Positions 1 through 64,000 of a stretch of 64,000 nt of DNA are shown one piece after another; positions within the stretch are counted from its first letter, which is position 1, and the number at the start of each line of letters is the position of its first letter. The stretch is taken from sequence record MK817115.1. One strand, written 5' to 3'. Under the pieces are notes generated by a model. The model had not been told where the DNA came from, ran no database searches, and saw nothing but the letters and a program-made list of their open reading frames with translations. The translations under genes were made by a program, and so were the position numbers. Source of the DNA: Escherichia phage vB_EcoM_phAPEC6.

Positions 1-2
1 CT

Positions 3-2597
3 AAAGTTCAAAGTACTGAAGTTACAGTGTCTGCTCTAAATGCAACAAATGCAGTAGTTTCTGGTGATGTTTCAGCAGCAACAGCTTCAATCTCAGGTGC
101 AATTACTGGTGGGTCAGCAACACTATCTGGTGTTGGAACTGCTCTAAATGTAACTAATAACGCAACTGTTGGTGGTGTACTTACTGTTGGTTCTATTACT
201 TCAGCGGCAGAAAATGTATCCATTACTAAAAATACCGCGATTACTGGTAATTTAGCAGTATCTGGAACACTAACTGCGGGTGTTATTGATCTTAGCACAA
301 CTGATGTGTCTGTGAAGACATTAACTTCTCTAGGTGATGCAACCGTTCAAGGTAACTTAACTGTTGATGGTACTATTAACCTAAGTTCTGCAAACATCGT
401 CGGTGTAACACTAGAAAGTACTGGCTCCACTACCGTAGGTACTGATTTGATACTAACTACTGGTAACATTACAGGTAGTCCATCTATTTCTGGTAACTTA
501 GGTGTAACTGGCACTACAACTTTAACTGGTGCAACAACAGTTTCAAATACATTGAATACTGCTGGTAAACTAACAGTTAATGCTGGTGGAATTCAGGTTG
601 TTGCTGGTGGTATACAAGTTGATTCTGGAACTATTACTGCTTCTAGTGCTAATATTTCTGGTAGCTCAACACTTAATAGTGCTACTGTAACCACTACACT
701 AGGTGTTACTGGTGCAGCAAGTATGAATGGTGGTTTAACTGCTTCTACATTGGATGTAACAGGTGATAGTACAGTACAAAAACTAACTGTTAAGGGTGTA
801 TTTGTTCCTGAAGGTGGTTTGGACTTATCCGGTGCTGATCTTAGTGTGAATAGCGTAACTGCGGCAACCACATTAAGTGTTACTGGTGCTAGTACTCTAA
901 CTGGTGGTGTTTCCACTTCAACTGTTACTGCATCCGGTAAGGTAACCGCACAAGAACTAAGTACTGGTACATTGGATGTAACCACAAATGGAACTGTTGG
1001 TGGAACTTTAGGTGTAACTGGTAAAGCAACTGTTGGATCACTAGATTCAGGTGCAATCTCTGCAACATCTGGTACATTTAGTACTACACTAGATGTGACT
1101 GGTGCAGCAACCTTTGGTAATAATGTTAACATTACTGGTACATTAACCCCAGGTGCATTGGATTTAGCTAGTACTGATGTAGTTGCTAACAGTCTTTCTG
1201 TAGCTACAACTCTACATTCAGATGGCAACGCAACAATTGGTGGCACATTAGGCGTAACTGGTGCAGTATCTGCTCCATCAATCGCTCTTAATGGTGAAGG
1301 TGCTGCGTTAGCAGTTACTAATAACGCAACAATTGGTGGTACATTAGGTGTAACTGGTGCTACAACTTTAGGTTCTCTAACAACCTCTGGTGCAGTTAAA
1401 ACTGGTGCTGATGTTATTATCGGTACTAAAATTGGCGATCAACCAGAGACAGTTCAGATTTTCCCTAATACTTACATTGCTGGCTCCTTGCGTGTAGATG
1501 GTGGTATCAACGCTGATATTGACGTTAGTGGTCAAACAATTGAACCTTATGCAGTTGTTGCGGCGGACACTATTAGTGCAGCGGGTAATATTACTTCTGG
1601 TGCAGAGTTGATTTCCAAATCAGCAACTATTGGTGATGTTGGTTCACAAAACAACAACTTAACAATCAATGGTAACGTAGTTAACAACGGTAACTTTACA
1701 GTAACTGGTCTACTTAACGCAACACTAAACCAAGCAAACTCTGACGTGGCTGTTAAATCATTAACTGCAACCAACAGTGTTGCTGCTGGTACTAGTATTA
1801 CCGCAGGTACAAGTATTACTGCAACTGGTCTACTAAAAGGGAACACCCTTGAAGTAACTACTACTGGTTCATTTGGTGGTGCAGTAACAATGTCAAGTGG
1901 TGCTAACATTACTGGAACCGTTGGAATTACTTCTGGTAACCTAACTGTTGGTGGTGATATTTCTGCAACAGGTACTGCAACCCTAGCAGCAACTTCAGTA
2001 ACTACCATTACTACTTCTGGTGCAGCAACACTTGCTAGTGCATCTGTTACTGGAGCAGCAACAATCGGTGGTACTTTAACTGTTACTGGTTTAATGACTG
2101 CAAATGGTAGTGTTGTTTTAGGTGACGCTGCTGCTGATACATTAACTGTCAATGCAACATCTTCTTTCAAAGAAAATGCAGTATTTGATAAAGATGTAAC
2201 TGTAACTGGTCAATTAACAACTACTAATGCTGACCTAACTACTACAACAGTAACTACTAAAAAATATGATGTTATTCCTAATCAAGTAACTTCTTCTGTT
2301 ATCGCACCAACTGGTACTTGGACCCCAGACGGTACTAGCAACGTATACTTTATCACTCTAGATCAAGATACCACTCTAGCACCAATCACTGGTCTAATCG
2401 GTGGTGGTAAAGCATCTTCAGTATACATTTATGTGAAACAAGATGCAACAGGTAATAGAAACTTTACTACTGATGGTACTTATGCGGTTGTTGATGGCAC
2501 ACTGAACAAAACTGCAAACTCTGTAACTATCTACCAAGTCATTTATGACGGTGTGAGTCCAGTAACAGATATGTTTATTGCACAACGTACTGCTTAA
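3..2597 (+). CDS. Tail fibre-like structural protein, 5' partial (open reading frame continues past window start); Gly/Thr/Val-rich periodic repeats
   Basis: Frame is open from nt 3 (no upstream stop); 856+ aa of degenerate repeats (TxGxxTVGGTLGVTG-like); opposite-strand ORFs inside it are low-complexity artefacts. Confidence 0.6.
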   Translation, partial: KVQSTEVTVSALNATNAVVSGDVSAATASISGAITGGSATLSGVGTALNVTNNATVGGVLTVGSITSAAENVSITKNTAITGNLAVSGTLTAGVIDLSTTDVSVKTLTSLGDATVQGNLTVDGTINLSSANIVGVTLESTGSTTVGTDLILTTGNITGSPSISGNLGVTGTTTLTGATTVSNTLNTAGKLTVNAGGIQVVAGGIQVDSGTITASSANISGSSTLNSATVTTTLGVTGAASMNGGLTASTLDVTGDSTVQKLTVKGVFVPEGGLDLSGADLSVNSVTAATTLSVTGASTLTGGVSTSTVTASGKVTAQELSTGTLDVTTNGTVGGTLGVTGKATVGSLDSGAISATSGTFSTTLDVTGAATFGNNVNITGTLTPGALDLASTDVVANSLSVATTLHSDGNATIGGTLGVTGAVSAPSIALNGEGAALAVTNNATIGGTLGVTGATTLGSLTTSGAVKTGADVIIGTKIGDQPETVQIFPNTYIAGSLRVDGGINADIDVSGQTIEPYAVVAADTISAAGNITSGAELISKSATIGDVGSQNNNLTINGNVVNNGNFTVTGLLNATLNQANSDVAVKSLTATNSVAAGTSITAGTSITATGLLKGNTLEVTTTGSFGGAVTMSSGANITGTVGITSGNLTVGGDISATGTATLAATSVTTITTSGAATLASASVTGAATIGGTLTVTGLMTANGSVVLGDAAADTLTVNATSSFKENAVFDKDVTVTGQLTTTNADLTTTTVTTKKYDVIPNQVTSSVIAPTGTWTPDGTSNVYFITLDQDTTLAPITGLIGGGKASSVYIYVKQDATGNRNFTTDGTYAVVDGTLNKTANSVTIYQVIYDGVSPVTDMFIAQRTA

Positions 2598-2661
2598 TAA
2601 TTATAATAATAAAGGTGTCACTCATTTTGGGTGACACCATCATAACAAGTGAGGTAGTTAT

Positions 2662-3441
2662 ATGTTCACATATGTGAAAGGAAATTCAAAAGAAAATTAT
2701 GAATTGGGAAACATTATTTCCAATCCAATTGGTGTAAAAGGACTTAAAGAACGTCCTGGTGCAACACCAGAAGATCCACAAACCTATCGTTATCTTTATA
2801 GTGATATTAGAACTCTTTATGGTATTTCAAGTAAAGATGGTTCCCCAGTAGAACCTAATGATGCTGTTAGAAAAGAAGAAGGTTTTTGGTGGTTAGTGTA
2901 TAAAAATGTTGGAAATGTTAATGCTATTGAACAACCGTTGGAGTTTATTAAATTAAAAGATGAAAATCAACCTATTGTTGAATTTTTAGAAGACGCTACC
3001 GAAGAATATAAAGCACTAACTGTTCTTAAAACATATCATTATATTGATATGCCAATAGCAGATGTTAAAGTTGATTTAAAAGCAAGAACTATATCAGAAC
3101 GTACAAATCGTATGAATTCTGGTTATATGTTCAATGGTCATCGTTACAGTACTGATATGTCTGGTCGTCAAATGCTTCTTAATTACTATACACAAGTCAC
3201 TTCAGGTTCTGAAAGTGTTTCTATTTTTCTTGATGACGCAATTGTAAAATTATCTGCTACTGAAATGACACAACTATACACTGGAGCCTTTGCTATGATT
3301 GAGCAATTGTTTACAGAATGTGACAATCAGTGTGCAGCAATTGATGCAGTTGATGATTTAGATCCTGATGCAATTTATAAGGCACAACAAGCTGCAACTT
3401 GGGTATATGAAGGTGTTGATATTCCTGAACGTATACGTTAA
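2662..3441 (+). CDS. Hypothetical protein (possible fibre-associated or assembly protein)
   Basis: 259-aa ORF between two fibre-like genes, followed by intrinsic terminator. Confidence 0.5.
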   Translation: MFTYVKGNSKENYELGNIISNPIGVKGLKERPGATPEDPQTYRYLYSDIRTLYGISSKDGSPVEPNDAVRKEEGFWWLVYKNVGNVNAIEQPLEFIKLKDENQPIVEFLEDATEEYKALTVLKTYHYIDMPIADVKVDLKARTISERTNRMNSGYMFNGHRYSTDMSGRQMLLNYYTQVTSGSESVSIFLDDAIVKLSATEMTQLYTGAFAMIEQLFTECDNQCAAIDAVDDLDPDAIYKAQQAATWVYEGVDIPERIR

Positions 3442-3449
3442 TTTTTTAA

Positions 3450-3478
3450 GGTCAAGCCTATGCTTGGCCTTTTCTTTT
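3450..3478 (+). terminator. Intrinsic terminator
   Basis: GGTCAAGC-CTAT-GCTTGGCC stem-loop followed by TTTTCTTTT. Confidence 0.6.
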
Positions 3479-3497
3479 AACTAAAATAAATACATCA

Positions 3498-3505
3498 TAT
3501 AAATC
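3498..3505 (+). promoter_or_regulatory. Late promoter-like TATAAATc box upstream of fibre gene
   Basis: TATAAATC about 20 nt upstream of ATG at 3526. Confidence 0.25.
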
Positions 3506-3525
3506 TATTCTGAGGAAATATTTAA

Positions 3526-5490
3526 ATGAGTATAAATCGAATTAGAGGTGATGGTGGTGTAATTATTGATAGTAAATCTTTTTTAGAGTTACCGAAAGCA
3601 CCATCAAAAGAAACCGCTGATGTAATAAGATCAGGGATGATTAGATACAATAAGGAATGGAAATCATTTGAAGGTGTTCTGGATTTTGAAGATGGTACTA
3701 TGGCATATCGCCGCTTTGCAAACTTAGATGCAAATGGTAAACTTCTTACTTCCCAATTACCAGATTCAGTAACTAGTGGTTTACAGTTTGTTGGTACATA
3801 CAATCCTATCCCAGATGATATTGATCCACCTTTAGCACAAACACCACTACCAGCACCAGCAGCATCACTAAATGGTGATTATTATGTTGTTCGTGGTATT
3901 ATGGATGCAGCACAAGCACACTTTGAAGCAAATAACCCACAAACAAGTCCGGTTACATTTACACCTACGAACCCAACTGGTCAAGGTAATTGGATTGAAA
4001 TTTTATATTATGTTGACTCCAATCCAAATATATCTGGTGCTAAACTTGTAACATACGCTTTTGCAAGAATTATTACTGCATCTATTCCTAGTACTGGTCA
4101 TGATGGTCTTAAAAATTTAGCAACAGATGCTGACTTAACCAAACCATTTGCTTCAGGCGTTCCAATGAACCAAACCGCACTATCAGATGGTGATTGGATC
4201 ATTATAACTGAAGATAAAAACATACGTCTACGCCAGTCAAGAACAAGCATTTCTGCTGCTTCTGTATTATATGACAATACAGTAATGATTGCAAACCATC
4301 GTCAATTTAGAACAAACGCAGGAACCGTACAAACATCCATAGATAACGTTGTGATTGAATGTTTACGTAGAACTGGTGATTCCATGTATAATGATGGAAC
4401 AAGCGGCTCAGGGCGTTTTGGTGTGGTCTATGGTAGTGCAGCAGCACCAGCATTGACATTTAATAACAATCCATTTGATCCAACCAATAACCCAGGTAAT
4501 GATCCTGCAAAATGGTCAGACGCTAATACTGGTATATTTCATCCAGCCGATGACGCAATTGGGTTCAGTACTGCTGGAACTGAACGTATTAGAATTAATA
4601 ATTCAACATTAACATTATACCAAACAACTTCAACCCCAGCATCAACCCCAGTACTAAGATTTGATAATGCAACCAATACTAATGTTGGACTAAGTGCTAG
4701 TAGTAATATTATTTCATTTAGTTCAATGAATAAAGTACAAGTTGAATTTAAAAATGGTGAAAGTGCGTTTCATGGTAATATTGTGGTTGATGGTACAAGT
4801 ACATTGACTGGTGATACATCAGCTAGTAATATCACTGCTAGTGGTAATTTGAACATTCAAGGTAATACTACATTAGGCGATGCTGCATCTGATACAATTA
4901 CAGTTAATGGAGTTAGTACGTTTACAGCAAACACTAATTTCAATGGAACAACTAATAAATTTAAAAATATAAATCTATTAGCTAATGGTATAATTACATT
5001 AGAAAGTACTACTAATCAAAGTACAATCCAATTAGTTAGTTCTGATTTAAAACTATCAATGGGTAATTATGCTGATGTAAGTATCTATGATAATGGAACT
5101 ATAAGAACACGTTTTAATAGATATGGTATCCAATTACCAGTACTAGCTACTATTGATAACTCTGTTGGCGTTGATGGTATGATTGCATACTCCAATACCG
5201 AGCGTACTTCAATGCAAAAAGTTCAAGGTCAATGGGTTCCAATTGGTTCAGGTTCAGTGAGAACCGATGCTTTTACAATTTCATCTTGGGTATTAAGTGG
5301 TAACTACTACACCCTTACTGTAACAGCCTCAAACATCGTCACAGCAGAGATACAGGAACAGGTTAGTCCTGGTGTCTATACTCGTGTTGAGGTCGATAGC
5401 GTTACGTTTAACGGCACTAACGTAGTGTTTAGTATACCTTCAACTCCTGATGTACGTTTCGACGGAAGAACATTGGTAACAATTAGATAA
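3526..5490 (+). CDS. Tail fibre-like structural protein
   Basis: 654 aa; shares motif LGDAASDTITVNGVSTF with LGDAAADTLTVNATSSF of the first ORF; RBS GAGG upstream; followed by strong hairpin terminator. Confidence 0.55.
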   Translation: MSINRIRGDGGVIIDSKSFLELPKAPSKETADVIRSGMIRYNKEWKSFEGVLDFEDGTMAYRRFANLDANGKLLTSQLPDSVTSGLQFVGTYNPIPDDIDPPLAQTPLPAPAASLNGDYYVVRGIMDAAQAHFEANNPQTSPVTFTPTNPTGQGNWIEILYYVDSNPNISGAKLVTYAFARIITASIPSTGHDGLKNLATDADLTKPFASGVPMNQTALSDGDWIIITEDKNIRLRQSRTSISAASVLYDNTVMIANHRQFRTNAGTVQTSIDNVVIECLRRTGDSMYNDGTSGSGRFGVVYGSAAAPALTFNNNPFDPTNNPGNDPAKWSDANTGIFHPADDAIGFSTAGTERIRINNSTLTLYQTTSTPASTPVLRFDNATNTNVGLSASSNIISFSSMNKVQVEFKNGESAFHGNIVVDGTSTLTGDTSASNITASGNLNIQGNTTLGDAASDTITVNGVSTFTANTNFNGTTNKFKNINLLANGIITLESTTNQSTIQLVSSDLKLSMGNYADVSIYDNGTIRTRFNRYGIQLPVLATIDNSVGVDGMIAYSNTERTSMQKVQGQWVPIGSGSVRTDAFTISSWVLSGNYYTLTVTASNIVTAEIQEQVSPGVYTRVEVDSVTFNGTNVVFSIPSTPDVRFDGRTLVTIR

Positions 5491-5491
5491 T

Positions 5492-5523
5492 AAAAAAGGG
5501 AGAACTGATGTTCTCCCTTTTCG
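5492..5523. terminator. Bidirectional intrinsic terminator between convergent genes
   Basis: AAAAAA-GGGAGAAC-TGAT-GTTCTCCC-TTTTT. Confidence 0.7.
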
Positions 5524-5524
5524 T

Positions 5525-6454
5525 TTATACAGCCATAGGTGCTTTAATTGTTGGCATTGGGTTGTAATTCACTAATTTAAAAGAATCCATAGTGAAATCT
5601 TCAATATTAGTAATTGTAGGATCAAGCCACAATTCAGGTAATTCACGAGGTTTTCGCTGTAGTTGTTCTTTTACTTGTTCAACGTGGTTTTTATAAATGT
5701 GACAATCACCACCATTCCAAATAAATTCACCAACATCTAAACCAGTAATTTGTGCAATCATATGAGTTAGTAGTGAGTAACTACTGATATTAAATGGAAC
5801 TCCTAAAAATAGATCAGCGGAGCGTTGATGCAGAATACAGCTTAGTTTTCCTTGCACTACACAAAATTGCACAAAGCTATGACAAGGTGGTAACGTCATA
5901 TCATCAAGCTCACCAACGTTCCATGCACTTAGAATGTGGCGACGGCCATATGGATCGGACTTTATACCTTTGATTAGTTCTTGTAATTGGTCAGTTGTAC
6001 GTTTCATAACAACACCATGTGAACCAGTATAATCGATAACTTTGTATCCTTTATCTTTTAATTCTTGAATTTCTTCAGTACTGGAACTAAATTTATAATC
6101 TTCCCATTCACGCCATTGCTTACCATACACTGGACCTAACTCACCATCAGTATAACCAAGAGCAACGCCTTGATTTAGGTAATTATCTGTCCAAATAGTT
6201 TTCTTTTCTGTATCACGAGTTCCATGCAAAATTTCACAAAGGCGACGCTCATCATGGGAACCTTCAATAAACCATAGTAATTCTGAAGTCATTGCTTTCC
6301 AAGCTAGACGTTTTGTCGTCACTGCTGGGAAACCATCTTTAAGGTCAAAACGCATTTGTTGACCGATAAGTTTGATTGTTCCAACACCAGTACGGTCAAC
6401 GCTTTCTACGCCTTCATCTAGAATTTTTTGATATAGTTCTTGTAGTTGTTTCAT
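5525..6454 (-). CDS. thyA: Thymidylate synthase (ThyA/Td family)
   Basis: N-terminus DRTGVGTIKLIGQQMRFDL...GFPAVTTKRLAW and C-terminal MPTIKAPMAV closely parallel T4 Td and bacterial ThyA. Confidence 0.9.
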   Translation of the reverse strand: MKQLQELYQKILDEGVESVDRTGVGTIKLIGQQMRFDLKDGFPAVTTKRLAWKAMTSELLWFIEGSHDERRLCEILHGTRDTEKKTIWTDNYLNQGVALGYTDGELGPVYGKQWREWEDYKFSSSTEEIQELKDKGYKVIDYTGSHGVVMKRTTDQLQELIKGIKSDPYGRRHILSAWNVGELDDMTLPPCHSFVQFCVVQGKLSCILHQRSADLFLGVPFNISSYSLLTHMIAQITGLDVGEFIWNGGDCHIYKNHVEQVKEQLQRKPRELPELWLDPTITNIEDFTMDSFKLVNYNPMPTIKAPMAV

Positions 6455-7047
6455 TATTCTTCCTTGAAAAATGTAATAAAATGTTCCATATGTTTTTCGG
6501 TGGCATTGCGTGAACCAATACCAGTCCAGTTACCATGTGGTGCTGGAACGACGAATGTTTGTGTGAACTCTTTCAGTACTGTATCGAAATAAAATACTGA
6601 ACGTGAATTCATATCATAACAATAAATTTCAGGATTTTCAACTGAATCCATATACATCTGTACTGCCCATGCAGTACCACCACTTACCTTAGTTGGTGAT
6701 GTGATATTTGCAATACAATATATTCTTTCTGTATTAAGTATCTGATAACTATTCCTTGCAAGTAAGTTGTAAACATAAGAACCAGGCTTTGGTACTTTTC
6801 GCTGCAACGAGTAACATGCAATGTTTAGTTGATTTAATATAGAAATATCAGATAGAATATTGGATGGTATTTCTAATATAGTACTTTCATCTACACTATG
6901 CTCATGACCTTTGAATGAAAAATTAATAACTTCAAATCCATTATTTTTTGCATAGATAGAAAAAAGGCGGTCAGCACCTGCTGCCCCGCCACTAAAACAT
7001 ACATTAGATAAACCTTTAATTGCTTCATCTAATTCATTCTTTTTCAT
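6454..7047 (-). CDS. Rossmann-like protein with SGGAAGAD motif (SLOG/DprA/YpsA-like superfamily candidate), translationally coupled to thyA
   Basis: Motif CFSGGAAGADRLFS near N-terminus; 1-nt stop/start overlap with thyA. Confidence 0.3.
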   Translation of the reverse strand: MKKNELDEAIKGLSNVCFSGGAAGADRLFSIYAKNNGFEVINFSFKGHEHSVDESTILEIPSNILSDISILNQLNIACYSLQRKVPKPGSYVYNLLARNSYQILNTERIYCIANITSPTKVSGGTAWAVQMYMDSVENPEIYCYDMNSRSVFYFDTVLKEFTQTFVVPAPHGNWTGIGSRNATEKHMEHFITFFKEE

Positions 7048-7050
7048 ATT

Positions 7051-7707
7051 TTATTTTGCTTTACGTTCTGCAAATAGTTGTTTTACTTTCTCAATAGCTT
7101 TAGTCTGTGAAATACCTTCTGGAATTTCTAGATAAATTGTTTTACTATCTTTCGGTTGTTCAACAACTTGTGTTTGCGGACGCAAGCTTGGCTCTAAATT
7201 GTATGCACGTTCATAATGTTCTTTAGCCAGTTGTTCATATTTTTGTGCATCAGAGAGAAGTTTTTCTACAATAGTAGCTTCTTCTACTTTAGTGTCTGCT
7301 TCTTGTGGATTGAATGGGTTAAAGTCTTTTACTTTACCATCTTCTTGTACTTTCGCTTGATTTTCATCTAATGCTTTGTTTAGAACATCAAGAGAAATTT
7401 TATTATTACCACCAGTGTGCATATCAATGTCACAAGTACGAACGCGACGTAGATGTTGCATGTTGTGTAGAACATCTAGCATTTTGCGTCCATCGAGATA
7501 ACCAATTTTATGCATTACTTCCCACAAATCAATATTAGATTGACCATGACCCATAACAATATCAGTTACTGCGTGAACATATGCTTCTGGTAGTGAATCA
7601 CGATAAACGATAAGGCAGTGTTCAGGATCATCTGGTAGTGAACGCCAAACAACAAAAACACGAGAACCTGTATTACGCATTACACCAACATGACGAATAG
7701 CTGCCAT
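7051..7707 (-). CDS. Hypothetical protein
   Basis: 218-aa ORF in co-directional array. Confidence 0.5.
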   Translation of the reverse strand: MAAIRHVGVMRNTGSRVFVVWRSLPDDPEHCLIVYRDSLPEAYVHAVTDIVMGHGQSNIDLWEVMHKIGYLDGRKMLDVLHNMQHLRRVRTCDIDMHTGGNNKISLDVLNKALDENQAKVQEDGKVKDFNPFNPQEADTKVEEATIVEKLLSDAQKYEQLAKEHYERAYNLEPSLRPQTQVVEQPKDSKTIYLEIPEGISQTKAIEKVKQLFAERKAK

Positions 7708-7709
7708 AA

Positions 7710-7970
7710 TTATTCTCCTTTATCTTCTTGAGTTTCACTATCTTGTGATTCAGCTTCTTCTTTAGCTGCATCTTCTTGTGCTTTAATATCTTCAAGAGCT
7801 ACATTTGCAAAAGAAACAAATTTAGATACAACTGGAGCAACCTCAACAAGTTCTTCAACTTTAAAGGTGTTTCGTGCAACAGCAGCTTCCATGATTTTTG
7901 CAGCATTGATTAGGTCTAGAAGGGTTAGTTGAATTTGATTATTTTCTTGTTCCATTTTAATACTCTCCAT
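7710..7970 (-). CDS. Hypothetical acidic protein
   Basis: 86-aa ORF, acidic C-terminus. Confidence 0.4.
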   Translation of the reverse strand: MESIKMEQENNQIQLTLLDLINAAKIMEAAVARNTFKVEELVEVAPVVSKFVSFANVALEDIKAQEDAAKEEAESQDSETQEDKGE

Positions 7971-8019
7971 GTATATTGGTACATTAACTATTATATCATA
8001 TTTTTATAAGTTGTCCCAC

Positions 8020-8053
8020 TTATAAAAGAAGAGAACGGAAAATTCCGTTCTCT
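8020..8053 (-). terminator. Intrinsic terminator after VWA gene
   Basis: 9-bp stem AGAGAACGG / CCGTTCTCT with U-rich tail on minus strand. Confidence 0.55.
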
Positions 8054-8064
8054 TTATTTAGTAC

Positions 8065-9489
8065 TTAACTACGTTGACGCTTTTTATCAGCTTCATATTC
8101 GTAGTGTACAGTCTCACCAAATGGTGCAACTTTATTTGGGTTACTGTGAATCACGAACAGTGTTTTACAGTAGTTTGGATCACCCCATGACTGCCACGGT
8201 TCACCATCAGTAAACATTACAAGCTGTTTAGGCTTGTAGTTGTCGTTCTTCATATGAACCCATACTGCTTCAAAGTCAGTACCACCACCACCTTTTACTG
8301 GATATTCCAGAATCTTACGTTCTTCGCCAGTTTTGTAATCCTTTACAGTATAAACTTCAGTATCAAAAGTCATGATACGAATCTTAAACTGTTTGAATTG
8401 TTTAGTGATGCCAAGAACTTCACTAATGAAATCACGAAGCATATCTTCAGAAATAGACCCAGAAGCATCTAGTGCAATCGCAATATCAATATCATCATCT
8501 GGTTTCATCCCTGGGTAAATTGGATTACCATAGAATGAACCATTAGAACCAAAACCAGCACCCCATGAACGACGAGAAGGACTTTGATACGTTGCATCAG
8601 ACTTCAACCAACTACGAAGTGTACGTTGAAGTTTTGAACGCCAGTCAATCTTTGGTTCTTTAAAGTTGTTAATCATACGAGCGATTTCTGCTGGTGTACC
8701 ACCTGCACGTGCAGCATTCATCATTGCTGTTTTGAAATCATCCATATAATCACGTTTTTGCTGTTCACTTGAACCACCTTCTTGACCTTCTTGTGGAACG
8801 TCATGCTGGTCAATGGTAGTACCTTTTGGTTTACCCTTACCATCTTTAATATCACCAAAAGTACCGCGATTTTTACCTTCACCTTCACCGCCGCCACTTT
8901 GTGGTTGACCTTCACCTTCACCATCTTCTTTTTGTTCTTCTTCTTCAAGAAGAATGTAAATCTCTTCTGCGGTCATACCTTCATATTTTTTATCATACAA
9001 CCATGAACTTTGGATTTTTCCAATTTTCTCACGAACGATGATTTGGTTAATGGCATAATCCGCTGCACGGTTATAACGTTGTGGATCACGCATACCACGA
9101 CGAAGGAAGTGATCGTAAGCACAGTGTAGAATTTCATGACAAATTACAGCAATAAGGTTTTCATCAGTCAAACCTTCAGTCATTTCTTTTAATTGTTCGT
9201 CTGTAACTTCAGGATGCTTTTCACGAATAGCTTCTTCATATTCTTTCTTTTTAGATGGGTCTTGAATACCCATTACAAATTCTACGTTGTAGAATAGATG
9301 TTTACCATCAACTGCTAGAGTACGACACCATGTATTATTAGGAACTGGACGTAAACGTGAAGCGAGTACACCAAAGAATGGTGCAGTTAACATCAAAGAT
9401 GTACGAGCCAGAACCAGACGATCTTGACATTCTTTCTGGAGTGCCGGAGATACTTCATTGAATCTGGAAGTAGATTTGTTATCTGACAT
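8065..9489 (-). CDS. VWA domain protein with N-terminal HExxH metallopeptidase-like motif
   Basis: HEILHCAYDH (HExxH) in N-terminal half; MIDAS-like DASGS in C-terminal half; low-complexity G/E-rich linker. Confidence 0.7.
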   Translation of the reverse strand: MSDNKSTSRFNEVSPALQKECQDRLVLARTSLMLTAPFFGVLASRLRPVPNNTWCRTLAVDGKHLFYNVEFVMGIQDPSKKKEYEEAIREKHPEVTDEQLKEMTEGLTDENLIAVICHEILHCAYDHFLRRGMRDPQRYNRAADYAINQIIVREKIGKIQSSWLYDKKYEGMTAEEIYILLEEEEQKEDGEGEGQPQSGGGEGEGKNRGTFGDIKDGKGKPKGTTIDQHDVPQEGQEGGSSEQQKRDYMDDFKTAMMNAARAGGTPAEIARMINNFKEPKIDWRSKLQRTLRSWLKSDATYQSPSRRSWGAGFGSNGSFYGNPIYPGMKPDDDIDIAIALDASGSISEDMLRDFISEVLGITKQFKQFKIRIMTFDTEVYTVKDYKTGEERKILEYPVKGGGGTDFEAVWVHMKNDNYKPKQLVMFTDGEPWQSWGDPNYCKTLFVIHSNPNKVAPFGETVHYEYEADKKRQRS

Positions 9490-9520
9490 GTATATTTCCT
9501 CGTTTAGTTAAGATAAAAGA

Positions 9521-9552
9521 AGGATACCATTAGGCATCCTTCTTGTCAACAA
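9521..9552 (-). terminator. Hairpin with U-tract between MoxR and VWA genes (terminator or attenuator)
   Basis: GAAGGATGCC-UAAU-GGUAUCCUUC followed by UUUUAUC on minus strand. Confidence 0.45.
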
Positions 9553-9563
9553 CTCTTTGTTAA

Positions 9564-10889
9564 TTAGCCAAGAGAGCGTGCTTTACGTACAAGTTCAGAG
9601 TACTTAGCGATGAAATCTTTAAACGCTGGTACATCTTTAATGGAAATCGCAACCTTATGAAGCGTGATGGTACGAATTGCCAGTACTGCCAGTTCTGCTT
9701 GAGTTGCAGAGAAGTTATGGTCTAGGAAGGTGATGAAGTTGTTACACAGTTTACCCCATTCTTCCACTGGTAGACGTTGTTCTTGCTTCTCATTGAACAG
9801 GTCGATAATTTTATAAACCAAGTTCAGAGTGATAAAGTAGTTCGCAGAAATATCCAGCGTTGCGTCGATTTCTTTGATTTCACCAGACAGAATAGACATA
9901 GTATCTGGTAGTTTAGCAACGTTCTCAACGTACTCAATGTATTCAGTTGCAACACCTTCACCAACACGACCAGCAATCATTGCACGGAACACTTCTTTAT
10001 CAATTGTCTTAGTTTTCTTGAGATCTTCGTAGCGTGCTACTGCTTCCCATGAACGTGGAGAAGTACCACCACTGTGAGAAGGATCTTGTGGACTAAGTGT
10101 GTTAAAGTACTTAGAACCAGTGTTGTTGATGAACGCAACAGTTGCTGGGTTCAAACGTTTTGCAATCGCATAATCGTTAATCCAATCTTGATGATAAGGA
10201 ATCATCTCAATGTGAGTCATACGGTCACGCAGTGGTGTAGCAAGAGAGAAAGTTACACCGCCATCAGTTTCACGGTTACCTGCTGCAAGAATCAGTGCAG
10301 TCTTAGGTAGCTTCATCTCACCAACACAACGGTCGAGGATTAGCTGATAAGACGCTGCCTGAACAATAGGCATTGCAGAGTTAATTTCGTCAAACAGAAT
10401 AACACCTTTCCAATCTTCGGACAATTTCAGAACTTTAGGTGCAGCCCATACTACCGCAGTTTCAGCTACATAATCTTTTGCTTCGGCAAGCTCAGATTCT
10501 TTCAGAAGAGAACCGTCAGTTTTACGGAAAAGCTTCTCTGGTACTGGAATACCGCGAAGGTCACTTGGTTCGATTTGAGACAAACGGAAATCGATAAAGT
10601 TAGTATCTTGGTCGATTAGTTTTGCTTCAAATGCAGCCAGTTCACGGCGTAGCTGATCAGCATTTTCAGGGTCAGCTTCGATTTGTTGTTTCATGAACTC
10701 GATTTTAGCTACGTTATCTTTACGCAGTGGGTAATTTTCATCAGCGTATTGACGAGCGATTGCAGACTTACCGATACCTGGGCTACCCCAAATCATCAGG
10801 CTATCTTGAATCATGTCAGCTAGTGCCATTGCTTCTTTAGCTTTCTTTGGAGTCAGTTTAACGTTCAGGATATCGTTTTGAGTAGTCAT
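9564..10889 (-). CDS. MoxR-like AAA+ ATPase
   Basis: Walker A GSPGIGKS; Walker B ILFDEIN; adjacent to VWA partner as in MoxR/VWA pairs. Confidence 0.75.
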   Translation of the reverse strand: MTTQNDILNVKLTPKKAKEAMALADMIQDSLMIWGSPGIGKSAIARQYADENYPLRKDNVAKIEFMKQQIEADPENADQLRRELAAFEAKLIDQDTNFIDFRLSQIEPSDLRGIPVPEKLFRKTDGSLLKESELAEAKDYVAETAVVWAAPKVLKLSEDWKGVILFDEINSAMPIVQAASYQLILDRCVGEMKLPKTALILAAGNRETDGGVTFSLATPLRDRMTHIEMIPYHQDWINDYAIAKRLNPATVAFINNTGSKYFNTLSPQDPSHSGGTSPRSWEAVARYEDLKKTKTIDKEVFRAMIAGRVGEGVATEYIEYVENVAKLPDTMSILSGEIKEIDATLDISANYFITLNLVYKIIDLFNEKQEQRLPVEEWGKLCNNFITFLDHNFSATQAELAVLAIRTITLHKVAISIKDVPAFKDFIAKYSELVRKARSLG

Positions 10890-10957
10890 GTATATATTTC
10901 CTTTTGTTGGATAAAATCGTTTAAGTTTCTATTATAGCCAATCCGTGGGCAAAAGTA

Positions 10958-10996
10958 AAGGAACTGTGTTAAAATAATTTAACTTATCAGTTCCTT
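10958..10996 (-). promoter_or_regulatory. Hairpin in long 5' leader upstream of MoxR gene
   Basis: 9-bp stem AAGGAACTG / CAGTTCCTT with 21-nt loop, U-rich 3' flank on minus strand. Confidence 0.3.
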
Positions 10997-11058
10997 TGTT
11001 ACTTCATGAATCATCCGTGTGTTTAAAAGGTAAATCTCTTTGCTGTCTTGATGTGAAC

Positions 11059-11086
11059 ATTATATCACATCGTTTCAACTTGTCAA
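11059..11086 (-). promoter_or_regulatory. Sigma70-type early promoter P1: TTGACA, 16-nt spacer, TGaTATAAT
   Basis: Read directly on minus strand: TTGACAagttgaaacgatgTGaTATAAT; consensus hexamers plus extended -10 TG. Confidence 0.6.
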
Positions 11087-11152
11087 TCACTTTTTTTCTT
11101 TTTTTTTCAAACTCACATCTTGTGTCGCTTGAAAACTTTATGTCTGATGCTT

Positions 11153-11180
11153 ATTGTATCACATCATTCTATCTTGTCAA
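11153..11180 (-). promoter_or_regulatory. Sigma70-type early promoter P2: TTGACA, 16-nt spacer, TGaTACAAT
   Basis: Minus strand TTGACAagatagaatgatgTGaTACAAT; near-identical architecture to P1, about 95 bp apart. Confidence 0.55.
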
Positions 11181-11204
11181 CATTTATTTTTAATTCATTT
11201 TTTC

Positions 11205-11585
11205 TTACATATGAATAGAAAATAACTGTTTAAAATCGTCACAACACAATGTTAATTCAGTTATTATCATTGCATCTGTCAGATATATGTACTGACCTTC
11301 AACATAATAAGGTGAAGTACATATTCTGTCAAGTGATGTAAACATTATAGAACTTTTAAATTCTCTTTGCAAGGGGATTTTTGTAAATTCATAAAGATTA
11401 TTTTCTTTACAAATTCCATACCCAAACTTGCTAAGACGTAAACCACCGCCAGTTCTGAAATTTTCAAAAATTGACATCAGAAGCATACGGTCTGTTATTT
11501 CTGAATCTGATTCATGTACTTCCCTAACTTTGGAAAGTACATTATTTTGATATTCAGTACTGTTATGTGATGGTTCTGGAAACAT
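11205..11585 (-). CDS. Hypothetical protein
   Basis: 126-aa ORF. Confidence 0.4.
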   Translation of the reverse strand: MFPEPSHNSTEYQNNVLSKVREVHESDSEITDRMLLMSIFENFRTGGGLRLSKFGYGICKENNLYEFTKIPLQREFKSSIMFTSLDRICTSPYYVEGQYIYLTDAMIITELTLCCDDFKQLFSIHM

Positions 11586-11588
11586 ATA

Positions 11589-11984
11589 TTAGTCTCCAAC
11601 AAAACCTTGACGTGCAGCATATGATGGTGCACCAGGCTCATTATAGTGTTGTACGCCTTCTTTGTCAATTGTTGGTCCCATACCTTCAGTTCCAAAACAA
11701 CCTGCAATGGCTTCCAACACTTCTTCATCAGCAACTTCAGTACTTTCATCATTATATCGAATGTCAGACAAAATGTCACAGGCTTTTTGTAGTTTATCTA
11801 CAATTTCTTTTTGGTCTTCACCAGATTTAATCTTATCAACAATATCAATAAGACATTTGGTAATATCCTTAAGAACATCAACTGCTACAACATCGGATTC
11901 AACTTCAACTGAAAAACTTTCGTCTTCATCTCTTCCGGTAATTTCGTCTAACGCTTCAACTAGTTCACGATAATTATATTGCAT
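11589..11984 (-). CDS. Hypothetical acidic protein
   Basis: 131 aa, D/E-rich. Confidence 0.45.
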   Translation of the reverse strand: MQYNYRELVEALDEITGRDEDESFSVEVESDVVAVDVLKDITKCLIDIVDKIKSGEDQKEIVDKLQKACDILSDIRYNDESTEVADEEVLEAIAGCFGTEGMGPTIDKEGVQHYNEPGAPSYAARQGFVGD

Positions 11985-11985
11985 A

Positions 11986-12966
11986 TTATTTGTCTCCTAA
12001 AAATTTCTTGTATTTTTCTTGGAGACTTTCAAAAATATCTTCTACTTCTTCATCAGAATCATCTTCCAAGTCAATGTTACCTTCAGGTGAATCATCTTCT
12101 TCACTTTCATTAACATTTAGTGGGTTATCTCCTAATGCAGTGCCTGGGAATTTTGGTTCAAATTTATGAACACGATTTTCGTTCCCTTCATTATCATAAT
12201 ACTCAGGTTCTGGACGATTGTCAAGATCTTCATCTACAACACGTCTCCAATAAAATTGATTGCCTTTTGCAATTACAACAAAATGGTCACCTTCAACACC
12301 ATTAGTCTTTAGTTGACCATCACGAACGGCATCAGCTTCTGTTTCATATGGACCATAATCAGTACTGTTAGATGGTTCTTCATCTTCAGAGATACTTAGA
12401 TCTGGTAGAAATTGGGTATCTTTCATTTCTTTATCGGTAGCAGGATTACCCTCTACTGAAAAATCTTCGTCTTCTTCTTCGTTAATACCAGCAAGAGATA
12501 GCATACGACTAAAATCGAATTCTTCTTCAATAATTTCTTCTTCTTCCTCATCGTCTTCTTCAACTGATTCTAGTTGAGGTTGACCACTAAGGTCAAGAGA
12601 AAAATCTTCTTCACCTTCTACACCTGGTTCTGAAAATTCAGCATCCATACTAACTTCATCTGTGTCAGCACCAAAATCACCAACATCAGCGGAAAGATCA
12701 TCAACTGCCGCTGCTAGTGGGTCTTCAACTGAAGTTTCAATTCCACCAATTTCTTCTTCAGCACCAATAGAATCGAGATCTAGTGGAGCAATAGGTGGAA
12801 GAGATGGAGTCATAGACCCCATAGATGGTACTGGAGCAGCAACTACTGGGTCTTGGCGTTCAGCTTGACCAGCAAGAGCTAACATACGTGATAGAGTTTC
12901 CAAATCATCAGATTCTAAACCTGCGATATCGATTTTAACTTGTGCTTCATTAATTTTTTTAGCCAT
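11986..12966 (-). CDS. Highly acidic, low-complexity protein (scaffold-like or DNA-mimic-like)
   Basis: 326 aa with long D/E runs (EEDDEEEEEIIEEEFDF). Confidence 0.5.
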   Translation of the reverse strand: MAKKINEAQVKIDIAGLESDDLETLSRMLALAGQAERQDPVVAAPVPSMGSMTPSLPPIAPLDLDSIGAEEEIGGIETSVEDPLAAAVDDLSADVGDFGADTDEVSMDAEFSEPGVEGEEDFSLDLSGQPQLESVEEDDEEEEEIIEEEFDFSRMLSLAGINEEEDEDFSVEGNPATDKEMKDTQFLPDLSISEDEEPSNSTDYGPYETEADAVRDGQLKTNGVEGDHFVVIAKGNQFYWRRVVDEDLDNRPEPEYYDNEGNENRVHKFEPKFPGTALGDNPLNVNESEEDDSPEGNIDLEDDSDEEVEDIFESLQEKYKKFLGDK

Positions 12967-12988
12967 TTTAAATAAATCCTTTTAGTTA

Positions 12989-14506
12989 TCAATCATTATT
13001 ATTTAATGATTTTAAAATTTGCACTGTTTCATCCTTTTTACCTGAAAGTAAAATGTCAGCAGCAAGTAGAGAAACCTCATCACCACGAGTTAGTAGTACT
13101 GTGATTTTTTTAGCATAAGGTGACTCTTTAATTTTAGAAGCTAATGATTGTACATCATCACCAGCAATTGTTTCAGATTTAGTTTCTGGTTCAGAAACTT
13201 CGTCTGGTTTTTGTTCAGATTCTGGTTCTTTCTTAGGTTCTTCTTTTGATTGAATTTGCTCAGTACCAGAGTCTACTTCAGGTGTTTCATCACTTTTAAC
13301 TTCTTTATCTTGTTCATATTTGGCAAGTAATTTAGCAGCAGTTGCTTTTGGTATAAACTTACCATCAGCACTAATGAATCTGTCACCACCAACATACGAA
13401 TATTCTTTGCCTTGTTTGGATTTAACTTTTGTACCGATTTTCATAGCACCGGAATTGTTATGACGGAAAATATCACGCTGTGCTGCTCGTTCAACACTTT
13501 TAGAAGCACTTGTGTTAAGTTGCTTTTTACTTTCGATATCATACCACAAGTTATTTTTCTTAGCGTATGTTTTTCCTTTAGAAGAAGTCATTCTATAACC
13601 GTCAGGAACAGTAATGCTTTCAAATTCTTCAATTTCTTCATCTGCTTCATTAATTGATTCTTTAGTTGCAAATACTGGCTGTTTAGCAGGTTGTGAAGCT
13701 TGTTGTGGCTTTTCACCTGAACCAAAACGTTGCTCACTATGTTCTTGTTCACCCGTTAATGTTGGAAAATCACTTGGGTTATTCTTAACAAATTGCTGAT
13801 ATGCATTAATAATTGCATGTGCATTTTGTTCTGGAATTACTACATTACCATCATTATCACAAAATTCTTTACCATTCCACTCACAACGTGTATTGCCTTG
13901 AACTAAGGTTGATTTGATTGGAATTAGTTTATTTTTAGAAGCTAACTGACGAGCAATACGCATACCTTCATCTGATAGTTTACGGGTCATTGCTGGATCA
14001 ACTGCTCGTCCTGATTTCATATCAACAAAACGGTGATTCTTTGGCACAAATTTAAAACCACTTACTTCCATACCTGCTGGAATTGATATATCATCAGCAT
14101 ATGGTGGAAGAATGTAAAATTTTAATGCATTCCATTCTTTTTGTAGTGTTTCTTTAGAAACATTATATACTCGATGATCATCTGCCATTAATTCAGTGAT
14201 GAATTCACTTTCAGTTAATAGAATTCCATCTTTTGAATTGAAACGGTTTTCACCAATAAATGTACACTCTTTACCTTCAACAATATATTTGTTACCAATC
14301 TTATATTCATTTGAAGCTAGATTGTGCTCGACAATCTGTTGTCGAGCACTTGCGTACATGGATGGGTATTTTCTAGGGTCTACCATTAACATATTATTGT
14401 CATTGAACCAGAATCCTTCAAGAAATACATATTTTGCACCAGTATGTGACGTATATACATATCCATTAGGAACTGTGGTAGTTTCAGTACTGAAAAAATT
14501 ATCCAT
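12989..14506 (-). CDS. Hypothetical protein with internal duplicated segment
   Basis: 505 aa; PNGYVYTSHTGAKYVF and PDGYRMTSSKGKTYAK segments suggest internal repeat. Confidence 0.5.
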   Translation of the reverse strand: MDNFFSTETTTVPNGYVYTSHTGAKYVFLEGFWFNDNNMLMVDPRKYPSMYASARQQIVEHNLASNEYKIGNKYIVEGKECTFIGENRFNSKDGILLTESEFITELMADDHRVYNVSKETLQKEWNALKFYILPPYADDISIPAGMEVSGFKFVPKNHRFVDMKSGRAVDPAMTRKLSDEGMRIARQLASKNKLIPIKSTLVQGNTRCEWNGKEFCDNDGNVVIPEQNAHAIINAYQQFVKNNPSDFPTLTGEQEHSEQRFGSGEKPQQASQPAKQPVFATKESINEADEEIEEFESITVPDGYRMTSSKGKTYAKKNNLWYDIESKKQLNTSASKSVERAAQRDIFRHNNSGAMKIGTKVKSKQGKEYSYVGGDRFISADGKFIPKATAAKLLAKYEQDKEVKSDETPEVDSGTEQIQSKEEPKKEPESEQKPDEVSEPETKSETIAGDDVQSLASKIKESPYAKKITVLLTRGDEVSLLAADILLSGKKDETVQILKSLNNND

Positions 14507-14519
14507 GTGTTGATTCTCC

Positions 14520-15062
14520 TTAAGAAAGCATACGTAACAGTTGGTCGCGTTGCTCTGGACTTAATTTTTGTAGAGCATCAGGGATACTGGAACCTTGTGC
14601 TTTTGGTTGTTCTTGTTGTGCTGGTTGCTCAGTTGAGGTCGATTGTGATGGTTGTGATTCTGAACTTTCTTCGCCACCTTGTTGGTCACGGTAGTCATTC
14701 ATTATATCACGAGCAGCATTTAATAGAGCAGTACCTACATCTTTTGGTGTAAAAGAACGACGAGGATTGTTCCCTAAATGTTTAATATCAAGATTGTTAC
14801 CTTTAAAAAACTGTGCCACATCAGCGTAAGGTACTGATGGTTGAGCTTTACCATATTTACGTCCAACATAACGTTTAAACTCTGCCCATAAGCGGTTGGC
14901 TTCAGCACCAACTTCTTGTGCACCTTGTTCAATCTGTCCACTACCAAAAAAGCCTTTTACTTTTCCTTTTGCACTATCAACTGCACTTTGTGAACGACTA
15001 TAAGGACGAGCTTCATTTAACTCATTGTCTTCATAATCTAACATTTCATTAAGTATACTCAT
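14520..15062 (-). CDS. Hypothetical protein
   Basis: 180-aa ORF in late-gene array. Confidence 0.45.
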   Translation of the reverse strand: MSILNEMLDYEDNELNEARPYSRSQSAVDSAKGKVKGFFGSGQIEQGAQEVGAEANRLWAEFKRYVGRKYGKAQPSVPYADVAQFFKGNNLDIKHLGNNPRRSFTPKDVGTALLNAARDIMNDYRDQQGGEESSESQPSQSTSTEQPAQQEQPKAQGSSIPDALQKLSPEQRDQLLRMLS

Positions 15063-15065
15063 GTG

Positions 15066-15602
15066 TTAATCCTTTTTACCAAAACCAGCACTCATATATT
15101 GAGAGTATTTATTGTCTTTTTTCGATGCTTCAATTGCATCATCAACGGCAGTGTTTGCACGTTGTTGTCCAGCTAAGTCATAACTGTCTTCTGGTTTACC
15201 AAAATCCACTCCAATAACTGGTTCATCAACATCATCAAAATCGATATCATCTTCCAAATCAGTCATTTCAATTTGACGAGGTTCATCTTTACTACGAACA
15301 CGAATCAATGCTTCTGTCATGCTTAGTAAATTGCCAATTTCATACATTAGTACATTTGATTGAACGCCACGATGACATTTAAAGTCAAACATCCAAATTT
15401 CACCACAATCTAATTCATAGAAATCTAATGGTTTTTCCATAAAAATTGTTTTCTTTAGTGCTCCAATTTCAAACGCATCATAGCGATCCATTAGTCGCTG
15501 TGTTACTTTACTAAGTTGCTCAGGTGTTGGTTCAACTGCAAACTTAACTCGGTATTCATAAACTGGTTTCTTTTCAGTTAGGATTTGTTGTAATCTATTC
15601 AT
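15066..15602 (-). CDS. Hypothetical protein
   Basis: 178-aa ORF. Confidence 0.45.
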   Translation of the reverse strand: MNRLQQILTEKKPVYEYRVKFAVEPTPEQLSKVTQRLMDRYDAFEIGALKKTIFMEKPLDFYELDCGEIWMFDFKCHRGVQSNVLMYEIGNLLSMTEALIRVRSKDEPRQIEMTDLEDDIDFDDVDEPVIGVDFGKPEDSYDLAGQQRANTAVDDAIEASKKDNKYSQYMSAGFGKKD

Positions 15603-15629
15603 TTTAATAACTCCATAAGGTCGTTTAAG

Positions 15630-17737
<2,108 letters not shown>

Positions 17738-17748
17738 TCATTATCTCC

Positions 17749-18525
17749 TTAAAATCCTACACTACCAAAAACACGATCAATGATATCTAAACCTTGATTG
17801 ACATTTTCAGGTAAAAGTGAATTAATTCTGGTACTATACATTTCTTCAATATTATCAAATTGTATACAATTATCTGGTTTGATAGTAACTACCATTTCAA
17901 CTGGAGAACTTGAGCTATAATCTAATGAATCGTATGATATGTTTTGAATAACACATCCGGTTAAAACAAAGTATTCCATAACACCAGCACTGTTATATGA
18001 AGAACCACCAATAAATTGATCTACTGCATTTACTAAGCCAGAATTATTTGTTGCAGCAGTTGCAGCATCTACTAGAGTATCTCTTCCTAGATTTCCTAGT
18101 GTATCATCTGAGTTACGTCCACTCAACATCTGTATAACCAAACCAAATTTATAAGAACCATAATCTTGGTCATTTCTGGAAGTTATTCTACGTTGAAAGT
18201 CAAGTTGTTTTTGTAATTGTCGTGATAATGCTTTTGCTGATGCATTACCAACTGAATCACGGATAGATATTGTAATTGGTTCCCAATCATGACTACCTAT
18301 ATAGGAAGTATTAGTAGTAAATTGATATAGTTTATGAGTACTAAATGTTACAGTAGGTCTATCAATTTTATCAACATCTAATGCGATGTGATCACGTTCA
18401 TCTATATCAGTACCGAAATTATACACAATAACACGAAACTTGTATTTTGCTTTCGGTTGTAGCATTGAACGATTACGCCCCGATGGTAAAGGAACGCCAT
18501 ATTTATTAATCATGTTATTTGCCAT
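17749..18525 (-). CDS. Putative tail tube protein, paralog 2
   Basis: Paralogous to 18620-19306 (shared YGVPL, QPKAKYKFRVI, RDSVGNASAKAL); position downstream of sheath. Confidence 0.5.
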   Translation of the reverse strand: MANNMINKYGVPLPSGRNRSMLQPKAKYKFRVIVYNFGTDIDERDHIALDVDKIDRPTVTFSTHKLYQFTTNTSYIGSHDWEPITISIRDSVGNASAKALSRQLQKQLDFQRRITSRNDQDYGSYKFGLVIQMLSGRNSDDTLGNLGRDTLVDAATAATNNSGLVNAVDQFIGGSSYNSAGVMEYFVLTGCVIQNISYDSLDYSSSSPVEMVVTIKPDNCIQFDNIEEMYSTRINSLLPENVNQGLDIIDRVFGSVGF

Positions 18526-18570
18526 AGCAACCTCTTTTTATTTTATAAGGCATTATACTTTATTTAGCAT

Positions 18571-18597
18571 AAAAAAAGCCCCGAATAGATTCGAGGC
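18571..18597 (-). terminator. Intrinsic terminator between the two tube paralogs
   Basis: Minus-strand GCCUCGAA-UCUAU-UCGGGGC followed by UUUUUUU. Confidence 0.6.
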
Positions 18598-18619
18598 TAT
18601 ATATTAAGTTTAAATAAAA

Positions 18620-19306
18620 TTAATTTTCGTAGAAGTTACTATCTGGTAGAGTAGTACTACTAATATTAGTTTGTGCACCAGAAATAGAGGTAGCAGTTGA
18701 TGGATTACCGAAGCCACTAACTTCATCACCGAACGCTTCGCCATTTGGACCCAATTTAGCACAACCATCTGGTTGAACAGTCATTGAAATAACTTGTGCT
18801 TCACTTGAGGAATAATCCCAATCACCAAAGTTGCTGGATTCAATAAAGCAACCTTGACATACCCAAGTACTCAATGTTCCTTCAAACAAGTTTGTTGTAT
18901 TTTCACTATTAGAACCATCAAGCTCTTGAATCCACATTTCAAATTTAAATTGTGAATCTGTCATGCGAGATTCTTGACTGTAGTAGTTGAATTCTTTACG
19001 CATTTGGTTGTATAGTGCTTTAGCAGAAGCATTACCTACTGAGTCACGGAAAGCAACATCAATTGTATCCCAAGTGTACTTACCTTTATAGTGTGCAGAA
19101 CTGTTGTAACTATGAACAGTAACATTTTCATGTGATACAGATACTGCCCCAACTGTATTGGTGTCTAGTGTAATCATATTACCATCATCATTAGTACCAA
19201 AACCAAAGAAAATAACACGAAATTTGTATTTTGCTTTTGGTTGTTTCATAGAGATACGACCACCGCCAGCGAGCGGTACGCCATATCGATCAAGCATTGT
19301 AGCCAT
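18620..19306 (-). CDS. Putative tail tube protein, paralog 1
   Basis: Immediately downstream of tail sheath gene; RBS AGGAG; paralog of 17749-18525. Confidence 0.5.
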   Translation of the reverse strand: MATMLDRYGVPLAGGGRISMKQPKAKYKFRVIFFGFGTNDDGNMITLDTNTVGAVSVSHENVTVHSYNSSAHYKGKYTWDTIDVAFRDSVGNASAKALYNQMRKEFNYYSQESRMTDSQFKFEMWIQELDGSNSENTTNLFEGTLSTWVCQGCFIESSNFGDWDYSSSEAQVISMTVQPDGCAKLGPNGEAFGDEVSGFGNPSTATSISGAQTNISSTTLPDSNFYEN

Positions 19307-19668
19307 TTATATTCTCCTATTATGGAATGACATCTTTATATTATTTATCTATCTGGAAGTATATTTTTAATTAACTAAAGTGTCATCAACAGGGAACCAA
19401 TTAATATTAACACAATATAAGTATCTTTTTCGTTTAGTGTGGTCAATATAGTTTACTGATATAGACCATTTTCCATTTGTGTATACTTCGTATTTTTCAA
19501 TTATACCGACAATCTTCCAAATTTTTTAAAAATATATTTAGTATGTGTACTGATTCCAACTGAGTTAAAACTATTTTACTGACATCTTGTATTGTTTTTT
19601 TTAGTATTTCTTCCATATCCATAATGTTCCTTTATAACATCAATATAAAGGTATTTAATTTTAATCAA

Positions 19669-19693
19669 TAAAAAAGGGAACCAAAAGGTTCCC
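19669..19693 (-). terminator. Intrinsic terminator after tail sheath gene
   Basis: Perfect GGGAACC-AAAA-GGTTCCC hairpin flanked by A-run and T-rich sequence. Confidence 0.6.
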
Positions 19694-19701
19694 TTAGTGT
19701 T

Positions 19702-22365
19702 TTATTGAGTTTTCTCGATACGGATTGGTACGTAAATGAAGTTAATACTCTTAGTTGGTTGAATTGCAATATCCATCCAAAGTTCATTACGGTCAATACG
19801 CTCTGCGGTGTTGTTACTTTCATCACAAACCACTGCGAAGTTATAAAGACCCTGTTGTTGAACAATTTCAGCCAAGAAGCTATTAACTACACCACTAAAT
19901 TCCTGACGAGTACTTGGAGTATTCAAACGGAATAGGAATGGTTCGGAAATAATTTCTAGTTGACGACGAATATAAACAACTAAACGAGCAACGTTAACAC
20001 GACTTAGTGCAGAAGTTTGATTAGCAGATAGAGTTTTATCTCCATAAACAAGCAAACCACGGTTAGGACGCATTGCAATTGGGTTAATGTTGTTAGTATA
20101 CATAACGTCACGTTGACCTTGGTTGTATACTACTGGTTGATATTCACCTTCGCTGTTGATAAAACCAGTACTTGCAGCGTTTGTTACAACACCACGAGTT
20201 GTACCAGCAGGTGGATACCATACATAACTAACACTATCACTGTATGCATATGTACGCATTGCAATAGTACTACCAGGAACTGCAACTTCTTCACCATCAA
20301 CGTTAGTACTTAGACACCAACCCATATACTGAGCAGCATAATCATAAGCAGTTGTACGACCAACTGAACCGTTGCTTGGTGCATTGTTAGCATTAGTAGC
20401 CCATTGTTGTACAGCACTACCGTTTCCGGTTGGATTCAAACGTGCTGGAACGTCAGTAACAATAAATGCAGTTTCTTTACGATCAGTGTTTAAAGTTACA
20501 CATTCATCAAGTGTTTCAACGTAACCAGGTACACAAATTAGGTTAAAATCAATAAATTCAGAACGAATGTCATCATTACCAATAATAACAGCAGCTAGTG
20601 CTTCAACTACTAGTTGACGTTGTGCAGCACGACCAAATAGGCCAGCACCATCAAGACTTACACCACTAACAACTTCCCATTGACCATTAACCATTTTCTT
20701 AACAACACCTTCAGTGTTACCTAGGTCAACTGCAAGCATACCATTTTGATACAATGCCGCAGCAGGAACTTGGCTTGGGAAATTAAAGTCTTGGAAAATC
20801 ATACCATTTAGTGTACTTTGATCAGTACTGTCAAGTTTAACCCATTCACCATCAACGTTACGATAGAAATCATAACCATCAATGCCTTGAGACAAAGGAC
20901 AAACCCAAATTAAACGGTCAGCCGCTGGTTCATCAACTTGTACATATTTGTTTTCTTCTTGTACTAGATCCCATTCATCATTAGCAACATCAGCAACATA
21001 CATAGTTACAGTTAGATTATCGGAGTTCCCGAAATCATACCAGAGAGTTCCTTCTTTTGCTACACTACGTGGTACTGAATAACTAACACGGAAGTTATTA
21101 ACGTTAATTAGAGAGTAGTTGTTACTATCTACAGTTAGTTTTTGTAGTTCAGGTTCAGCAAAAATATCATCACCACTTTGTGTGATTTTGAAACTGTAAC
21201 CTTTTGTATTGGAAACAACTAAACCACCATTAGTTTCACGTTTAAATTTAAAACCATCGTTAATAATTTCAGCATTTGCATTTAGATTATTGATGATAGT
21301 TTGGGTATTAATAACACCGCCTTGTGGAACTGCTAGTACTTTAACTGATTTATTCAAATAAACAAAAGTCATATAACTATCAGCACCTGCTTGTTCAATA
21401 ATAGTTTCACCAAGTGGCAAAGCAGGAGCACTAATTGTTGTTAGTTTTGCACTTTGAATATAGAAAGAGAAACTCTTACTATCTTCATCAAAACGAGATG
21501 CGATATAACTATTGTTTAGTACACCACTTTTCGCTTCAATTTCTTGGAATGAATTACCAGTATATGCTGGTACAATATTCCAAACTTGAGTTAGGGATGC
21601 ATAACGTTTAATAACAAAACGAGTACCAAAATAGTTTGAACCATTTTGGGTGTAACCATCACGAATCCAAATGTTACCTTTTTCTACAGTTGAGCCAACT
21701 GGAACTTTGTTAATTGGTGATAGATAAGTTTCCATTTGCACTAGCCCAGAAGCAGAACGTTTATACATTAGCATCTGACCATTGCTTGGTTTGTAACGTA
21801 GAACTAAATCATCAACATTTAAACCTACTAGACTTACATCTTCAACTTCTTCAGCACTTACAATAGTTACTGGCTTAAGTTGCCAATCATAAAAACTGCT
21901 TGGACTATCTTTCTTCGCTACATACGCTTCTACTTGTGATTGTGCGGTATCAAACCACAAAGTACCATTGGATACTGGGCCAGTTGGTGCTTCAGCACTT
22001 GGTGCTAGTTGTGCTAGATCGATATCAGCACGAATTACATATGCACGGTTAGTAATGCCTAGATAAGAATATACTGCATGTAGGCCATATTCGTTTAGTT
22101 CATCACCTTGAACAACAGAACCGTTATTCATTTGAAAAATTGGTGTACCATAGGTATCAAGTGAGCTTTTTTGTGATGTTAGAAGCTGTAGTTTTCCAGC
22201 GTTTGCTTTAGTAGTTCCCGCAGCTATTGCACTGCTTCCTGGGACAAGTTTGTCTTCAGCAGTAGCGATTACAAATAGTGGTACAGTGCCAGGAGCAGCA
22301 GCGGTACTCATACTTTCATCAGTTACTGAAATGGAAACGCCAGGTGAGAGTAGATCTCCTGCCAT
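19702..22365 (-). CDS. Tail sheath protein
   Basis: 887 aa; N-terminus LLSPGVSISVTDES resembles the conserved LLSPG start of T4 gp18-type sheath proteins; synteny with tube. Confidence 0.75.
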   Translation of the reverse strand: MAGDLLSPGVSISVTDESMSTAAAPGTVPLFVIATAEDKLVPGSSAIAAGTTKANAGKLQLLTSQKSSLDTYGTPIFQMNNGSVVQGDELNEYGLHAVYSYLGITNRAYVIRADIDLAQLAPSAEAPTGPVSNGTLWFDTAQSQVEAYVAKKDSPSSFYDWQLKPVTIVSAEEVEDVSLVGLNVDDLVLRYKPSNGQMLMYKRSASGLVQMETYLSPINKVPVGSTVEKGNIWIRDGYTQNGSNYFGTRFVIKRYASLTQVWNIVPAYTGNSFQEIEAKSGVLNNSYIASRFDEDSKSFSFYIQSAKLTTISAPALPLGETIIEQAGADSYMTFVYLNKSVKVLAVPQGGVINTQTIINNLNANAEIINDGFKFKRETNGGLVVSNTKGYSFKITQSGDDIFAEPELQKLTVDSNNYSLINVNNFRVSYSVPRSVAKEGTLWYDFGNSDNLTVTMYVADVANDEWDLVQEENKYVQVDEPAADRLIWVCPLSQGIDGYDFYRNVDGEWVKLDSTDQSTLNGMIFQDFNFPSQVPAAALYQNGMLAVDLGNTEGVVKKMVNGQWEVVSGVSLDGAGLFGRAAQRQLVVEALAAVIIGNDDIRSEFIDFNLICVPGYVETLDECVTLNTDRKETAFIVTDVPARLNPTGNGSAVQQWATNANNAPSNGSVGRTTAYDYAAQYMGWCLSTNVDGEEVAVPGSTIAMRTYAYSDSVSYVWYPPAGTTRGVVTNAASTGFINSEGEYQPVVYNQGQRDVMYTNNINPIAMRPNRGLLVYGDKTLSANQTSALSRVNVARLVVYIRRQLEIISEPFLFRLNTPSTRQEFSGVVNSFLAEIVQQQGLYNFAVVCDESNNTAERIDRNELWMDIAIQPTKSINFIYVPIRIEKTQ

Positions 22366-22459
22366 ATTAAATCCTCCAAAAATAATTGGTTATTCGAAAT
22401 ATATTCGTATAGTCTTATTTATTGAAGGATTTAATTGTCCAGTCCTTATTGTTTATAAT

Positions 22460-23086
22460 TTATGTATTAGAATAAATAATGTCCATTGCTTTTTTATGTA
22501 AATCATCAATAGTACTGTTATTCTGTACAATTATATCAGGATTGTTTATGCCAATCCAAGCCCACTCAGATTCGTGTACTGATTCTAGTTCAACTGGTTT
22601 AATATTAATATCCCCTTTATTATAAGAGGCCGCCAAACCATACCAATGTGGTAGAACACGTTGAACTTCAATAATAGTCCCATTTTGCGATCTAATCATT
22701 TTTAATTCATTTGGAAAACGGCAATCAGTGATGATGATATTTCCATCTATTTCTTGCATTGATTTTTCTAAACTGAATACCCAAATATCATTATGAAAAT
22801 ACTTACGCAAAATATTAGTACCATAATTCTGCAATACCCATCGAGGGGATACATCACTACGACCTAACTTATCACACCAGTACTGGTCCGGTTCTTCACG
22901 AATCTTACGACTTTCCTTAGTTGAACCTTCAAGCATTTCACGATCCCATCCAAAAATAGCAGCAACGGAATCTTTAAGATTAGTTGCAAATGACATTCTG
23001 GTGTAACCATTATTAATAAAAGTTTCTCCAAAAGTATCTTTACCACTTCCAATAGTACCGTTAATTGCAATTATTTGTCTTTCCAT
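22460..23086 (-). CDS. Deoxynucleoside monophosphate kinase (T4 gp1-like)
   Basis: P-loop NGTIGSGKDT at N-terminus; size and layout as T4 dNMP kinase. Confidence 0.65.
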   Translation of the reverse strand: MERQIIAINGTIGSGKDTFGETFINNGYTRMSFATNLKDSVAAIFGWDREMLEGSTKESRKIREEPDQYWCDKLGRSDVSPRWVLQNYGTNILRKYFHNDIWVFSLEKSMQEIDGNIIITDCRFPNELKMIRSQNGTIIEVQRVLPHWYGLAASYNKGDINIKPVELESVHESEWAWIGINNPDIIVQNNSTIDDLHKKAMDIIYSNT

Positions 23087-23104
23087 AATACTTCTCCATG
23101 TATA

Positions 23105-23374
23105 TTATATAAGTACTACTAAATCCTTTCCTACTAAACATTCAAGTAATTGAACTATAAACTCGCTCCCATAATATATAGTAACATAAGTGATGTAGAA
23201 TGTTTCTCCATTATCATCACGACATATACTCGCCCACGCGTTTATTCGATCTCTACCGAAAACATCAACGATTGATTCTTTTAAAAATTTCCAGAATTTT
23301 TCAGTTGACTCATAATCTAATGTAGGTGCACCACAACTATATTTGTTATACATTGCATCTATGTTGTTATTCAT
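23105..23374 (-). CDS. Hypothetical protein
   Basis: 89-aa ORF. Confidence 0.4.
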   Translation of the reverse strand: MNNNIDAMYNKYSCGAPTLDYESTEKFWKFLKESIVDVFGRDRINAWASICRDDNGETFYITYVTIYYGSEFIVQLLECLVGKDLVVLI

Positions 23375-23420
23375 GTTAGGTTCCTTAAGATTAATATTAT
23401 CATTATATCACATAATGTGA

Positions 23421-23447
23421 AAAAGACTCCATATAGGAGTCTTTTTT
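23421..23447. terminator. Intrinsic terminator hairpin
   Basis: AGACTCC-ATAT-AGGAGTCT flanked by A-run and TTTTTT. Confidence 0.55.
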
Positions 23448-23450
23448 AAT

Positions 23451-24257
23451 TTAACCAATAATCATACCTAGTGGTTCAGCACCATCTTGATAACGTTTCA
23501 AACGCTCTTTAAGCTGTTCCTGAAGTTGTAATCCTTCATTACGTAATGTATCACCATCCATAGAAAACGTTCCCTGTGGACCTGGAAGAGAAGCAAATTT
23601 GGCACGGTTACGACCCAACATAATCATGGCTTCAGACAATGCCCAATCACGTAGCCAAGGATAACTTTGCTGTCTTTGAAACAACAATGGTTCAGGAATA
23701 TTATGATATACGTGTAATAGTACTTCTTCAGTACCGCGAATATCACGATCTATAATTAATTTTTTGGTCATTGGGTTAAATTGAAATATAATATCACGAC
23801 CAAACATACGACCTACCAGTTCTTGGAACTGAAAACTAAAATCATATGTAGTTAGATCATATCCACCTGCATTTCGTGCTGAAGTCAATAAGTAAGTGTT
23901 GGTGAATGCTAGAGAAAACGGATCTACTGAGTTCCCACTACCAGAACTTAAGTAACCATTACCATAACGATAAATCTTTTTAACAATTTCAACTTCAGTT
24001 GGTAGCATATATACAGATTGTGAATCATAAAATTTCATATTTAAAAATGCTTCTTCTTTAGAAGCAGAACTCCACGCTCTGTAATTCGATACCGCATTAT
24101 CAATTGCAATTTCTAATTGACCATCAGTAATTTCTACCTCAACGGCCCCAGCACCCAACATTTGAGTGATAACATCTTTCAGTTTTTCACGATGGTCAAA
24201 GTTAGGAGCATCAGGGTTTCCACCCATATAATCGTAAGACATAAAAAAGCACCTCAT
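23451..24257 (-). CDS. Hypothetical protein
   Basis: 268-aa ORF followed by terminator hairpin. Confidence 0.5.
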   Translation of the reverse strand: MRCFFMSYDYMGGNPDAPNFDHREKLKDVITQMLGAGAVEVEITDGQLEIAIDNAVSNYRAWSSASKEEAFLNMKFYDSQSVYMLPTEVEIVKKIYRYGNGYLSSGSGNSVDPFSLAFTNTYLLTSARNAGGYDLTTYDFSFQFQELVGRMFGRDIIFQFNPMTKKLIIDRDIRGTEEVLLHVYHNIPEPLLFQRQQSYPWLRDWALSEAMIMLGRNRAKFASLPGPQGTFSMDGDTLRNEGLQLQEQLKERLKRYQDGAEPLGMIIG

Positions 24258-24503
24258 TAATGTTTATATACATTATTTAGAGGTGCTAATAGTTATTTTG
24301 AATTATACAAGCAGTACAGGTATACCAATGGAGTAAAATGCTCGGAATCTATTATATATATTAACTGAGTAACATATATTCCATATAGATCTCGTGATTT
24401 ATCTCTGTACATTAACAATGATTTATTTAAGTAAGGATCAACCCAGTACTTAATATCATTGTACTTCAACGTGTTGTTACGGTAACCTGACAGTTTCGAA
24501 TTT

Positions 24504-24881
24504 TTATTCAATTTTCTTACAATTACTCAGTAAGTGAATGATATCATCAGCAGTGAATGGTCCCAATACCAGAACTTCTTCACCATTACCGAAAATGCTC
24601 AATGGTACTGATTGCTGACCAGCTAGATATTCAATTTGTTCCAGTTCGAAAATGTCATCAGCAGCATAAACTACCTGCTCCATTTCATTATCTTTAATCC
24701 ATGACTGCCAATGTTCTTTAAACTTCTTAGCTTCGTATTCTTGAACATAGTTAGGTGATTCAGGGTTGTATTGATGTAACATAGTCATCCCAGCCATTAC
24801 TAATTCTTTAGGGGATGGTGTAGAATCTTTCAGTACTACGATAGCTTGGATAGTTTTTACTTTAACGTCATTAGCAGCCAT
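24504..24881 (-). CDS. Hypothetical protein
   Basis: 125-aa ORF. Confidence 0.45.
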   Translation of the reverse strand: MAANDVKVKTIQAIVVLKDSTPSPKELVMAGMTMLHQYNPESPNYVQEYEAKKFKEHWQSWIKDNEMEQVVYAADDIFELEQIEYLAGQQSVPLSIFGNGEEVLVLGPFTADDIIHLLSNCKKIE

Positions 24882-24893
24882 TATATACCTCTA

Positions 24894-25211
24894 TTATAGA
24901 ATGATTTTATTCTCAGGAACGAAAACTTTTGGAGTGTTTTCGATTGCTTTAATAGCATCAACATAAGCATCAACTAATGCAGGGTTTGCATCACTAACAC
25001 TAATAATGTTGGATTTATAAAAAATAACATTTTTCTCCATACTAACAAACTCTAGATAATCACGAAGAATGATTTCACCATTTTCGTCAGTCCCTAGTTG
25101 TGCTGGGTAGTTAACTACAACAGCTTCAGCAGAATCGGTTTGTAGAACTGCTAGTACTGGGCCAATGTTATTGATGTTTAGTAGTTTAACGGTCATAGTC
25201 ATTTTTGTCAA
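24894..25211 (-). CDS. Hypothetical protein
   Basis: 105-aa ORF. Confidence 0.45.
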   Translation of the reverse strand: MTKMTMTVKLLNINNIGPVLAVLQTDSAEAVVVNYPAQLGTDENGEIILRDYLEFVSMEKNVIFYKSNIISVSDANPALVDAYVDAIKAIENTPKVFVPENKIIL

Positions 25212-25221
25212 GTCCTTTTGT

Positions 25222-25698
25222 TTATTTTAGAATGTATAAGTGTTTTTCTGCATTGACCAGTCGGTGATCAATGATTTCTTTGATAACGTTCCAGTTACCG
25301 CCGCCCAAATCGGCTCCAATTTTCGGGAAGTGTACATGAACATCTCGATCAACTTTACAAAAATAATTTAGATGTTTGAACACATCGTCGATTGCATCAT
25401 AACTGACATATTTAGCACCGTCATTACCGTACATTTTTTGGGTAATACAGTTTGCAATAATCAAATTATCGTTAATTGCTGAATATGCAATTTGTCCAAT
25501 TCTAAGAAATCCCATTTCCTTTTCATATGCTTTATAATCATCATATGCCATTGGGTAACGATTTCTTAGCTCTTTTGCAAAACCTGAACCCATTTTACCC
25601 TGTGCGTTACAACCATGAGCAATTATATGTATTGCTGTTTTATCATCTGTAACAGTACTGAATAATTCAAACAGATTACCTCGGTGTTCATGAATCAT
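25222..25698 (-). CDS. Macro domain-like protein (ADP-ribose binding/processing candidate)
   Basis: AIHIIAHGCNAQGKMGSGFA resembles macro-domain N-A-A-N / G-G-G signature region; 158 aa. Confidence 0.45.
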   Translation of the reverse strand: MIHEHRGNLFELFSTVTDDKTAIHIIAHGCNAQGKMGSGFAKELRNRYPMAYDDYKAYEKEMGFLRIGQIAYSAINDNLIIANCITQKMYGNDGAKYVSYDAIDDVFKHLNYFCKVDRDVHVHFPKIGADLGGGNWNVIKEIIDHRLVNAEKHLYILK

Positions 25699-25710
25699 TA
25701 TATTCTCCGA

Positions 25711-25737
25711 AAAGAAAGGACTCTGTGGTCAGAGTCC
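25711..25737 (-). terminator. Intrinsic terminator
   Basis: GGACTCTG-loop-CAGAGTCC with U-rich tail on minus strand. Confidence 0.5.
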
Positions 25738-25747
25738 TTATTTTAAA

Positions 25748-26005
25748 TTATTCTTCTTCACCGAAACGGATTTTCTTTAATTCTTTTCGATGCTTTCTAG
25801 CTATTGTACTTTTGTGAAGTCTATTACTGCGTTTTGTGTCTTTTGTAATGTACCATGAATCTTCTGGTGCATCATAATCACAAAATCCATCTTCCGTAAT
25901 TGTTCCTAAAAATGCAGATTTTTTAGGAATATTAGTTTGAGCTTTAGTCTGAAATTGACCTTTTGCTAATTGTTCACGAAAACTGAGCATAATAGTATCT
26001 CCCAA
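25748..26005 (-). CDS. Hypothetical basic protein
   Basis: 85-aa ORF followed by terminator. Confidence 0.4.
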   Translation of the reverse strand: MGDTIMLSFREQLAKGQFQTKAQTNIPKKSAFLGTITEDGFCDYDAPEDSWYITKDTKRSNRLHKSTIARKHRKELKKIRFGEEE

Positions 26006-26036
26006 ATTGTTAAGAAGAACTTTTTGTTCTTCACAT

Positions 26037-26288
26037 TTATTTAGGGTTGCCAGAAACCTTCACATATTTGATAAATGCCAAAATATCATCTTTACTAAAA
26101 GATTTTACAATAAATTCGACAGCGGAATCATACTGTTCTTGTTTAGATAGATATTCTTTCATCTTGTTAATTTTAATCTGGGCTTTTTCTTTAGCTATTG
26201 AAATATCAGGAATTTTGAACTCTACTCCCAACGTATCAGCTAGTTGTTTTGCACGAGATGATACTTTTTCAATATCCATTAGTTCCAA
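26037..26288 (-). CDS. Hypothetical protein
   Basis: 83-aa ORF. Confidence 0.4.
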   Translation of the reverse strand: MELMDIEKVSSRAKQLADTLGVEFKIPDISIAKEKAQIKINKMKEYLSKQEQYDSAVEFIVKSFSKDDILAFIKYVKVSGNPK

Positions 26289-26527
26289 CGACCTTCTTTA
26301 AGACCTTCAATAAACCCAGTACAACCACCTGGCACATAAATGTCATTTACGAAAATTTGAGGAACTTGACGAACTGGTTCACCACAAATTTCAGACAGTT
26401 TTGAACCATCGATACCTTCAGCAACAATATCTACAAACTCCATTTCAAATTTATTTTGTTCACATACAGCTTTTGCAGTGTCGCAAAATTTACAACCAGT
26501 CTTGCGACCATAAATTTTAACTTTCAT
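26279..26527 (-). CDS. Glutaredoxin-like protein (T4 NrdC-like)
   Basis: KIYGRKTGCKFCDTAK with CxxC redox motif in glutaredoxin position; 82 aa. Confidence 0.7.
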   Translation of the reverse strand: MKVKIYGRKTGCKFCDTAKAVCEQNKFEMEFVDIVAEGIDGSKLSEICGEPVRQVPQIFVNDIYVPGGCTGFIEGLKEGRWN

Positions 26528-26528
26528 G

Positions 26529-26930
26529 TTATTTCCTTCTATTTCTTTGAAAAGCTTTAACAGCTTTAATAATACTGTTACACATTCGTTCAGTCAAATA
26601 CTTTTGACATTCTCGTACATCAATGTACATGAACTTATCCAATTCTGGATGACTCTTACCATATCTATTAGTGTAAGTACTTTTACAAACTAATTCATCT
26701 GGTATTGGTTTGTCTTTGGCAGTATAAAAGAAAAGTACTAACCTTTTTCCCTTTCTATATGATACATCACCAAGAAACAGAAGATCATCTTCATCGATTT
26801 CGTATCCTGTCTCTTCGAAACATTCACGTACAGCAGCTTCTTTGAAAGTTTCATTACCCTCAGCTTTCCCTTTAGGTAAATCCCAATGATTCTGTCCGTG
26901 TTGTATGTCCGATAAGTATCTGACCATCAC
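26529..26930 (-). CDS. NUDIX hydrolase
   Basis: Nudix box GKAEGNETFKEAAVRECFEETGYE. Confidence 0.8.
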   Translation of the reverse strand: MMVRYLSDIQHGQNHWDLPKGKAEGNETFKEAAVRECFEETGYEIDEDDLLFLGDVSYRKGKRLVLFFYTAKDKPIPDELVCKSTYTNRYGKSHPELDKFMYIDVRECQKYLTERMCNSIIKAVKAFQRNRRK

Positions 26931-27038
26931 GATAAAATATTATACCACAACTATAACGCATATCTTATCTCTTTGTCATCAATCGATGTTCAGATACTAA
27001 TAATTATATCAGTTATTGGTTTTTTGTCCCACTATTTT

Positions 27039-28151
27039 TTAGAACATTTGTTTGATTGCTTCGTAACGAAGTTCACAAACAAAATCACGAATTTCTGACG
27101 TTTCAAGTTCACCATCTTTGACCATTTGCTGAATATCAGGCAATTCAACATCAGTATAACGATCATAAACTTTAATAATTAGATCTTCAAGTTCTAAATC
27201 AATTTCTTTTCGCAAAATGAAGTATTCCAAAACTTTATAAAGGAATTCTTCACCTCCGTTATTTTTAATATTCATATCCAATAAAATATTACCCATTTCA
27301 ATAGGGGTCTTTTTACGGAATGTTTTGATATCATCACGGAAACGTTTGATATAATTACTAAATTTAACATACTTAACTGGAACTTTAATAGCACCGTTAA
27401 GTACTGAATCATTATTTACTTCTTCATTTTCAAGAAGAATAGACCACAGAAAATATGGTTTATATACATCTGTACAGTTCTCTGCAATATAATCAATAAG
27501 GTCTAAATTCTTTTTGGTCAAAGATGTATTAAACACCTTTTCGTAATAACCAAATTTACTTAGCGTCTTAAGGAACTTTGCAGGCTTTTCTTCGGAAAAT
27601 GCTTTTTCGAATTCCACAAACACACGGTCAGGAACAAGATGATTTAGCTCACCACTATTGACCATTCCAATAGCGAGTTCCTCAGTGCTTTCATGGATAG
27701 TAAAGTCAGAATAACGAGTAGCAAATCGAGCAAGACGTAACACACGTAATGGATCTTCTTTAAAATGGTCAGACACATGACGTAGTACCTTGTTCTTGAT
27801 ATCAGCTTTACCACCGTATGGGTCAATGTGAATTTGTAGTACTGGATCATACGAAATTGCATTTATTGTTAGGTCACGGCGATACAAATCTTGTTCGAGT
27901 GTTACGCCTTTTGTATCCACTTCAAAGCCACCATATCCAGTACCAGTTTTACGCTCAGTACGGGCTAATGCGTGTTCATTACCTTCTGGACTTAGATATA
28001 CAGGGAAATCTTTACCTACTTGCTTATAGCCAATACTTTGCAAGTACTTAATATCAGATTCAGTTGCTCCGACAATGACATAATCTTTGTCTTTTGCACG
28101 AAGACCCATTAAACGGTCACGGACGTAGCCACCAACCAAATACTTTTTCAT
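27039..28151 (-). CDS. cca: CCA-adding tRNA nucleotidyltransferase (head domain, no obvious HD domain)
   Basis: MKKYLVGGYVRDRLMGL...ARTERK...RRDLTINA...EDPLRVLRLARFA matches bacterial CCA enzyme motifs. Confidence 0.85.
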   Translation of the reverse strand: MKKYLVGGYVRDRLMGLRAKDKDYVIVGATESDIKYLQSIGYKQVGKDFPVYLSPEGNEHALARTERKTGTGYGGFEVDTKGVTLEQDLYRRDLTINAISYDPVLQIHIDPYGGKADIKNKVLRHVSDHFKEDPLRVLRLARFATRYSDFTIHESTEELAIGMVNSGELNHLVPDRVFVEFEKAFSEEKPAKFLKTLSKFGYYEKVFNTSLTKKNLDLIDYIAENCTDVYKPYFLWSILLENEEVNNDSVLNGAIKVPVKYVKFSNYIKRFRDDIKTFRKKTPIEMGNILLDMNIKNNGGEEFLYKVLEYFILRKEIDLELEDLIIKVYDRYTDVELPDIQQMVKDGELETSEIRDFVCELRYEAIKQMF

Positions 28152-28152
28152 A

Positions 28153-28275
28153 TTATTCCCCCATCAACCAATCACGCAAACGTTCCCAGAAGCCTTTGGG
28201 CTTATATTCTGGGTATTCATATTCATCAGTGCCTTGCTCGGAAACACCCCAATCTTCTTCTAACATAGCAATCAT
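28153..28275 (-). CDS. Small acidic protein (40 aa), not in ORF track
   Basis: Hand-translated MIAMLEEDWGVSEQGTDEYEYPEYKPKGFWERLRDWLMGG; GGAGG RBS upstream; stop overlaps cca start. Confidence 0.4.
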   Translation of the reverse strand: MIAMLEEDWGVSEQGTDEYEYPEYKPKGFWERLRDWLMGE

Positions 28276-28286
28276 AATGCCTCCAA

Positions 28287-28709
28287 TTAAATTAATCTAT
28301 CACGTAGACGGTCGTAATATTTTTCGTGTATAGCTAGTATACACTGATATGCAGAATAGTCAATGCCAAATGTATCATCAATGAACATGTACTGATCAAG
28401 TGTTTCTGGTCCATTATCATCAACTGGTAATGTCCCTTCTTTTTTTGATAGGGTGTGCCACATCAACTCACTTTCAATATGGTGAGTTGCGTATGTCAAT
28501 TCAATCTTACTTTTTCTTAGTAAAATTAACAATTCATCATTGTCGTCGAGTGCATTACGAAATTTAATACGAACAGTACCCTGAAAATTATTAGTGTACA
28601 TAACACGATGTTGATTATATGTAACTAAACCACGTCTTTCAGTACTGATTTCATGTTCAGCAAAGTACTTTAACGTTTCATTAAATTTTGGAATTTTAGT
28701 AACGTCCAA
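28287..28709 (-). CDS. Hypothetical protein, paralog of 28696-29112
   Basis: Shared motif F(I/E)DDTFGID(Y/F)..YQ.I. Confidence 0.5.
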   Translation of the reverse strand: MDVTKIPKFNETLKYFAEHEISTERRGLVTYNQHRVMYTNNFQGTVRIKFRNALDDNDELLILLRKSKIELTYATHHIESELMWHTLSKKEGTLPVDDNGPETLDQYMFIDDTFGIDYSAYQCILAIHEKYYDRLRDRLI

Positions 28710-29112
28710 TCACATAATCCTCATAAAGTTCGTATACCCTCATTATACTCTGATATGTTTCAAAGTCAATGCCAAAGGTATCCTCAATGAACTGATATTG
28801 CATAAACTCTTCCTCTGTAGCAGCAATAGGAAGAGTCCCGTTTCGTTGTTCTGTTGATTGAACATCCTCAATATACATCAACACTATACTTTCATCCAGA
28901 TTTATATCTATCATAAAAACATCTTCACTATAAAATAAGTTATATGTACGGATGAAGAGATTTCCTGTTCTATCATAACTTGACACGTGTGTTTCATAAT
29001 ACATTTTATCTAAACTAAAGAACAAACCTGTACTATCTGGCTTTTTAGTATTTTTTAATTTAATTTCGATAGCATCAATCATAGGTTTAATATCAAACTT
29101 TTTCATATACAA
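28696..29112 (-). CDS. Hypothetical protein, paralog of 28287-28709
   Basis: Shared motif FIEDTFGIDFETYQSI. Confidence 0.5.
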   Translation of the reverse strand: MYMKKFDIKPMIDAIEIKLKNTKKPDSTGLFFSLDKMYYETHVSSYDRTGNLFIRTYNLFYSEDVFMIDINLDESIVLMYIEDVQSTEQRNGTLPIAATEEEFMQYQFIEDTFGIDFETYQSIMRVYELYEDYVIGRY

Positions 29113-29288
29113 ATCACATACTTATTACTATGTGGTTCGTAACAATATGAATCATTTACCTTAATACCAGGCTTAAGTTCAATAGTTGTTCCTGTTTCTG
29201 TACTGGGTTCTGCATCACAATAAATCATCACACCAACCCCGACTAGTAAGGATATGATACATATAACTATACATATTGTATATTCCAT
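29103..29288 (-). CDS. Small membrane protein
   Basis: 61 aa with N-terminal hydrophobic helix ICIVICIISLLVGVGVMIY. Confidence 0.4.
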   Translation of the reverse strand: MEYTICIVICIISLLVGVGVMIYCDAEPSTETGTTIELKPGIKVNDSYCYEPHSNKYVICI

Positions 29289-29301
29289 AAATTTATCTCC
29301 A

Positions 29302-29697
29302 TTATAAAAAGTAATTATACAGTTTATTGTACAATATAAAAAGGTCTTTCACATTATCATAAGTAATATCAGATACATCATGAATTAATGATAACTGAAA
29401 AAATGAAGCTTCGTCTATTTCTGCTGGAATTATAACATCACCATCGTCTTCGTCCATTTTATTGGTGTAGTATTTTATGTGATCTACATTCAACTCAATA
29501 GAAAACGCAATGTTGGTTTTTGTATAATCTTCAATTAATCCAATATATTGAGATTTTTCATTAATAAAAAATCCAATCCCAACACAACGGTTATCTGGAT
29601 ATGGATAGTACCATCTATTAATAACTAAGTGTTCAGGTAAGTCCATATCATGTGTTGATATTAGAGATTTTACAATTTCCATCCAGGAATAATTCAT
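29302..29697 (-). CDS. Hypothetical protein
   Basis: 131-aa ORF. Confidence 0.45.
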   Translation of the reverse strand: MNYSWMEIVKSLISTHDMDLPEHLVINRWYYPYPDNRCVGIGFFINEKSQYIGLIEDYTKTNIAFSIELNVDHIKYYTNKMDEDDGDVIIPAEIDEASFFQLSLIHDVSDITYDNVKDLFILYNKLYNYFL

Positions 29698-29713
29698 AAT
29701 TAAAACTCCATAA

Positions 29714-29740
29714 GAAAAGGGACAGAATTAATCTGTCCCT
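29714..29740 (-). terminator. Intrinsic terminator after HPF-like gene
   Basis: AGGGACAGA / TCTGTCCCT 9-bp stem, U-rich tail on minus strand. Confidence 0.55.
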
Positions 29741-29750
29741 TTAGTATATA

Positions 29751-30083
29751 TTACTCTTCGTTTTCTGTCAAATCATCAAGAACTGGGTGTTCTGGATGGT
29801 TTCGGCGGTGTAATTTAATGCTTTTGTCTTTACTGAATACAGTTTCCATTTTTTCAAATGAATCACCAATTGCTTTGTATAAATCTGCTGCATCGGCAGT
29901 AACTGATTTACTACCTGATGTTAGAGTCACAGAGTATTGAGACTTATGCTCTTTCTTCACATGAACTTCAATATCCATTACAGTTGAAGTACGGAACTTT
30001 TCAAGACATTTAGCACCATCGTAAATTGCATCTTGAATTGCAAGAGTAAAATCAACATTACCTTGAATATTTAATTTTAGCAT
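29751..30083 (-). CDS. hpf: Ribosome hibernation promoting factor (HPF/RaiA/YfiA family) homologue
   Basis: MLKLNIQGNVDFTLAIQDAI...LEKF...DLYKAIGDSFEKME aligns by eye with E. coli HPF MQLNITGNNVEITEALREFV...DMYAAIDGLIDKL; about 110 aa as short-form HPF. Confidence 0.6.
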   Translation of the reverse strand: MLKLNIQGNVDFTLAIQDAIYDGAKCLEKFRTSTVMDIEVHVKKEHKSQYSVTLTSGSKSVTADAADLYKAIGDSFEKMETVFSKDKSIKLHRRNHPEHPVLDDLTENEE

Positions 30084-30099
30084 AATTTACCTACCTTTT

Positions 30100-31059
30100 T
30101 TAGAGTGAACTTAACAACAAATCTGCTCGGTTTGTAACTTGACGATACCATAAGGAATTCATAATTTCTTTTTTAAATTTCTTAGGGTTATCATTTTTCA
30201 CACTTTTCCAAAGTTTATTAAACGTTGCTAATTTATCAACACCCATTGTATAGGACATTTCATAAAGAATACGTTGTTGTTCTTTGGTCAGATTTACTGC
30301 TTCTTTTTTCTGCATCAATAATAAAAAGTCATCATATGTTCTTTTCATATCTTGCATCAAAAGTTTGTTGGCTTGAGCTTTGGTAATACCGTTTCTGTAC
30401 TTAATCGCATCAGATTCTTTTCTACCCAAATAATGCCCATAACCTATTGTATAATTACCTTTCATGTCCTTGTAGGGATGAAATTTAGAATTGTGGAAAG
30501 GAACTCCGACTTTCCCACCAAGTAAACGGCGTTTGTTCTTGGACTGAAATTCAATTGAACCTTCAGCTTCTTTGATGTGATTGACAATTTCTGGATCATT
30601 ATAATCAAACAGTACAGTCACATCTGGTAACAATACGTTCTTCAAATCCTCTTTTGTTGGGATAAAGATACCCTGAGAAGTATGAAGAGTAGCATTTAAA
30701 TTGATATTTTTCAACAAAATAACATACTCTTCAAGTTGTACATTTTTAGGTTTAAACTTTTTAGCAATAGAATAATAACTATCACCAGGTTGAACCGTAT
30801 AATGCTTCTCGCCGCGTGGAACATCCTTTGATATTTCTACCTTTGGTAATTCCTGCTTTTGAATTTGCGTAACTTGTGGTTTTAAATTGTGTACCTGACT
30901 TTCGTCCGATGATGATACACGATCATTTTGAGAAAAACCATAAAATCCAATCGCAGCGACAAGTACTGTGCAAACTAGAACACCATAAGTAGTCTTAGTT
31001 TTCAGTGCTTTTTTCGCTTGTTTCAAAACGCCTCCTTTGTTGATTGTTAAGATGGGCAA
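30100..31059 (-). CDS. Endolysin: N-terminal membrane anchor + LysM + T4-lysozyme-like (GH24) domain
   Basis: TM segment VLVCTVLVAAIGFYGF; LysM YTVQPGDSYYSIAKKF; lysozyme motifs GNYTIGYGH and WYRQVTNRA parallel T4 gpe YTIGIGH and WYNQTPNRA. Confidence 0.75.
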   Translation of the reverse strand: MPILTINKGGVLKQAKKALKTKTTYGVLVCTVLVAAIGFYGFSQNDRVSSSDESQVHNLKPQVTQIQKQELPKVEISKDVPRGEKHYTVQPGDSYYSIAKKFKPKNVQLEEYVILLKNINLNATLHTSQGIFIPTKEDLKNVLLPDVTVLFDYNDPEIVNHIKEAEGSIEFQSKNKRRLLGGKVGVPFHNSKFHPYKDMKGNYTIGYGHYLGRKESDAIKYRNGITKAQANKLLMQDMKRTYDDFLLLMQKKEAVNLTKEQQRILYEMSYTMGVDKLATFNKLWKSVKNDNPKKFKKEIMNSLWYRQVTNRADLLLSSL

Positions 31060-31194
31060 TCACAAAGATGGCAAAGAGGCCATTTGCAAAAGCCTCATCG
31101 GACTTTCTACAGTACAAAAACGTTCTTTTCAAATGTTTAAGTAGTATAGCATATTTTTATTTTATTACAAGACATATTTACTGTAAAAACCACA

Positions 31195-31605
31195 TTAATC
31201 GTAGTAAGTTCTACCTACAGTGATGTGATATTTAAAGTACTTGGTTGGTAGTCCTAGTTCATTTCTAATATGTGTGATGAAATCATCTTCAAATTCAATG
31301 ATAAAGAATGAACCTGGATTCTTTTTATCTTTTACTATCTCAATACAAGGATTGAACTTTATCTTTACTTTCATTCCATCGTACTTTTTCCAGTACTCTG
31401 GATTTGGTGGCACTTCACCACGAACGATACTGACATGTGCTCCCCATTGTGGGTCTTTAATATCAATATGTAAGTCAGTTCTGATGAAGTACTGGTAGTA
31501 TCGAACCAACTGTAATGGAAGTTGTAGTACTAACCAGAAGTCCTTCTTCTTTTTCATAGTGCCACGTTCTGGATCATACACCAGAGTTCCTTCCATTTCA
31601 ATCAT
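31195..31605 (-). CDS. 2H phosphoesterase-like protein (LigT/Acb1-like candidate)
   Basis: Two H-x-[ST]-x motifs (GAHVSIV and YHITVG) about 73 residues apart; 136 aa. Confidence 0.45.
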   Translation of the reverse strand: MIEMEGTLVYDPERGTMKKKKDFWLVLQLPLQLVRYYQYFIRTDLHIDIKDPQWGAHVSIVRGEVPPNPEYWKKYDGMKVKIKFNPCIEIVKDKKNPGSFFIIEFEDDFITHIRNELGLPTKYFKYHITVGRTYYD

Positions 31606-31612
31606 ATGTTAC

Positions 31613-31831
31613 CTATAAAATTACATATATGTTTTTATTTTCAATACGAACATATGTTTCCAAAACATCTTTCGGAATTTTATTACTTGTTTTGAACCAT
31701 GTAGTATTCTCTACTAAAACAAAAGTTTCACCTTCAGTTTCACCAAATGTACTTAGTGCATAAATGAAGTAATTGGGTGATGCACTACAATATATATCAG
31801 CATTAATTTCAATCATACTTTTACACCACAA
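31613..31831 (-). CDS. Hypothetical protein
   Basis: 72-aa ORF. Confidence 0.35.
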   Translation of the reverse strand: MWCKSMIEINADIYCSASPNYFIYALSTFGETEGETFVLVENTTWFKTSNKIPKDVLETYVRIENKNIYVIL

Positions 31832-31952
31832 TAAAACTTAATACAACAAGTGTAATAAACACACCCACAATAGCAGTCATTTCTGGGTTTGCATCATATG
31901 TATAGCGTATACATTTTAGAAAATCTTTACCAAATTTCTTTAGTCCATTCAT
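31821..31952 (-). CDS. Small membrane peptide (43 aa), not in ORF track
   Basis: Hand-translated MNGLKKFGKDFLKCIRYTYDANPEMTAIVGVFITLVVLSFIVV; AAGGA RBS. Confidence 0.35.
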   Translation of the reverse strand: MNGLKKFGKDFLKCIRYTYDANPEMTAIVGVFITLVVLSFIVV

Positions 31953-31963
31953 ATATTTTCCTT

Positions 31964-32320
31964 TTATTTCTTGTGTAAAGGTTCATCACTTTCATAATAA
32001 ATTGTATCATTATTTCGCTCTATAGTAAAGCTCTTTTGACACAACTCTTCAGCTAAACCCTTTGCATAGTTTAATACATCTCGGTTGAGATATACTTCTT
32101 CTTTTGGAAAGCGTGGGTACTGAATAATACGAGCACACATCCCACTTTCAAGACCGCCAGTGTAGATATATTCACAGGGAATTAATTGTACACAAAAGCC
32201 ATGCTTAAACGCAAATTTTCTTGTGTACTCTCTTGCTGTTTGAATATCACCAGCAATATGGATATTCCAGTACTGTGTCTCCACTGTACCTTTATCGATG
32301 TATTTCATACTCATCTCCAA
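31964..32320 (-). CDS. Hypothetical protein
   Basis: 118-aa ORF. Confidence 0.45.
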   Translation of the reverse strand: MEMSMKYIDKGTVETQYWNIHIAGDIQTAREYTRKFAFKHGFCVQLIPCEYIYTGGLESGMCARIIQYPRFPKEEVYLNRDVLNYAKGLAEELCQKSFTIERNNDTIYYESDEPLHKK

Positions 32321-32337
32321 TTATAGCACTAAAAATC

Positions 32338-32727
32338 TCACTTTCCCAACTCTTCTATGATTCTTTTTATTGAATCATGGTTTTCCAGACATAAAGTACT
32401 GTAATTTCTGCCAGTTTTTTCATTGATGTCGTCGATTTCAATCATAAGATATCCATATGTAATATCTTGAACCCTACTTCGTTTTACCCTTGAGTACAGC
32501 TTGATTGGTACTGATACACGAGTATTCAAAAACAATTCAGATAAATCATAACGATACACCTGGTATTCATTCTTGGAACGCTTACGACTGTACGATGCTA
32601 AACACTGCGGATAACGTCTATCAAAAATACTGGTCCTTAGCTGAAGATTCATCGGATCTAACTTATGTGAGTAATATTTTTTAATTATTTTGTCAAAACG
32701 CTTAATGTGACGTTTCTTCCATCTCAT
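32338..32727 (-). CDS. Hypothetical basic protein
   Basis: 129-aa ORF. Confidence 0.45.
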   Translation of the reverse strand: MRWKKRHIKRFDKIIKKYYSHKLDPMNLQLRTSIFDRRYPQCLASYSRKRSKNEYQVYRYDLSELFLNTRVSVPIKLYSRVKRSRVQDITYGYLMIEIDDINEKTGRNYSTLCLENHDSIKRIIEELGK

Positions 32728-33221
32728 GTTCTAACTCCTTTCAATAATACAATAGGAAAATACTGTGTATCTGTATCAGAAATACTATTACAGTACTCAA
32801 TTATTTCTTGATGGAGTGTGTTTATATAAATGCTAGGATATGGAATTGGTGTTTGTATTAGTCCAGAACTATAAACACAATCAGTTCTTTGACAATCAAT
32901 ATAGTGTGTTGTTGGTATACCTTTACCACGTTCCTCAACTACAATTGAGTACGAGTCAGCAATAAAAATGAACGCATTGTTAATTGATACATATTGTAGG
33001 GAATACACATCATCATGAACTTCAATCAAAGGACCATCAAAATACATCAATACCGAACGGCGATAACCTAACACATCACTCATTGCATCGAACTGTTCTT
33101 GTGATGAAAGATAACAAAAACACGTATCACGACATACGTCAATAAAACGCTTAAATGTTGCTGTTTCTATAAGCATATAATTTTCCTTAAAAAAGACCCC
33201 ACATAGTGAGGTCAAATACAT
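32724..33221 (-). CDS. Hypothetical protein
   Basis: 165-aa ORF, ATGA overlap with neighbour. Confidence 0.45.
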   Translation of the reverse strand: MYLTSLCGVFFKENYMLIETATFKRFIDVCRDTCFCYLSSQEQFDAMSDVLGYRRSVLMYFDGPLIEVHDDVYSLQYVSINNAFIFIADSYSIVVEERGKGIPTTHYIDCQRTDCVYSSGLIQTPIPYPSIYINTLHQEIIEYCNSISDTDTQYFPIVLLKGVRT

Positions 33222-33446
33222 TTAATCGTTATCATCATCCAATGCGTCACGGTAAACATAATAAACATGTGCACCTAGCAGAGCAATAAGTACAATAAAG
33301 ATTAACCAGAATGGTACAAAATGCAGTACTAGTGAAAACGCCAGTACTGTAATAACCATTACAACTGAACTGAAAATAAGACTTGCTGCTTTTTCAAATC
33401 CAGATAGTAATTTTTTAAAGATTTTTTTCATAAATGAATCAACCAT
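33222..33446 (-). CDS. Small membrane protein with two predicted TM helices (holin-like candidate)
   Basis: VVMVITVLAFSLVLHFVPFWLIFIVLIALLGAHVYYV. Confidence 0.4.
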   Translation of the reverse strand: MVDSFMKKIFKKLLSGFEKAASLIFSSVVMVITVLAFSLVLHFVPFWLIFIVLIALLGAHVYYVYRDALDDDND

Positions 33447-33789
33447 TTTTAATCCTCAAGAAAGTATGCTTACATTTTAGTTTATTACCATAGAATGAAA
33501 TAGGAACATTAAACATTTCAATCTTATCTTCTTTCAACAAACGTAGAATATCAGGATCGTTTTTTGTTTGAATACAATGAAGACCATTAACCTGAATTTC
33601 TAAACCTTTCTTTAGATATTCATAAATTTTTTGACGACGCATCCCACCATAACTATCATTATGTACCACATCACATAATTCTTTATATTCTTGCTTCAAT
33701 GCTCGGTCTACAAGTGTTCCATCTTTCTTCTTGATCTCTGCAATACATTTATATTGATTTGAACCTCTAAGAGCCATGTTGTACCTCAT
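33439..33789 (-). CDS. Hypothetical protein
   Basis: 116-aa ORF. Confidence 0.45.
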   Translation of the reverse strand: MRYNMALRGSNQYKCIAEIKKKDGTLVDRALKQEYKELCDVVHNDSYGGMRRQKIYEYLKKGLEIQVNGLHCIQTKNDPDILRLLKEDKIEMFNVPISFYGNKLKCKHTFLRIKNG

Positions 33790-34246
33790 TAGGGTATTTT
33801 TTCATCAATTCGTGTAAACGCTGAATCTCTTGTTCTTTTTTTCTATCACTCTCGTATTTTCGAGAAAGTTTCTTTTTTGTATTTGCTTCTTCTAATCTAA
33901 TATCAGTACAGAATTTGTCATTTTTAAAAAAATTGATACGCAATGCATCGAAAACAGACTTGAAATCGTTTCCTAATTCTTTAGACGTGTCAGTGTAATT
34001 ATGAAAATACATGTTATTTGTCATATTTACATGTTCAATAACTGCACCATTATGAGTTACGATAAACATTATATCTCCATACTGTTCACGTGGTTCAGTA
34101 CGATATAGATATATATGTTGACGTAAATAATCTTTTAATTCATGTTCAATGCCACTTTGTTCATAACTTTGATATACTAAAACCTCACCATCAGTTGAAC
34201 TGTTGTCAGATTCATATGGTTCGCGGATAATTATAAGATTATACAT
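33767..34246 (-). CDS. Hypothetical protein
   Basis: 159-aa ORF. Confidence 0.45.
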   Translation of the reverse strand: MYNLIIIREPYESDNSSTDGEVLVYQSYEQSGIEHELKDYLRQHIYLYRTEPREQYGDIMFIVTHNGAVIEHVNMTNNMYFHNYTDTSKELGNDFKSVFDALRINFFKNDKFCTDIRLEEANTKKKLSRKYESDRKKEQEIQRLHELMKKYPNEVQHGS

Positions 34247-34254
34247 ATTACTCC

Positions 34255-34536
34255 TTATACCGGAGATACGGTACTCAACATTAGTAAAGCTGTATTTTCA
34301 TCAATTTCATGATAGTTGTCGCATACAAGTGTTTCCAACAAATCAGGATGATAATAATAATGTTCATAATCAGTATCATTAGGAATATGATGATATACAA
34401 ATACAATATCAAAAACATCATCATCATTTTCACACTTGAAACGCTTTAATTCATCGACACTTTCAACAAAGCCATATTCTTCAAAAGCAGTTGTACCATC
34501 TGGTAGTTTCATCCATGCACTTGCAACAATTTTCAT
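34255..34536 (-). CDS. Hypothetical protein
   Basis: 93-aa ORF. Confidence 0.4.
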   Translation of the reverse strand: MKIVASAWMKLPDGTTAFEEYGFVESVDELKRFKCENDDDVFDIVFVYHHIPNDTDYEHYYYHPDLLETLVCDNYHEIDENTALLMLSTVSPV

Positions 34537-34553
34537 AAATTTGTGAATCCTTA

Positions 34554-35138
34554 TTATTTTGTAATGTTTAGTTTAGAAACGAAGTATTCTTTGGCTTCTT
34601 CATATGTCATTGAAGTATACATAGGATTCCATTTATCGTCAATATCGATAAGTACTTTAACTTCCATTACATCTTCTGGTGTATAGAATTGCCATGTATT
34701 GTGATCTGGCTCATAGTTAGGGTCCAGTACAAAAACCGTACCATCCTGACCATAAACTTCTCCATCCTCTAATAGCTCACGGAAGAAATCTTCTCCAGTA
34801 GTTGGGTCTTCGTATGCATTATAAAAACGAAAAACAACATTCTCAACATCTGTTCGGGTAGTACCATCGTCTTCATCATATTCCACCAAACGGTCCTGAT
34901 GAAATACTAGGTCAATTGCACCAATGCGAGGTTTATTATGTGGAGTTTTGATTTCTTGCTGGGAATTGTAATCAATACGTTCAGTACTGATGAATACTCC
35001 ACTAGGGGTAATTTCAATACCAGACACATTTTCTGGTGAATAGTAAGCGTCACACATGTCATCAATGTGCATGTGCTCATTATACACTTCCATTTCAGGA
35101 TTCTGCAACAACAGTGCTGCTAAGTCTTTTGCTTTCAA
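34554..35138 (-). CDS. Hypothetical protein, paralog of 35874-36521
   Basis: Shared MK..DLA.LLL..P..E.Y, TPSG.F and C-terminal YTP(E/D)D motifs. Confidence 0.5.
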   Translation of the reverse strand: MKAKDLAALLLQNPEMEVYNEHMHIDDMCDAYYSPENVSGIEITPSGVFISTERIDYNSQQEIKTPHNKPRIGAIDLVFHQDRLVEYDEDDGTTRTDVENVVFRFYNAYEDPTTGEDFFRELLEDGEVYGQDGTVFVLDPNYEPDHNTWQFYTPEDVMEVKVLIDIDDKWNPMYTSMTYEEAKEYFVSKLNITK

Positions 35139-35527
35139 TCTACAATCTCCATAGAATTATCATCATCATAATCATCACTGGTGTACTTAGTTTTTACCTC
35201 AATACCATTCTCATGTAGGTATGTGATAAAACCATTACCATAAACGAATTGATTATAATATGTATTTTCTTCTACATGTGCATCATAATCATCTTCATAA
35301 TATGTGGGTATTGTAACATCATGACCTACACTTTGCAAGTACTGGAACAATTCTTTCAGTACTACTTCGATATCACCTTCTTCTGTGCCATAACAATATG
35401 CAGGTTCACCGTGAGTGAATTTGAATCCTTTACAGGAAACTGTATAAATGTCACTCATGTTCATACCACAATCATCACATTCATGTATAGAACAATGCTG
35501 GTGGAATTTAATCTTTTTGATTTGCAT
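35135..35527 (-). CDS. Hypothetical Cys-containing acidic protein
   Basis: 130-aa ORF. Confidence 0.45.
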   Translation of the reverse strand: MQIKKIKFHQHCSIHECDDCGMNMSDIYTVSCKGFKFTHGEPAYCYGTEEGDIEVVLKELFQYLQSVGHDVTIPTYYEDDYDAHVEENTYYNQFVYGNGFITYLHENGIEVKTKYTSDDYDDDNSMEIVD

Positions 35528-35867
35528 TTAGAAAATCCTGTAAAGATGTAGTAGACATTGGACTATCAGCACCATCATACCACAGTGATGTATATGGCTG
35601 AACTGAACTAATATCAATACACAACCCTTCACGCTCACATTTTTGAGCGAATTCTTCAGTAGTTAGTTTGTTACCAAAAGAAATCTCAAATTCATAACTA
35701 GACATATCAATATCAGTACTGTAAATCAATGCACCATCATATGTAATATGGAGTTTAGAATCTGCGTCAAAAAGACGATCTGAAATAGCTTCATAATCAT
35801 CTTCAGGAACTGCTTCAATAAGACGTGCCATTAGTCCAGATGTTACGCGGTAATCACTCATGTTCAA
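35508..35867 (-). CDS. Hypothetical protein
   Basis: 119-aa ORF. Confidence 0.45.
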   Translation of the reverse strand: MNMSDYRVTSGLMARLIEAVPEDDYEAISDRLFDADSKLHITYDGALIYSTDIDMSSYEFEISFGNKLTTEEFAQKCEREGLCIDISSVQPYTSLWYDGADSPMSTTSLQDFLNANQKD

Positions 35868-35873
35868 CCTCTT

Positions 35874-36521
35874 TTATTTTTTAATTTTATCAATCATAGA
35901 AGGTGATACTTTTACATTGAATTCAGAATCAGGAAAATCTTTAGAAAATGAATCAATTTGTTCTTGTGAAAGTTCTTCTTTTTGTGGAAATAACATTTTA
36001 ACTAAATTTTTACCACATTCAATTGCTTCATCATACGACATAGTTTCCCATGTTCCATGCCAAGTACTAGGTTCATATTCTGTCAGTACAGAAATGAAAT
36101 CAATATCATCGGGTGTATACCAAACAGCATTTTGATTCCCTGATGGTGCTGATTGATTTTTACCTAATAAAACAATTGGCTTTTCATAAGGAATGTTAAA
36201 TATCAACCCAGATTCTAAGTTAAGAACAGTTTGAATAGATGAACCCTCCAATTTTGGAGTAATAGTACCATCCTTAAAGAAAATTTGTACATGACCCAAG
36301 AGCGGGGTTTCGTATGGTGTAAGTACATTTTCAGAAACTGATGTGGGTTTTACCGTTGTGAAAATGCCAGATGGGGTGACCATTAATTTATTATCAAAAT
36401 TCTGATAATGCAAGTCACTCTCTGCATCATAATGATAAATTTCTAGATTTGGTTGAGATAGTAGTAATTTTGCTAAATCATGAGATTTCATTTTATTTCT
36501 CCAAAAGAAAAGGAGAGTCAC
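35874..36521 (-). CDS. Hypothetical protein, paralog of 34554-35138
   Basis: See paralog motifs; followed by terminator hairpin. Confidence 0.5.
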   Translation of the reverse strand: MTLLFFWRNKMKSHDLAKLLLSQPNLEIYHYDAESDLHYQNFDNKLMVTPSGIFTTVKPTSVSENVLTPYETPLLGHVQIFFKDGTITPKLEGSSIQTVLNLESGLIFNIPYEKPIVLLGKNQSAPSGNQNAVWYTPDDIDFISVLTEYEPSTWHGTWETMSYDEAIECGKNLVKMLFPQKEELSQEQIDSFSKDFPDSEFNVKVSPSMIDKIKK

Positions 36522-36532
36522 AATGACTCTCC
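36503..36532 (-). terminator. Intrinsic terminator
   Basis: GGAGAGTCA-CAA-TGACTCTCC hairpin, U-rich tail on minus strand. Confidence 0.55.
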
Positions 36533-36539
36533 ATATATT

Positions 36540-36980
36540 TTATTGTAAAACTTTAAGTTTGTAAAGTGTTCCTTCAACAAAACTCATAATATCTTCTAAT
36601 GTGTTTACACTGCCGTAATCACCTGATTCTTCAAGCATATCATGAATTGCTCTACATTGCTCAACATATTCTTCAAGAATTGGTACACAATCTTCAATTG
36701 GTGTAAAACGATAACTATTACCAGTTCCAACTTGTAAAGCACCACGATTATTCATGATACCTTCAACAAATGCGTCTACATATTCTGGTAATTCTTTATA
36801 TAGTTCATCTAATTGTAAATGCTTTGTATAAAAATGACATTGTAAGTGCCAGTTATGTGCAGCAGAACTTAAAAACAAACTATTTTCAATAAAAGTTAAT
36901 AGTACTTCATCATACGAATTATCTTCTTCAGTACTTCCGATAAAGTCCATTACGTGTCGTAAATCATTAATATCTTCCAT
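36540..36980 (-). CDS. Hypothetical protein
   Basis: 146-aa ORF. Confidence 0.45.
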   Translation of the reverse strand: MEDINDLRHVMDFIGSTEEDNSYDEVLLTFIENSLFLSSAAHNWHLQCHFYTKHLQLDELYKELPEYVDAFVEGIMNNRGALQVGTGNSYRFTPIEDCVPILEEYVEQCRAIHDMLEESGDYGSVNTLEDIMSFVEGTLYKLKVLQ

Positions 36981-37012
36981 AATATCTCTCCTTAGAGTTA
37001 TTCTCTTATTAT

Positions 37013-37441
37013 TTAGTTAATAATAAAGGTAATTTCAGGATTCATTTCAGAAACTGCATTGCGTTTACTTCTATCCCATAGTATTCTGTTATTATACAAA
37101 GAAGAATCACATACTACAAGTAAGCAATTTCTTAATCTACTTACAGTACTTTGATTATTTAAATCAGTTTCTGAAATAAAAAATACATTTTCAGGAACTA
37201 CTAAAGGAATAGATTTATCAAAAAACAAAACTACAATAGGTCTTGTTGTATGAACTGATTTAACGAAATCCAAAATACTATTATAAAAATTAGTTTCTTT
37301 AGTAATTACTGACGGATCTTTAATTCTTTTCAAATATTGCTGTGGTAATTGATGTTCGTCTTTTATCTGAAACTCAAAATATTCTTTGAATAACATTTGT
37401 GTTAATTCGGATTTATCGGATATTTTCGTTGTGTTACTCAT
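37013..37441 (-). CDS. Hypothetical protein
   Basis: 142-aa ORF; first gene downstream of the non-coding island. Confidence 0.45.
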   Translation of the reverse strand: MSNTTKISDKSELTQMLFKEYFEFQIKDEHQLPQQYLKRIKDPSVITKETNFYNSILDFVKSVHTTRPIVVLFFDKSIPLVVPENVFFISETDLNNQSTVSRLRNCLLVVCDSSLYNNRILWDRSKRNAVSEMNPEITFIIN

Positions 37442-38131
37442 TCACTTCGTTCTCTCGTAACTCAAGAAGTCACTGCGTTTACTTCGTAAACTAGTTCCTT
37501 CTGAAAATGATAATGTACTTTAAAAACTTGACGGGATTTGTTGAGGACTATTACATCCCCCCGCAGGGGAATGAAGGTAATAAAAAAGAGACAATTAAGT
37601 CTCTCTTGACGATGATGGCATCGGATATTATCGAATTGCGAATTTCTCAAATTTTGGACGGATCTTTCTTGTACCAAAATTTAGAGAGCGAAAGCGGGTT
37701 GCTCGGTTTCTCTCTATCGCAGTCATATGCAACGGTCGCTGGTCTTTTCATCAACAGCACTCAGTACTAACTCTATTCGATCAAAGTAGTACTTGTTCTC
37801 AAATTTTGGACGCAACTTTCTTGTAAAAATTGCGTCCGCTATCCTTGAACTCCCTTAGCAAATCTGGTAAGGTGCGAACCTTATACATCTATCTAGGAAC
37901 TCTCTGTATGCTTATCGGAGTTCTTTATACAGCCGTGTCGCCGTGATTCGTGGTCTTACATCGTGTTTGTTTGAATGCCAGTACTCTAACAGGTTTCTTC
38001 TGCTGTTCGCTACAACGGTAAAGCTCATCTATCCTTTACATTTTCAAGAGAAGTAGGTTCTCAGTGTCCATTTTTCAATGTCCGTTGTCATTTTCTATAT
38101 ACATTATATCATTGGAACATATAATGTCCCA
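37442..38131 (-). ncRNA. Candidate structured non-coding RNA locus (ORF-poor, GC-enriched, repeated hairpin modules)
   Basis: About 690 bp without a credible ORF in an otherwise gap-free gene array; direct repeat TTCTCAAATTTTGGACG...CTTTCTTGTA at 37644-37673 and 37796-37825, each forming a hairpin; additional hairpins; locally elevated GC. Confidence 0.4.
38103..38130 (-). promoter_or_regulatory. Weak sigma70-like promoter candidate facing into the non-coding island
   Basis: Minus strand GGGACA, 16 nt, TGaTATAAT; -35 matches 4 of 6. Confidence 0.25.
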
Positions 38132-38530
38132 TTACATGTATACTTTTTTAAAATCCTTAGAACAACGATCAAAAATTGTGTTTATGAATTCAACATCTTC
38201 GATAATATTCGAATCGTTAGCAACATTTTCATTTCTTGTCGTGTTCCTATATGTGTGTTCAGGATGATTGTATACCACCTTGACTACATTATTTAGGTCT
38301 ATAAAATTTGACGTTTTTTGCGTATATGAAGCCTGAAGCTTGATGAGTTTACCATCATTCTCAAGATTGGTTTTATGAATTAGTTCTTCAATACCAGTTA
38401 AATGGCTATAGCTATCTTTTTCTTTTACAAAAGTAATAGTAACAAGAACTGCTTTCTCATCTCCCATATCGGAAATGTTTTTTACAGCACTGATAATTTC
38501 TAAGTTTGAAAAATCTAATTCTTTAAGCAT
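38132..38530 (-). CDS. Hypothetical protein
   Basis: 132-aa ORF. Confidence 0.45.
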   Translation of the reverse strand: MLKELDFSNLEIISAVKNISDMGDEKAVLVTITFVKEKDSYSHLTGIEELIHKTNLENDGKLIKLQASYTQKTSNFIDLNNVVKVVYNHPEHTYRNTTRNENVANDSNIIEDVEFINTIFDRCSKDFKKVYM

Positions 38531-38531
38531 T

Positions 38532-38888
38532 TTACAAATATTTCCACAAAGTTCGATAAGTGATAATTTCTTCTCTGGTTACAGAAACTTCATTGCACTT
38601 AACACCATCAGTTTCATTACTGAATGGTTGTACTGGTCTATCTTCTGTTAAACCTCGTTCATAAGTACAATGATAAAACTTATTTGTACTCATGTCAAGA
38701 AATACGAGATCAAATTCTTCAGTCCATCTTCTGTGCCCTTTGCTTTCATTGCAGATGATTTTATATTTTACATCTGGTTTAAAAGTTTCAGTACTGTCAT
38801 CCCATGCACCATAGTCAGTATATTCATCATTTTCATCTAACTCTGCTAGATGCCACATTAATTGTGGTAAAAAGATTTTAGATTTCAT
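38532..38888 (-). CDS. Hypothetical protein
   Basis: 118-aa ORF. Confidence 0.45.
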   Translation of the reverse strand: MKSKIFLPQLMWHLAELDENDEYTDYGAWDDSTETFKPDVKYKIICNESKGHRRWTEEFDLVFLDMSTNKFYHCTYERGLTEDRPVQPFSNETDGVKCNEVSVTREEIITYRTLWKYL

Positions 38889-38900
38889 TTATTTTCTCCA

Positions 38901-38927
38901 AAAAAAAGGACTTGAATACTCAAGTCC
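38901..38927 (-). terminator. Intrinsic terminator after HNH gene
   Basis: GGACTTGA-ATAC-TCAAGTCC with UUUUUUU on minus strand. Confidence 0.55.
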
Positions 38928-38940
38928 TTATAATATCATA

Positions 38941-39552
38941 TCAATCATGTTTATTCAATTTCTTCTGTTCTTTTTTCAAAGCTTTCATATGACGACCAAA
39001 CTCTCGAACATGCCATAGATGATCAGTTTCCCATAATTCTTGACGTAACCTACGTTCTTCTAGTAGTTTCGACTTGTCAATGTTATTTTTCTTTTTTTGT
39101 ACATTAAAGAAATTATTCATATGTTCTTGGAGAAGATTACGACCTTTAACTTTCTCAAGAAACTCATCAACTGTTTCAGTTTTATTCGAACGTAGTTGAT
39201 TACATCTGGAGCACATAGTATTAAAGTTTGACTCTAAATCAGGTCCACCCTTAGATGCCAGATGATTATGGTCAACTGTCATTAAAACTTCATAAAGACC
39301 ACATACAGCATATACATTTAAATGTGGTTTACCATATACTGGATCAGAACATAATGAACGTTCAATGCGTACTTCAGTAGCTTCAATCCCACATGCCACG
39401 CATTTTGGATTCTTAACAAAAGTAAGAACTTTTTGTGGGAAATATCGAAAAGTAATACCATTTAAAGTGTAGCGTTTCATCTTAGTACTTCGTTGATTTA
39501 ATTCTTCAAGAAGTGATAATTTTGTCGTATAGTAAACATGATATTTGTTCAT
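38941..39552 (-). CDS. HNH endonuclease (free-standing homing-endonuclease-like)
   Basis: HNH motif VDHNHLASKGGPDLESNFNTMCSRCNQ; start moved to internal Met (MNKYHVYY) to remove overlap with upstream gene. Confidence 0.7.
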   Translation of the reverse strand: MNKYHVYYTTKLSLLEELNQRSTKMKRYTLNGITFRYFPQKVLTFVKNPKCVACGIEATEVRIERSLCSDPVYGKPHLNVYAVCGLYEVLMTVDHNHLASKGGPDLESNFNTMCSRCNQLRSNKTETVDEFLEKVKGRNLLQEHMNNFFNVQKKKNNIDKSKLLEERRLRQELWETDHLWHVREFGRHMKALKKEQKKLNKHD

Positions 39553-39553
39553 T

Positions 39554-39862
39554 TTATTCCTTGATATTGATTTTAATATCTTTACCTTGTAAATCACGAA
39601 TAGTTTTAATCAATGCGTCGTGTTTTAAAGCACATTCATTGTAGACTGCATCCCAACGAGTAAGTACTTTAAGAATTTCTGCACCATCATAACCTTTAAA
39701 ACCATTTTTGTCAATCATAATTTTTTGTGGTAGAGGTGTATCATCATCACATCTTTCTAACAGAATTTCTTGTTTAATTGGTGCGGGGGATTGTAGTTTT
39801 ACTTGCTCGGCACACCCACTTATAATTAAAAAAGAAATCATTGGAACTAATAATTTTTTCAT
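39554..39862 (-). CDS. Lipoprotein, candidate o-spanin
   Basis: Signal peptide with lipobox IISGC; ATGA overlap with upstream membrane/coiled-coil gene. Confidence 0.45.
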   Translation of the reverse strand: MKKLLVPMISFLIISGCAEQVKLQSPAPIKQEILLERCDDDTPLPQKIMIDKNGFKGYDGAEILKVLTRWDAVYNECALKHDALIKTIRDLQGKDIKINIKE

Positions 39863-40233
39863 TTGAATTTATTCCTCGCTGCTTGAGAATTTTGTTTTAG
39901 TTCATTCAGTACTTTTACACCATCTTCATCTAAACATACATTCTTATAAACTTCACGTTCTACAATAAAAGGAACCTTTGTTTCAATAACTTTAGCATTA
40001 TCTTCCATGATTTTTTTAGTTTCAAGGTAATTTTTTGCATTTTCTTGTTGCATTTTATCCAAGGCGGTATCAACTTTTTTAGCTATTTGTTGCTCTATGC
40101 TTTGTTGATATCCACTGTAATAAGTATTAGCTTCCCAACCAGCATAAGCTGAACCGCCAATTAATAATACAAAAGAAATTGGTTTCCAAAATGGAATAAG
40201 AATTTTTGAAACAATTATTTCTAACATACTCAT
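39859..40233 (-). CDS. Membrane-anchored coiled-coil protein, candidate i-spanin
   Basis: N-terminal TM ISFVLLIGGSAYAGW followed by charged helical region; precedes lipoprotein. Confidence 0.45.
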   Translation of the reverse strand: MSMLEIIVSKILIPFWKPISFVLLIGGSAYAGWEANTYYSGYQQSIEQQIAKKVDTALDKMQQENAKNYLETKKIMEDNAKVIETKVPFIVEREVYKNVCLDEDGVKVLNELKQNSQAARNKFK

Positions 40234-40286
40234 AATAATATCTCCTATAGTTGATGATATTATTTAGAGTATACAATTGTATAGTT

Positions 40287-40706
40287 TTACAACATTTTTT
40301 GAATATGTTCTACTAGTTCATACAGCTTAGTTTCATTATTCTCGAACTTTTCATCAACTTCAACATTGAATTTTTCTTCTAGTTCCATTACCATTTCAAT
40401 CCAATCAAGCCAATCAAAATGGAATTTTTCTTCGACTTCCAATTTAGTAAGATTGAAGTTCGCTGATACATCATTCTCTGATGTATCACAATAACGAGTA
40501 GTGATGAATTTGACAATTTCTTTTTCAACATCGTTTAATTCACGAGTTTGATATTCGGGCTGAAGATACCACCACTCTCCCTTATTAATAGATTCCAATT
40601 CTTGTTTGATTTCATGCATTACTTTATAACGGTCAGTACTTTTATGAATAGAATTGACTTCTTGGTTCAATACATGTAGTGCATTTTTAATACGTTCATT
40701 TAACAT
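40287..40706 (-). CDS. Hypothetical protein
   Basis: 139-aa ORF. Confidence 0.45.
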   Translation of the reverse strand: MLNERIKNALHVLNQEVNSIHKSTDRYKVMHEIKQELESINKGEWWYLQPEYQTRELNDVEKEIVKFITTRYCDTSENDVSANFNLTKLEVEEKFHFDWLDWIEMVMELEEKFNVEVDEKFENNETKLYELVEHIQKML

Positions 40707-40781
40707 TTTATCACCTTATAAAAAAAAGAGAACTCCATATGAAGTTCTCTGATTATACATAATTACTTTTTCTATGTCAAG

Positions 40782-43571
40782 TTATAAATCACGGAAACGA
40801 TTTGGTGTGTTTAAGCGGTACATTGAGTATAATCCCAATCCACGCATAATCTCACCTGCCCAGAAACCAAAAAACATACCATTATCAGTACCTTCTCTAA
40901 CTGCTGGACTCCATGAACCATTCATTGGTGAACCTGGATTTACAATAACATAATTCTTTTGAAGTTCGAGAACTAAGTTATCAGCGAGTGTTGTTAGACC
41001 TTCTATTTTACATCCAGCCAATCCAGCAGCACAAGCCCCAGCTAACCACAACCCACACATATGACCTGTAAAGTCCCAATCTGGACCTTCAACTGTGCCA
41101 TCTTTATTGAAGATTGTTGGTGAACGACCATCATTATCTTTTTGAAATTGAATTAAAAAGTGAATCCAATTCTCACAAAATTCAACAAGATCTGCTGGTG
41201 GTTCAATTCCTCTCTCTGCGAGTTCTTGCCATGCTCTGGCAGCCCCAAAGAACGCACGTGGTTCATACCCACTCCATGCTTGATCACCCCAATGTAGCAT
41301 AGTAAATGTATCTGGTTCACCATATTTTAAGTTATCCCAGCGGTTCCAAACATATGCTTGTGCACACGGACCAACAGTACCGAATTGTTGAGTAAACCAT
41401 GTTTGGGAATCTTTCATAAAGCTTAACATGTTTCCTAAGCGTGTGTTATCTACTGGCTGGTCTTTAAAACAATATATCACAGGATATTGATAACCTGGAT
41501 ACGGTAAACCACGCCATCCTGAATACTGGTTCGCATACGGGTCAGTGATGTTAGAAAATGGTATTGTTCCTGGTGTGTAATGCAATGAGTTTAACAAATA
41601 ATCCTTGATTACACAATCCCCTAACTGTGCAGTATATGGTGATTCACCTGCAATTGTTATTGAAAATGTCATAGTATAGTCATCACCGTCAGCATCCGTG
41701 TATAATTCTGGAATGTCATTAATACAATACCAATCAATTATTGCAGCAACACCATCTACTGGGGTTGTATCAGGTAAAATAGTAATATCTTCTAGTTCAC
41801 TATAAACTGGTGCATCTGGTCTTGGGTCAGAACTTGGATGATTTGGCTGATACCCAGATAAACGTAATGTATCGGAACTTAGTGTGATTGTAGTCCATTC
41901 CCCGTGTGTTGCAGGAATCATCCACCACCATCTCCAACCATTATCATCTACAATTCTTATATTGTAATCATCTTCATATGAACGATAGGTAAAAGATTTA
42001 ACTTCAGACTTATTTGTTGCTAATAGCCAAAATCCAATAACAGCACCATCATCTTCACCACAAACTAACTGATTAATGGTATCGCGGCGTGTAACTAATA
42101 TATCAGTACTATATATCATTTCGGACGTTGCTGCACCATAAGGAACAACAATTCTATTATCAGCAATTATATAAGGGGAACCATCTGCTTTCTTTTCTCT
42201 AACAAATGCACTTAAAGGTGTTAATGAATGTGTGATATTTTGGTCTTTACTTTCCGGTAAGCCACAACGATAACGAACAACATCATGGTCATTTTTTGTT
42301 TTTGACAATTCCAGTACTGGTTTAAATGATAACGGCTTACCATCATCACATACACCACCATAGTCTACAAGTAATTTAGAATCAGCATTGACCCTGAACC
42401 AAATAGCTTGTTGTTCCATAGTACTTTGTGCACTTTGGTCTTGCCTGATAGTAATATATCCTAGAGAATTTCTACCAAACTTAGCAATAGCATCACTAGG
42501 ATAAAAATATTCATAGGAAATACCATCAGTGAATGGTGTGGTTACAATTGTACTTTGTCTGAAAAATTTATCTCTGGAGTCAATATCACCATAAGCATAA
42601 CACGTTAGTAGTGAACATTTCCAACCCAAATAATGTTTTCTTTCTTTTGTTATTTTATATAACAAATAAGAAGCATCACTAAACCATAATTCTGCATCTG
42701 ATGCGTTATCAGCAAATTCCAAATCAATTGGAACATGAAGAGGGCGGTTGTGTTGCATTTCATTTCGTTGAATTATCACACCACCATATTCTACTGGTTG
42801 ACGATTTGCAAAATTTAATTTATATACACCATTAATTGTTGTATTCTTTAATTGAACAGTTCCTTTTTCAGATTCGTCAAAACCTTCTGCTAAAATATTA
42901 CCATCCCAGTCGATTTTTCTACCCATGAAATCGATAATCCAGTCAACATCATATTGTTCACCTGGTGTATCCCAATCAACACTACCATCTGGTAATAATG
43001 CTTTTACTGAAGCATTTATTTGGTTCCATGCTAACGCACCTTTGAATGCAAATGTCACTTTATCCAAGAACTGACCATAATATGGTGCACCATGTGGTAT
43101 TTTACATTGACCATTAGTAAATGTAAATTCTACTCCCTTGAAACCACCATGTGTGGGCCAGCCATCATCAGCTAAAGGCCAGTTAGCCAATATAGGTTCT
43201 TTGGCATTAACTATCCAGTTACATTGTAGTGGTGTAGGTGGATCTGGTAATTCACGTCCAGCATAAAAGTACTGATGATATGCGTCCCAATACCACTTTG
43301 CCTTATCTAAAAACATTGGATCATTTGTTGCCAGATACGCATAAATGTATCCTAAAATTAATAGACTTTGACCTTCTGTTGTCCCGTCACCGTTTGGTTG
43401 ACCTTCCATTGCAGAATAGTTAATAAAATGACGGTTGTTCGCCAAAACACCCTGATTATTCACCACATAATGTTGTACTGTTGGGTCTATTGTATCACCA
43501 GTATTTCTTTCAATAAATTTGTGATGCCCATAAAGAAGTTGTACAATATTATCAATATTATTGTTTAACAT
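40782..43571 (-). CDS. Large aromatic-rich protein (possible carbohydrate-active or virion-associated enzyme)
   Basis: 929 aa, Trp/Tyr-rich (WRWWWMIPATHGEW); no definitive motif. Confidence 0.5.
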   Translation of the reverse strand: MLNNNIDNIVQLLYGHHKFIERNTGDTIDPTVQHYVVNNQGVLANNRHFINYSAMEGQPNGDGTTEGQSLLILGYIYAYLATNDPMFLDKAKWYWDAYHQYFYAGRELPDPPTPLQCNWIVNAKEPILANWPLADDGWPTHGGFKGVEFTFTNGQCKIPHGAPYYGQFLDKVTFAFKGALAWNQINASVKALLPDGSVDWDTPGEQYDVDWIIDFMGRKIDWDGNILAEGFDESEKGTVQLKNTTINGVYKLNFANRQPVEYGGVIIQRNEMQHNRPLHVPIDLEFADNASDAELWFSDASYLLYKITKERKHYLGWKCSLLTCYAYGDIDSRDKFFRQSTIVTTPFTDGISYEYFYPSDAIAKFGRNSLGYITIRQDQSAQSTMEQQAIWFRVNADSKLLVDYGGVCDDGKPLSFKPVLELSKTKNDHDVVRYRCGLPESKDQNITHSLTPLSAFVREKKADGSPYIIADNRIVVPYGAATSEMIYSTDILVTRRDTINQLVCGEDDGAVIGFWLLATNKSEVKSFTYRSYEDDYNIRIVDDNGWRWWWMIPATHGEWTTITLSSDTLRLSGYQPNHPSSDPRPDAPVYSELEDITILPDTTPVDGVAAIIDWYCINDIPELYTDADGDDYTMTFSITIAGESPYTAQLGDCVIKDYLLNSLHYTPGTIPFSNITDPYANQYSGWRGLPYPGYQYPVIYCFKDQPVDNTRLGNMLSFMKDSQTWFTQQFGTVGPCAQAYVWNRWDNLKYGEPDTFTMLHWGDQAWSGYEPRAFFGAARAWQELAERGIEPPADLVEFCENWIHFLIQFQKDNDGRSPTIFNKDGTVEGPDWDFTGHMCGLWLAGACAAGLAGCKIEGLTTLADNLVLELQKNYVIVNPGSPMNGSWSPAVREGTDNGMFFGFWAGEIMRGLGLYSMYRLNTPNRFRDL

Positions 43572-43572
43572 A

Positions 43573-44109
43573 TCATACTCCTGCTCTAATTAATGCACCG
43601 TACCATGTAACTCCTTTATCATATGTTTCTAATGAAATAATATCTTTTTCACCAATTTCATAAGAAAGAACAACTGGTCTGTTATATGACCATTTAACAT
43701 TAGAACCCCAATTAACTAGGTTTGAACCTGTTTGTTGTGTTAATAGGATGGTAATTGAATAAACTTCAGTAGGAGCCGTACCAATCGAAATAGTAGTATT
43801 TCTATCAGATAAATTAATATTAAAAACAGAATTGCCCGACAGTGGATTAATTAAAATATTATTAGAACTTAATACATTATATAACTTATTACTTGCACTA
43901 TCATATAATGTTACCCATTCTGTTTCATGATTCTCGTTAGTAGCTTTAGCTTTTATCTTAACATTATTTTCAGAATCAGTCATTCCAGTCCATCCAGATA
44001 TAATAAAAGAACTGTTTTTATTAGTTCCGAATGATGCAATCACAGAATCACTAAGAGAACTATCTTCACCATCAATAGATCCGAGTACTGACAATGTTAA
44101 AACCATCAT
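43573..44109 (-). CDS. Hypothetical protein (possible structural)
   Basis: 178-aa ORF; its 5' end overlaps 63-aa ORF 44072-44263 in another frame. Confidence 0.4.
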   Translation of the reverse strand: MMVLTLSVLGSIDGEDSSLSDSVIASFGTNKNSSFIISGWTGMTDSENNVKIKAKATNENHETEWVTLYDSASNKLYNVLSSNNILINPLSGNSVFNINLSDRNTTISIGTAPTEVYSITILLTQQTGSNLVNWGSNVKWSYNRPVVLSYEIGEKDIISLETYDKGVTWYGALIRAGV

Positions 44110-44277
44110 TTTTAATGTCTACACCAGTAGCACCAGAAAAATTATTTTGAAATTTAATAACTCCGGTAGTGTGGATATCTGTGAAAATTTGTTGTGCCAT
44201 ACTTAATCCTTGTGTTAATTTATATTGAGTATTTATTGAGTGTAATGGCATTTTTAGTACCATTACACTTGTATATG

Positions 44278-45510
44278 TTACTTATACCATTGCATTTCTC
44301 TAATATCAATGATAATTTTTGATGCTAACTTGATGTTTGGTTTTTTAGGAAGTACTGATTTCTTATATAGAACATCACGAATGTATTGTACTTTATCATC
44401 GAAATATTCTAATACTTCTTCATACTTCCATTTACCATTACGAATATCCATCAACATTTGTGCATCTGGTCGTTTAACTTGAATAATTCCACTTTGTAAC
44501 GCTTCTTCTGCACTATTCAAAAGTCGGATTGTGTGCATAGCATGTTTACAATCGTATCCGTGTTGTGATTCTAAAATAGCACGTTTGGCATTACGATTTT
44601 CTTTCCATTTATGATAACTTTTCCTATTCTCACTATTTTCCTGATATTCTTTTTCGTTAAATTTGACAATTAGTTCTGGTTTGGTTTTCAACTCTTCAGT
44701 ACTACGTTCTTTTGAAAAATAACGCAATGAACCATCATGGTTAATAGTGCTTTCATTAGGATTCTTAACAATCGCAAAAATGTTTTCTCCGTAATGAATT
44801 AGTTCATAACCATTATTAAAATTCAATAAATTGAAATCACGATCAAGAATTTTTTCAGTAGTGTAGTTATGCACTAATCTTACGAAATGATATTGCTTTA
44901 ATGGATTTTTCGAAACTAACTGCAATGATGTATCACGCATATATTTTTCAAAATCAATCTTTTTAGCATTAAATGGATGTAAGTTGGATGTATCTAAACG
45001 TTCAACAAGATACTGTGGGAATGAATCATACATCCACGCAAGAACCTCATCGACAGGGTGTTCTTCTAAAATCTCATTTAATCGTTTTTCAGCAATACGC
45101 TCTTTATCCATCCAACCGTGATGATTTGTCATACGCTTAATCTGATTATATGCATATCCAGTGTATGAAAATGCAATCTTGGAACTAAGAAGTTTTTGGT
45201 TAAATGAACGAAGATAGTCATAAATTTCAGTACTTTCCACAATGTGTTCAGGTTCAACCCAAAGTGATTCAAGAATATTAGGGTTAGCTTCAGTGTATAA
45301 TTTTAAATACTGATTCAACTCATAGAATTTAGTATCTTCTTCGCTTTTGTCAGCTACCTCGTTGACCTTATAGAAGGGTGTAAGAATAAATTCTTTATTA
45401 GCAAGAAAAATACCACGATAATCAGTATCACTTTCCGGTGTACTGGTTCCGTAGGCTTGTGACCCAGCCAAGTGTTTCACTATTGTTTGTTCAATATATT
45501 GGTTATTCAT
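44278..45510 (-). CDS. Pol-beta superfamily nucleotidyltransferase
   Basis: N-terminal GSQAYGTSTPESDTDYRG (G[SG]...D.D nucleotidyltransferase signature); 410 aa. Confidence 0.55.
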   Translation of the reverse strand: MNNQYIEQTIVKHLAGSQAYGTSTPESDTDYRGIFLANKEFILTPFYKVNEVADKSEEDTKFYELNQYLKLYTEANPNILESLWVEPEHIVESTEIYDYLRSFNQKLLSSKIAFSYTGYAYNQIKRMTNHHGWMDKERIAEKRLNEILEEHPVDEVLAWMYDSFPQYLVERLDTSNLHPFNAKKIDFEKYMRDTSLQLVSKNPLKQYHFVRLVHNYTTEKILDRDFNLLNFNNGYELIHYGENIFAIVKNPNESTINHDGSLRYFSKERSTEELKTKPELIVKFNEKEYQENSENRKSYHKWKENRNAKRAILESQHGYDCKHAMHTIRLLNSAEEALQSGIIQVKRPDAQMLMDIRNGKWKYEEVLEYFDDKVQYIRDVLYKKSVLPKKPNIKLASKIIIDIREMQWYK

Positions 45511-45908
45511 AGATAAATTGTTAACTCCTTTAAGAAACCATTATAATAACGATTAAAGTCATGTTCTAATGTTTTATAATCATCAAAACTAAAACCTAAA
45601 TTGATAATTGTATCTTCTTGAAAGAAAGTTTCTTCATTCATACATTCAATAGGTTCGTAATTAATTCCACCTTTGAAAACTTTTGTAAAAAACATTCCAT
45701 CATTATTAATTTCAACATACATAAAATTATTTTCTGGGTCACGAGGACAGACGATATTCAGTGAACTATTTCCACTTGTATTGTACTCATAAGAAATTAT
45801 ATCAAAAGAATCAATACCATAACACTTAGATTTTTCTTTATCGCCAAATACTTTTCTATCTGTACTCATATTGCGTATAGTGCTATAGATATCATCAACT
45901 GTAGTCAT
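45507..45908 (-). CDS. Hypothetical protein
   Basis: 133-aa ORF. Confidence 0.45.
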   Translation of the reverse strand: MTTVDDIYSTIRNMSTDRKVFGDKEKSKCYGIDSFDIISYEYNTSGNSSLNIVCPRDPENNFMYVEINNDGMFFTKVFKGGINYEPIECMNEETFFQEDTIINLGFSFDDYKTLEHDFNRYYNGFLKELTIYL

Positions 45909-45910
45909 AG

Positions 45911-46420
45911 TTAACCACCATACTTTGACTTGTATGTTTCAAGTGATAAAGATATACGATTTTGCTTTTTAATTCTTTCATCAATATCCTTTGAATTCTT
46001 CACACTTCGGTATACGTCAGCTAATAAATTATAATCTTCTTTATTTGAGCTATGCTGTGTCCAACCTATGTCTGTTTTAATACGAACATTTGCTTTATTT
46101 GACGAGTAAAAGAAACTGAAACCATTTGACCCATCAAAAATATCAAAAGTATCTACCCAATCACCATAAGGAAAACTCATCGGGACTGACTCGTGGTCGA
46201 TTGTGATATCCGATAAATTTTTTGAACAGTACTTCGCAAAGTGATAAACAATTGGATCACATTTAGATAATTCATATTTGTATTCAATGATAGTTTTTCT
46301 ATTAGCATCATTGATAGCATATTCTTTCATCAATGGGCTTTTTTTGATGATAAGAGTCCACAGAAACGATTCTAATCCGGTTTCATCAACTTTTTGTTTC
46401 TTTTTGAAAAATGAAATCAT
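45911..46420 (-). CDS. Hypothetical protein, tandem paralog family member 3
   Basis: Shares D.RK.(I/L)IEYKYELSK-type motif with the two upstream genes. Confidence 0.5.
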   Translation of the reverse strand: MISFFKKKQKVDETGLESFLWTLIIKKSPLMKEYAINDANRKTIIEYKYELSKCDPIVYHFAKYCSKNLSDITIDHESVPMSFPYGDWVDTFDIFDGSNGFSFFYSSNKANVRIKTDIGWTQHSSNKEDYNLLADVYRSVKNSKDIDERIKKQNRISLSLETYKSKYGG

Positions 46421-46938
46421 TTATATAAACCCTTAATTTTCTGTCTATTATGTATATCATTTTGCTGGATTTTCAATTTAGTAAGGTTGTTTCTTACACC
46501 TTCAACTCCACGCATTATTTGTAACATAATTAGTGATTCGTCATATGTTAGTACATTGCTATTATTATCGATATATACTTTCACTCCACTTTCAAGATAA
46601 TCATTTTCTTTGGAGTTAAAGTTTCTAATAGCAAACTTAACGCCATTTGATGTATCACTGAAAACATATCGTTCCGCACCGTAGAATGTTTTTCCACGAA
46701 ATAAACCGCCGTCTTCCCACTTCCAACGACTAGATTCATAATCATTAACGTAATCAATGATTAAAGAAAGTAAAGGGTGTTTGCTCAATTTATATTTTGC
46801 ATCTAACAGGATACGTCTATCATTATCTGTGGTGATAATATCCTTTAGTGAGTAGCTTTTAGATATAATTTTAAAGATAATTTCATGCCAAATTAAAGTA
46901 CTGTTTTGTTTTCCAACTGATCCAAAAAACATATCCAT
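46417..46938 (-). CDS. Hypothetical protein, tandem paralog family member 2
   Basis: DNDRRILLDAKYKLSK motif. Confidence 0.5.
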   Translation of the reverse strand: MDMFFGSVGKQNSTLIWHEIIFKIISKSYSLKDIITTDNDRRILLDAKYKLSKHPLLSLIIDYVNDYESSRWKWEDGGLFRGKTFYGAERYVFSDTSNGVKFAIRNFNSKENDYLESGVKVYIDNNSNVLTYDESLIMLQIMRGVEGVRNNLTKLKIQQNDIHNRQKIKGLYK

Positions 46939-46944
46939 TCCTCA

Positions 46945-47511
46945 TTAGTATAAATCAGTAATGTCTTTGTATGCATTAATCTGTTTTTGTTGTAATGAAA
47001 GTTCATTGAGTTTAGTTACCATTTTATCTACACCAACACGTGTATAGAAAATAATAAATGAATCTAAATTGCCTAGAGTAATTCTTGAACTGTAATTTGA
47101 AAGTTTTCTTGCATAAACATAAATTTCTTCTTCACTTGGTAAACGTTTCTCAATCGGCCAGCTTTCCACACCATTCGGCTCATAATCGATTTCAAATTCA
47201 ACTCCCATCACTGTGTCTTGAATGAGATCCGTATATGAACCACCGTAAAAATACTCTCTTGGTTTGGCTCTCCAACGAGGACTAAATGGGTCAGATGCGT
47301 ATTCTTTTACAAATTTGTAAAAGGACATTTTACTGAGCATATACTTCATCTCAATTAGTGCTTTGCGGTCATCATCAGTTTTAAACTCTGCTTTGAGCGA
47401 TGGACTTTTACACAGTAACTTAACTAAATTGATGTACATCTTTAATGTACGTTGTTCTTTCATTTCTTTGATTTTGTGACGTTTTGGTGGCGGTAATAAA
47501 GATTTGACCAT
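46945..47511 (-). CDS. Hypothetical protein, tandem paralog family member 1
   Basis: DDDRKALIEMKYMLSK motif. Confidence 0.5.
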   Translation of the reverse strand: MVKSLLPPPKRHKIKEMKEQRTLKMYINLVKLLCKSPSLKAEFKTDDDRKALIEMKYMLSKMSFYKFVKEYASDPFSPRWRAKPREYFYGGSYTDLIQDTVMGVEFEIDYEPNGVESWPIEKRLPSEEEIYVYARKLSNYSSRITLGNLDSFIIFYTRVGVDKMVTKLNELSLQQKQINAYKDITDLY

Positions 47512-47544
47512 AATTTCCTCCTATTTTTATTCAATTATACACAT

Positions 47545-47572
47545 AAAAGAAAAGCCCGTCAATAGACGAGCT
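47545..47572 (-). terminator. Intrinsic terminator
   Basis: AGCUCGUC-UAUU-GACGGGCU (one G-U pair) followed by UUUCUUUU on minus strand. Confidence 0.5.
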
Positions 47573-47578
47573 TTAAAT

Positions 47579-50308
47579 TTATTTCCAACGTGTACCTGGA
47601 CCTGATGGTACACCAGTACTGGCAGGTATCGCTGAACCACGTTTCGTTGTACTTGGACGATATGTCAAAAAACGAGTTACTTTTTCTGTATCAATTGAAG
47701 TTATTCCTGAAGTTCCAGTAACTATCTTACCAATGTAAGTGCTAGTTAAAGATTCATCAATTGTTTCAGTACTAATAACATATGACGCTTTCTTAGTATT
47801 CCTGTTCATTTGTATATACAAATAGAACGTAGTATTAGCTGGGTTACTTTTTACAGTACTTAAATCAACACTTTGTATAGGTAGTCTGTCGAAAATTCCA
47901 CCTAAAAACACCGGAACTTCACGTGTAAAGTACACTGAGAATCCTTGTGCAACGTCTTGTGATACTACCACAATCTTTTCTTTAACGCTACCATTTCCAC
48001 TAATTAAACCATCCATTTCAGCAGATGTTGTACCAAAAACGCTGAATACAGATTTGGTTTGATAGTCAGAATCTTGAAAATTGTAATATCCAAAACCAAC
48101 ACCAGGAATAACACCATGTTGATATGCTGCACCAAGTTGGATGTAACTAGATGATAAAAAACGATTTGATGTTATGACACCATCTACTGTTTTAGCTATC
48201 ATCATCTTAAATTGTGCATTACCTGGTTGTGAAAATTGATGAACAGCATCAACACCAATGTAACCAAATCCTGAATATTTTGCAACTGTTAGACCAGTAC
48301 AACGTTTCATATATGCTTCAGTAATAATTCCTGTAACAGAACTAAGTGTCTCATATCTAGTACTCACCAATGTAGCTGAAGTTATGTTAGTTCCAGATAA
48401 TACAACATCAACTTCGGCATAGATTGCATAACCTTGGTTATTGTTAAGATTATATGCTGAAACTACTGCGATGGATTTAGAAAAAGTATTATCAGGTACA
48501 TAATATAATACAATTTGTCCAGATAGTGTGCCAACAATGCCAGAGTTTCCTATATTAGCAAAAATATCTTGTTTTAATGATTCTAATACCGTTGGTTCTA
48601 TTGTATATGTTTCATCAAATTCTAAAGTATCTGGGTTTAATAATCCACCACTTGTTTTATATACACCTTCAATGAATGATGTTCCATAGCATCTAACACT
48701 ACCATCGGTATCAACAAGAGAAATCATAGCAGTGTATGTAAAATCATCGCCTATTTGTTTACGATTAGATTGTGGTGCAAAACCATTTAATGTAGTATTA
48801 TTTTGAACTGAGTTATATTGATATGTTGGTTGTGAACCTATTTCAGAAAAAACAGTATTATTATAATTATATGTTACATCATCATACGTACCAGAACATG
48901 CTAATAATATTTTTCTATTATCGATGAAACGTACACCTAAAAGGTTTGCACCAACAGCACTACCAAAAACTGGTAAAACGTTTGCATTTATAACGTTACT
49001 TGCGGTTCTAGTACTGGCAACCCATGAATCAAACGGTGTACCACTAACCTTATATCGTTGTAGACCATAAAATTCAGTTGAACTCCATCTAAATTTAGAT
49101 GCAAATACCAAACCATCTTTAGTTTGACATAAACCACCTGCGTTTCCTAATACACCAGCAGCAGTTGTCCCTGTGAAGTTGACCATATTAATTTCAAATG
49201 GGTTAGAAACTTGAAATCCATTATTATATGAAACAGTTGCAGGTGCACGAGCACTACCATCTAGTGACATAGATTTTGAGTTTATATTATAAACAAAACT
49301 TATTCCAGTACCATAAACTGTTGAAATATACAAAGGTGTAACCATTCGATGTGTTGGATATAAAGTTACACGTATTTTTGATAAATCAGTACTAACGTTG
49401 GCTTGAATGTTAAAGTCTGTATAGTCTGAAAATTCTACACGTGATACTGGTGATGTAACTTCGAATAATGAATCCGAGCTAGTACCAACACTATATAATT
49501 TATCGAACACTCTTATGTTATTAGATGCAGAATAACTTGTGTTTCGAACAGTTTGACCTGATAACCCAGTAACTTTTGTTAATGATGCCATTGAGCTTGC
49601 TTTCACATCACTTAGCTCTACTGTATAAATTGAAAGTGCTAATCCTAAATTAGAAACACTTTTATCTTTACACCAAATATAAACCTTTGTCCCAACAATA
49701 TGTGTATATATTGGCATATCATTACCAAAAGAAGTACTTGGCACTTTAGCATGAATATGTGATATTTCGTTAAATGTGCCATTGGTTATAGTAAAAATAT
49801 AATTATCTTCAGTACTTAAACATCCAAGCATCTCATAACCATTAGAGCCAATAAAATACTTAATATTTTCAGTACTACTCATAATTGAAGGTTTATACAT
49901 TGAATTGGTTGAAATAACACTTTCTTGTGAAATCATAGTTATATTTCGGAGTTCTCGTATAAATGAATAATAAAAACCTTTAGTACTACCATTGGTTCCG
50001 CTACGCAGAACAACGGCGGTTCCATCATCTTCAATAATTGTTGGCTGAACTACTTGGTCACTTGACATAGGTGTAGCACCTTCATACGACCCACTTACGT
50101 TTAATGGTAAGTAATCCATTTCTCCTACACGTGATATAGGCAACATATCTAAAATACTTTGAACTTCTGAACGCTTATATATTGGATATTGAACAATTCC
50201 AGTATTGGCATTCGGTGAGGTTCCATTAAAAGTACGCATAGCGTACCTTTGTCCAATTGCCAAGTTCCCAAGGATCTCGGCACTTCCTATAATTCGTTTT
50301 GATGACAT
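47579..50308 (-). CDS. Tail fibre or receptor-binding-like protein, paralog A
   Basis: About 909 aa from internal start MSSKRIIG (RBS AAGGAAAAG); N- and C-terminal blocks shared with 50924-53620 (KSNPANTTFY; TGTSGIT...RPS). Confidence 0.55.
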   Translation of the reverse strand: MSSKRIIGSAEILGNLAIGQRYAMRTFNGTSPNANTGIVQYPIYKRSEVQSILDMLPISRVGEMDYLPLNVSGSYEGATPMSSDQVVQPTIIEDDGTAVVLRSGTNGSTKGFYYSFIRELRNITMISQESVISTNSMYKPSIMSSTENIKYFIGSNGYEMLGCLSTEDNYIFTITNGTFNEISHIHAKVPSTSFGNDMPIYTHIVGTKVYIWCKDKSVSNLGLALSIYTVELSDVKASSMASLTKVTGLSGQTVRNTSYSASNNIRVFDKLYSVGTSSDSLFEVTSPVSRVEFSDYTDFNIQANVSTDLSKIRVTLYPTHRMVTPLYISTVYGTGISFVYNINSKSMSLDGSARAPATVSYNNGFQVSNPFEINMVNFTGTTAAGVLGNAGGLCQTKDGLVFASKFRWSSTEFYGLQRYKVSGTPFDSWVASTRTASNVINANVLPVFGSAVGANLLGVRFIDNRKILLACSGTYDDVTYNYNNTVFSEIGSQPTYQYNSVQNNTTLNGFAPQSNRKQIGDDFTYTAMISLVDTDGSVRCYGTSFIEGVYKTSGGLLNPDTLEFDETYTIEPTVLESLKQDIFANIGNSGIVGTLSGQIVLYYVPDNTFSKSIAVVSAYNLNNNQGYAIYAEVDVVLSGTNITSATLVSTRYETLSSVTGIITEAYMKRCTGLTVAKYSGFGYIGVDAVHQFSQPGNAQFKMMIAKTVDGVITSNRFLSSSYIQLGAAYQHGVIPGVGFGYYNFQDSDYQTKSVFSVFGTTSAEMDGLISGNGSVKEKIVVVSQDVAQGFSVYFTREVPVFLGGIFDRLPIQSVDLSTVKSNPANTTFYLYIQMNRNTKKASYVISTETIDESLTSTYIGKIVTGTSGITSIDTEKVTRFLTYRPSTTKRGSAIPASTGVPSGPGTRWK

Positions 50309-50324
50309 CTTTCTTTTCCTTAAT

Positions 50325-50912
50325 TTACCAACCAATTGTACCAGTTTCTGATGGTTTTCCAGTACTGACTGGGAATGAAGAACCTTTTTGTGTAACACTA
50401 GGTCTATATGTACTAAATCTGGATACTTTATTAATGTTTATATTTGTAATACCACTTGTACCAACGGTCAGTGTTCCAATAAACATTATAATTTCAGATT
50501 CTTGTATTTGTGTTGGTGATATTTTATAAATTGGTTCACCGAGAACTAACGTTGCATATACGTATTGTGTTTGTGTTCCAGATGAAACAGTTGAAGCAAA
50601 AATAGAAACTGCTGGAAATTTATAAAGATAACCACCAATAAATGATGGTATCTGTCTATTAAATGTAAGACTATAGCCTGATGAAGTAATATTTAGACTA
50701 GCGTCATCATACAATTCTCCGTATTGTGTAAGTGGTAATCCATTGACAATAAAGTTAACTTCATCTTTGGTAATAGAGGGGAATGTACATTCCCCATTTG
50801 AATTTGTTGGGTAATAAGTCATATTATTACCTAATACACCAAGACCAGTACTTTTACCCTGAACTGTAACTTGTTGCATTGCCTTAAGGTCTGCTCTTAT
50901 TTTATATGCCAT
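50325..50912 (-). CDS. Short fibre-related protein carrying only the shared C-terminal module
   Basis: 195 aa; C-terminus GTLTVGTSGITNININKVSRFSTYRPSVTQKGSSFPVSTGKPSETGTIGW parallels C-termini of both flanking large genes. Confidence 0.5.
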   Translation of the reverse strand: MAYKIRADLKAMQQVTVQGKSTGLGVLGNNMTYYPTNSNGECTFPSITKDEVNFIVNGLPLTQYGELYDDASLNITSSGYSLTFNRQIPSFIGGYLYKFPAVSIFASTVSSGTQTQYVYATLVLGEPIYKISPTQIQESEIIMFIGTLTVGTSGITNININKVSRFSTYRPSVTQKGSSFPVSTGKPSETGTIGW

Positions 50913-50923
50913 TATGTAATCCT

Positions 50924-53620
50924 TTACCAGTTTATGGTTCCTGTTTGTGATGGTAGACCGTAGCTAACTGGGAACGATGAACCTGCTGATTCAAGTGAAG
51001 CACCAAATATATCTAAACGGGAACGTTTTTGTATATTAATTGTTTCGATTTGAATTGCATTAGTTTGAATTGTACCTATCCAAAAAATATTATATGCAGT
51101 TGTCCCTGTTTCAGAAATAACATCAGTAGTTATGTAATAGTTTGCCAATCCTTGTTCCAATTTAACATATACATAAAATGTTGTATTTGCTGGATTAGAC
51201 TTAATAGTTCTCAAATCAATATTTGAAACTGGTAGTGAAAATGACTTACCTGAAAGAATAACTGGTGTTTCCTCTGTAAAATATACAATAAACCCTTGAG
51301 CAACGTCCTGGGATACTACGTTAATTGGGCTACCTTGTGCAGTCCAGTTATTATAGTCTGCAATCGTTGTTCCATATTTTTTGAATGTCATTTTATTTGA
51401 GTAATCCATTGGTTCAAAAATTCCAAAACCAATACCAGGTAATGCTGCTGGTTGACTTCCTTGTTCATAACTGGCATGAGATCCAGTAATTATAAAACTT
51501 GTAAATTGTGCAGTTGATTTAGTTACATATGCTCTAAATTGATGAGTTGCAGTATTACCTATTGTTGGATGTGATAATGGGTCAGAACCACCAATGAAGT
51601 AGAATGAACCACCATCATATATGGTCAAACCAACAGAAGAAGATGCAATCGAACCATTCCCAGTTGGTGTAAAGTTATCACCATACGTATTCTCAAGTAC
51701 TAAACGCTTAAATGTAATAGATGTAATATTACCAACTCTAGTATTGACATTAACTTCAGCAATTCTAATATAGTTTCTATAATCATTAGTAATTGTACTC
51801 AACATAACAAAAGCTGGAATGTCTGTTTGTTGTGGAACAAATAGTGTCATATCACGGTATGCTTGTGCTGATAAATTCCAATCACTTAGAACTTTGGCAT
51901 ATTCAGTATTTCTAAAATTGTCCAGTACTGATTGTGTAACGCTTATAATTCCTGTGCCATTTAAGTTTTTATCATAGGATAATGATTGTGAATAACGTTG
52001 CCCAACCATAAAAATACCACCATTGGTTGTGACAGTTGACCCAGAAATACTACTAATAAAAATTCTATTATTTGCATTATCATCAACATTAGCACGTTCA
52101 ACTGTAGGTTCATAACCTTGTATTGTTCCTAAAGATAATGATTTAAATGTAAAATTAGGAGTACTTTTATGAACTGCATATGATGGTCTAAATCCACCAC
52201 TACCTGATGCACGTGAATATTGTTTAGTACTGTTATCTGGTAGTAATTCTACACCATTAATAAATGAACCAACCGCTGAACCAAAAGACGGGCGAACTAT
52301 ACCACCTTTGAAGTCAGTAGAAAGTACAGCACGGACATTCAGCATACTATAAACTATTTGAATAGGAAACTTAGCTTTTTGCATAAGTAATGGTTCTGCT
52401 AAGTTTGGACATGTAGTACAAAAAGCTTCACCAGAATTCAAATAAAAATATGAACTATAAATGTTTCTTGCATTTGCATGGTTATACAATGGATCGTTAT
52501 TTAAAACGTTACCAGTAGGAACTAATGCCGAACCAGTATTAGTTATAACTAATGGTGCTTGATATGAACCAATATCGTTACCCGCATCTAATGTACATTG
52601 TTTAGTACTCATATTGAACACAAAACTGTAACTATGCTGTGGACGTGTATTATATGTTGCCATTGTAAACCAAGCGTCCCCGTTCATTCTAAAGCGGAAA
52701 TTCTGCGTTCCTGGCTGCTGTGCAACATATAAATCAATTGATGTCATGTAAATCCCAATACCACGTAGATTTTGTGGAACATACACATAAGGTTTATCAG
52801 CAATATTTGTTGATGTTACCTGATTAGTAATAACCATATTATTTTGTGCAGAATATGTCGTGTTATAAAATGTTTTAGTAGTCCATCCAGTAATTCGAGT
52901 TGCAGTATAAGTACCATTGCTTATATTATAAACAACTTTTACAACAACTAATTGTAGTTGGTTATTTTCATTAAGTACGTTAAAAACATATATAGAACCA
53001 TCTTCTGCCATCATAGCATATTCAATACCACCTTCAGGTGATATATCTGCTTGGTTAACGAAAAAACCAGTATGCAATTTATCATCTAATGTACCATTGG
53101 TAATTGATATGAACAAACCATTAGTACTGTTAGAAGTATCAATATATCTACCGAGTAAAATATTTGGATCAGTATTGTATAAACCAATCGCAACTCTATT
53201 TGAACCAAAAAACCCAGGCTTGTATTGACGACTAGTGTTAATTGTACGGCTCATGTCATCAACTGATAATGCGTTAGCCAAATATGAATAAAATAATCCC
53301 TCAACACTACCGTTTGTCCCACTACGTAAAAGTACTAGTGTACCATCGTTTTCTAATAAAATTTTATTTCTACGTTGTGACTGGTTTTCTGATGCACCAT
53401 TGAAATCCCCAGAAACACCCGCAGGTAGATAGTTTTGTGAACCATAATGGGAGATTGGCATCATACTTACTATATCTAGTACTTCATCTCTGGAATAAGT
53501 ATCTAATTCCAAGTTACCGTTGGAATCAAAAACTTGTTCATTTATTCCTTGAATTGTTCTTTTACCATTAACTGTCACATTATGTGTGACATCTAAGCCA
53601 CCATATATTTTCTTTGACAT
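50924..53620 (-). CDS. Tail fibre or receptor-binding-like protein, paralog B
   Basis: 898 aa; shares N-terminal (YLP.GVSG, LLRSGTNGS) and C-terminal blocks with paralog A. Confidence 0.55.
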   Translation of the reverse strand: MSKKIYGGLDVTHNVTVNGKRTIQGINEQVFDSNGNLELDTYSRDEVLDIVSMMPISHYGSQNYLPAGVSGDFNGASENQSQRRNKILLENDGTLVLLRSGTNGSVEGLFYSYLANALSVDDMSRTINTSRQYKPGFFGSNRVAIGLYNTDPNILLGRYIDTSNSTNGLFISITNGTLDDKLHTGFFVNQADISPEGGIEYAMMAEDGSIYVFNVLNENNQLQLVVVKVVYNISNGTYTATRITGWTTKTFYNTTYSAQNNMVITNQVTSTNIADKPYVYVPQNLRGIGIYMTSIDLYVAQQPGTQNFRFRMNGDAWFTMATYNTRPQHSYSFVFNMSTKQCTLDAGNDIGSYQAPLVITNTGSALVPTGNVLNNDPLYNHANARNIYSSYFYLNSGEAFCTTCPNLAEPLLMQKAKFPIQIVYSMLNVRAVLSTDFKGGIVRPSFGSAVGSFINGVELLPDNSTKQYSRASGSGGFRPSYAVHKSTPNFTFKSLSLGTIQGYEPTVERANVDDNANNRIFISSISGSTVTTNGGIFMVGQRYSQSLSYDKNLNGTGIISVTQSVLDNFRNTEYAKVLSDWNLSAQAYRDMTLFVPQQTDIPAFVMLSTITNDYRNYIRIAEVNVNTRVGNITSITFKRLVLENTYGDNFTPTGNGSIASSSVGLTIYDGGSFYFIGGSDPLSHPTIGNTATHQFRAYVTKSTAQFTSFIITGSHASYEQGSQPAALPGIGFGIFEPMDYSNKMTFKKYGTTIADYNNWTAQGSPINVVSQDVAQGFIVYFTEETPVILSGKSFSLPVSNIDLRTIKSNPANTTFYVYVKLEQGLANYYITTDVISETGTTAYNIFWIGTIQTNAIQIETINIQKRSRLDIFGASLESAGSSFPVSYGLPSQTGTINW

Positions 53621-53654
53621 TATATATCCCTTATAAATTAGATATTAGTTAATG

Positions 53655-53662
53655 TATTTATA
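53655..53662 (-). promoter_or_regulatory. T4-type late promoter-like TATAAATA box upstream of fibre paralog B
   Basis: Exact TATAAATA on minus strand about 34 nt upstream of ATG. Confidence 0.35.
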
Positions 53663-53669
53663 TACATAA

Positions 53670-53692
53670 TAAAAAAGCACCCAACGGGTGCT
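53670..53692 (-). terminator. Intrinsic terminator after nrdG
   Basis: GCACCC-loop-GGGTGC with U-run on minus strand. Confidence 0.5.
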
Positions 53693-53696
53693 TATG

Positions 53697-54167
53697 CTAA
53701 AAATCTTTATTTTTATATAGTATTCTTTGATTATTTGAACCACGGAAAGGTAATTTTAAATTCTTTTCGGACTCAATAAACTTACCATCAACTAATACAT
53801 CTAAGTACTGAAGTATATCTTTAGCATGATTTTTCATAATCTCATCTAAAGTATACCCACTCCAGCACCAAATAGTTTTACTAGGATAAGTTTCTTTAAC
53901 TACTTTGCATAGATTTAAAACTTCATCTATATTCTTTTTCATTAATGGATCGCCGCCTAGAAGTGACAAACCACTAACATATGGTTTTTTTAGTTCCTGT
54001 AGTATAATCTCAACTGTTTCAGTACTGAACAATTGACCACTTCTGTAATCCCATGCTTCTTCATTGAAGCAACCATCACATCCGTGCGAACACCCACTAA
54101 CAAATAAAGAGCAGCGAACGCCCTCTCCATTTACTAAATCATCCTTGATTATCGTCTGGTAATTCAT
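53697..54167 (-). CDS. nrdG: Anaerobic ribonucleotide reductase activating protein (radical SAM)
   Basis: CSHGCDGC cysteine cluster near N-terminus; adjacent to nrdD. Confidence 0.8.
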   Translation of the reverse strand: MNYQTIIKDDLVNGEGVRCSLFVSGCSHGCDGCFNEEAWDYRSGQLFSTETVEIILQELKKPYVSGLSLLGGDPLMKKNIDEVLNLCKVVKETYPSKTIWCWSGYTLDEIMKNHAKDILQYLDVLVDGKFIESEKNLKLPFRGSNNQRILYKNKDF

Positions 54168-54471
54168 CTAATATTGCACTCACTATTTCGACAAGAACAT
54201 CGCCGTGACATGATTTTGGTTTACAGAAACAACCAAGGCGTTTCCCTGCGAGTTCAAGTAATTCATCAATCTTAACTTCTCCACAAGAAATACGTTCAAT
54301 AATGTATTCTCTGAATTTTTCAATTGATTCTTCTCTTGTACTAACAATGAACTCGGCTTTGGTTTGTTTATCTTTAATATGGGTAAATGGGTTTCCCCAT
54401 TTAGACCCACGTCCAATATACACATCATACGGTTCTTTGTATTTGTTAACCACAATTGGCTTTAAATCCAT
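54139..54471 (-). CDS. Conserved hypothetical protein (KWGNPF motif)
   Basis: 110-aa ORF between nrdD and nrdG. Confidence 0.45.
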   Translation of the reverse strand: MDLKPIVVNKYKEPYDVYIGRGSKWGNPFTHIKDKQTKAEFIVSTREESIEKFREYIIERISCGEVKIDELLELAGKRLGCFCKPKSCHGDVLVEIVSAILDELPDDNQG

Positions 54472-54479
54472 AATTTACC

Positions 54480-56285
54480 TTATTTGTGCTGAATACGCTC
54501 ACAACACTCTTGTTGCTTGCCTTTATTGAAGCCACGCGAAGAAGGATTACCCAAGTACCCAGAAACACGACGAATCACTGAGATTGTCTTCTCATTACGA
54601 TTATCACATACAGGACAGTGGAAACCATGTTTATCTACACTGAACTCACCCTGGAAGCCACATTCATAACAATGGTCAACTGGTTGGTTAATACCAAAAT
54701 ATGGTATCTTAGTGTACGCATAGTTAACTAATGTTTCAAGTGCTTGAATGTTGTTTGCTAAGTTTGGAGATTCAACATAACTGATGTTTCCACCGTTACT
54801 TAGGTAAGCAAACCCTTCTTCATAACTCCATTTATCAAATGGAGAACTTTCTACCCATACTGGTTGATGGAAGGAATTTGTGATGTAATCACGTTTTAGT
54901 ACTGAAGGATATTTTGCTTCAATGCAACGTGCAAATTTATAACAAAGCGACTCTGCTGGAGTTCCATATAGACTAAAAGCAATATTACTTTCTTTTTTGA
55001 ACTCATCACATTTTACTTTCATATAATTCAGTACTGACATACAAAACTCCTTACTGATAGAACCAGTGAGGATTTCTGAACATTCAACAAGACCAACATA
55101 ACCAATACTAATACTAGCATAACCATTGTAAAATAGCTTGTCAATAGTTTCTTCTGCACCTAAACGTGCTAATGCACCTTCCATGAACAAAATTGGATTC
55201 TGCTTCGCTTTAGTGCCTTTTAAACGCTCCACACGGTTCATCTGAGCACGATATGCAATATTCATATGCTCGTCTATCTTATCAAAAAACTCTCCATCAG
55301 AATCACTCTCAAGAGCAATTAGAGGTAAATTGATAGAAACCACACCTAAATTGAAACGACCGTTGTATTGTTCATTTCCATTTGAATCTTCCCATTTTCC
55401 TAAGAATGAACGACATCCCATCGGTGTTACAGCAGTACTACTACTTCCCGTCACTTTGTGATTTAATGGAACTGAAACAAAGTCTGGGTAGATTCGTTTT
55501 GATGCACAACGCATAGCTAACTGTTTAAGGTCATAATTACTATCATTGGTATTCATGTTTATACCATCTTGTAAAAAGAAAATTACTTTAGGAAACACTG
55601 GAGTAATCTTATCTTTACCTAAACCATTCTCATGAACTTTTAAGTACTGTTCAGTGATTAATTTACCAAATTTAGAAGTATTAAGCCCTAAACTAAGAGA
55701 AATGAATGCAGCTTGTCCATTAGTGCTAATCATTGAATTAGTCTGGTAAAGTAATGTTTGACATCCATCGTATACTTCTTTTCGTAATTCTTCTTCAATG
55801 AACTCATCACTTAGATTATATTTCTTTTGTTTTTCTAACAGCTTATCCCATGACTTTTGAACGTAAGGTTCTAAACCGACATCAATGTGAGCCAACGATT
55901 GACCGCCGTATTGGGAACTAGCTACAGCTTGTACAATCTGTGTCAGTACTGTACATGCTACACTAAAACTCTTTGGTTCTTCAATTTTGGCACAACCAAT
56001 GGTAAATCCATTTTTTAGCATATCTGGGTAGTTAACTAAGCAACAGTTGGTTAATGGGCTGATATAGTAGTCTAAATCATGAATATGACCATAACCATCA
56101 TTATGCCACTGCATTAGCTCATTTGGAATAACATCTTGTGAATAATGCTTAGATAGGATACCTGCAAGTAAATCCCTGTGTGTATTGACGCATTTCGCAT
56201 CTTTGTTCGCATTTTCGTTGGTAAGATCAGTATTGCTCTGATTGAGGAAATTCGTTACGTCAGTATATAATTTATCTAATTGCAT
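54480..56285 (-). CDS. nrdD: Anaerobic ribonucleoside-triphosphate reductase
   Basis: NENANKD...RDLLAGI N-terminal block and C-terminal Cys cluster parallel T4 NrdD; start set at internal Met MQLDKLY with AAGGAA RBS (track ORF begins 21 codons earlier). Confidence 0.85.
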   Translation of the reverse strand: MQLDKLYTDVTNFLNQSNTDLTNENANKDAKCVNTHRDLLAGILSKHYSQDVIPNELMQWHNDGYGHIHDLDYYISPLTNCCLVNYPDMLKNGFTIGCAKIEEPKSFSVACTVLTQIVQAVASSQYGGQSLAHIDVGLEPYVQKSWDKLLEKQKKYNLSDEFIEEELRKEVYDGCQTLLYQTNSMISTNGQAAFISLSLGLNTSKFGKLITEQYLKVHENGLGKDKITPVFPKVIFFLQDGINMNTNDSNYDLKQLAMRCASKRIYPDFVSVPLNHKVTGSSSTAVTPMGCRSFLGKWEDSNGNEQYNGRFNLGVVSINLPLIALESDSDGEFFDKIDEHMNIAYRAQMNRVERLKGTKAKQNPILFMEGALARLGAEETIDKLFYNGYASISIGYVGLVECSEILTGSISKEFCMSVLNYMKVKCDEFKKESNIAFSLYGTPAESLCYKFARCIEAKYPSVLKRDYITNSFHQPVWVESSPFDKWSYEEGFAYLSNGGNISYVESPNLANNIQALETLVNYAYTKIPYFGINQPVDHCYECGFQGEFSVDKHGFHCPVCDNRNEKTISVIRRVSGYLGNPSSRGFNKGKQQECCERIQHK

Positions 56286-56421
56286 TGTACATTCCTTGTA
56301 TTTTGAAATCATCTGGGGGTGAAGATATTTAATATCACCAGACAACATTATAGCGTCAGAACAGGTTATTTCTCTTGACCTATATCAAGGAAAAGTCACA
56401 TTGGTTTTTATTTGCACAAAT

Positions 56422-56444
56422 AGAAAAAGCACCACTAGGGTGCT
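56422..56444 (-). terminator. Intrinsic terminator after small hydrophobic ORF
   Basis: AGCACC-ACTAG-GGTGCT with U-run on minus strand. Confidence 0.5.
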
Positions 56445-56561
56445 TTAAAGTACTGCTAATATAACAACTGCCCAAATTAACAGTAATACATTGGTTGGTG
56501 CGGAAAAAAGCATATATGCAGCAAGTGCACTACAACCTATGACAAGTTTAGCTAGTCTCAT
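56445..56561 (-). CDS. Small hydrophobic peptide (38 aa), not in ORF track
   Basis: Hand-translated MRLAKLVIGCSALAAYMLFSAPTNVLLLIWAVVILAVL; GGAG RBS; stop directly followed by terminator hairpin. Confidence 0.4.
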   Translation of the reverse strand: MRLAKLVIGCSALAAYMLFSAPTNVLLLIWAVVILAVL

Positions 56562-56733
56562 CTGGACTCCATGTAATAGTCACTGTGAAAGTGCCTTCCT
56601 GAAAACCAAACTCATCTTGTGGGATTTGTTCAGCTAATGGGTTAAATCTTGAATCGAAGGCTTCATGTACGTCTCTTTGAATATCATAGAGACTTTCACC
56701 ATCGTATTCTTTTTTGAAGATTTCATTCTGCAT
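56548..56733 (-). CDS. Hypothetical protein
   Basis: 61-aa ORF. Confidence 0.35.
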   Translation of the reverse strand: MQNEIFKKEYDGESLYDIQRDVHEAFDSRFNPLAEQIPQDEFGFQEGTFTVTITWSPDETS

Positions 56734-57133
56734 TTAAACGTAACGACCCTCGGATTGTATATGGATAATTATCTAATAGATCGATTAGTCTATTAAATGT
56801 ATGAGTACTGATGAATGGATGTTTCTTAGCTAGTTCAATGCGTTTTTCAAAATCCATTATTGTAATCTCGGTTCTATTGAAACTACCTTTACGTCTGTAC
56901 GTTAGTAAACGCTCTTTATGTCCATCAAGCTGGAAATCAAAATATGTTGTTGCATTATAATCACTATCATCACTGATAGGCTTTGAAAGATCCAGATTAT
57001 ACGTAGTTCCAATCGCAAAAAAGTATCCACCATCTTCCAATGGAATATCTTTGTCGCTTAGATTGAAATCTGTTTCATCACCTAGTATATCAAATATCTT
57101 GATACTTAGTGACATAAATTCATCAGCTAACAT
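56723..57133 (-). CDS. Hypothetical protein
   Basis: 136-aa ORF. Confidence 0.45.
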   Translation of the reverse strand: MLADEFMSLSIKIFDILGDETDFNLSDKDIPLEDGGYFFAIGTTYNLDLSKPISDDSDYNATTYFDFQLDGHKERLLTYRRKGSFNRTEITIMDFEKRIELAKKHPFISTHTFNRLIDLLDNYPYTIRGSLRLNAE

Positions 57134-57144
57134 TTCTTTTTACC

Positions 57145-57363
57145 TTATTTGATAACTCTACAGTAGTACTGAATAATGTAAGGAAATAAAGGATTATTTA
57201 CGTATGTTGCAAAATTAGCTATTGTAACTTTTTTATAGTACGAATTATGAATTGTTATAAGAGTGTGGGGGTCTATTGATTCTCTATTAGAGAGTTCAAC
57301 ATAACGCCCACACTTCATATAAGCCTTACCATAATAATCGTAAATTATCTCGTATTTTTCCAT
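57145..57363 (-). CDS. Hypothetical protein
   Basis: 72-aa ORF. Confidence 0.4.
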   Translation of the reverse strand: MEKYEIIYDYYGKAYMKCGRYVELSNRESIDPHTLITIHNSYYKKVTIANFATYVNNPLFPYIIQYYCRVIK

Positions 57364-57768
57364 TTATTCAGGATCTTTATTTTTATCAACTGTGTTGTTT
57401 TTATTCAAATCAATTTGCAAAGCCATTGCAGCTTCAGCATTTTCTTCATGTGTGCCATTGAATTTATACCCATTCTTGATGAGATTCACGGTGTAGTACT
57501 TATTATAAAGAAATGCCCATACAACCATTGCAATTGTACCCACAATCCAAAATGACACTGCGTTGAGGATGAAGTAAATTACGAATGCACCGATGAACGT
57601 AATAAAGTCACCACGAAACAATGCAGGGAACGGTCCAAAGAATAATGTTGTCCAAGAAAAACCAAAGAAACCATCTTTGCGTTGTCCTACATTTTCATTT
57701 TTTAAAGAAATTGTTTTAGCCATTTTTAATCTCCTACTTTTTATTTGGGTTTGGTATACAGTACACAA
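57364..57768 (-). CDS. Membrane protein
   Basis: 134 aa with hydrophobic segments FFGPFPALF and FVIYFILNAVSFWIVGTIAMVVWAFL. Confidence 0.45.
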   Translation of the reverse strand: MCTVYQTQIKSRRLKMAKTISLKNENVGQRKDGFFGFSWTTLFFGPFPALFRGDFITFIGAFVIYFILNAVSFWIVGTIAMVVWAFLYNKYYTVNLIKNGYKFNGTHEENAEAAMALQIDLNKNNTVDKNKDPE

Positions 57769-58003
57769 ATACTAAATGATTAAAATGTTCTGTATTCGCA
57801 TACTTTGCTAAGTCGGTTATGAGGAAGTTTGTATCTTTAAATCTGCCATCATTGTATGTTGTGATTTGAAAACGTAGTTCCGGTGCAAAAATATAATAAT
57901 AGAATATATCATTTACACACCCAACAGTATGCTTAGCATATCTTTCAATTTTCATGTGTGGATAATCTCTTTCACCCCATATTCTTTTATTGCTAATGAG
58001 CAA
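57734..58003 (-). CDS. Hypothetical protein
   Basis: 89-aa ORF; true start may be internal Met, removing overlap. Confidence 0.35.
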   Translation of the reverse strand: MLISNKRIWGERDYPHMKIERYAKHTVGCVNDIFYYYIFAPELRFQITTYNDGRFKDTNFLITDLAKYANTEHFNHLVFVYCIPNPNKK

Positions 58004-58320
58004 ATTTCACATGGTTTAGCCGGAACAGGAATTCCATCTTTACTTATCCGTGCAATCAGTAAAGTATGAACATCAGCACGAGCAGCCAGTAAACATGAAA
58101 TTTCAGCATGAAGAAACTCACCTTGCGGTCGCCCAGCACGAATGGCGAAACCCTTCTGTACTGGGTGAGTCTGTGTATAAGAATTTGTGCGAGTTGCCAG
58201 TACTCTACCTTTTTTATCAAGTGCACGAGCAATAACACGATACCGTTTGTAATTTCCTACTTGTTCAATAGGTGGCATCTGGCGTAATTCTTCGATTAGT
58301 TTCTCCAATTTACTATTCAT
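57952..58320 (-). CDS. Small CDA-fold zinc-dependent deaminase
   Basis: HAE...PCxxC signature: HAEISCLLAA and PCEICSLAI; 122 aa. Confidence 0.55.
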   Translation of the reverse strand: MNSKLEKLIEELRQMPPIEQVGNYKRYRVIARALDKKGRVLATRTNSYTQTHPVQKGFAIRAGRPQGEFLHAEISCLLAARADVHTLLIARISKDGIPVPAKPCEICSLAIKEYGVKEIIHT

Positions 58321-58943
58321 AAGTCTAAGTCTATACCCTTTTCAATAGATTTCTCTAGAACCCAAAGTTTACATTCTTCACTCTCCAAATGTATCTTTGC
58401 CTCTTTCTGTTGTTCTATTGTACAAGACATTATGAATTCACGCAAGGCTTCTATCGTATTTTTTAAATTTTTTATATCATCGATGATTTTTTCTTTGGTT
58501 TCTTCATCGATTACACATGAACTCCAACTGTGTCGTTCCTCCCAAACAGTTTTAGTAGGATTAAAAATTGATGGAGTAGATTTGAATGCATGGATCTTAT
58601 TAAATGTGTTATCTGCTTCTTGTTGGGTGTAATCACCATATGTGTTTAGCACATTTTTGTATAATTTATCAATCGCCTCTTCATACGTATCACCACCACA
58701 ATCCAATTGATAATCATGTGCTTGTACCCATTCGTCGTCTTGCTCAATATACATTGGTGAAAGAAATTCTACCCAAAATTGAGTCTTTGTATTCAATGCT
58801 TTGAAATCTTCAATTCGATTTGTCATTGGACACACATCATGAGGTTCTATATCAATCCTAGCTGGAACCATATCTTTGTTTATGAATTTAGGATGAGCCA
58901 AAATCCACCAGTACTTTTCAGATGTAGTCATAGTAATCTCCAA
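58317..58943 (-). CDS. Hypothetical protein
   Basis: 208-aa ORF. Confidence 0.45.
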   Translation of the reverse strand: MEITMTTSEKYWWILAHPKFINKDMVPARIDIEPHDVCPMTNRIEDFKALNTKTQFWVEFLSPMYIEQDDEWVQAHDYQLDCGGDTYEEAIDKLYKNVLNTYGDYTQQEADNTFNKIHAFKSTPSIFNPTKTVWEERHSWSSCVIDEETKEKIIDDIKNLKNTIEALREFIMSCTIEQQKEAKIHLESEECKLWVLEKSIEKGIDLDL

Positions 58944-58977
58944 TTAAAAAGTACTGCCCACTGTGGTAGTACTGATA

Positions 58978-59337
58978 TTAAATGTAACGTTTCTTTTTAT
59001 AATCATACCCTACTGCTTTGTAAAAATCAAACAAAGAAGCATGTTCAAATGTAGGTAATAAGTCATATGGGTGCTGATAGTTCGCAATACCAACAATAGC
59101 CAGCATTGATTCAGCAGTTCTTACGTTCTCACTATCCCATTCATCCAAACGCCACAGTGAGCAAAGTACCTCTCGTTCATGTTGCTTACCCAGAAAGAAT
59201 CCAGCTTCACGGTCACGAAATGCACCTACACTTATAGTACTTTTGTACCAGTCTTTTTCACCATATAATGGCATACGGATAATATGTTTTTCTTTAGCTT
59301 CTCCAAAGCGATGAAGAAATGCTACATAATCACTCAT
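58978..59337 (-). CDS. Hypothetical protein
   Basis: 119-aa ORF. Confidence 0.45.
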   Translation of the reverse strand: MSDYVAFLHRFGEAKEKHIIRMPLYGEKDWYKSTISVGAFRDREAGFFLGKQHEREVLCSLWRLDEWDSENVRTAESMLAIVGIANYQHPYDLLPTFEHASLFDFYKAVGYDYKKKRYI

Positions 59338-59504
59338 AATTTATAACCCATTACAGGTTTGGTATGTTCCGGTTCGTAAGACTTTTCAGTACTGAACCCG
59401 CTGAAATTACCACGATCTGGATTCGGGCAAGCCATCCCTTGTACTGAATGCTTACCCTTATCTTTGCCACAATTTTTACATTTGTAGTCAATTACTTCTT
59501 TCAT
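59334..59504 (-). CDS. Small Cys-containing protein (56 aa), not in ORF track
   Basis: Hand-translated MKEVIDYKCKNCGKDKGKHSVQGMACPNPDRG...; ATGA overlaps at both ends. Confidence 0.4.
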   Translation of the reverse strand: MKEVIDYKCKNCGKDKGKHSVQGMACPNPDRGNFSGFSTEKSYEPEHTKPVMGYKL

Positions 59505-59734
59505 TGTGCATCCTTCGGAACAGTATTAAGACGTTTGCGATTCACAATCTTCCTGCACATGAGATTAAGATCTTGCCCATGACGCATAGTATGACATGCG
59601 TATAGTGTTCCTTGGTGATTTAGTTTTGTTAAACCTTGACGGATGATTTCAGCATCCATCTCATCAACTTTAGGAGCACAACCACAGAGAATAATGGATA
59701 CAAATATTGTTAATGTAATGAATATATTTTTCAT
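59501..59734 (-). CDS. Small lipoprotein
   Basis: Signal peptide plus lipobox ILCGC. Confidence 0.45.
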   Translation of the reverse strand: MKNIFITLTIFVSIILCGCAPKVDEMDAEIIRQGLTKLNHQGTLYACHTMRHGQDLNLMCRKIVNRKRLNTVPKDAQ

Positions 59735-59746
59735 GATATTTTTTTC

Positions 59747-60127
59747 TCATTTAGTAAAACACGAATTATTACTGATAAGTTCATCAAGTACGTTTTGTAC
59801 TTCGATAGAATTAATATCAACTTTGTAATAATTATAGTTTTTAACTCTAAAATGTTCTTTTGATATATCAACTTTAAATTCAATAATATCAAGATTACCA
59901 ATAAAATCAGACTTATCAGTTCTTAAATCCAAAATACCTAATTCCGGTTTTTGTGGTTTACATAAAATCAAACCAAATTTATTTTCTTCAAATGCCTGAT
60001 TAAACATATCATAATAATCACTAATAACAAATCTAATATTATCAGTGCTTAACTTTCCTGATTTTCCTTTTTTATAAACAGAAACAATGTTTAGTTCAAA
60101 GGTTTTACCAAAGCGTGTGATTTTCAT
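59747..60127 (-). CDS. Hypothetical protein
   Basis: 126-aa ORF. Confidence 0.45.
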   Translation of the reverse strand: MKITRFGKTFELNIVSVYKKGKSGKLSTDNIRFVISDYYDMFNQAFEENKFGLILCKPQKPELGILDLRTDKSDFIGNLDIIEFKVDISKEHFRVKNYNYYKVDINSIEVQNVLDELISNNSCFTK

Positions 60128-61095
60128 TTTGGGCTATAACCACTTTTAATTTTGGAAATTACTTTCTTCTCGAAGAACTTACGTGCTTCTTCAATAGTTT
60201 CGAATTCTTCACCATCAGTAGTACTGGTTTTACCAATAGCACCGTACTCAATAATTACTTCACACACTGGAGCATTCAATTCAATATTATAGAATTTGTT
60301 TGAAGAACCGTGAACATATTCCAAATGAACATTATCAGGAATGTTCTGTACATAATCATAGTTCTTGAAGATAATATCAATCATATTTTCTTCGCCGCGA
60401 TCAGGAAATAGTTCAGTATTATTCAGTACTAAACGCTGTGCAGCACGGAACATATCAAAATATTGTTCGCCTTTTTTCAGTTCTTTTGTATCAGAACAGA
60501 AATGACCATAATATTCTACATAATCATTCCAAGGATAAATTCCTTCATCAGCAGTTTCAAAAACGTAAGTTTCATCTTGTGGAACTTTAAAACCACGAGT
60601 TTTTGGATGAGAAATTAAGCACAGTGAAATATTATGACCGATATCTGAATCATCAGTAATACTACCACCAACCATATGAACAACATTTTTAATACGTTCA
60701 AAATCTACATCTTCAATTTCATGATACATTAAATGTTCTTCAATATTACTTACTAGTAATGAATTACCATTTCCGGCATCGAATTCAAAAATGAAAAGTT
60801 CTACACAATCTTCTTCTTTCATTTCAATAGTATCACTGAGTTTAATATACTCATTTTTTAATTGTTCAATATTTTCATGAGAACCAAAACTATAACGTGA
60901 ACTGATATAACTACTACCGTCCAACCATCCCATATCCCAAGGTTCTTCTGACATGTATTCTGAGCTATAGAAATGAGTCAAATCATCTCTCTGAGTACAA
61001 ACCGTAAGAGAGCGAACATTATTAAGACCTTGAACTTCAAGATTCAGTACTGTAGTATTGCCAATTTTTTGTTCAGAAATAATTTTAGTTTTCAT
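60124..61095 (-). CDS. Hypothetical protein with C-terminal WGR-like segment
   Basis: C-terminus KFYNIELN...EYGAIGKTSTTDGEEFETIEEARKFFEKKVISKIKSGY resembles WGR-domain pattern (Y.I.L...WGRIG...F...A...F...K...GY). Confidence 0.4.
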   Translation of the reverse strand: MKTKIISEQKIGNTTVLNLEVQGLNNVRSLTVCTQRDDLTHFYSSEYMSEEPWDMGWLDGSSYISSRYSFGSHENIEQLKNEYIKLSDTIEMKEEDCVELFIFEFDAGNGNSLLVSNIEEHLMYHEIEDVDFERIKNVVHMVGGSITDDSDIGHNISLCLISHPKTRGFKVPQDETYVFETADEGIYPWNDYVEYYGHFCSDTKELKKGEQYFDMFRAAQRLVLNNTELFPDRGEENMIDIIFKNYDYVQNIPDNVHLEYVHGSSNKFYNIELNAPVCEVIIEYGAIGKTSTTDGEEFETIEEARKFFEKKVISKIKSGYSPK

Positions 61096-61108
61096 TTAAA
61101 ATACCTAT

Positions 61109-61190
61109 TGAATTGATTTACGCCATTTGGCTAGTTTAACATTCATGTAAGTAAGGAACTCACGTTCCATCTCTTCTGAACTCATATTAT
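61109..61190 (-). pseudogene. Truncated duplicate of the 3' end of gene 61227-61877
   Basis: Minus-strand mini-ORF MSSEEMEREFLTYMNVKLAKWRKSIQ parallels upstream C-terminus SAEEVEREFITRVQIALFQSKK; DNA repeat GAACTCACG(T/C)TC...TCTTC. Confidence 0.35.
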
Positions 61191-61226
61191 CGCATTGCAA
61201 AGCGAACATGTCAAGTGTACATCATC

Positions 61227-61877
61227 CTACTTTTTCGATTGGAACAATGCAATCTGTACGCGTGTAATGAACTCACGCTCTACTTCTTCAGCACTGTGTC
61301 CTTCATATTGTGTCTTGAAAAGTTCCATTGCTTTTAGTGCCATCTGTACAGAAATGTCTGTAATACTTTCAGTACTGGTACTTTCAAATACATTTTTGAG
61401 GCTTAGTTCATCATCACTAACAACATTAACTTCAACTGGGGTGTTGTTTTGTTCATCAATGTAACGTAAAGCTTTGTACTCTGCTTTTGTTAGATTTTCA
61501 TACCAACGTGGGTGGTGGAACAAATCATGCATTGTAACTTTTGCTGCTTCCATGAGAAGTAATAGCTCTTCATTTCGGCGAATATGTTTTTCTTCACCTT
61601 TATGATTTTTGTAAGTATATGCACAACGCATAATGGCTAATCGAACTTCACCTGCTTTGGTGATAGTGTATGAATGTATTGCATTATCATAATCACTTTC
61701 CCATTTCTGACCAGCATATTCGTACCAAAGTTCATTAGTTTCCCATTTAATGAAATCAAATTCTAACAAACTGTCAATCAACTTAGCCAAATTACCACTG
61801 TACTCACGGCTAATGATATTGAAACCACCATTGTACTTTGCAAGGTACAGAATCTTTTCTTGAGTTACATTTTTCAT
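61227..61877 (-). CDS. Hypothetical protein
   Basis: 216-aa ORF; a duplicated fragment of its 3' end lies just downstream. Confidence 0.45.
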   Translation of the reverse strand: MKNVTQEKILYLAKYNGGFNIISREYSGNLAKLIDSLLEFDFIKWETNELWYEYAGQKWESDYDNAIHSYTITKAGEVRLAIMRCAYTYKNHKGEEKHIRRNEELLLLMEAAKVTMHDLFHHPRWYENLTKAEYKALRYIDEQNNTPVEVNVVSDDELSLKNVFESTSTESITDISVQMALKAMELFKTQYEGHSAEEVEREFITRVQIALFQSKK

Positions 61878-62215
61878 TACATGTAATCCTTGATGTATTT
61901 TAGCAGTTTAGATTTCTCTTCGGTACTTAATGATTTCTTGTTCATTAAGTGTTTCATTTCTTGACGTTCAATTTCTTCACATCTTTTAGATTCAGCTTCA
62001 ATTCGTGTATTATATTCTTCGTCAGTTTCTTCTCTGGTCCAAATTACATTGTATCCATGAAAACCGCCGTAACCACCGTCGGGGGAAAGACTAATGGGAC
62101 CGTTATATTCAGCACGATACTTATTAAGAGTGTCAATAAAGGTATCAATGCCACACGGTTCAATTTCAATATAACCAATCACTACAGTAACGTCAATTTT
62201 GTTCATAAAGTTCAC
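61877..62215 (-). CDS. Hypothetical protein
   Basis: 112-aa ORF. Confidence 0.45.
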   Translation of the reverse strand: MNFMNKIDVTVVIGYIEIEPCGIDTFIDTLNKYRAEYNGPISLSPDGGYGGFHGYNVIWTREETDEEYNTRIEAESKRCEEIERQEMKHLMNKKSLSTEEKSKLLKYIKDYM

Positions 62216-62233
62216 CTATAAAATTAGGGAGCA

Positions 62234-62791
62234 TTAGCTCCCTTTGTATTGATGTTTACGTTTAGTACTGTATTTCCAGCCAGTACTGTGTCTTGTTCTG
62301 ATATCGTCCCAATACGATGGTAATGAACGCATCTTACGTCTTCCACGTATTTCAGGTTCCCCCTCATCCTTCAGTACTGCACAAGCCATACGACGCTCTT
62401 GCTGAGTCTTAGGACGCTTGTATCGGGAGTGGTTATGTTTGTACATATACGAACGCTTATGTCGCCATTCCTTATCACGAGCTTTACGTTTATGTTCCCA
62501 GTACTCATTATAGAGTATCATGTATTCACCCATAAGTAAATCAGGAGATACAAGTAATCCTTTTTCAGTACAAAGATAATAACCCACAAACTTTTCTGGA
62601 AACATTTCGTAATAGAAACGGTTCTTCCAAAATGTTTCACGATTCTTTTTGTTGAATTCAGCTAAATCGAATTTCATCTTACTGTGGAAACGGTCTATAC
62701 CGTCATGTTCCGCAATGTACTCTAACAGATTATCAATAATCTCAACTTTACCAGAATCGTGATACAACGTAAATGTTTGGTCAAAAAACAT
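62234..62791 (-). CDS. Hypothetical basic protein
   Basis: 185 aa, Arg/Lys-rich C-terminus. Confidence 0.45.
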   Translation of the reverse strand: MFFDQTFTLYHDSGKVEIIDNLLEYIAEHDGIDRFHSKMKFDLAEFNKKNRETFWKNRFYYEMFPEKFVGYYLCTEKGLLVSPDLLMGEYMILYNEYWEHKRKARDKEWRHKRSYMYKHNHSRYKRPKTQQERRMACAVLKDEGEPEIRGRRKMRSLPSYWDDIRTRHSTGWKYSTKRKHQYKGS

Positions 62792-62884
62792 ATGAAATCT
62801 CCTTTAAGTTAAAATAACCTAATGGAAAGTCATTCTTCCTTTAATACATGTTCTCATGATTTGTTCCTTTTGTCAAGATATAGA

Positions 62885-62913
62885 TATAAAAAATCCCTGC
62901 CAAAAGACAGGGA
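62885..62913 (-). terminator. Intrinsic terminator
   Basis: TCCCTG-loop-CAGGGA with UUUUUU on minus strand. Confidence 0.45.
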
Positions 62914-63017
62914 CGAAAAACTGAAATAACACATGGAGTTCTTTTTAATTTAATAAAAAGTATTATTATTCTTATAAAAGTATTTATTAAGAACTCCACA
63001 ATATGGCTTCAAATGAA

Positions 63018-63206
63018 TCAAAAACCTTTCTGAGCTACTAGTTCACGGTACTGTGCACGAGTTAGTACACCTTGTTTGCGTAGAGCTTGTAGACCGGATA
63101 GGGTTTCACTCTTACGTTGTTCGTACATACGTTGTTCTTTAGATTGAATAACTTTCTCTTTCTTAACTTTTGCTACTGGTTCTTTTTTCTTAGGTTGTTT
63201 AGCCAT
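63018..63206 (-). CDS. Small basic protein
   Basis: 62-aa Lys-rich ORF. Confidence 0.35.
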   Translation of the reverse strand: MAKQPKKKEPVAKVKKEKVIQSKEQRMYEQRKSETLSGLQALRKQGVLTRAQYRELVAQKGF

Positions 63207-63274
63207 TTTATATCTCCTTCTGTATTATGATAACAACATTATATCATGTATGGGACATTATGTCCCATACAATA

Positions 63275-64000
63275 TTACATATTTTCTTCAGCAAATTCTG
63301 CAAGTGGTGAACGAACAACACCTTCTAGTTCGATGACACGACAACCTGCCCAATCTTTAAACTTCTCAGTTACATATGTCAAACCACTGTTAACAGGACT
63401 AATAAACTTACTGTCAATCTGACTCAAGTTACCCATAATTACTACTTTACAGTTTAATCCTGCTCGTGTCAAGATTGTTTTGGCTTGTGCAGGTGTAATG
63501 TTTTGGAATTCATCAACTACTAGAATAGTGTTGGTGAATGAACGTCCACGTACAAAGTTTAGTGCTTTAAATTGAATAACATTACGTTTCATAATCTCTT
63601 CAATACTACCTTGAGGGTTAGCATCATCTTTATGAAGAAACTCTAACGCGTCAATTGCGGCTCCACAGAATGGAATCACTTTTTCTGCTTCTGAACCTGG
63701 CAAGAAACCAATATCTTCAAACTGTGAGTCTTGAGTTTTAGAGAAGATGATTCGGTCGTATTTACGTTTTTCCAGTACTAATTCTAATGCAGTAGCAATC
63801 GTAATTAGTGTTTTACCAGTACCAGCAGAACCTAGCAGTACTGTTAGATGTACATCAGGATCGAGAATACTGTTGATGGCGAGTGCTTGTTGGATATTCT
63901 TTGCTTTAATATCCCATACTTTAGCACGTAAAGCTACTGATTGTCCAATATCTTGGAATACCAAAATATCTTCTGGTGTTAGTGTTCCATCATCTTCCTC
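63275..64000 (-). CDS. phoH: PhoH-like ATPase, 5' partial (frame open to window end)
   Basis: Walker A LGSAGTGKT, Walker B VVDEFQN; reading frame continues upstream past nt 64000. Confidence 0.8.
   Translation of the reverse strand, partial: EEDDGTLTPEDILVFQDIGQSVALRAKVWDIKAKNIQQALAINSILDPDVHLTVLLGSAGTGKTLITIATALELVLEKRKYDRIIFSKTQDSQFEDIGFLPGSEAEKVIPFCGAAIDALEFLHKDDANPQGSIEEIMKRNVIQFKALNFVRGRSFTNTILVVDEFQNITPAQAKTILTRAGLNCKVVIMGNLSQIDSKFISPVNSGLTYVTEKFKDWAGCRVIELEGVVRSPLAEFAEENM

Follow-up and report, generated by a model that had tools for sequence, protein, structure and literature searches.

Five tightly packed genes of Escherichia phage vB_EcoM_phAPEC6, a jumbo coliphage of the 121Q/BF17 type (Asteriusvirus), make up a single unit, preceded by a terminator and a sigma70 promoter that are both conserved. 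We consider it about an even chance that this unit is an early operon transcribed by the host RNA polymerase, separate from the virion genes around it, in which an RNA-repair nucleotidyltransferase of the RlaP family is combined with host-directed paralogous proteins. Its most likely role is that of an early counter-defence operon, the function of the paralogs being the part that we infer. Positions refer to the window, i.e. the whole stretch of 64,000 nucleotides of sequence record MK817115.1 that was analysed.

The five open reading frames lie exactly where the first-pass annotation had put them (Table 1), all on the minus strand, and all five are regarded as real genes because they are conserved in relatives with dN/dS below 1. 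This ratio was obtained for every gene for which it could be estimated, with synonymous sites saturated in most comparisons. ATGA overlaps link the stop of paralog 2 to the start of paralog 3 (46417-46420) and the gene of the 133-aa protein to that of the nucleotidyltransferase (45507-45510), the latter pointing to translational coupling. The gene order (paralogs, small protein, nucleotidyltransferase) is retained across five or more genera and also in metagenomic relatives.

Table 1. Genes and predicted signals of the five-gene unit (positions in the window)
Feature	Position	Strand	Description
Paralog 1	46945..47511	-	188 aa, pI 9.2; phrog_18641/phrog_7868 family; position-1 orthologue in A4 and JNE01
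Paralog 2	46417..46938	-	173 aa, pI 9.2; phrog_18641/phrog_7868 family
Paralog 3	45911..46420	-	169 aa, pI 8.7; most divergent of the three copies
Small acidic protein	45507..45908	-	133 aa, pI 4.4; phrog_22376
RlaP-family Pol-beta nucleotidyltransferase	44278..45510	-	410 aa; PF10127 and phrog_388 matches
Hairpin (intrinsic terminator) ending the large gene upstream	47551..47574	-	Terminator scan; 10-bp stem, then T-run
Sigma70-type promoter	47534..47562	-	TTGACG 47562-47557, 17-nt spacer, TATAAT 47539-47534; 11/12 consensus matches
Shine-Dalgarno AGGAGG	47522-47517	-	Downstream of the sigma70-type promoter
12-bp hairpin directly after the nucleotidyltransferase stop codon	44239..44269	-	RNA fold -16 kcal/mol, z -2.75; without U-run

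The hairpin that terminates the upstream large gene folds as RNA at -17 kcal/mol (z -4.3), and its loop and 3' arm contain the -35 box from which the operon is read. The hairpin is kept, with compensatory changes in the stem, in Ecwhy_1, A4, JNE01, GAP32, SE_PL, Serratia BF, and the metagenomic relatives L010 and L013; TTGAC is retained in those same relatives despite the stem changes, and the promoter of the operon is conserved across genera. The virion gene at 50924-53620, unlike the operon with its sigma70-type promoter, is preceded by a TATAAATA-like late-type motif, and 121Q encodes a late sigma factor. Judged by its promoter consensus only, the operon is probably an early transcription unit of the host RNA polymerase. 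The hairpin behind the nucleotidyltransferase gene was not called by the terminator scan and may either form the 3' end of the operon mRNA or stabilise it.

Three proteins encoded on the flanks agree exactly in molecular weight with phAPEC6 virion proteins (105.34, 4.66, and 98.62 kDa), and the products of the seven genes between these three, those of the operon included, are missing from the published phAPEC6 virion list. Directly upstream are the genes of three large related proteins of 898, 195, and 939/886 aa, one of which is a virion protein; a homologue of the 939-aa protein is encoded immediately 5' of the paralogs in all relatives whose upstream gene was tested.

By sequence, the 410-aa protein is a member of the RlaP family in the Pol-beta superfamily. 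PF10127 (RlaP) matches it with 58.8 bits (gathering score 23, E 8.4e-16) and is the sole family that Pfam returned at E <= 1, with no match to the PolyA_pol head domain of CCA-adding enzymes and poly(A) polymerases (PF01743); phrog_388 spans its full length (residues 4-409, E 2.5e-76). We found 845 homologues, and nearly all of those listed carry PF10127. The nucleotidyltransferase signature HLAGSQAYGTSTPESDTDY (GS...DxD) had already been noticed, and its catalytic residues are kept: across 17 homologues, the most distant of them 44% identical, G16, S17, D28, D30, and the third carboxylate D59 do not vary, and T4 NrdC.11 has the same residues at the aligned positions. BLASTP relates NrdC.11 to the protein at 1e-13, with a second segment at residues 275-377 (E 2e-5); this segment and the phrog_388 span support the C-terminal helical domain of RlaP at the level of sequence, and many residues between 302 and 359 are invariant in the same 17-homologue alignment. 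Like Pseudomonas PfRlaP and PaRlaP and T4 NrdC.11, the protein combines a Pol-beta nucleotidyltransferase domain at its N-terminus, containing GS...DxD and the third Asp, with a helical domain at its C-terminus. It differs from known RlaP proteins in an insertion of ~62 residues after the nucleotidyltransferase domain (~residues 139-200, bounds approximate), absent from homologues of ~350 aa, and in lying outside any RNA ligase operon, being preceded by orphan genes instead. A search of solved structures by sequence gave no match for the nucleotidyltransferase or for either profile used.

Characterised RlaP enzymes add one or two NMPs to RNA 3'-OH ends and prefer damaged RNA, an activity known only from Pseudomonas enzymes, in a preprint that also names T4 NrdC.11 as a member of the family (10.64898/2025.12.29.696909). 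No other nucleotidyltransferase is as prevalent in jumbo phages as RlaP, which shows the same pattern of distribution as RNA ligases (PMC7824862). We infer a role in RNA repair in vivo for the phAPEC6 enzyme: most probably, it would add one or two nucleotides back to the 3'-OH of RNA that the host has cleaved, tRNA above all, and the phage polynucleotide kinase and RNA ligase would then reseal the restored RNA. Together, these steps would work against anticodon nucleases that remove a nucleotide besides cutting.

In T4, tRNA repair relies on Pnkp and Rnl1, which act against the anticodon nuclease PrrC. Phage 121Q likewise has homologues of both enzymes (gp438, annotated as an RNA ligase, and gp443, as a polynucleotide kinase), but its components are dispersed, the two genes lying outside the operon at ~35-38 kb from the nucleotidyltransferase gene, and the RlaP step is proposed to come before ligation where a nucleotide was removed. 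The CCA-adding enzyme of 121Q (gp539, annotated as 'tRNA nucleotidyltransferase') is a separate gene elsewhere in the window. Of three metagenomic loci examined that encode an RlaP without the insertion, two have it beside a PolyA_pol-family gene, and one of these two also has a Pnkp gene nearby; a Thg1-like tRNA repair enzyme is encoded among the paralogs in GAP32 and Serratia BF, and DUF4326, a predicted counter-defence enzyme, in metagenomic relatives.

The three upstream genes had been described as a tandem triplication, which pairwise alignment bears out. The 188-aa and 173-aa proteins align over nearly their full length (BLASTP E 7e-16, 30% identity), and the 169-aa protein aligns with the other two in the N-terminal block only (E 1e-4 and 3e-4). 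Cross-matches to two profiles join all three as true paralogs on sequence grounds: phrog_18641 matches the 188-, 173-, and 169-aa proteins at E 8.3e-80, 3.4e-85, and 4.6e-5, and phrog_7868 at 5e-6, 6.3e-12, and 5.6e-58, respectively. Across 38 gathered family members, of which 35-37 belong to phrog_18641/phrog_7868, the shared block reported earlier, D..R..(I/L)(I/L)..KY.LSK, has D38, R41, K48, Y49, and S52 (173-aa numbering) invariant or nearly so. The family comprises ~35 clusters among 1.8 billion proteins, all from jumbo phages of the Rak2-like group. Searches of the window and of 121Q at 176-221 kb and 285-335 kb revealed no additional copy. Unrelated tandem arrays do occur in the 121Q genome.

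An AlphaFold2 (AF2) model of paralog 2, built from the 38-sequence alignment, predicts an N-terminal helical part, a four-stranded sheet, and a 40-residue C-terminal helix (pLDDT 85, pTM 0.78; an alignment of 11 close sequences gave an unusable pLDDT of 48). Foldseek returned no similar solved structure in the PDB, and Pfam no domain in the 38 members, neither an HTH nor a tail-fibre chaperone family. Resemblance to the 'head plus long helix' of XRCC4/PAXX/SAS-6-type proteins is one of shape and not of membership, with marginal scores and 3-9% identity, and the paralogs, unlike those proteins, have an extra N-terminal helical module. NCBIfam and PADLOC gave nothing meaningful, and a weak match of the 188-aa protein to DUF2290 (E 0.003) was disregarded. 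Neighbours of T4 nrdC.11 (MobD.1, NrdC.8, and others) were rejected as distant kin of the paralogs after a profile search of T4 38-64 kb, in which the best E was 0.07.

Tandem diversification at a fast-evolving locus had also been proposed, and the fast evolution stands: the paralogs evolve much faster than the nucleotidyltransferase (31-39% vs 86% identity to phage A4) and, judging from the sequences, behave as an exchangeable cassette. An exchanged recombination block takes in the paralogs and excludes the 133-aa gene and the nucleotidyltransferase, and the paralog block is 87-98% identical to Ecwhy_1 as against about 60-84% for the 939-aa gene. The notion of an array that varies in copy number did not survive. 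Two to four copies are present throughout the Rak2-like supergroup, with position-specific orthologues across genera, and paralog 3 belongs to an old sub-lineage, its orthologues being found in Muenster, in GAP32 (gp148), and at the metagenomic locus L013; by these comparisons, the triplication is ancient and its gene order fixed. In some genera, a methyltransferase, Thg1, an NrdA.1-like protein, or DUF4326 is inserted between paralogs and nucleotidyltransferase. A search for positive selection via dN/dS gave no direct sign, saturated synonymous sites weakening the test. As for the small acidic 133-aa protein, it is not paralogous to the upstream three and was rejected as a fourth copy. Its homologues occur solely beside the nucleotidyltransferase (Asteriusvirus, Alcyoneusvirus, SE_PL, L013) and are absent beside the insert-less RlaP genes at the three loci examined.

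How the paralogs relate to the enzyme is the point on which explanations diverge. The paralogs, perhaps with the 133-aa protein, might be subunits or adaptors of the insert-bearing RlaP, joined through their C-terminal helices in a multi-subunit complex for RNA-end repair that would pick out certain damaged RNAs. The conserved gene order, the translational coupling, and the finding of paralogs and 133-aa protein only beside insert-bearing RlaP among the loci examined (the three insert-less loci lack them) agree with this, as do the basic paralogs (pI ~9), which fit nucleic-acid binding next to an acidic partner, and the position-specific orthology, which suggests non-redundant roles. We nevertheless hold it to be unlikely, since unrelated genes split the paralogs from the enzyme in some genera, recombination breakpoints separate them, and the paralogs diverge far faster than the enzyme although tRNA substrates are conserved; their co-occurrence is, moreover, phylogenetically non-independent. 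Somewhat less probable again is a bolder version, in which RlaP with its insertion, the acidic 133-aa protein, and the three ordered paralogs would together constitute a multi-subunit machine that only Rak2-like jumbo phages possess. This machine would neutralise host RNA-targeting defences as well as repair their damage, the paralogs being its target-recognition or nuclease-inhibiting subunits.

The upstream neighbours suggest a different partner: the paralogs could be assembly chaperones or attachment factors for the 898-, 195-, and 939/886-aa proteins, and their adjacency to the nucleotidyltransferase incidental. The constant position of the 939-aa homologue and the match of three large paralogs to three small ones would suit this, and chaperones are normally absent from virions, consistent with the virion proteome. 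Such a role is improbable, given that the conserved terminator and sigma70-type promoter divide the two gene sets while the virion gene has a late-type motif, that 0/38 family members match any known tail-fibre chaperone family, that paralog block and 939-aa gene differ in recombination history, and that the two paralogs of Muenster follow unrelated tail-fibre genes. We rate just as low the idea that the paralogs are small DNA-binding regulators with an HTH-like N-terminal module, dimerising through the C-terminal helix to control phage or host transcription. They are basic, and the block D..R..II..KY.LSK...Y.L is predicted as two helices with a short turn; a 'transcriptional regulator' PHROG and the C-terminal part of an HNH-endonuclease PHROG are each weakly hit by a single member (E 0.005 in both cases), but all these similarities fall below significance, and the Pfam and Foldseek searches speak against an HTH. 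The remaining alternative concerns the enzyme. The first-pass annotation had considered cGAS/DncV/CdnE-like or MNT families, and an enzyme for signalling or of the toxin type (cGAS/CD-NTase-like, MNT, or MenT-like) in place of one for RNA-end repair would share the generic Pol-beta GS...DxD common to all these classes. This is very improbable: the cGAS/DncV/CdnE-like and MNT classes went undetected because PADLOC was empty (no CD-NTase profile, cGAS/DncV-like, matched at E <= 1) and Pfam gave RlaP only, well over threshold, and the homology to phrog_388 and T4 NrdC.11 is full-length, C-terminal helical domain included. Among the substrates suggested at first pass, synthesis of a nucleotide signal finds no support in these searches, and modification of tRNA comes closest.

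We return to the early counter-defence operon as the preferred reading. Several observations weigh against it: the RNA ligase and kinase genes stand outside the operon, the recombination block leaves out the 133-aa gene and the nucleotidyltransferase, which argues against a tight functional unit, and synteny within one phage supergroup could reflect simple inheritance. The paralogs are small, basic, soluble, non-virion proteins whose long C-terminal helix, as modelled, may mediate oligomerisation. Given their fast divergence and their exchange as a cassette, they may bind variable host factors and so inhibit or modulate them within the counter-defence programme that the nucleotidyltransferase also serves; because a recognisable domain or fold is absent, any such role is guesswork.

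The enzyme itself adds little, as RlaP has already been catalogued in jumbo phages and was recently characterised biochemically. What is newly added to phrog_18641/phrog_7868 is a predicted fold, a restricted distribution, a conserved position and promoter, and a pattern of divergence. The potentially useful part is this context: an orphan family with a confident model but no known fold, in fixed order, behind a conserved host-type promoter, and directly upstream of RlaP in all supergroup loci examined. If the paralogs share the pathway of RlaP, they would offer a handle on the host nucleases that RlaP answers in vivo, a question left open by the biochemical work (10.64898/2025.12.29.696909). 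If they act outside it, they would still be candidates for novel proteins with which therapeutic jumbo coliphages act on the host early in infection.

The 133-aa and nucleotidyltransferase genes and, upstream of them, the three paralogs are separated by gaps of 2–6 nt or joined by ATGA overlaps, and every gene under study is encoded on the minus strand. Their five open reading frames match exactly the coordinates that the first-pass annotation had assigned. Over the interval 43500–48000 identity reaches 99.9% with Escherichia phage BF17 and 99.6% with phage 121Q, and at least 80% of the interval is covered by about 30 further records, all of Asteriusvirus, jumbo coliphages or Salmonella phages. 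The 121Q counterparts are gp502–gp506, of which gp506 is annotated as ‘nucleotidyltransferase’ and the others as ‘hypothetical’.

Features of the operon and its surroundings (window coordinates)
Feature	Position	Strand	Remarks
Upstream large gene, 939-aa ORF	47579-50398		3' end at 47579
195-aa gene	50325-50912
898-aa gene	50924-53620		virion protein
Terminator hairpin	47574-47551	minus	10 bp; -17 kcal/mol, z -4.3
-35 box, TTGACG		minus	within loop and 3' arm of the hairpin
-10 box, TATAAT	47539-47534	minus	17 bases past TTGACG
Composite terminator-promoter	47534-47574	minus
AGGAGG, then ATG	ATG at 47511	minus	after TATAAT
Paralog 1, 188 aa	46945-47511	minus
Paralog 2, 173 aa	46417-46938	minus
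Paralog 3, 169 aa	45911-46420	minus
Block of high identity to Ecwhy_1	about 45830-47560		exactly the three paralogs and promoter
133-aa protein	45507-45908	minus	acidic, pI 4.4
Nucleotidyltransferase, 410 aa	44278-45510	minus	12-bp hairpin 3' of stop codon
Tail module	40782-44200		929-aa tail protein, 178-aa tail fibre, 42-aa virion protein
139-aa protein	40287-40781
Second cluster (121Q gp533-gp544)	about 25000-30000

At the head of the operon the -35 box of a sigma70-type promoter is embedded in the terminator hairpin of the preceding gene, so that the two form one composite element. This element is kept in Ecwhy_1, A4, JNE01, SE_PL, GAP32, Serratia BF and two metagenomic loci (comparison loci L002, L003, L005, L010, L013, L014, L017 and L018), and across genera compensatory changes in the stem leave TTGAC and the -10 box intact. 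A different motif, TATATAAATA, precedes the 898-aa virion gene, with comparable motifs ahead of the tail sheath and tube genes, and 121Q encodes a late sigma factor. Taken with the operon's own sigma70-type promoter, this leads us to infer that the operon would be transcribed early by the host polymerase. In the published virion proteome of phAPEC6, the entries gp314c (105.34 kDa), gp315c (4.66 kDa) and gp323c (98.62 kDa) have exactly the masses of the 929-aa, 42-aa and 898-aa proteins of the window, and no other entry is numbered between them. The virion list therefore omits the seven intervening genes: the nucleotidyltransferase and 133-aa genes, the three paralogs, and those for the 195-aa and 939/886-aa proteins.

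The large upstream proteins (939, 195 and 898 aa) are a paralogous set with a common C-terminal module (phrog_3573/26864, no assigned function). With the GTG start listed for it, the 939-aa frame shares 74 nt with the 195-aa gene; the true start is therefore probably the Met annotated in 121Q, which yields 886 aa. Directly downstream of the nucleotidyltransferase lies a tail module that looks like an exchangeable host-range cassette, with a TATAAAT-like motif before the 42-aa gene. Ecwhy_1 has no tail module here, a homologue of 121Q gp510 following the nucleotidyltransferase immediately, and in a near-match search Ecwhy_1-like and some other records left the first 690–780 nt of the query unmatched, a stretch holding the 178-aa gene region and the last part of the 929-aa gene. 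The 139-aa protein shows weak similarity to acyl carrier proteins (E 0.0016 with PF14573, which is below threshold, and 1e-7 with ACP PHROGs), with DWLD in place of the DSLD usual in such proteins; upstream of its gene is a perfect TTGACA-17-TATAAT promoter, separated from the ribosome-binding site by a terminator-like hairpin.

The mutual similarity claimed for the paralogs was borne out: the 188-aa and 173-aa proteins are 30% identical over nearly their full length (E 7e-16), the 169-aa protein resembles these two (E 1e-4 and 3e-4) in the N-terminal block alone, and PHROG profiles 18641 and 7868 each match all three. The motif ending in KY.LSK that had been quoted as shared is invariant or nearly so in a 38-member family alignment. 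Among 1.84 billion cluster representatives, a profile search run without filters found only 35 proteins: most are full-length (about 140–210 aa), a few are fragments, and one is a 2,278-aa protein bearing 11 short matches. Members are basic (median pI 8.9) and contain no strongly hydrophobic segment, and a Pfam domain is absent from all those scanned. The AF2 model built from the 38-sequence alignment is confident (pLDDT 85, pTM 0.78) and carries the conserved motif in its four N-terminal helices; it also has a sheet of four strands and, at the C terminus, a helix of 40 residues. Paralogs 1 and 2 are truncated or internally deleted (163, 114 and 115 aa) in some Salmonella-hosted Asteriusvirus phages (SD-1_S14, SD-2_S15; P0128, P0131, P0132), which could be sequencing frameshifts or genuine decay.

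Copy numbers were established locus by locus with local profile searches. Three copies without interspersed genes occur in A4, JNE01 and Salmonella SE_PL, and two in Klebsiella phage Muenster; the metagenomic loci L010 and L013 have three and an interspersed DUF4326 gene, whose product, according to published predictions, processes phosphates derived from ADP-ribose. Cronobacter GAP32 (three to four copies; 8388–11620 of its locus, L005) and Serratia BF (four; 9399–12805 of L017) interleave them with a Thg1-like tRNA repair enzyme (tRNA-His guanylyltransferase), a DNA methyltransferase and an NrdA.1-like gene. The paralog position in other genera and metagenomic relatives seems to collect RNA-repair or conflict genes. 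In all of these the copies precede the RlaP gene, and a homologue of the 939-aa protein lies upstream of the paralogs in each locus whose upstream gene was tested; no paralog homologue was found in the T4 region near nrdC.11 or at insert-less RlaP loci. Best-hit analysis revealed position-specific orthology, copy 3 being an old lineage common to Muenster, GAP32 gp148 and L013, and copies 1 and 2 being nearer each other, with a single counterpart of both in Muenster. The triplication is therefore ancient and ordered rather than an array that fluctuates in number. Arrays of tandem paralogs are a common feature of the 121Q genome: outside the window, at 177–188 kb (L016), it carries about 20 consecutive hypothetical genes of 140–200 aa, unrelated to this family, and several of these show weak mutual similarity (E about 1e-5).

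Relative to A4, amino acid identity is 86% for the nucleotidyltransferase, 60% for the 133-aa protein, 49% for the 939-aa protein and 31–39% for the paralogs. Relative to Ecwhy_1 the values are 82% (synonymous sites saturated), 89%, 71% and 91–93% (dS 0.1–0.5), and dN/dS is below 1 in all comparisons allowing an estimate. The paralog block is thus present as very divergent allelic forms. Sliding-window comparison with Ecwhy_1 delimits a sharply bounded block of 87–98% nucleotide identity, with flanks mostly at 60–85%; the paralog block therefore has a separate exchange history, and this pattern in the alignments indicates recent recombinational exchange.

The nucleotidyltransferase adds a member to a known family; its kind is familiar and it was already annotated as such. 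The reported signature is present as GS...DxD plus a third Asp (G16, S17, D28, D30, D59), without variation in 17 homologues. RlaP (PF10127) is its sole Pfam family (58.8 bits; threshold 23), PF10127 occurs in nearly all of the matches listed among 845 homologues, and the phrog_388 ‘nucleotidyltransferase’ profile aligns to residues 4–409. Pfam and NCBIfam scans gave no meaningful match outside RlaP, a PADLOC defence-model search gave none, and sequence searches of solved structures gave none detectable. A cGAS/DncV/CdnE- or MNT-like enzyme, or any signalling or toxin role, is accordingly unsupported. Unlike its insert-less relatives, the Rak2-like clade of RlaP carries an insertion of about 62 residues (about 139–200).

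A December 2025 preprint (10.64898/2025.12.29.696909) shows that two RlaP enzymes of Pseudomonas extend RNA 3'-OH ends by one or two NMP, with a preference for damaged RNA; it names T4 NrdC.11 as a member and proposes that the family counters ribotoxins which cut RNA and then take off a nucleotide. RlaP had already been listed as the most prevalent jumbo-phage nucleotidyltransferase, distributed in parallel with RNA ligases (2021 comparative study, PMC7824862). The enzyme probably restores RNA 3' ends ahead of religation, and its genomic surroundings agree with such a role: genes for an RNA ligase (gp438) and a polynucleotide kinase (gp443) lie 35–38 kb away in 121Q. At three metagenomic loci inspected for insert-less RlaP (~350 aa), a PolyA_pol-family gene directly precedes the RlaP gene in two, one of them also near a Pnkp gene; the third has DNA-replication and recombination neighbours (gp32-, RecA- and UvsW-like). 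A second cluster in the window, tied to translation and ADP-ribose, encodes by 121Q annotation a CCA-adding tRNA nucleotidyltransferase and HPF/RaiA ribosome-hibernation-type, Nudix hydrolase, glutaredoxin and macro-domain proteins; of these, the CCA-adding enzyme and the macro-domain, Nudix and HPF proteins also fit an RNA-repair setting.

Because of the early promoter, the non-virion status, the fast cassette-like divergence and the conflict-related neighbours, we infer that the paralogs may bind host factors as products of an early counter-defence operon. Strict co-occurrence with insert-bearing RlaP, together with coupling, would suit adaptors or subunits of that enzyme, a main alternative against which stand the paralogs' divergence rate, the genes inserted between and the recombination breakpoints. 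The conserved adjacency to the upstream large gene suggests assembly chaperones for the large paralogous proteins, but a terminator-promoter intervenes, the recombination histories differ and chaperone signatures are absent. Small DNA-binding regulators, the other main alternative, are hinted at only below threshold. Of the first-pass interpretation, a host-interaction or anti-defence locus with a possible signal-making enzyme, part is supported and the signalling role is not. With host-factor binding as the favoured reading, this orphan family of paralogs, together with the conserved operon that it shares with RlaP, constitutes a modest, testable lead.

Follow-up and report, generated by a model that had tools for sequence, protein, structure and literature searches.

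Three adjacent genes of Escherichia phage vB_EcoM_phAPEC6 encode ancient paralogs that belong to a family of jumbo-phage virion proteins, and the explanation we favor, with moderate confidence, is that the short middle gene is a bare anchor that has been kept by selection and is still part of the particle. Little is understood about how jumbo phages recognize their hosts, and Asteriusvirus includes phage-therapy candidates against pathogenic E. coli. Our analyses give this trio a testable identity as anchored beta-propeller adhesins, in which an anchor is separated from an exchangeable part that probably determines host range, and they explain the minigene as a natural "anchor-only" derivative.

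The 64,000-nucleotide stretch that we analyzed (sequence record MK817115.1, hereafter the window) comes from an Asteriusvirus jumbo coliphage and is 100% identical to phage BF17 and 99.7% identical to PBECO4. ORF calls confirmed three co-oriented genes on the minus strand, where the initial annotation had placed them: gene A (53620-50924; 898 aa, 98.62 kDa), gene B (50912-50325; 195 aa, 21.2 kDa; also B195 below), and gene C (50308-47579; 909 aa, 98.8 kDa). The most likely start of C is the ATG at 50308, which follows an AAGGA ribosome-binding site and is annotated in phages G17 and Sharanji, rather than the GTG at 50398; the resulting N-terminus, MSSKRIIG, parallels MSKKIYGG of A. Each gene occupies one frame, all three frames differ, and the intergenic gaps are 11 nt (A/B) and 16 nt (B/C), which makes B a separate gene. 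With a separate ribosome-binding site and stop codon for each gene as well, fusion of B to A or C by read-through or frameshifting is unlikely. By tblastn, the window contains no family members other than A, B, and C, and the entire BF17 genome has three family places. In nearly every Asteriusvirus genome the trio is labeled "hypothetical", and the genes neighboring it, D929 and E178, carry tail or tail-fibre annotations.

Within the favored explanation, the region forms a single transcription unit, ordered as terminator, ATAAATACA late promoter, A-B-C, and terminator, and its promoter suggests late timing. The putative promoter is a T4-type, Rak2-like box, TATAAATA with the core ATAAATACA, at 53655..53662 on the minus strand, 34 nt 5' of the gene A ATG. 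The initial annotation had noted a late-promoter-like box ahead of the cluster, and this observation holds up: the window contains a single copy of TATAAATA (10.7 +/- 3.4 expected), and the core is kept across genera, at -38 to -43 from the gene A ATG in 10 phages (Asteriusvirus, Mimasvirus, Eneladusvirus, and 7t3, an unclassified Salmonella phage), with variable flanking bases. The ATAAATACA 7-mer is also found 35-57 nt 5' of the start of further ORFs in the window, among them the tail sheath gene, and the paper on phage CBB predicted ATAAATA as a late promoter at 35 sites. The box thus agrees with T4-type late promoters in its consensus, its distance to structural genes, and its conservation in relatives; the gene for the phage late sigma factor, on which late-timed transcription would depend, is located outside the window. 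Just upstream, an intrinsic terminator of the nrdD-nrdG unit (53675..53693, minus strand; stem-loop AAGCACCC-GTT-GGGTGCTT, then a T-run) shields the trio from early transcription; G17 has a terminator annotated there, and it is kept 5' of gene A in most relatives. A second intrinsic terminator, also annotated in G17, closes the three-gene unit at 47551..47574 (minus strand; 10-bp stem, then a T-run). It is overlapped by a sigma-70-like promoter at 47562-47534 (TTGACG-17-TATAAT, scoring 11/12), which is predicted to serve the next, unrelated gene cluster.

All three proteins are related far beyond chance in pairwise alignments (A vs C, E 6e-64; B vs C, E 6e-24; B vs A, E 1e-16), confirming the proposed duplication: A, B, and C are paralogs. 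The alignment of A with C covers both proteins in full, at 28% identity over 946 columns. They had been described as sharing N- and C-terminal blocks around differing centers; the centers are indeed more diverged than the ends (15-25% identity), but they are still related, so that homology spans the full length. The variable parts diverge faster than the conserved ends. Profile searches gave significant matches over most of each protein's length to PHROGs of jumbo-phage proteins of unknown function: A and C match phrog_3573 (E 1.7e-274 and E 8e-266), B matches phrog_26864 (E 4e-115, covering residues 1-195 of 195), and all three match phrog_7449, the SPN3US gp168 type.

Three full-length paralogs of about 900 aa occupy the syntenic site after nrdG in CBB, GAP32, pEa_SNUABM_12, and fHe-Yen9-04. 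Best reciprocal similarity, together with synteny downstream of nrdD-nrdG, identifies CBB gp147/gp148/gp149 and GAP32 gp143/gp144/gp145 (Mimasvirus), as well as pEa_SNUABM_12 gp141-143 and fHe-Yen9-04 g137-139 (Eneladusvirus), as true orthologs in the same position and order; the CBB paper already listed gp147/gp148/gp149 as paralogs. The ortholog of A is CBB gp147 (46% identity), those of C are CBB gp149 and GAP32 gp145 (35-38% identity), and B matches the middle paralog, CBB gp148, in both of its halves. The difference is that all three genes are about 900 aa long in CBB, GAP32, and Eneladusvirus, whereas the middle one in phAPEC6 has 195 aa, its propellers having been deleted.

How B arose was resolved by neighbor-joining bootstrap trees of the C-terminal module and the N segment, limited to Rak2-like phages. 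Taken separately, both halves of B cluster with full-length middle paralogs (bootstrap 0.985 for the N half and 0.91 for the C half; concatenated, 1.0), the A and C types receive 0.86 and 0.97, and the B195 genes are monophyletic (0.94). A tree of the C-terminal module over all lineages had low support because of long branches. Since both halves of B group independently with the same full-length middle paralog, the sequences indicate that B is this paralog minus about 730 residues, removed by an in-frame internal deletion. Domain shuffling, which the initial annotation had proposed, does not fit this single phylogenetic origin. In the favored explanation, the Rak2-like ancestor had three full-length copies, and the middle one lost its propellers once, by the in-frame deletion of about 730 residues, in the ancestor of Asteriusvirus and the 7t3-like Salmonella phages.

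Gene B was first read as essentially the C-terminal module only, but its first ~68 residues are also similar to the N-terminal ends of both long proteins and their relatives (E 5e-7 vs A; E 1e-11 vs GAP32 gp144). It comprises an N segment (aa 1-68), a degenerate linker (69-78), a shoulder module (79-168), and a conserved tail (169-195); of the YLPxGVSG and LRSGTNGS blocks, only a degenerate remnant is left. The order long-195 aa-long recurs in G17, Sharanji, 7t3, Turkey5, ph0011, and vB_Ec-M-J. The length of B stays at 195-202 aa, with the frame intact, in phages down to 46% identity, its alignment has 40 invariant columns that include the whole C-terminal tail motif, and its dN/dS is 0.10-0.41, near the values of A and C, with synonymous sites saturated. 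Judged from these comparisons, B195 is under purifying selection.

Structure prediction suggests what was retained and what was lost. The AF2 model of A (pLDDT 86.3, pTM 0.79) consists of globular, four-stranded blades arranged in tandem beta-propellers, and propeller lectins and glycosidases match it best in structure; none of the propeller residues could be identified as catalytic or sugar-binding. The protein can be divided into an N-terminal anchor (aa 1-~75), tandem beta-propellers (aa ~85-770), a shoulder-fold module (aa ~771-870; 51011..51310, minus strand), and a conserved C-terminal tail ending in GSSFPVSYGLPSQTGTINW (aa 871-898; 50927..51010, minus strand). C has the same architecture, with the shoulder module and tail at about aa 785-909 (nt 47956-47582, minus strand). 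The tail of A is the most conserved region (0.74; G880, G888, P890, and W898 are invariant) and has a pLDDT below 50 in the monomer model. The folds are assigned from monomer AlphaFold models, in which the N-terminal ~70 residues and the tail have low confidence. The models suggest that the C-terminal tail of the family probably orders or docks only on oligomer assembly. Gene A has been exchanged between otherwise near-identical phages, which fits a division into an anchor and an exchangeable part.

The module common to all three proteins, modeled in B with a pLDDT of ~90 in the shoulder region, superposes on the beta-sandwich-plus-helix shoulder fold of the p2 receptor-binding protein (RBP), TssK, and SPP1 gp22. 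This likeness is structural: Pfam and PDB sequence and profile searches detected no sequence homology to solved shoulder-domain proteins, and the p2 and 1358 RBPs, the A-1(L) long tail fibre, and TssK show no sequence similarity to the trio. According to the literature, these proteins form trimers through the shoulder domain and thereby grip a loop on their baseplate partner. The order of domains in p2-type RBPs is shoulder (N-terminal), neck, and head (C-terminal), whereas the module of the trio is C-terminal and seems to be interrupted by a nested insertion; binding falls to a jelly-roll head in the former and to a predicted tandem beta-propeller in the latter. In a natural short form of the family, P0077, YLPPNVSG is joined straight to GWIVYFTDETP, which suggests that the propellers are probably nested within the shoulder domain, between the YLPxxVSG and GF-IVYFT strands. 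In the favored explanation, each member is built on a small beta-sandwich shoulder domain that would anchor onto a baseplate partner, followed by a short C-terminal tail; in A and C, about 700 residues of tandem propellers, the fast-evolving part, would be inserted into this domain and presumably contact host surface glycans.

Virion data are available for several family members. In the phAPEC6 virion proteome (62 proteins), the A ortholog is listed with four peptides, while B and C are absent from the list. The link to A comes from exact masses and gene order: virion protein gp323c has the mass of A, 98.62 kDa, and the neighboring tail protein, at 105.34 kDa, matches as well. Mass spectrometry of CBB virions detected gp148 and gp149 but not gp147, and SPN3US gp168, a tail protein, is a homolog of A (E 9e-34). 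Together, these findings bear out the initial reading of the genes as receptor-binding or adhesin-type virion proteins. B195 would still be built into the particle, most likely in its ancestral place beside A and C.

The family extends well beyond the Rak2-like phages. Lengths are bimodal, with 60 short and 64 long forms among 148 representatives, and every well-detected lineage has three family places per genome. Tandem sets of three recur in other jumbo phages, with zero, one, or two members lacking propellers: 241 + 978 + 971 aa in Xoo-sp14, 420 + 1163 + 1151 aa in Deimos-Minion, and 169 + 161 (a weak match) + 867 aa in Goslar. The assignment of the third EL family gene is doubtful. Short forms of ~235 aa also occur among metagenomic sequences; a search of IMG/VR with the short-form alignment or with two single short forms returned no related loci.

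The family is also found in the nucleus-forming phage Goslar, whose paper does not discuss gp26-gp28. There, the three genes sit side by side, surrounded by tail-fibre genes; gp26 encodes a long form (E 6e-78) and gp28 a propeller-less protein of 169 aa (E 6e-26), while gp27 probably belongs to the family as a diverged member with a weak match (hhalign probability 70%). Long and short forms are about equimolar in the virion, at 12.8 (gp026), 13.8 (gp027), and 14.3 (gp028) copies, with estimates ranging from 8.5 to 22, and gp028 has a peptide coverage of 61%. Goslar differs from phAPEC6 in having one long and two short members instead of two long and one short, and an NPHxxT motif of the fibre type stands at the N-terminus of its short forms, unlike in B195.

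The recurring three-gene pattern and the equimolar Goslar long and short forms suggest a hetero-oligomeric design. A, B195, and C could assemble as a 1:1:1 hetero-oligomer via their three shoulder domains, with two propeller heads rather than three. We tentatively extend this to a heterotrimeric (1:1:1) baseplate adhesin, a somewhat doubtful proposal in which a shoulder set of three genes would serve host recognition as a conserved module in very different jumbo phages (Rak2-like, Agricanvirus, Xoo-sp14, Goslar, EL, and SPN3US-type); deletion or insertion of the nested propellers would have tuned the number of heads in evolution from three, as in CBB, through two, as in Asteriusvirus, Xoo-sp14, and Deimos-Minion, to one, as in Goslar, all anchoring chains being kept. 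If so, a heterotrimer could supply part of the unassigned peripheral-baseplate density of Goslar- and phiKZ-type phages, and a hetero-oligomer would generally aid the reading of unmodeled baseplate density in jumbo-phage cryo-EM maps. It would also guide engineering by propeller swaps on a constant anchor.

It is rather unlikely, but of some weight, that the paralogs instead form three independent homotrimers at separate or competing sites, with B195 as a propeller-less cap or filler that either occupies the ancestral docking site of the middle paralog, thereby keeping the baseplate intact, or tunes the number of propeller trimers mounted. All of the matched solved shoulder-domain proteins are homotrimeric; the shoulder of the p2 RBP and TssK homotrimers is N-terminal, that of the trio C-terminal. 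A stand-alone precedent exists in SPP1 gp22, a shoulder-fold protein encoded beside tail tip genes, to which B195 can be likened, although B195 differs in its additional N-terminal segment, its conserved tail of 27 residues, and its derivation from a large paralog. Each mass spectrometry study finds only a subset of the paralogs, and the Goslar range of 8.5-22 copies would also accommodate 18, or six homotrimers of each protein. Homotrimers, however, leave unexplained why three genes are counted across so many lineages and why propellers are lost but never the shoulder module. The tandem paralogs phiKZ gp131-gp135 also speak against them, as these assemble, via a shared domain, into the hetero-hexameric base of a fibre on the periphery of the baseplate. 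Their architecture is analogous to that of the trio, with a common attachment region and a beta-propeller that differs or is absent (seven blades in gp131), but the shared phiKZ region is N-terminal and has a helical bundle, unlike the C-terminal module of the trio. Direct homology of the trio to phiKZ proteins was not detected: hmmsearch with A and B profiles gave no match to gp131-135, gp145, or gp146, and the hhalign probability was below 1%. A broadened module profile yielded one weak match in phiKZ (E 2.8e-4), and the literature ties SPN3US gp168 to phiKZ ORF145 and gp131 at only 16% identity.

The first reading of the locus, as shuffled tail-fibre genes in which the C-terminal block forms a distal tip or acts as an intramolecular chaperone, while the minigene supplies an alternative tip, an assembly chaperone, or a decoy outside the particle, now appears improbable. 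Small genes beside fibre genes are often chaperones (T4 gp38/gp57A, lambda Tfa), and the tail and tail-fibre annotations of D929 and E178 and the absence of B195 from the phAPEC6 virion list would agree with this reading. However, where beta-helix or chaperone domains were to be sought by structure prediction, the models show globular tandem propellers and a shoulder module, and a Pfam search of A, B, and C found no family above threshold and no Peptidase_S74, fibre-repeat, or chaperone domain; the trio thus lacks the shaft, Peptidase_S74 domain, and fibre repeats of a classical tail fibre or tailspike with an intramolecular chaperone. The module matches anchoring shoulders rather than tips or chaperones, and the short Goslar gp028 is found in virions at the copy number of the long form. 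B also has the N-terminal segment, the common origin of its halves argues against shuffling, and conserved ends around a variable center are the opposite of a variable distal tip. A third possibility, that B195 is a functionless, decaying remnant retained only through its operon position, would suit its origin in a large deletion and its non-detection in phAPEC6 virions but is already largely refuted, and thus very improbable, given its intact frame at 195-202 aa, low dN/dS at saturated synonymous sites, own ribosome-binding site, 40 invariant columns including the tail motif, and the wide distribution of comparable short forms.

Two further associations were considered. The idea that A-C make the "hairy whiskers" of phAPEC6 and CBB was dismissed as unsupported: the models are globular, not fibrous, and GAP32, a phage without whiskers according to the CBB authors, has the family too; these authors could not assign the whisker genes. 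Membership in DUF7941 was likewise dismissed, as a Pfam search at E <= 1 gave only chance-level matches and none to this model. A conceptual parallel is nevertheless provided by the DUF7941 proteins Goslar gp22/gp23, two paralogs, one long and one truncated, that have an assembly module in common and assemble together; they belong to an unrelated family and form filaments, in hundreds to thousands of copies.

Over the 6.3 kb around the trio, the DNA matches Escherichia phage BF17 at 100% identity and PBECO4, UB, SP27 and others at 99.4-99.7%. All are jumbo myoviruses with genomes of 350-380 kb (genus Asteriusvirus, in the "Rak2-like" group); every annotated relative lists all three genes as "hypothetical protein." The genes lie on the minus strand in three different frames, each preceded by a Shine-Dalgarno sequence: A (53620-50924, 898 aa ORF), B (50912-50325, 195 aa ORF), and C, with intergenic gaps of 11 and 16 nt. 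The mechanical ORF of C begins at GTG 50398. We place its start at ATG 50308 (909 aa), which has AAGGA upstream, yields an N-terminus (MSSKRIIG) that parallels that of A (MSKKIYGG), and agrees with the G17 and Sharanji annotations. In the record of Salmonella phage 7t3 (L005 7719-10568), the annotation begins the third gene further upstream (949 aa), so that it overlaps the end of the minigene; there, the downstream ATG, as in G17, is the more likely start. We found no further family members in the window, and the BF17 genome has three places only.

The sequence indicates that the trio is an operon of three ancient paralogs, preceded by a predicted late promoter and bounded by terminators. Upstream, a G+C-rich hairpin with a T-run (53693-53675, minus strand) ends the nrdD-nrdG genes; 3' of C, a second hairpin with a T-run (47574-47551, minus strand) overlaps the near-consensus sigma-70 promoter of the next cluster. 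The late-promoter-like box that the initial annotation placed ahead of the cluster holds up: TATAAATA (53662-53655, minus strand) is present as a single copy in the AT-rich 64 kb, where 10.7 ± 3.4 are expected and 100 of 100 shuffles contain at least one copy. This strong depletion in a window of mostly early genes suggests selection against stray late promoters. In ten phages (from Asteriusvirus, Mimasvirus and Eneladusvirus, plus the unclassified Salmonella phage 7t3), the core ATAAATACA is kept 38-43 nt upstream of the first trio gene, whereas its flanks drift. Of eight ATAAATA sites on the minus strand of the window, six precede an ORF start by 35-57 nt. One of the six, 57 nt before the ATG of the tail sheath gene (19702-22365; 887 aa, phrog_10581, Pfam Phage_sheath_1C), acts as an internal positive control for the putative motif. 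The CBB paper predicted ATAAATA as the late promoter, with 35 sites ahead of structural genes. Based on its rarity, cross-genus conservation, placement before ORF starts, and the CBB prediction, the box upstream of the trio is well supported as a predicted late promoter. The junction itself appears to be a variable spot. In vB_Ec-M-J (L010 2688-4000), ~1.3 kb without an annotated gene separates nrdG from gene A; in Turkey5 (L008 3492-3896), "antiviral protein" is the annotation given at the position of nrdG, and another hairpin replaces the usual terminator upstream of A.

Alignment of the three proteins gave significant similarity for every pair. A and C had been described as sharing ends around different centers; the conserved ends stand (43-50% identity in residues 44-120 and the last ~130 residues), but the centers are not unrelated, as the two proteins are homologous from end to end (28% identity over 946 columns, E 6e-64), with 15-25% identity in the center. 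B aligns with the C-terminal ~120 residues of both long proteins, at 43% identity to C (E 6e-24) and 36% to A (E 1e-16). A further alignment covers the first ~70 residues of A (E 5e-7), and B thus is not the C-terminal-only gene it was taken for.

Comparison with other genera clarifies the origin of B. CBB and GAP32 (Mimasvirus) and pEa_SNUABM_12 and fHe-Yen9-04 (Eneladusvirus) carry three full-length paralogs of ~900-945 aa at the same post-nrdG position, and the CBB authors listed the three CBB genes as paralogs. The proposed duplication is supported. The first paralog is orthologous to A (CBB gp147, 46% identity) and the third to C (35-38%). The best match of B in both halves is the middle paralog, CBB gp148 (1-67 to 1-67; 79-195 to 798-916), and neighbor-joining groups B genes with full-length middle paralogs (bootstrap 0.985 for the N segment, 0.91 for the C module, 1.0 concatenated); the B genes themselves are monophyletic (0.94). 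Since both parts group in this way, domain shuffling is refuted for B, and B is what was left of the middle paralog when one in-frame deletion removed ~730 residues in the common ancestor of Asteriusvirus and the 7t3-like Salmonella phages. This deletion-derived short form is under selection: a decaying gene is largely ruled out by its conserved length (195-202 aa, even in relatives at only 46% identity), 40 invariant columns, and dN/dS of 0.10-0.41 at saturated synonymous distances, similar to A (0.04-0.36) and C (0.05-0.41). Separately, BF17 and G17 (L001) differ at synonymous sites by 0.37 in A (50924-53620), but by 0.02 in B and 0.08 in C, indicating that recombination has swapped A among phages that are nearly identical elsewhere, as would be expected for a host-range determinant.

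The trio had been annotated as fibre genes, which structure prediction does not bear out. The AlphaFold2 model of A (44-sequence alignment) is confident (pLDDT 86.3, pTM 0.79) and contains nothing fibre-like, and a Pfam search found no fibre or chaperone domain in the trio proteins. Instead, the long forms bear propellers: residues ~85-770 are modeled as about a dozen four-stranded blades forming tandem beta-propellers, followed by a ~95-residue beta module (771-870). Foldseek matches include double-propeller proteins, sialidases, and GH43 and PL24 enzymes, with low TM-scores. Confidence is low at both ends (the N-terminal ~70 and the C-terminal 27 residues), although the C-terminal tail is the most conserved stretch of the family. 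The modeled beta module has the shoulder-type fold of p2 RBP, TssK, and SPP1 gp22, a stand-alone shoulder protein. Shoulder domains are trimeric modules that anchor a protein to its baseplate partner by clamping one partner loop. We regard the trio as a previously undescribed form of a familiar type, phage receptor-binding proteins with a shoulder-type anchor.

Searching 1.84 billion representative proteins with a profile of B yielded 426 family members (E < 1e-3). Among 148 sequences from the best 150 of these, lengths are bimodal (64 at 881-1020 aa, 60 at 131-260 aa), and many short forms have an N-terminal NPHxxTxxQxG fibre-type motif. Cultured phages with the family include Rak2-like phages, Agricanvirus, Xoo-sp14, EL, Goslar, SPN3US-like, and other jumbo phages. 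The genes stand in adjacent sets: 241, 978, and 971 aa in Xoo-sp14; gp18 (420 aa, without propeller), gp19 (1163 aa), and gp20 (1151 aa) in Deimos-Minion; gp28 (169 aa), gp27 (161 aa; weak, hhalign 70%), and gp26 (867 aa) in Goslar; and ORF114, ORF115, and doubtfully ORF116 in EL. By tblastn with a short form, every lineage with strong detection has three places per genome. Goslar gp26, gp27, and gp28 (L013 3872-7487), members or probable members of this family, lie between two YomR-like tail-fibre genes; the Goslar structure preprint, which leaves density at the baseplate periphery unassigned, does not discuss them.

Homologs are associated with virions or tails. SPN3US gp168, a clear homolog (E 9e-34), is a tail protein by proteomics of mutant particles and is annotated as a baseplate/fibre protein. 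CBB gp148 and gp149 are structural proteins confirmed by mass spectrometry, and phAPEC6 gp323c (98.62 kDa, 4 peptides) has a mass identical to that computed for A. These detections support the proposal that the trio are virion proteins; B195 was not detected in the shallow phAPEC6 proteome (62 proteins), which missed C too. In the quantitative Goslar virion proteome, the short gp028 (61% coverage) is present at 14.3 copies per virion, alongside 13.8 of gp027 and 12.8 of the long gp026 (ranges 8.5-22), so a short member of the family can be a genuine part of the particle, at the same copy number as a long one.

How might the three proteins work together? The shoulder modules would oligomerize and attach to a partner in the tail or baseplate, the 27-residue tail may become ordered on assembly, and the propellers may bind host surface glycans, with B195 taking the place of the middle paralog. 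We favor a 1:1:1 hetero-oligomer because sets of three genes recur, because propellers are lost whereas shoulders never are, and because of the copy numbers in Goslar. The phiKZ fibre base offers a precedent, as a hetero-hexamer of tandem paralogs (gp131, gp133, gp134, and gp135) joined via a shared domain; direct homology to the gp131 family was sought and could not be shown. Three separate homotrimers remain a serious rival to the hetero-oligomer because the solved shoulder proteins are homotrimeric. The paralogy and virion presence of the CBB orthologs are already published. In the literature searched, we did not find the fold assignment, the nested arrangement of the propellers, the minigene's origin by deletion and its maintenance, or the recurring three-gene pattern with variable propeller number.

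Two neighboring units also merit description. A second late-type unit (40782-44263) has ATAAATA at 44236, 36 nt upstream of a 42-aa ORF (ATG 44200) that corresponds to the phAPEC6 virion protein gp315c (4.66 kDa). Next in the unit come genes for a 178-aa "tail fiber protein" (phrog_32568) and a 929-aa "tail protein" (phrog_2871; 40782-43571), whose mass equals that of the phAPEC6 "tail fiber" gp314c (105.34 kDa); the genes of this unit have no sequence relation to the trio. Another local triplication lies immediately downstream of the trio (45911-47511): three small paralogs in tandem, of 169, 173, and 188 aa (phrog_7868 and phrog_18641), with a near-consensus sigma-70 promoter ahead (47562-47534).

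Follow-up and report, generated by a model that had tools for sequence, protein, structure and literature searches.

A short, strand-5-less zinc deaminase encoded in addition to a canonical dCMP deaminase by an Asteriusvirus jumbo coliphage

We studied a 64,000-nucleotide stretch of DNA (hereafter, the window) from Escherichia phage vB_EcoM_phAPEC6 (MK817115.1), an Asteriusvirus and jumbo coliphage of the PBECO4/121Q/BF17 group. Positions 57952..58320 on the minus strand hold a coding sequence that starts at ATG 58320-58318, stops at TGA 57954-57952, and encodes a deaminase-like protein of 122 aa. The original prediction, made from the sequence alone, had called an ORF of this length at 57952-58320, which the ATG-to-TGA reading fits exactly; we add the strand. 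Inspection of ORFs showed that the plus strand across the same interval is interrupted by stops throughout. Relative to the 121Q, fEgEco12, and RaK2 orthologues, dN/dS is 0.03-0.05, a sign of strongly purifying selection. A comparison with deaminase family profiles had been proposed, and the protein matches both PF00383 in Pfam (E=1e-6, 29 bits, for a gathering cut-off of 25) and PHROG_174, labeled “dCMP deaminase” (3e-13). Given the dN/dS, the above-cut-off PF00383 match, and an AF2 model with a cytidine deaminase (CDA) core, 57952-58320 is a real, strongly conserved zinc deaminase gene. Scans for promoters and terminators gave no signal above shuffled controls. Database records tag the ORF as “hypothetical” or “dCMP deaminase,” with no separation from the true T4-type dCMP deaminase (Cd).

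The flanking genes lie on the same strand and are tightly packed. The TGA of an upstream ORF of ~204-208 aa (58317..58943, minus strand; phrog_16370) overlaps the deaminase ATG (ATGA), and the deaminase TGA overlaps in the same way the ATG at 57955 of a downstream ORF of 73 aa (57734..57955, minus strand), which is gp491 in the 121Q annotation. The deaminase is paired with the phrog_16370 ORF in 13/13 Rak2-like loci, an observation about position that implies no functional link. Pfam and PHROG searches on the immediate neighbors in the window yielded no Pfam family and solely PHROGs of “unknown function.” The gene had been described as sitting among small membrane proteins and proteins of unassigned function rather than with nucleotide-metabolism genes. 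This is accurate for the immediate co-oriented block but does not extend far, because nrdD (54480-56348, minus strand) begins 1.6 kb downstream in the same orientation, with a DUF4326 ORF (54139-54471, minus strand) and an nrdG-like activase (53697-54167, minus strand) beyond it. The two nrd assignments come from the annotation of 121Q, fEgEco12, and CBB, and the 121Q locus has Pfam matches to NRDD, DUF4326, and Fer4_12 (the activase) at these three genes. The order deaminase, nrdD, nrdG is kept in 13/13 Rak2-like loci. No tRNA gene was found in the 64-kb window; about 8 tRNAs occur elsewhere in the phage group, including one tRNA-Arg of unstated anticodon (PMC12805682).

The HAE...PCxxC signature that first drew attention to the protein is present at residues 71-73 (HAE) and 103-107 (PCEIC). 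H71-A72-E73 (codons 58102..58110, minus strand) provide the first zinc ligand and the catalytic glutamate at the start of helix 2, and P103-C104-E105-I106-C107 (58000..58014, minus strand) provide the second and third ligands at the start of helix 3; these segments align with the HAE and PCxxC of T4-type Cd. The prediction had hinged on conservation of the motif among homologues, which we measured in 150 sequences (the query and 149 representatives of 50%-identity clusters). All six residues are kept in 97-100% of them (H 99%, A 97%, E 100%; P 99%, and both Cys 100%), and 6/149 representatives are substituted in or beside the zinc motif. Outside the motif, N46 (codon 58183..58185, minus strand) at the end of strand 2 is 98% conserved and aligned with N40 of canonical Cd; in T4 Cd, Asn40 contacts the deoxycytidine moiety (PMC12697855). 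Residues Q50-T51-H52-P53-V54-Q55 (58156..58173, minus strand) form a family motif, [K/Q]-[T/S]-H-P-x-Q, with frequencies among the 150 sequences of K 86%, T/S 100%, H 95%, P 94%, and Q 89%. The AF2 model places an additional helix (residues 53-61), headed by this motif, between strand 2 and the helix that carries HAE; over the motif, hhalign aligns the protein to canonical Cd with gaps and low confidence. R91 (58048..58050, minus strand), at the end of strand 3 in the loop towards PCxxC, is family-specific and near-invariant (98% of the 150 sequences; invariant in A1 and A2). As judged from these alignments, N46, H52-P53, Q55, and R91 are family-specific invariant residues that set the ORF apart from canonical dCMP deaminase.

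The AF2 model (pLDDT 91.9) shows a CDA core in which the two motif helices pack on a mixed sheet. By both the model and hhalign, the chain ends one residue past strand 4 and has neither helix 4 nor strand 5, so the earlier description of a “minimal” CDA fold, much shorter than T4 Cd or TadA, was apt; the Cd of this phage has 159 aa, and the solved chain of T4 Cd has 193. The protein is also strongly basic (pI 9.7, charge +8), as is the short family uniformly (median pI 9.6-9.7, 97-100% of members >8.5), against a median of 7.5 for canonical Cd.

The family comprises >1000 clusters of proteins of 96-166 aa and is found almost only in phages. Among 50 sampled members, PF00383 was matched by 50/50, PF14437 by 33/50, and PF14439 by 9/50. 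A scan of bacterial and archaeal genomes with a stringent pattern returned 2 short MAG contigs and nothing else, so there is no cellular homologue from which to borrow a function. We found no assay of any short-family member in the literature, and the sole mention found of the phiKZ homologue was a figure of transcription start sites, which gives it its own start site early in infection (PMC8244752). Six-frame scans of two unrelated complete genomes, KLEP7 (117 kb) and cyanophage Sf-CH5 (176 kb), identified the family member as the sole CDA-fold ORF, and both genomes encode thymidylate synthase and ribonucleotide reductase (RNR). A search of the PADLOC library, which contains anti-phage defense proteins only, gave nothing for the query; some of its relatives weakly match a generic PADLOC defense “dCTPase” model.

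A census of related loci, sought with a 16-sequence alignment, yielded 21 non-redundant contexts, and 300/302 listed neighbor ORFs were scanned. Genes for replication or nucleotide metabolism are frequent beside family members. Every Rak2-like locus has class III RNR, and a marine lineage (~18-19 loci) has class I RNR; NT5C occurs twice, and a dUTPase, DNA polymerase A, DnaB, and gp32 are also among the neighbors. Thymidylate synthase is absent among the 25 commonest neighbor families listed per census. Neighbors with NAD-salvage and 2OG-oxygenase annotations look lineage-specific. Further, none of the genes is a constant partner across the 21 contexts, and a guilt-by-association call is therefore not available.

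The true T4-type Cd (QXN76186.1 in BF17) is also encoded by all Rak2-like phages, including the present one, in which it lies ~11 kb from the short gene, outside the window. It retains the Zn2 ligands (159 aa, E=6e-35 to 1vq2), shares 23% identity with the short deaminase, and runs ~28 aa beyond the region that hhalign aligns with it. With a full-length Cd in every Rak2-like phage, a second dCMP deaminase looks redundant, which sharpens the question of substrate.

A phmmer search of the single protein against PDB sequences produced noise only, so a family profile was needed to reach solved relatives. With the profile, the closest were the dCMP deaminases of cyanophage S-TIM5 (4P9C, 1.4e-9), S. 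mutans (2HVV, 1.5e-6), T4 (1VQ2, 4.8e-6), and human (DCTD, 2W4L, 1e-5), and hhalign aligned the family to T4-type Cd with a probability of 97.9% (E=3e-13). All five T4 Cd residues that touch the deoxycytidine moiety (V24, N40, A105, E106, and P131; PMC12697855) correspond in hhalign to V29, N46, A72, E73, and P103, all conserved in the family, but this is a permissive test because these residues are common to other CDA-fold clades too. Canonical dCMP deaminases (Cd/ComEB/DCTD) assemble as hexamers and are allosterically controlled by dCTP and dTTP. The short family shares with them the HAE and PCxxC zinc site, a phage-encoded origin, and frequent proximity to RNR genes. It departs from them in architecture. 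Helix 4, which lies between strands 4 and 5 and marks one division of the deaminase fold (Iyer et al. 2011, PMC3239186), makes these strands parallel in dCMP deaminases (IPR016473), whereas the short protein has neither helix 4 nor a parallel strand 5; the sole tail-bearing relative modeled, P0048, is predicted to form a strand 4-strand 5 hairpin with no helix 4. Where dCMP deaminases have G-Y-N-G and H-A-E-x-N-A, the query has T-N-S-Y and H-A-E-I-S-C and retains the Asn (N46) alone. It ends before the Tyr pair that follows strand 4 (Y127 and Y131 in the phage's own Cd), an element that lies beside the active site in characterized enzymes, e.g., as CDADC1 Y457 (PMC12088426). The long insert between strand 2 and helix 2 is missing, there are no equivalents of the T4-type second zinc site (C19, C49, H94, and E102; PMC12697855), and the protein is basic whereas dCMP deaminases are neutral or acidic. 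The second zinc site is not universal among dCMP deaminases. The short protein is not a canonical dCMP deaminase.

Other groups of the superfamily resemble the protein in part. Several CDA-fold enzymes formerly annotated as dCMP deaminases, namely PBCV-1 bi-DCD (7FH4), PBS1/PhiR1-37 Dcd, and human CDADC1, in fact prefer dCTP (PMC12697855 and PMC12088426). CDADC1 binds phosphates through pocket lysines (PMC12088426), and the short family keeps basic residues in the same loops, including K102 before the PC; however, (d)CTP deaminases are at least 140 aa long and retain the complete helix-4 topology, and Foldseek matches the protein only weakly to 7FH4 (E 3.5e-3, TM 0.54). The best Foldseek matches are instead tetrameric cytidine deaminases and blasticidin-S deaminase, at a TM of only ~0.5. 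These enzymes (120-135 aa) are of like size and share the longer loop between strand 3 and PCxxC, but they carry a strand 4-strand 5 hairpin of the kind predicted in P0048 and absent from the query, a Cys as first ligand (C-x-E) with PCGxCRQ rather than HAE with PCEIC, and N-x-E ribose contacts in place of N46-S-Y48, which lacks that Glu. MafB19-like and Bd3614-like deaminases share an Asn at the end of strand 2, HxE, and a Gly before strand 4, and loss of strand 5 by C-terminal truncation is known in Bd3614 and some toxin clades (PMC3239186). The MafB19-like model (PF14437) scores only 12.3 bits on the query, below its cut-off of 27, and MafB19-like proteins occur in polymorphic-toxin contexts with an immunity gene, whereas the query is stand-alone and phage-encoded, lacks a toxin-delivery domain, and has neither an immunity gene nor toxin modules among its neighbors. 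A further comparison is mSCD-B5, a phage protein of one domain that is labeled a dCMP deaminase (PF00383 and PF14437) and acts on nucleoside triphosphates and ssDNA (bioRxiv 10.1101/2024.12.05.627091). Unlike the short protein, mSCD-B5 (154 aa) folds as a prototypical dCD (Foldseek 3e-15 to 7FH4) and is associated with a homologue of thymidylate synthase that forms 5mdCMP.

TadA edits tRNA-Arg (ACG), binds the anticodon loop through C-terminal helices, and has an (E/T)-P-C-x-M-C motif, whereas the query has K-P-C-E-I-C and no sequence after strand 4; TadA chains match the family profile at 1e-4 to 1e-2 only. On the missing helices and the wrong motif, tRNA editing of the TadA type was discarded as a main reading, and it is the least likely of the three roles originally offered (deamination of nucleotides, of tRNA, or of host nucleic acids).

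The interpretation we favor, at about even odds, is that the short protein is a catalytically competent zinc-dependent deaminase of a cytosine (deoxy)nucleotide (dCMP, dCDP, or dCTP) that is unregulated and feeds dTTP synthesis. H71, C104, and C107 would hold a zinc-bound water and E73 would shuttle the proton, such that ammonia is released on attack at C4 and cytosine becomes uracil. V29, N46, A72, E73, and P103 would grip the deoxycytidine moiety as in T4 Cd, and we infer that the phosphate or phosphates are bound by family-specific side chains, polar and basic, in the two loops of the active site (Q/K50, H52, Q55, R91, and K102). Because the insert and C-terminal elements of allosteric dCMP deaminases are missing, the enzyme is probably unregulated. 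Its product would be dUMP directly, or dUTP converted to dUMP by host dUTPase, for use by the phage thymidylate synthase. The GC content of the window is 33-36% and that of the host ~51%, and such an activity could raise the dTTP supply for a low-GC genome replicating in this host. Asteriusviruses encode thymidylate synthase and a dNMP kinase (PMC12805682), which counts in favor, as do the window GC content, the early start site in phiKZ, the conserved ligands and glutamate under purifying selection, the dCMP deaminases as closest solved relatives with five conserved deoxycytidine contacts, the RNR and other nucleotide-metabolism neighbors, and the status of sole CDA-fold gene in KLEP7 and Sf-CH5. 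Against it count the redundancy with full-length Cd; the missing helix 4, strand 5, and Tyr pair, elements that lie beside the active site elsewhere; the P0048 hairpin, which is not a dCMP-deaminase topology; the absence of thymidylate synthase from the 25 commonest neighbor families per census; and the strong basicity, which would also fit a nucleic-acid substrate.

The last point leads to a different and in our judgment unlikely possibility, in which canonical Cd serves the nucleotide pool and the short protein deaminates polynucleotides (C-to-U, or A-to-I, on ssDNA, mRNA, or tRNA) early on, to take over the host, damage its DNA, or recode RNA. Redundancy with Cd in all Rak2-like phages and a uniform positive charge unlike that of Cd would fit, although a basic pI alone is a weak discriminator. 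CDA folds truncated after strand 4 are found among nucleic-acid-targeting toxin deaminases and Bd3614 (PMC3239186), the MafB19-like model is matched by two-thirds of sampled members, single-domain phage “dCMP deaminases” do deaminate ssDNA (bioRxiv 10.1101/2024.12.05.627091), and the phiKZ homologue has an early transcription start site (PMC8244752). However, the protein has no extra nucleic-acid-binding segment and lacks the C-terminal helices and PCxMC motif of TadA, the window has no tRNA gene, and a DNA deaminase with no shield would put the replicating DNA of the phage itself at risk. The recurrent adjacency of RNR genes, and the two thymidylate synthase-encoding genomes that have no CDA-fold enzyme besides the family member, also count against it.

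A somewhat less probable proposal is that the substrate is another small molecule. It could be a free nucleoside (cytidine or deoxycytidine), a nucleotide of 5-methyl- or 5-hydroxymethyl-dC released from host DNA, or an immune signaling nucleotide that contains cytosine or adenine, in which case the protein would serve anti-defense. The coexisting Cd is compatible with this, as are the Foldseek similarity to small tetrameric cytidine deaminases and blasticidin-S deaminase, the location among early-type small ORFs with no assigned function, and invariant residues (H52, Q55, and R91) that have no counterpart in characterized enzymes. Substrate preference shifts readily within the superfamily, and experiments have led to repeated revision of annotations (PMC12697855, PMC12088426, and bioRxiv 10.1101/2024.12.05.627091). 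Nevertheless, the hallmarks of cytidine deaminases (Cys first ligand, N-x-E for ribose, and PCGxCRQ) are missing; the phage group shows no sign of hypermodified DNA, with no hydroxymethylase or glucosyltransferase homologues in RaK2 (PMC3622015); no constant partner gene emerged, and the defense-only PADLOC library gave no match; and the signaling-nucleotide variant has no direct support. Finally, a canonical enzyme deprived of strand 5 and helix 4 might be crippled, leaving a non-catalytic remnant with a binding or regulatory role. We consider this very improbable, since near-complete retention of the ligands and glutamate across 150 sequences from >1000 diverged clusters, together with the low dN/dS, is what active enzymes usually show, and on this conservation we rejected a pseudo-enzyme.

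If deamination of cytosine nucleotides is indeed the function, the role would be an ordinary metabolic one performed by an unusually reduced enzyme: a natural minimal catalytic CDA fold of four strands, with no helix 4 or strand 5, and one phage would run regulated and unregulated dC-nucleotide deaminases in parallel. The locus also flags an annotation problem, in that the labels “hypothetical” and “dCMP deaminase” blur the short ORF with true Cd in a superfamily in which recent experiments show substrate calls to be often wrong (PMC12697855 and bioRxiv 10.1101/2024.12.05.627091). We hold it unlikely that these short, basic, strand-5-less proteins are instead early anti-host enzymes, among the smallest natural deaminases of polynucleotides (ssDNA, mRNA, or tRNA) or immune signaling nucleotides, with Cd as the metabolic enzyme. 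Were the substrate of either kind, proteins of ~100-120 aa would be relevant to compact base editors and phage counter-defense, and the >1000 clusters of the family would offer ultra-compact editing or anti-defense enzymes that are still untapped.

The original prediction placed a minimal deaminase of the CDA fold at 57952-58320, without giving a strand. These coordinates are exact: they delimit an ATG-to-TGA ORF on the minus strand (ATG at 58320, TGA at 57954-57952), and the plus strand across the same interval contains many stops when read as an ORF. The 122-aa product, MNSKLEKLIEELRQMPPIEQVGNYKRYRVIARALDKKGRVLATRTNSYTQTHPVQKGFAIRAGRPQGEFLHAEISCLLAARADVHTLLIARISKDGIPVPAKPCEICSLAIKEYGVKEIIHT, has a pI of 9.67 and a net charge of +8, and carries the predicted HAE and PCxxC signature, with HAE at residues 71-73 and PCEIC at residues 103-107. 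It is the sole CDA-fold ORF found by a six-frame scan of the 64-kb window. The ORF is already known from dozens of GenBank records, sometimes with a name transferred by similarity, and naming is inconsistent: it is a “dCMP deaminase” in 121Q (gp490), CBB (CBB_135), JP4, and others, but a “hypothetical protein” in the PBECO4, BF17, RaK2, and UE-S1 records. Our literature search found no characterization of any member of the short family, as we call this protein and its phage homologues, and no curated model for it beyond the generic domain PF00383.

Over the 6 kb surrounding the gene, identity to Escherichia phage BF17 is 99.8%, and identity to slurp01, PBECO4, and UB ranges from 98 to 99.6%; all four are Asteriusvirus jumbo phages (350-380 kb) of the Rak2-like group. 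Thirteen records carry exactly this protein, Klebsiella phage RaK2 has a version with 75% identity, and homologues at 30-57% identity occur in CBB, GAP32, Serratia phage BF, Yersinia and Xanthomonas jumbo phages, phiKZ (PHIKZ260), 115-kb Aeromonas phages, and Synechococcus myoviruses. Searched with a profile, 1.84 billion cluster representatives yielded 4454 matches at E<=1e-3, of which 1062 reach E<=1e-10; lengths are 96-166 aa throughout the best 150. We confirmed 115 short-family loci in IMG/VR, and a stringent pattern scan of bacteria and archaea (one genome per species, 185,579 species) matched only two short MAG contigs; the family is large and phage-only. All 50 sampled members match PF00383, 33 match MafB19-deam, and nine match Bd3614-deam.

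The predicted motif residues hold up among homologues. In an alignment of the query with 149 of the best 150 profile matches, H71 is conserved in 99% of sequences and E73, C104, and C107 in 100%, accompanied by L70 (90%), A72 (97%), and P103 (99%). Conservation extends to N46 (98%), T/S51 (100%), H52 (95%), P53 (94%), Q55 (89%), R91 (98%), and G96 (83%); position 50 is K in 86% and Q in this phage. Because KLEP7 gp40, a member at L164:34566-34985 (the KLEP7 locus), has H-V-E in place of H-A-E, and six of the 149 representatives have Ser or other substitutions in or beside the motif, its middle residue is not strictly fixed.

By sequence, the protein is nearest to the dCMP deaminases, yet it departs from them in both topology and motifs. 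A profile-profile alignment of the short family with T4-type dCMP deaminase (Cd) (probability 97.9%, E=3e-13) spans everything to strand 4, and the chain studied here stops one residue past that strand, whereas canonical Cds run ~28 residues further, through helix 4, strand 5, and an invariant Tyr pair that the short family lacks entirely. About 40% of family representatives end 0-2 residues from strand 4, and the others extend past it by a tail, in most cases 8-16 residues long and never longer than 28. Iyer et al. assigned dCMP deaminase and TadA to a “helix-4” topology (PMC3239186); in contrast, P0048, the only tail-bearing member modeled (pLDDT 90.6), has a predicted strand4-strand5 hairpin without helix 4, which in this one predicted structure matches the “C-terminal hairpin” arrangement shared by cytidine deaminase, BSD, and MafB19. 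Further, TNSY and HAEISC stand where dCMP deaminases have GYNG and HAExNA, and the T4-type second zinc site is absent. Short-family members have a median pI of 9.6-9.7 (97-100% above 8.5), compared with 7.5 for T4-type Cds (3% above 8.5, 62 distinct sequences) and 5.7 to 7.7 for Rak2-like canonical Cds. We see the family as a basic branch of the CDA superfamily that is confined to phages and truncated at its C terminus.

Phages of this group also encode a canonical enzyme. Two CMP/dCMP deaminases were reported for CBB (PMC5259590); CBB_135 is the short one, and CBB_110 is a 151-aa T4-like Cd. The CBB_110 orthologue in BF17 (QXN76186.1, 159 aa; MW822008.1 83585-84064, L008:5586-6065 in our BF17 locus) matches T4 Cd (1VQ2) end to end (E=6e-35), keeps the Zn2 ligands, and is separated from the short gene by 11.1 kb, which in phAPEC6 would place it at about 69.4 kb in window coordinates, outside the 64-kb window. 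Over 98 residues, the short and the canonical protein are 23% identical. A canonical Cd is present on all 13 Rak2-like IMG/VR contigs bearing the short gene. The canonical gene sits close to ClpP/HslV-like protease, Sir2, and Nudix genes in BF17, and in CBB lies near NAD-salvage genes (NMNAT, NAMPT). Two complete non-Rak2 genomes of unrelated lineages, Pseudaeromonas phage KLEP7 (117,175 bp) and Synechococcus phage Sf-CH5 (176,492 bp), present a different picture. Six-frame scans with one profile of the short family and one of T4-type Cd gave a single match in each, to its short-family member (125 and 133 bits, respectively). As a positive control, the canonical Cd of BF17 was recovered at 319 bits. 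Both annotations include thymidylate synthase and ribonucleotide reductases; since no other deaminase was matched, these genomes offer no phage-encoded candidate except the short protein to make dUMP for the phage thymidylate synthase.

The gene overlaps its minus-strand neighbors by ATGA at both ends, with an upstream ORF of ~204-208 aa (58317-58943; overlap at 58317-58320; phrog_16370, function unknown) that lies beside it in 13/13 Rak2-like loci, and with a downstream 73-aa ORF (overlap at 57952-57955), an arrangement implying that the three are translationally coupled. They belong to a co-oriented block (~61.2 to 56.5 kb) that otherwise encodes unknown small proteins, one predicted membrane protein, and a 323-aa protein (60124-61095, minus) whose C-terminal WGR domain (Pfam 1.1e-10) follows ~250 residues without assignment. 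This domain is most familiar from PARP-type proteins and, to our knowledge, is unusual in phage. A sigma-70-like site (61186-61214, minus; 11/12, extended -10) and a terminator-like hairpin (56426-56446, minus; 8-bp stem then T-run) would bound a ~4.7-kb unit including the deaminase, although such sites and hairpins are no commoner here than in shuffled sequence. Beyond the hairpin lie nrdD (54480-56348), a DUF4326 ORF (54139-54471) overlapping the next gene by ~29 nt, and an nrdG-like activase gene (53697-54167), all on the minus strand. This trio recurs in 121Q, fEgEco12, and CBB, where, as in 13/13 Rak2-like loci, the order deaminase, ~2 kb, nrdD, nrdG is kept. The KLEP7 annotation calls its DUF4326 protein “NrdA.1-like”. 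CBB/GAP32-type phages have an AAA_28 (NadR-like kinase) ORF between deaminase and nrdD (CBB_140, L006:5697-6248; L013:9482-10033 in a related locus), missing from that position in Asteriusviruses. Directly downstream of nrdG, an Asn/Ser/Thr-rich 898-aa ORF (50924-53620, minus; hypothetical in 121Q, gp499) resembles a structural or fibre protein. At the far end, the window boundary would split a small homologue of 121Q gp478 (~63.77-64.0 kb; L009:236-553 in a related locus) matching cREC_REC, the “cyclic-phosphate processing receiver domain” (1.8e-22); it directly follows Sir2-like and Nudix genes and precedes PhoH, a possible NAD- or signaling-related cluster.

Across 21 non-redundant viral contexts, with ORFs from a simple greedy caller, no constant partner gene emerged. 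In a marine lineage (~18-19 loci), class I nrdA/nrdB precede the short gene by 2-4 kb, and neighbors elsewhere include NT5C, dUTPase, DNA polymerase A, DnaB, gp32, 5'-3' exonuclease, PhoH, 2OG-Fe oxygenases, and NAD-salvage genes. The neighborhood fits the replication/nucleotide-metabolism region of large phages and is non-diagnostic.

We give an even chance to the reading that the short deaminase acts on a cytosine nucleotide (dCMP, dCDP, or dCTP) and supplies dUMP for dTTP. Established CDA chemistry and the conservation found here point to H71, C104, and C107 as the zinc ligands and to E73 as the proton shuttle in hydrolytic deamination. T4 Cd holds the deoxycytidine moiety via V24, N40, A105, E106, and P131 (PMC12697855); their aligned counterparts, V29, N46, A72, E73, and P103, are all conserved and support a nucleoside-type ligand, although they do not prove cytosine because other CDA clades share them. 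In all CDA folds the active site is flanked by the strand2-helix2 and strand3-helix3 loops, and it is here that the remaining family-specific invariant residues fall. Their polar and basic character suggests that they may bind phosphate, by analogy with the lysine cluster that does so in CDADC1 (PMC12088426). The allosteric insert is missing, and regulation is probably missing with it. Such dUMP could feed dTTP synthesis in an AT-rich phage: the window is 33-36% GC, RaK2 has 32% against 57% in its host (PMC3622015), and Asteriusviruses encode thymidylate synthase and a dNMP kinase (PMC12805682).

A polynucleotide substrate, which we think unlikely, would explain why the gene is redundant with canonical Cd and why the family is so uniformly basic. 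It would likewise account for its kinship with truncated deaminases of nucleic acids and for the early transcription start site that the phiKZ homologue PHIKZ260 has (PMC8244752), and a phage “dCMP deaminase” acting on ssDNA does exist (mSCD-B5; bioRxiv 10.1101/2024.12.05.627091). However, the protein has no extra binding element, such an activity would put the phage's own DNA at risk, and both the sole-deaminase genomes KLEP7 and Sf-CH5 and the adjacency to ribonucleotide reductase speak against it. We give a low probability to another small molecule as substrate (nucleosides, 5-modified dC nucleotides, or signaling nucleotides), a reading that draws on the plastic specificity of this superfamily, which experiments have re-assigned repeatedly. 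TadA is marked by C-terminal helices and a PCxMC motif; here the helices are absent and the motif is KPCEIC, making TadA-like tRNA editing unlikely, and the 64-kb window contains no tRNA gene. The conservation pattern contradicts a pseudo-enzyme, which we regard as highly improbable. The most probable function, cytosine-nucleotide deamination, is an ordinary one, and the interest of the protein lies in the reduction of its fold, its coexistence with a true Cd, and the large family to which it belongs.
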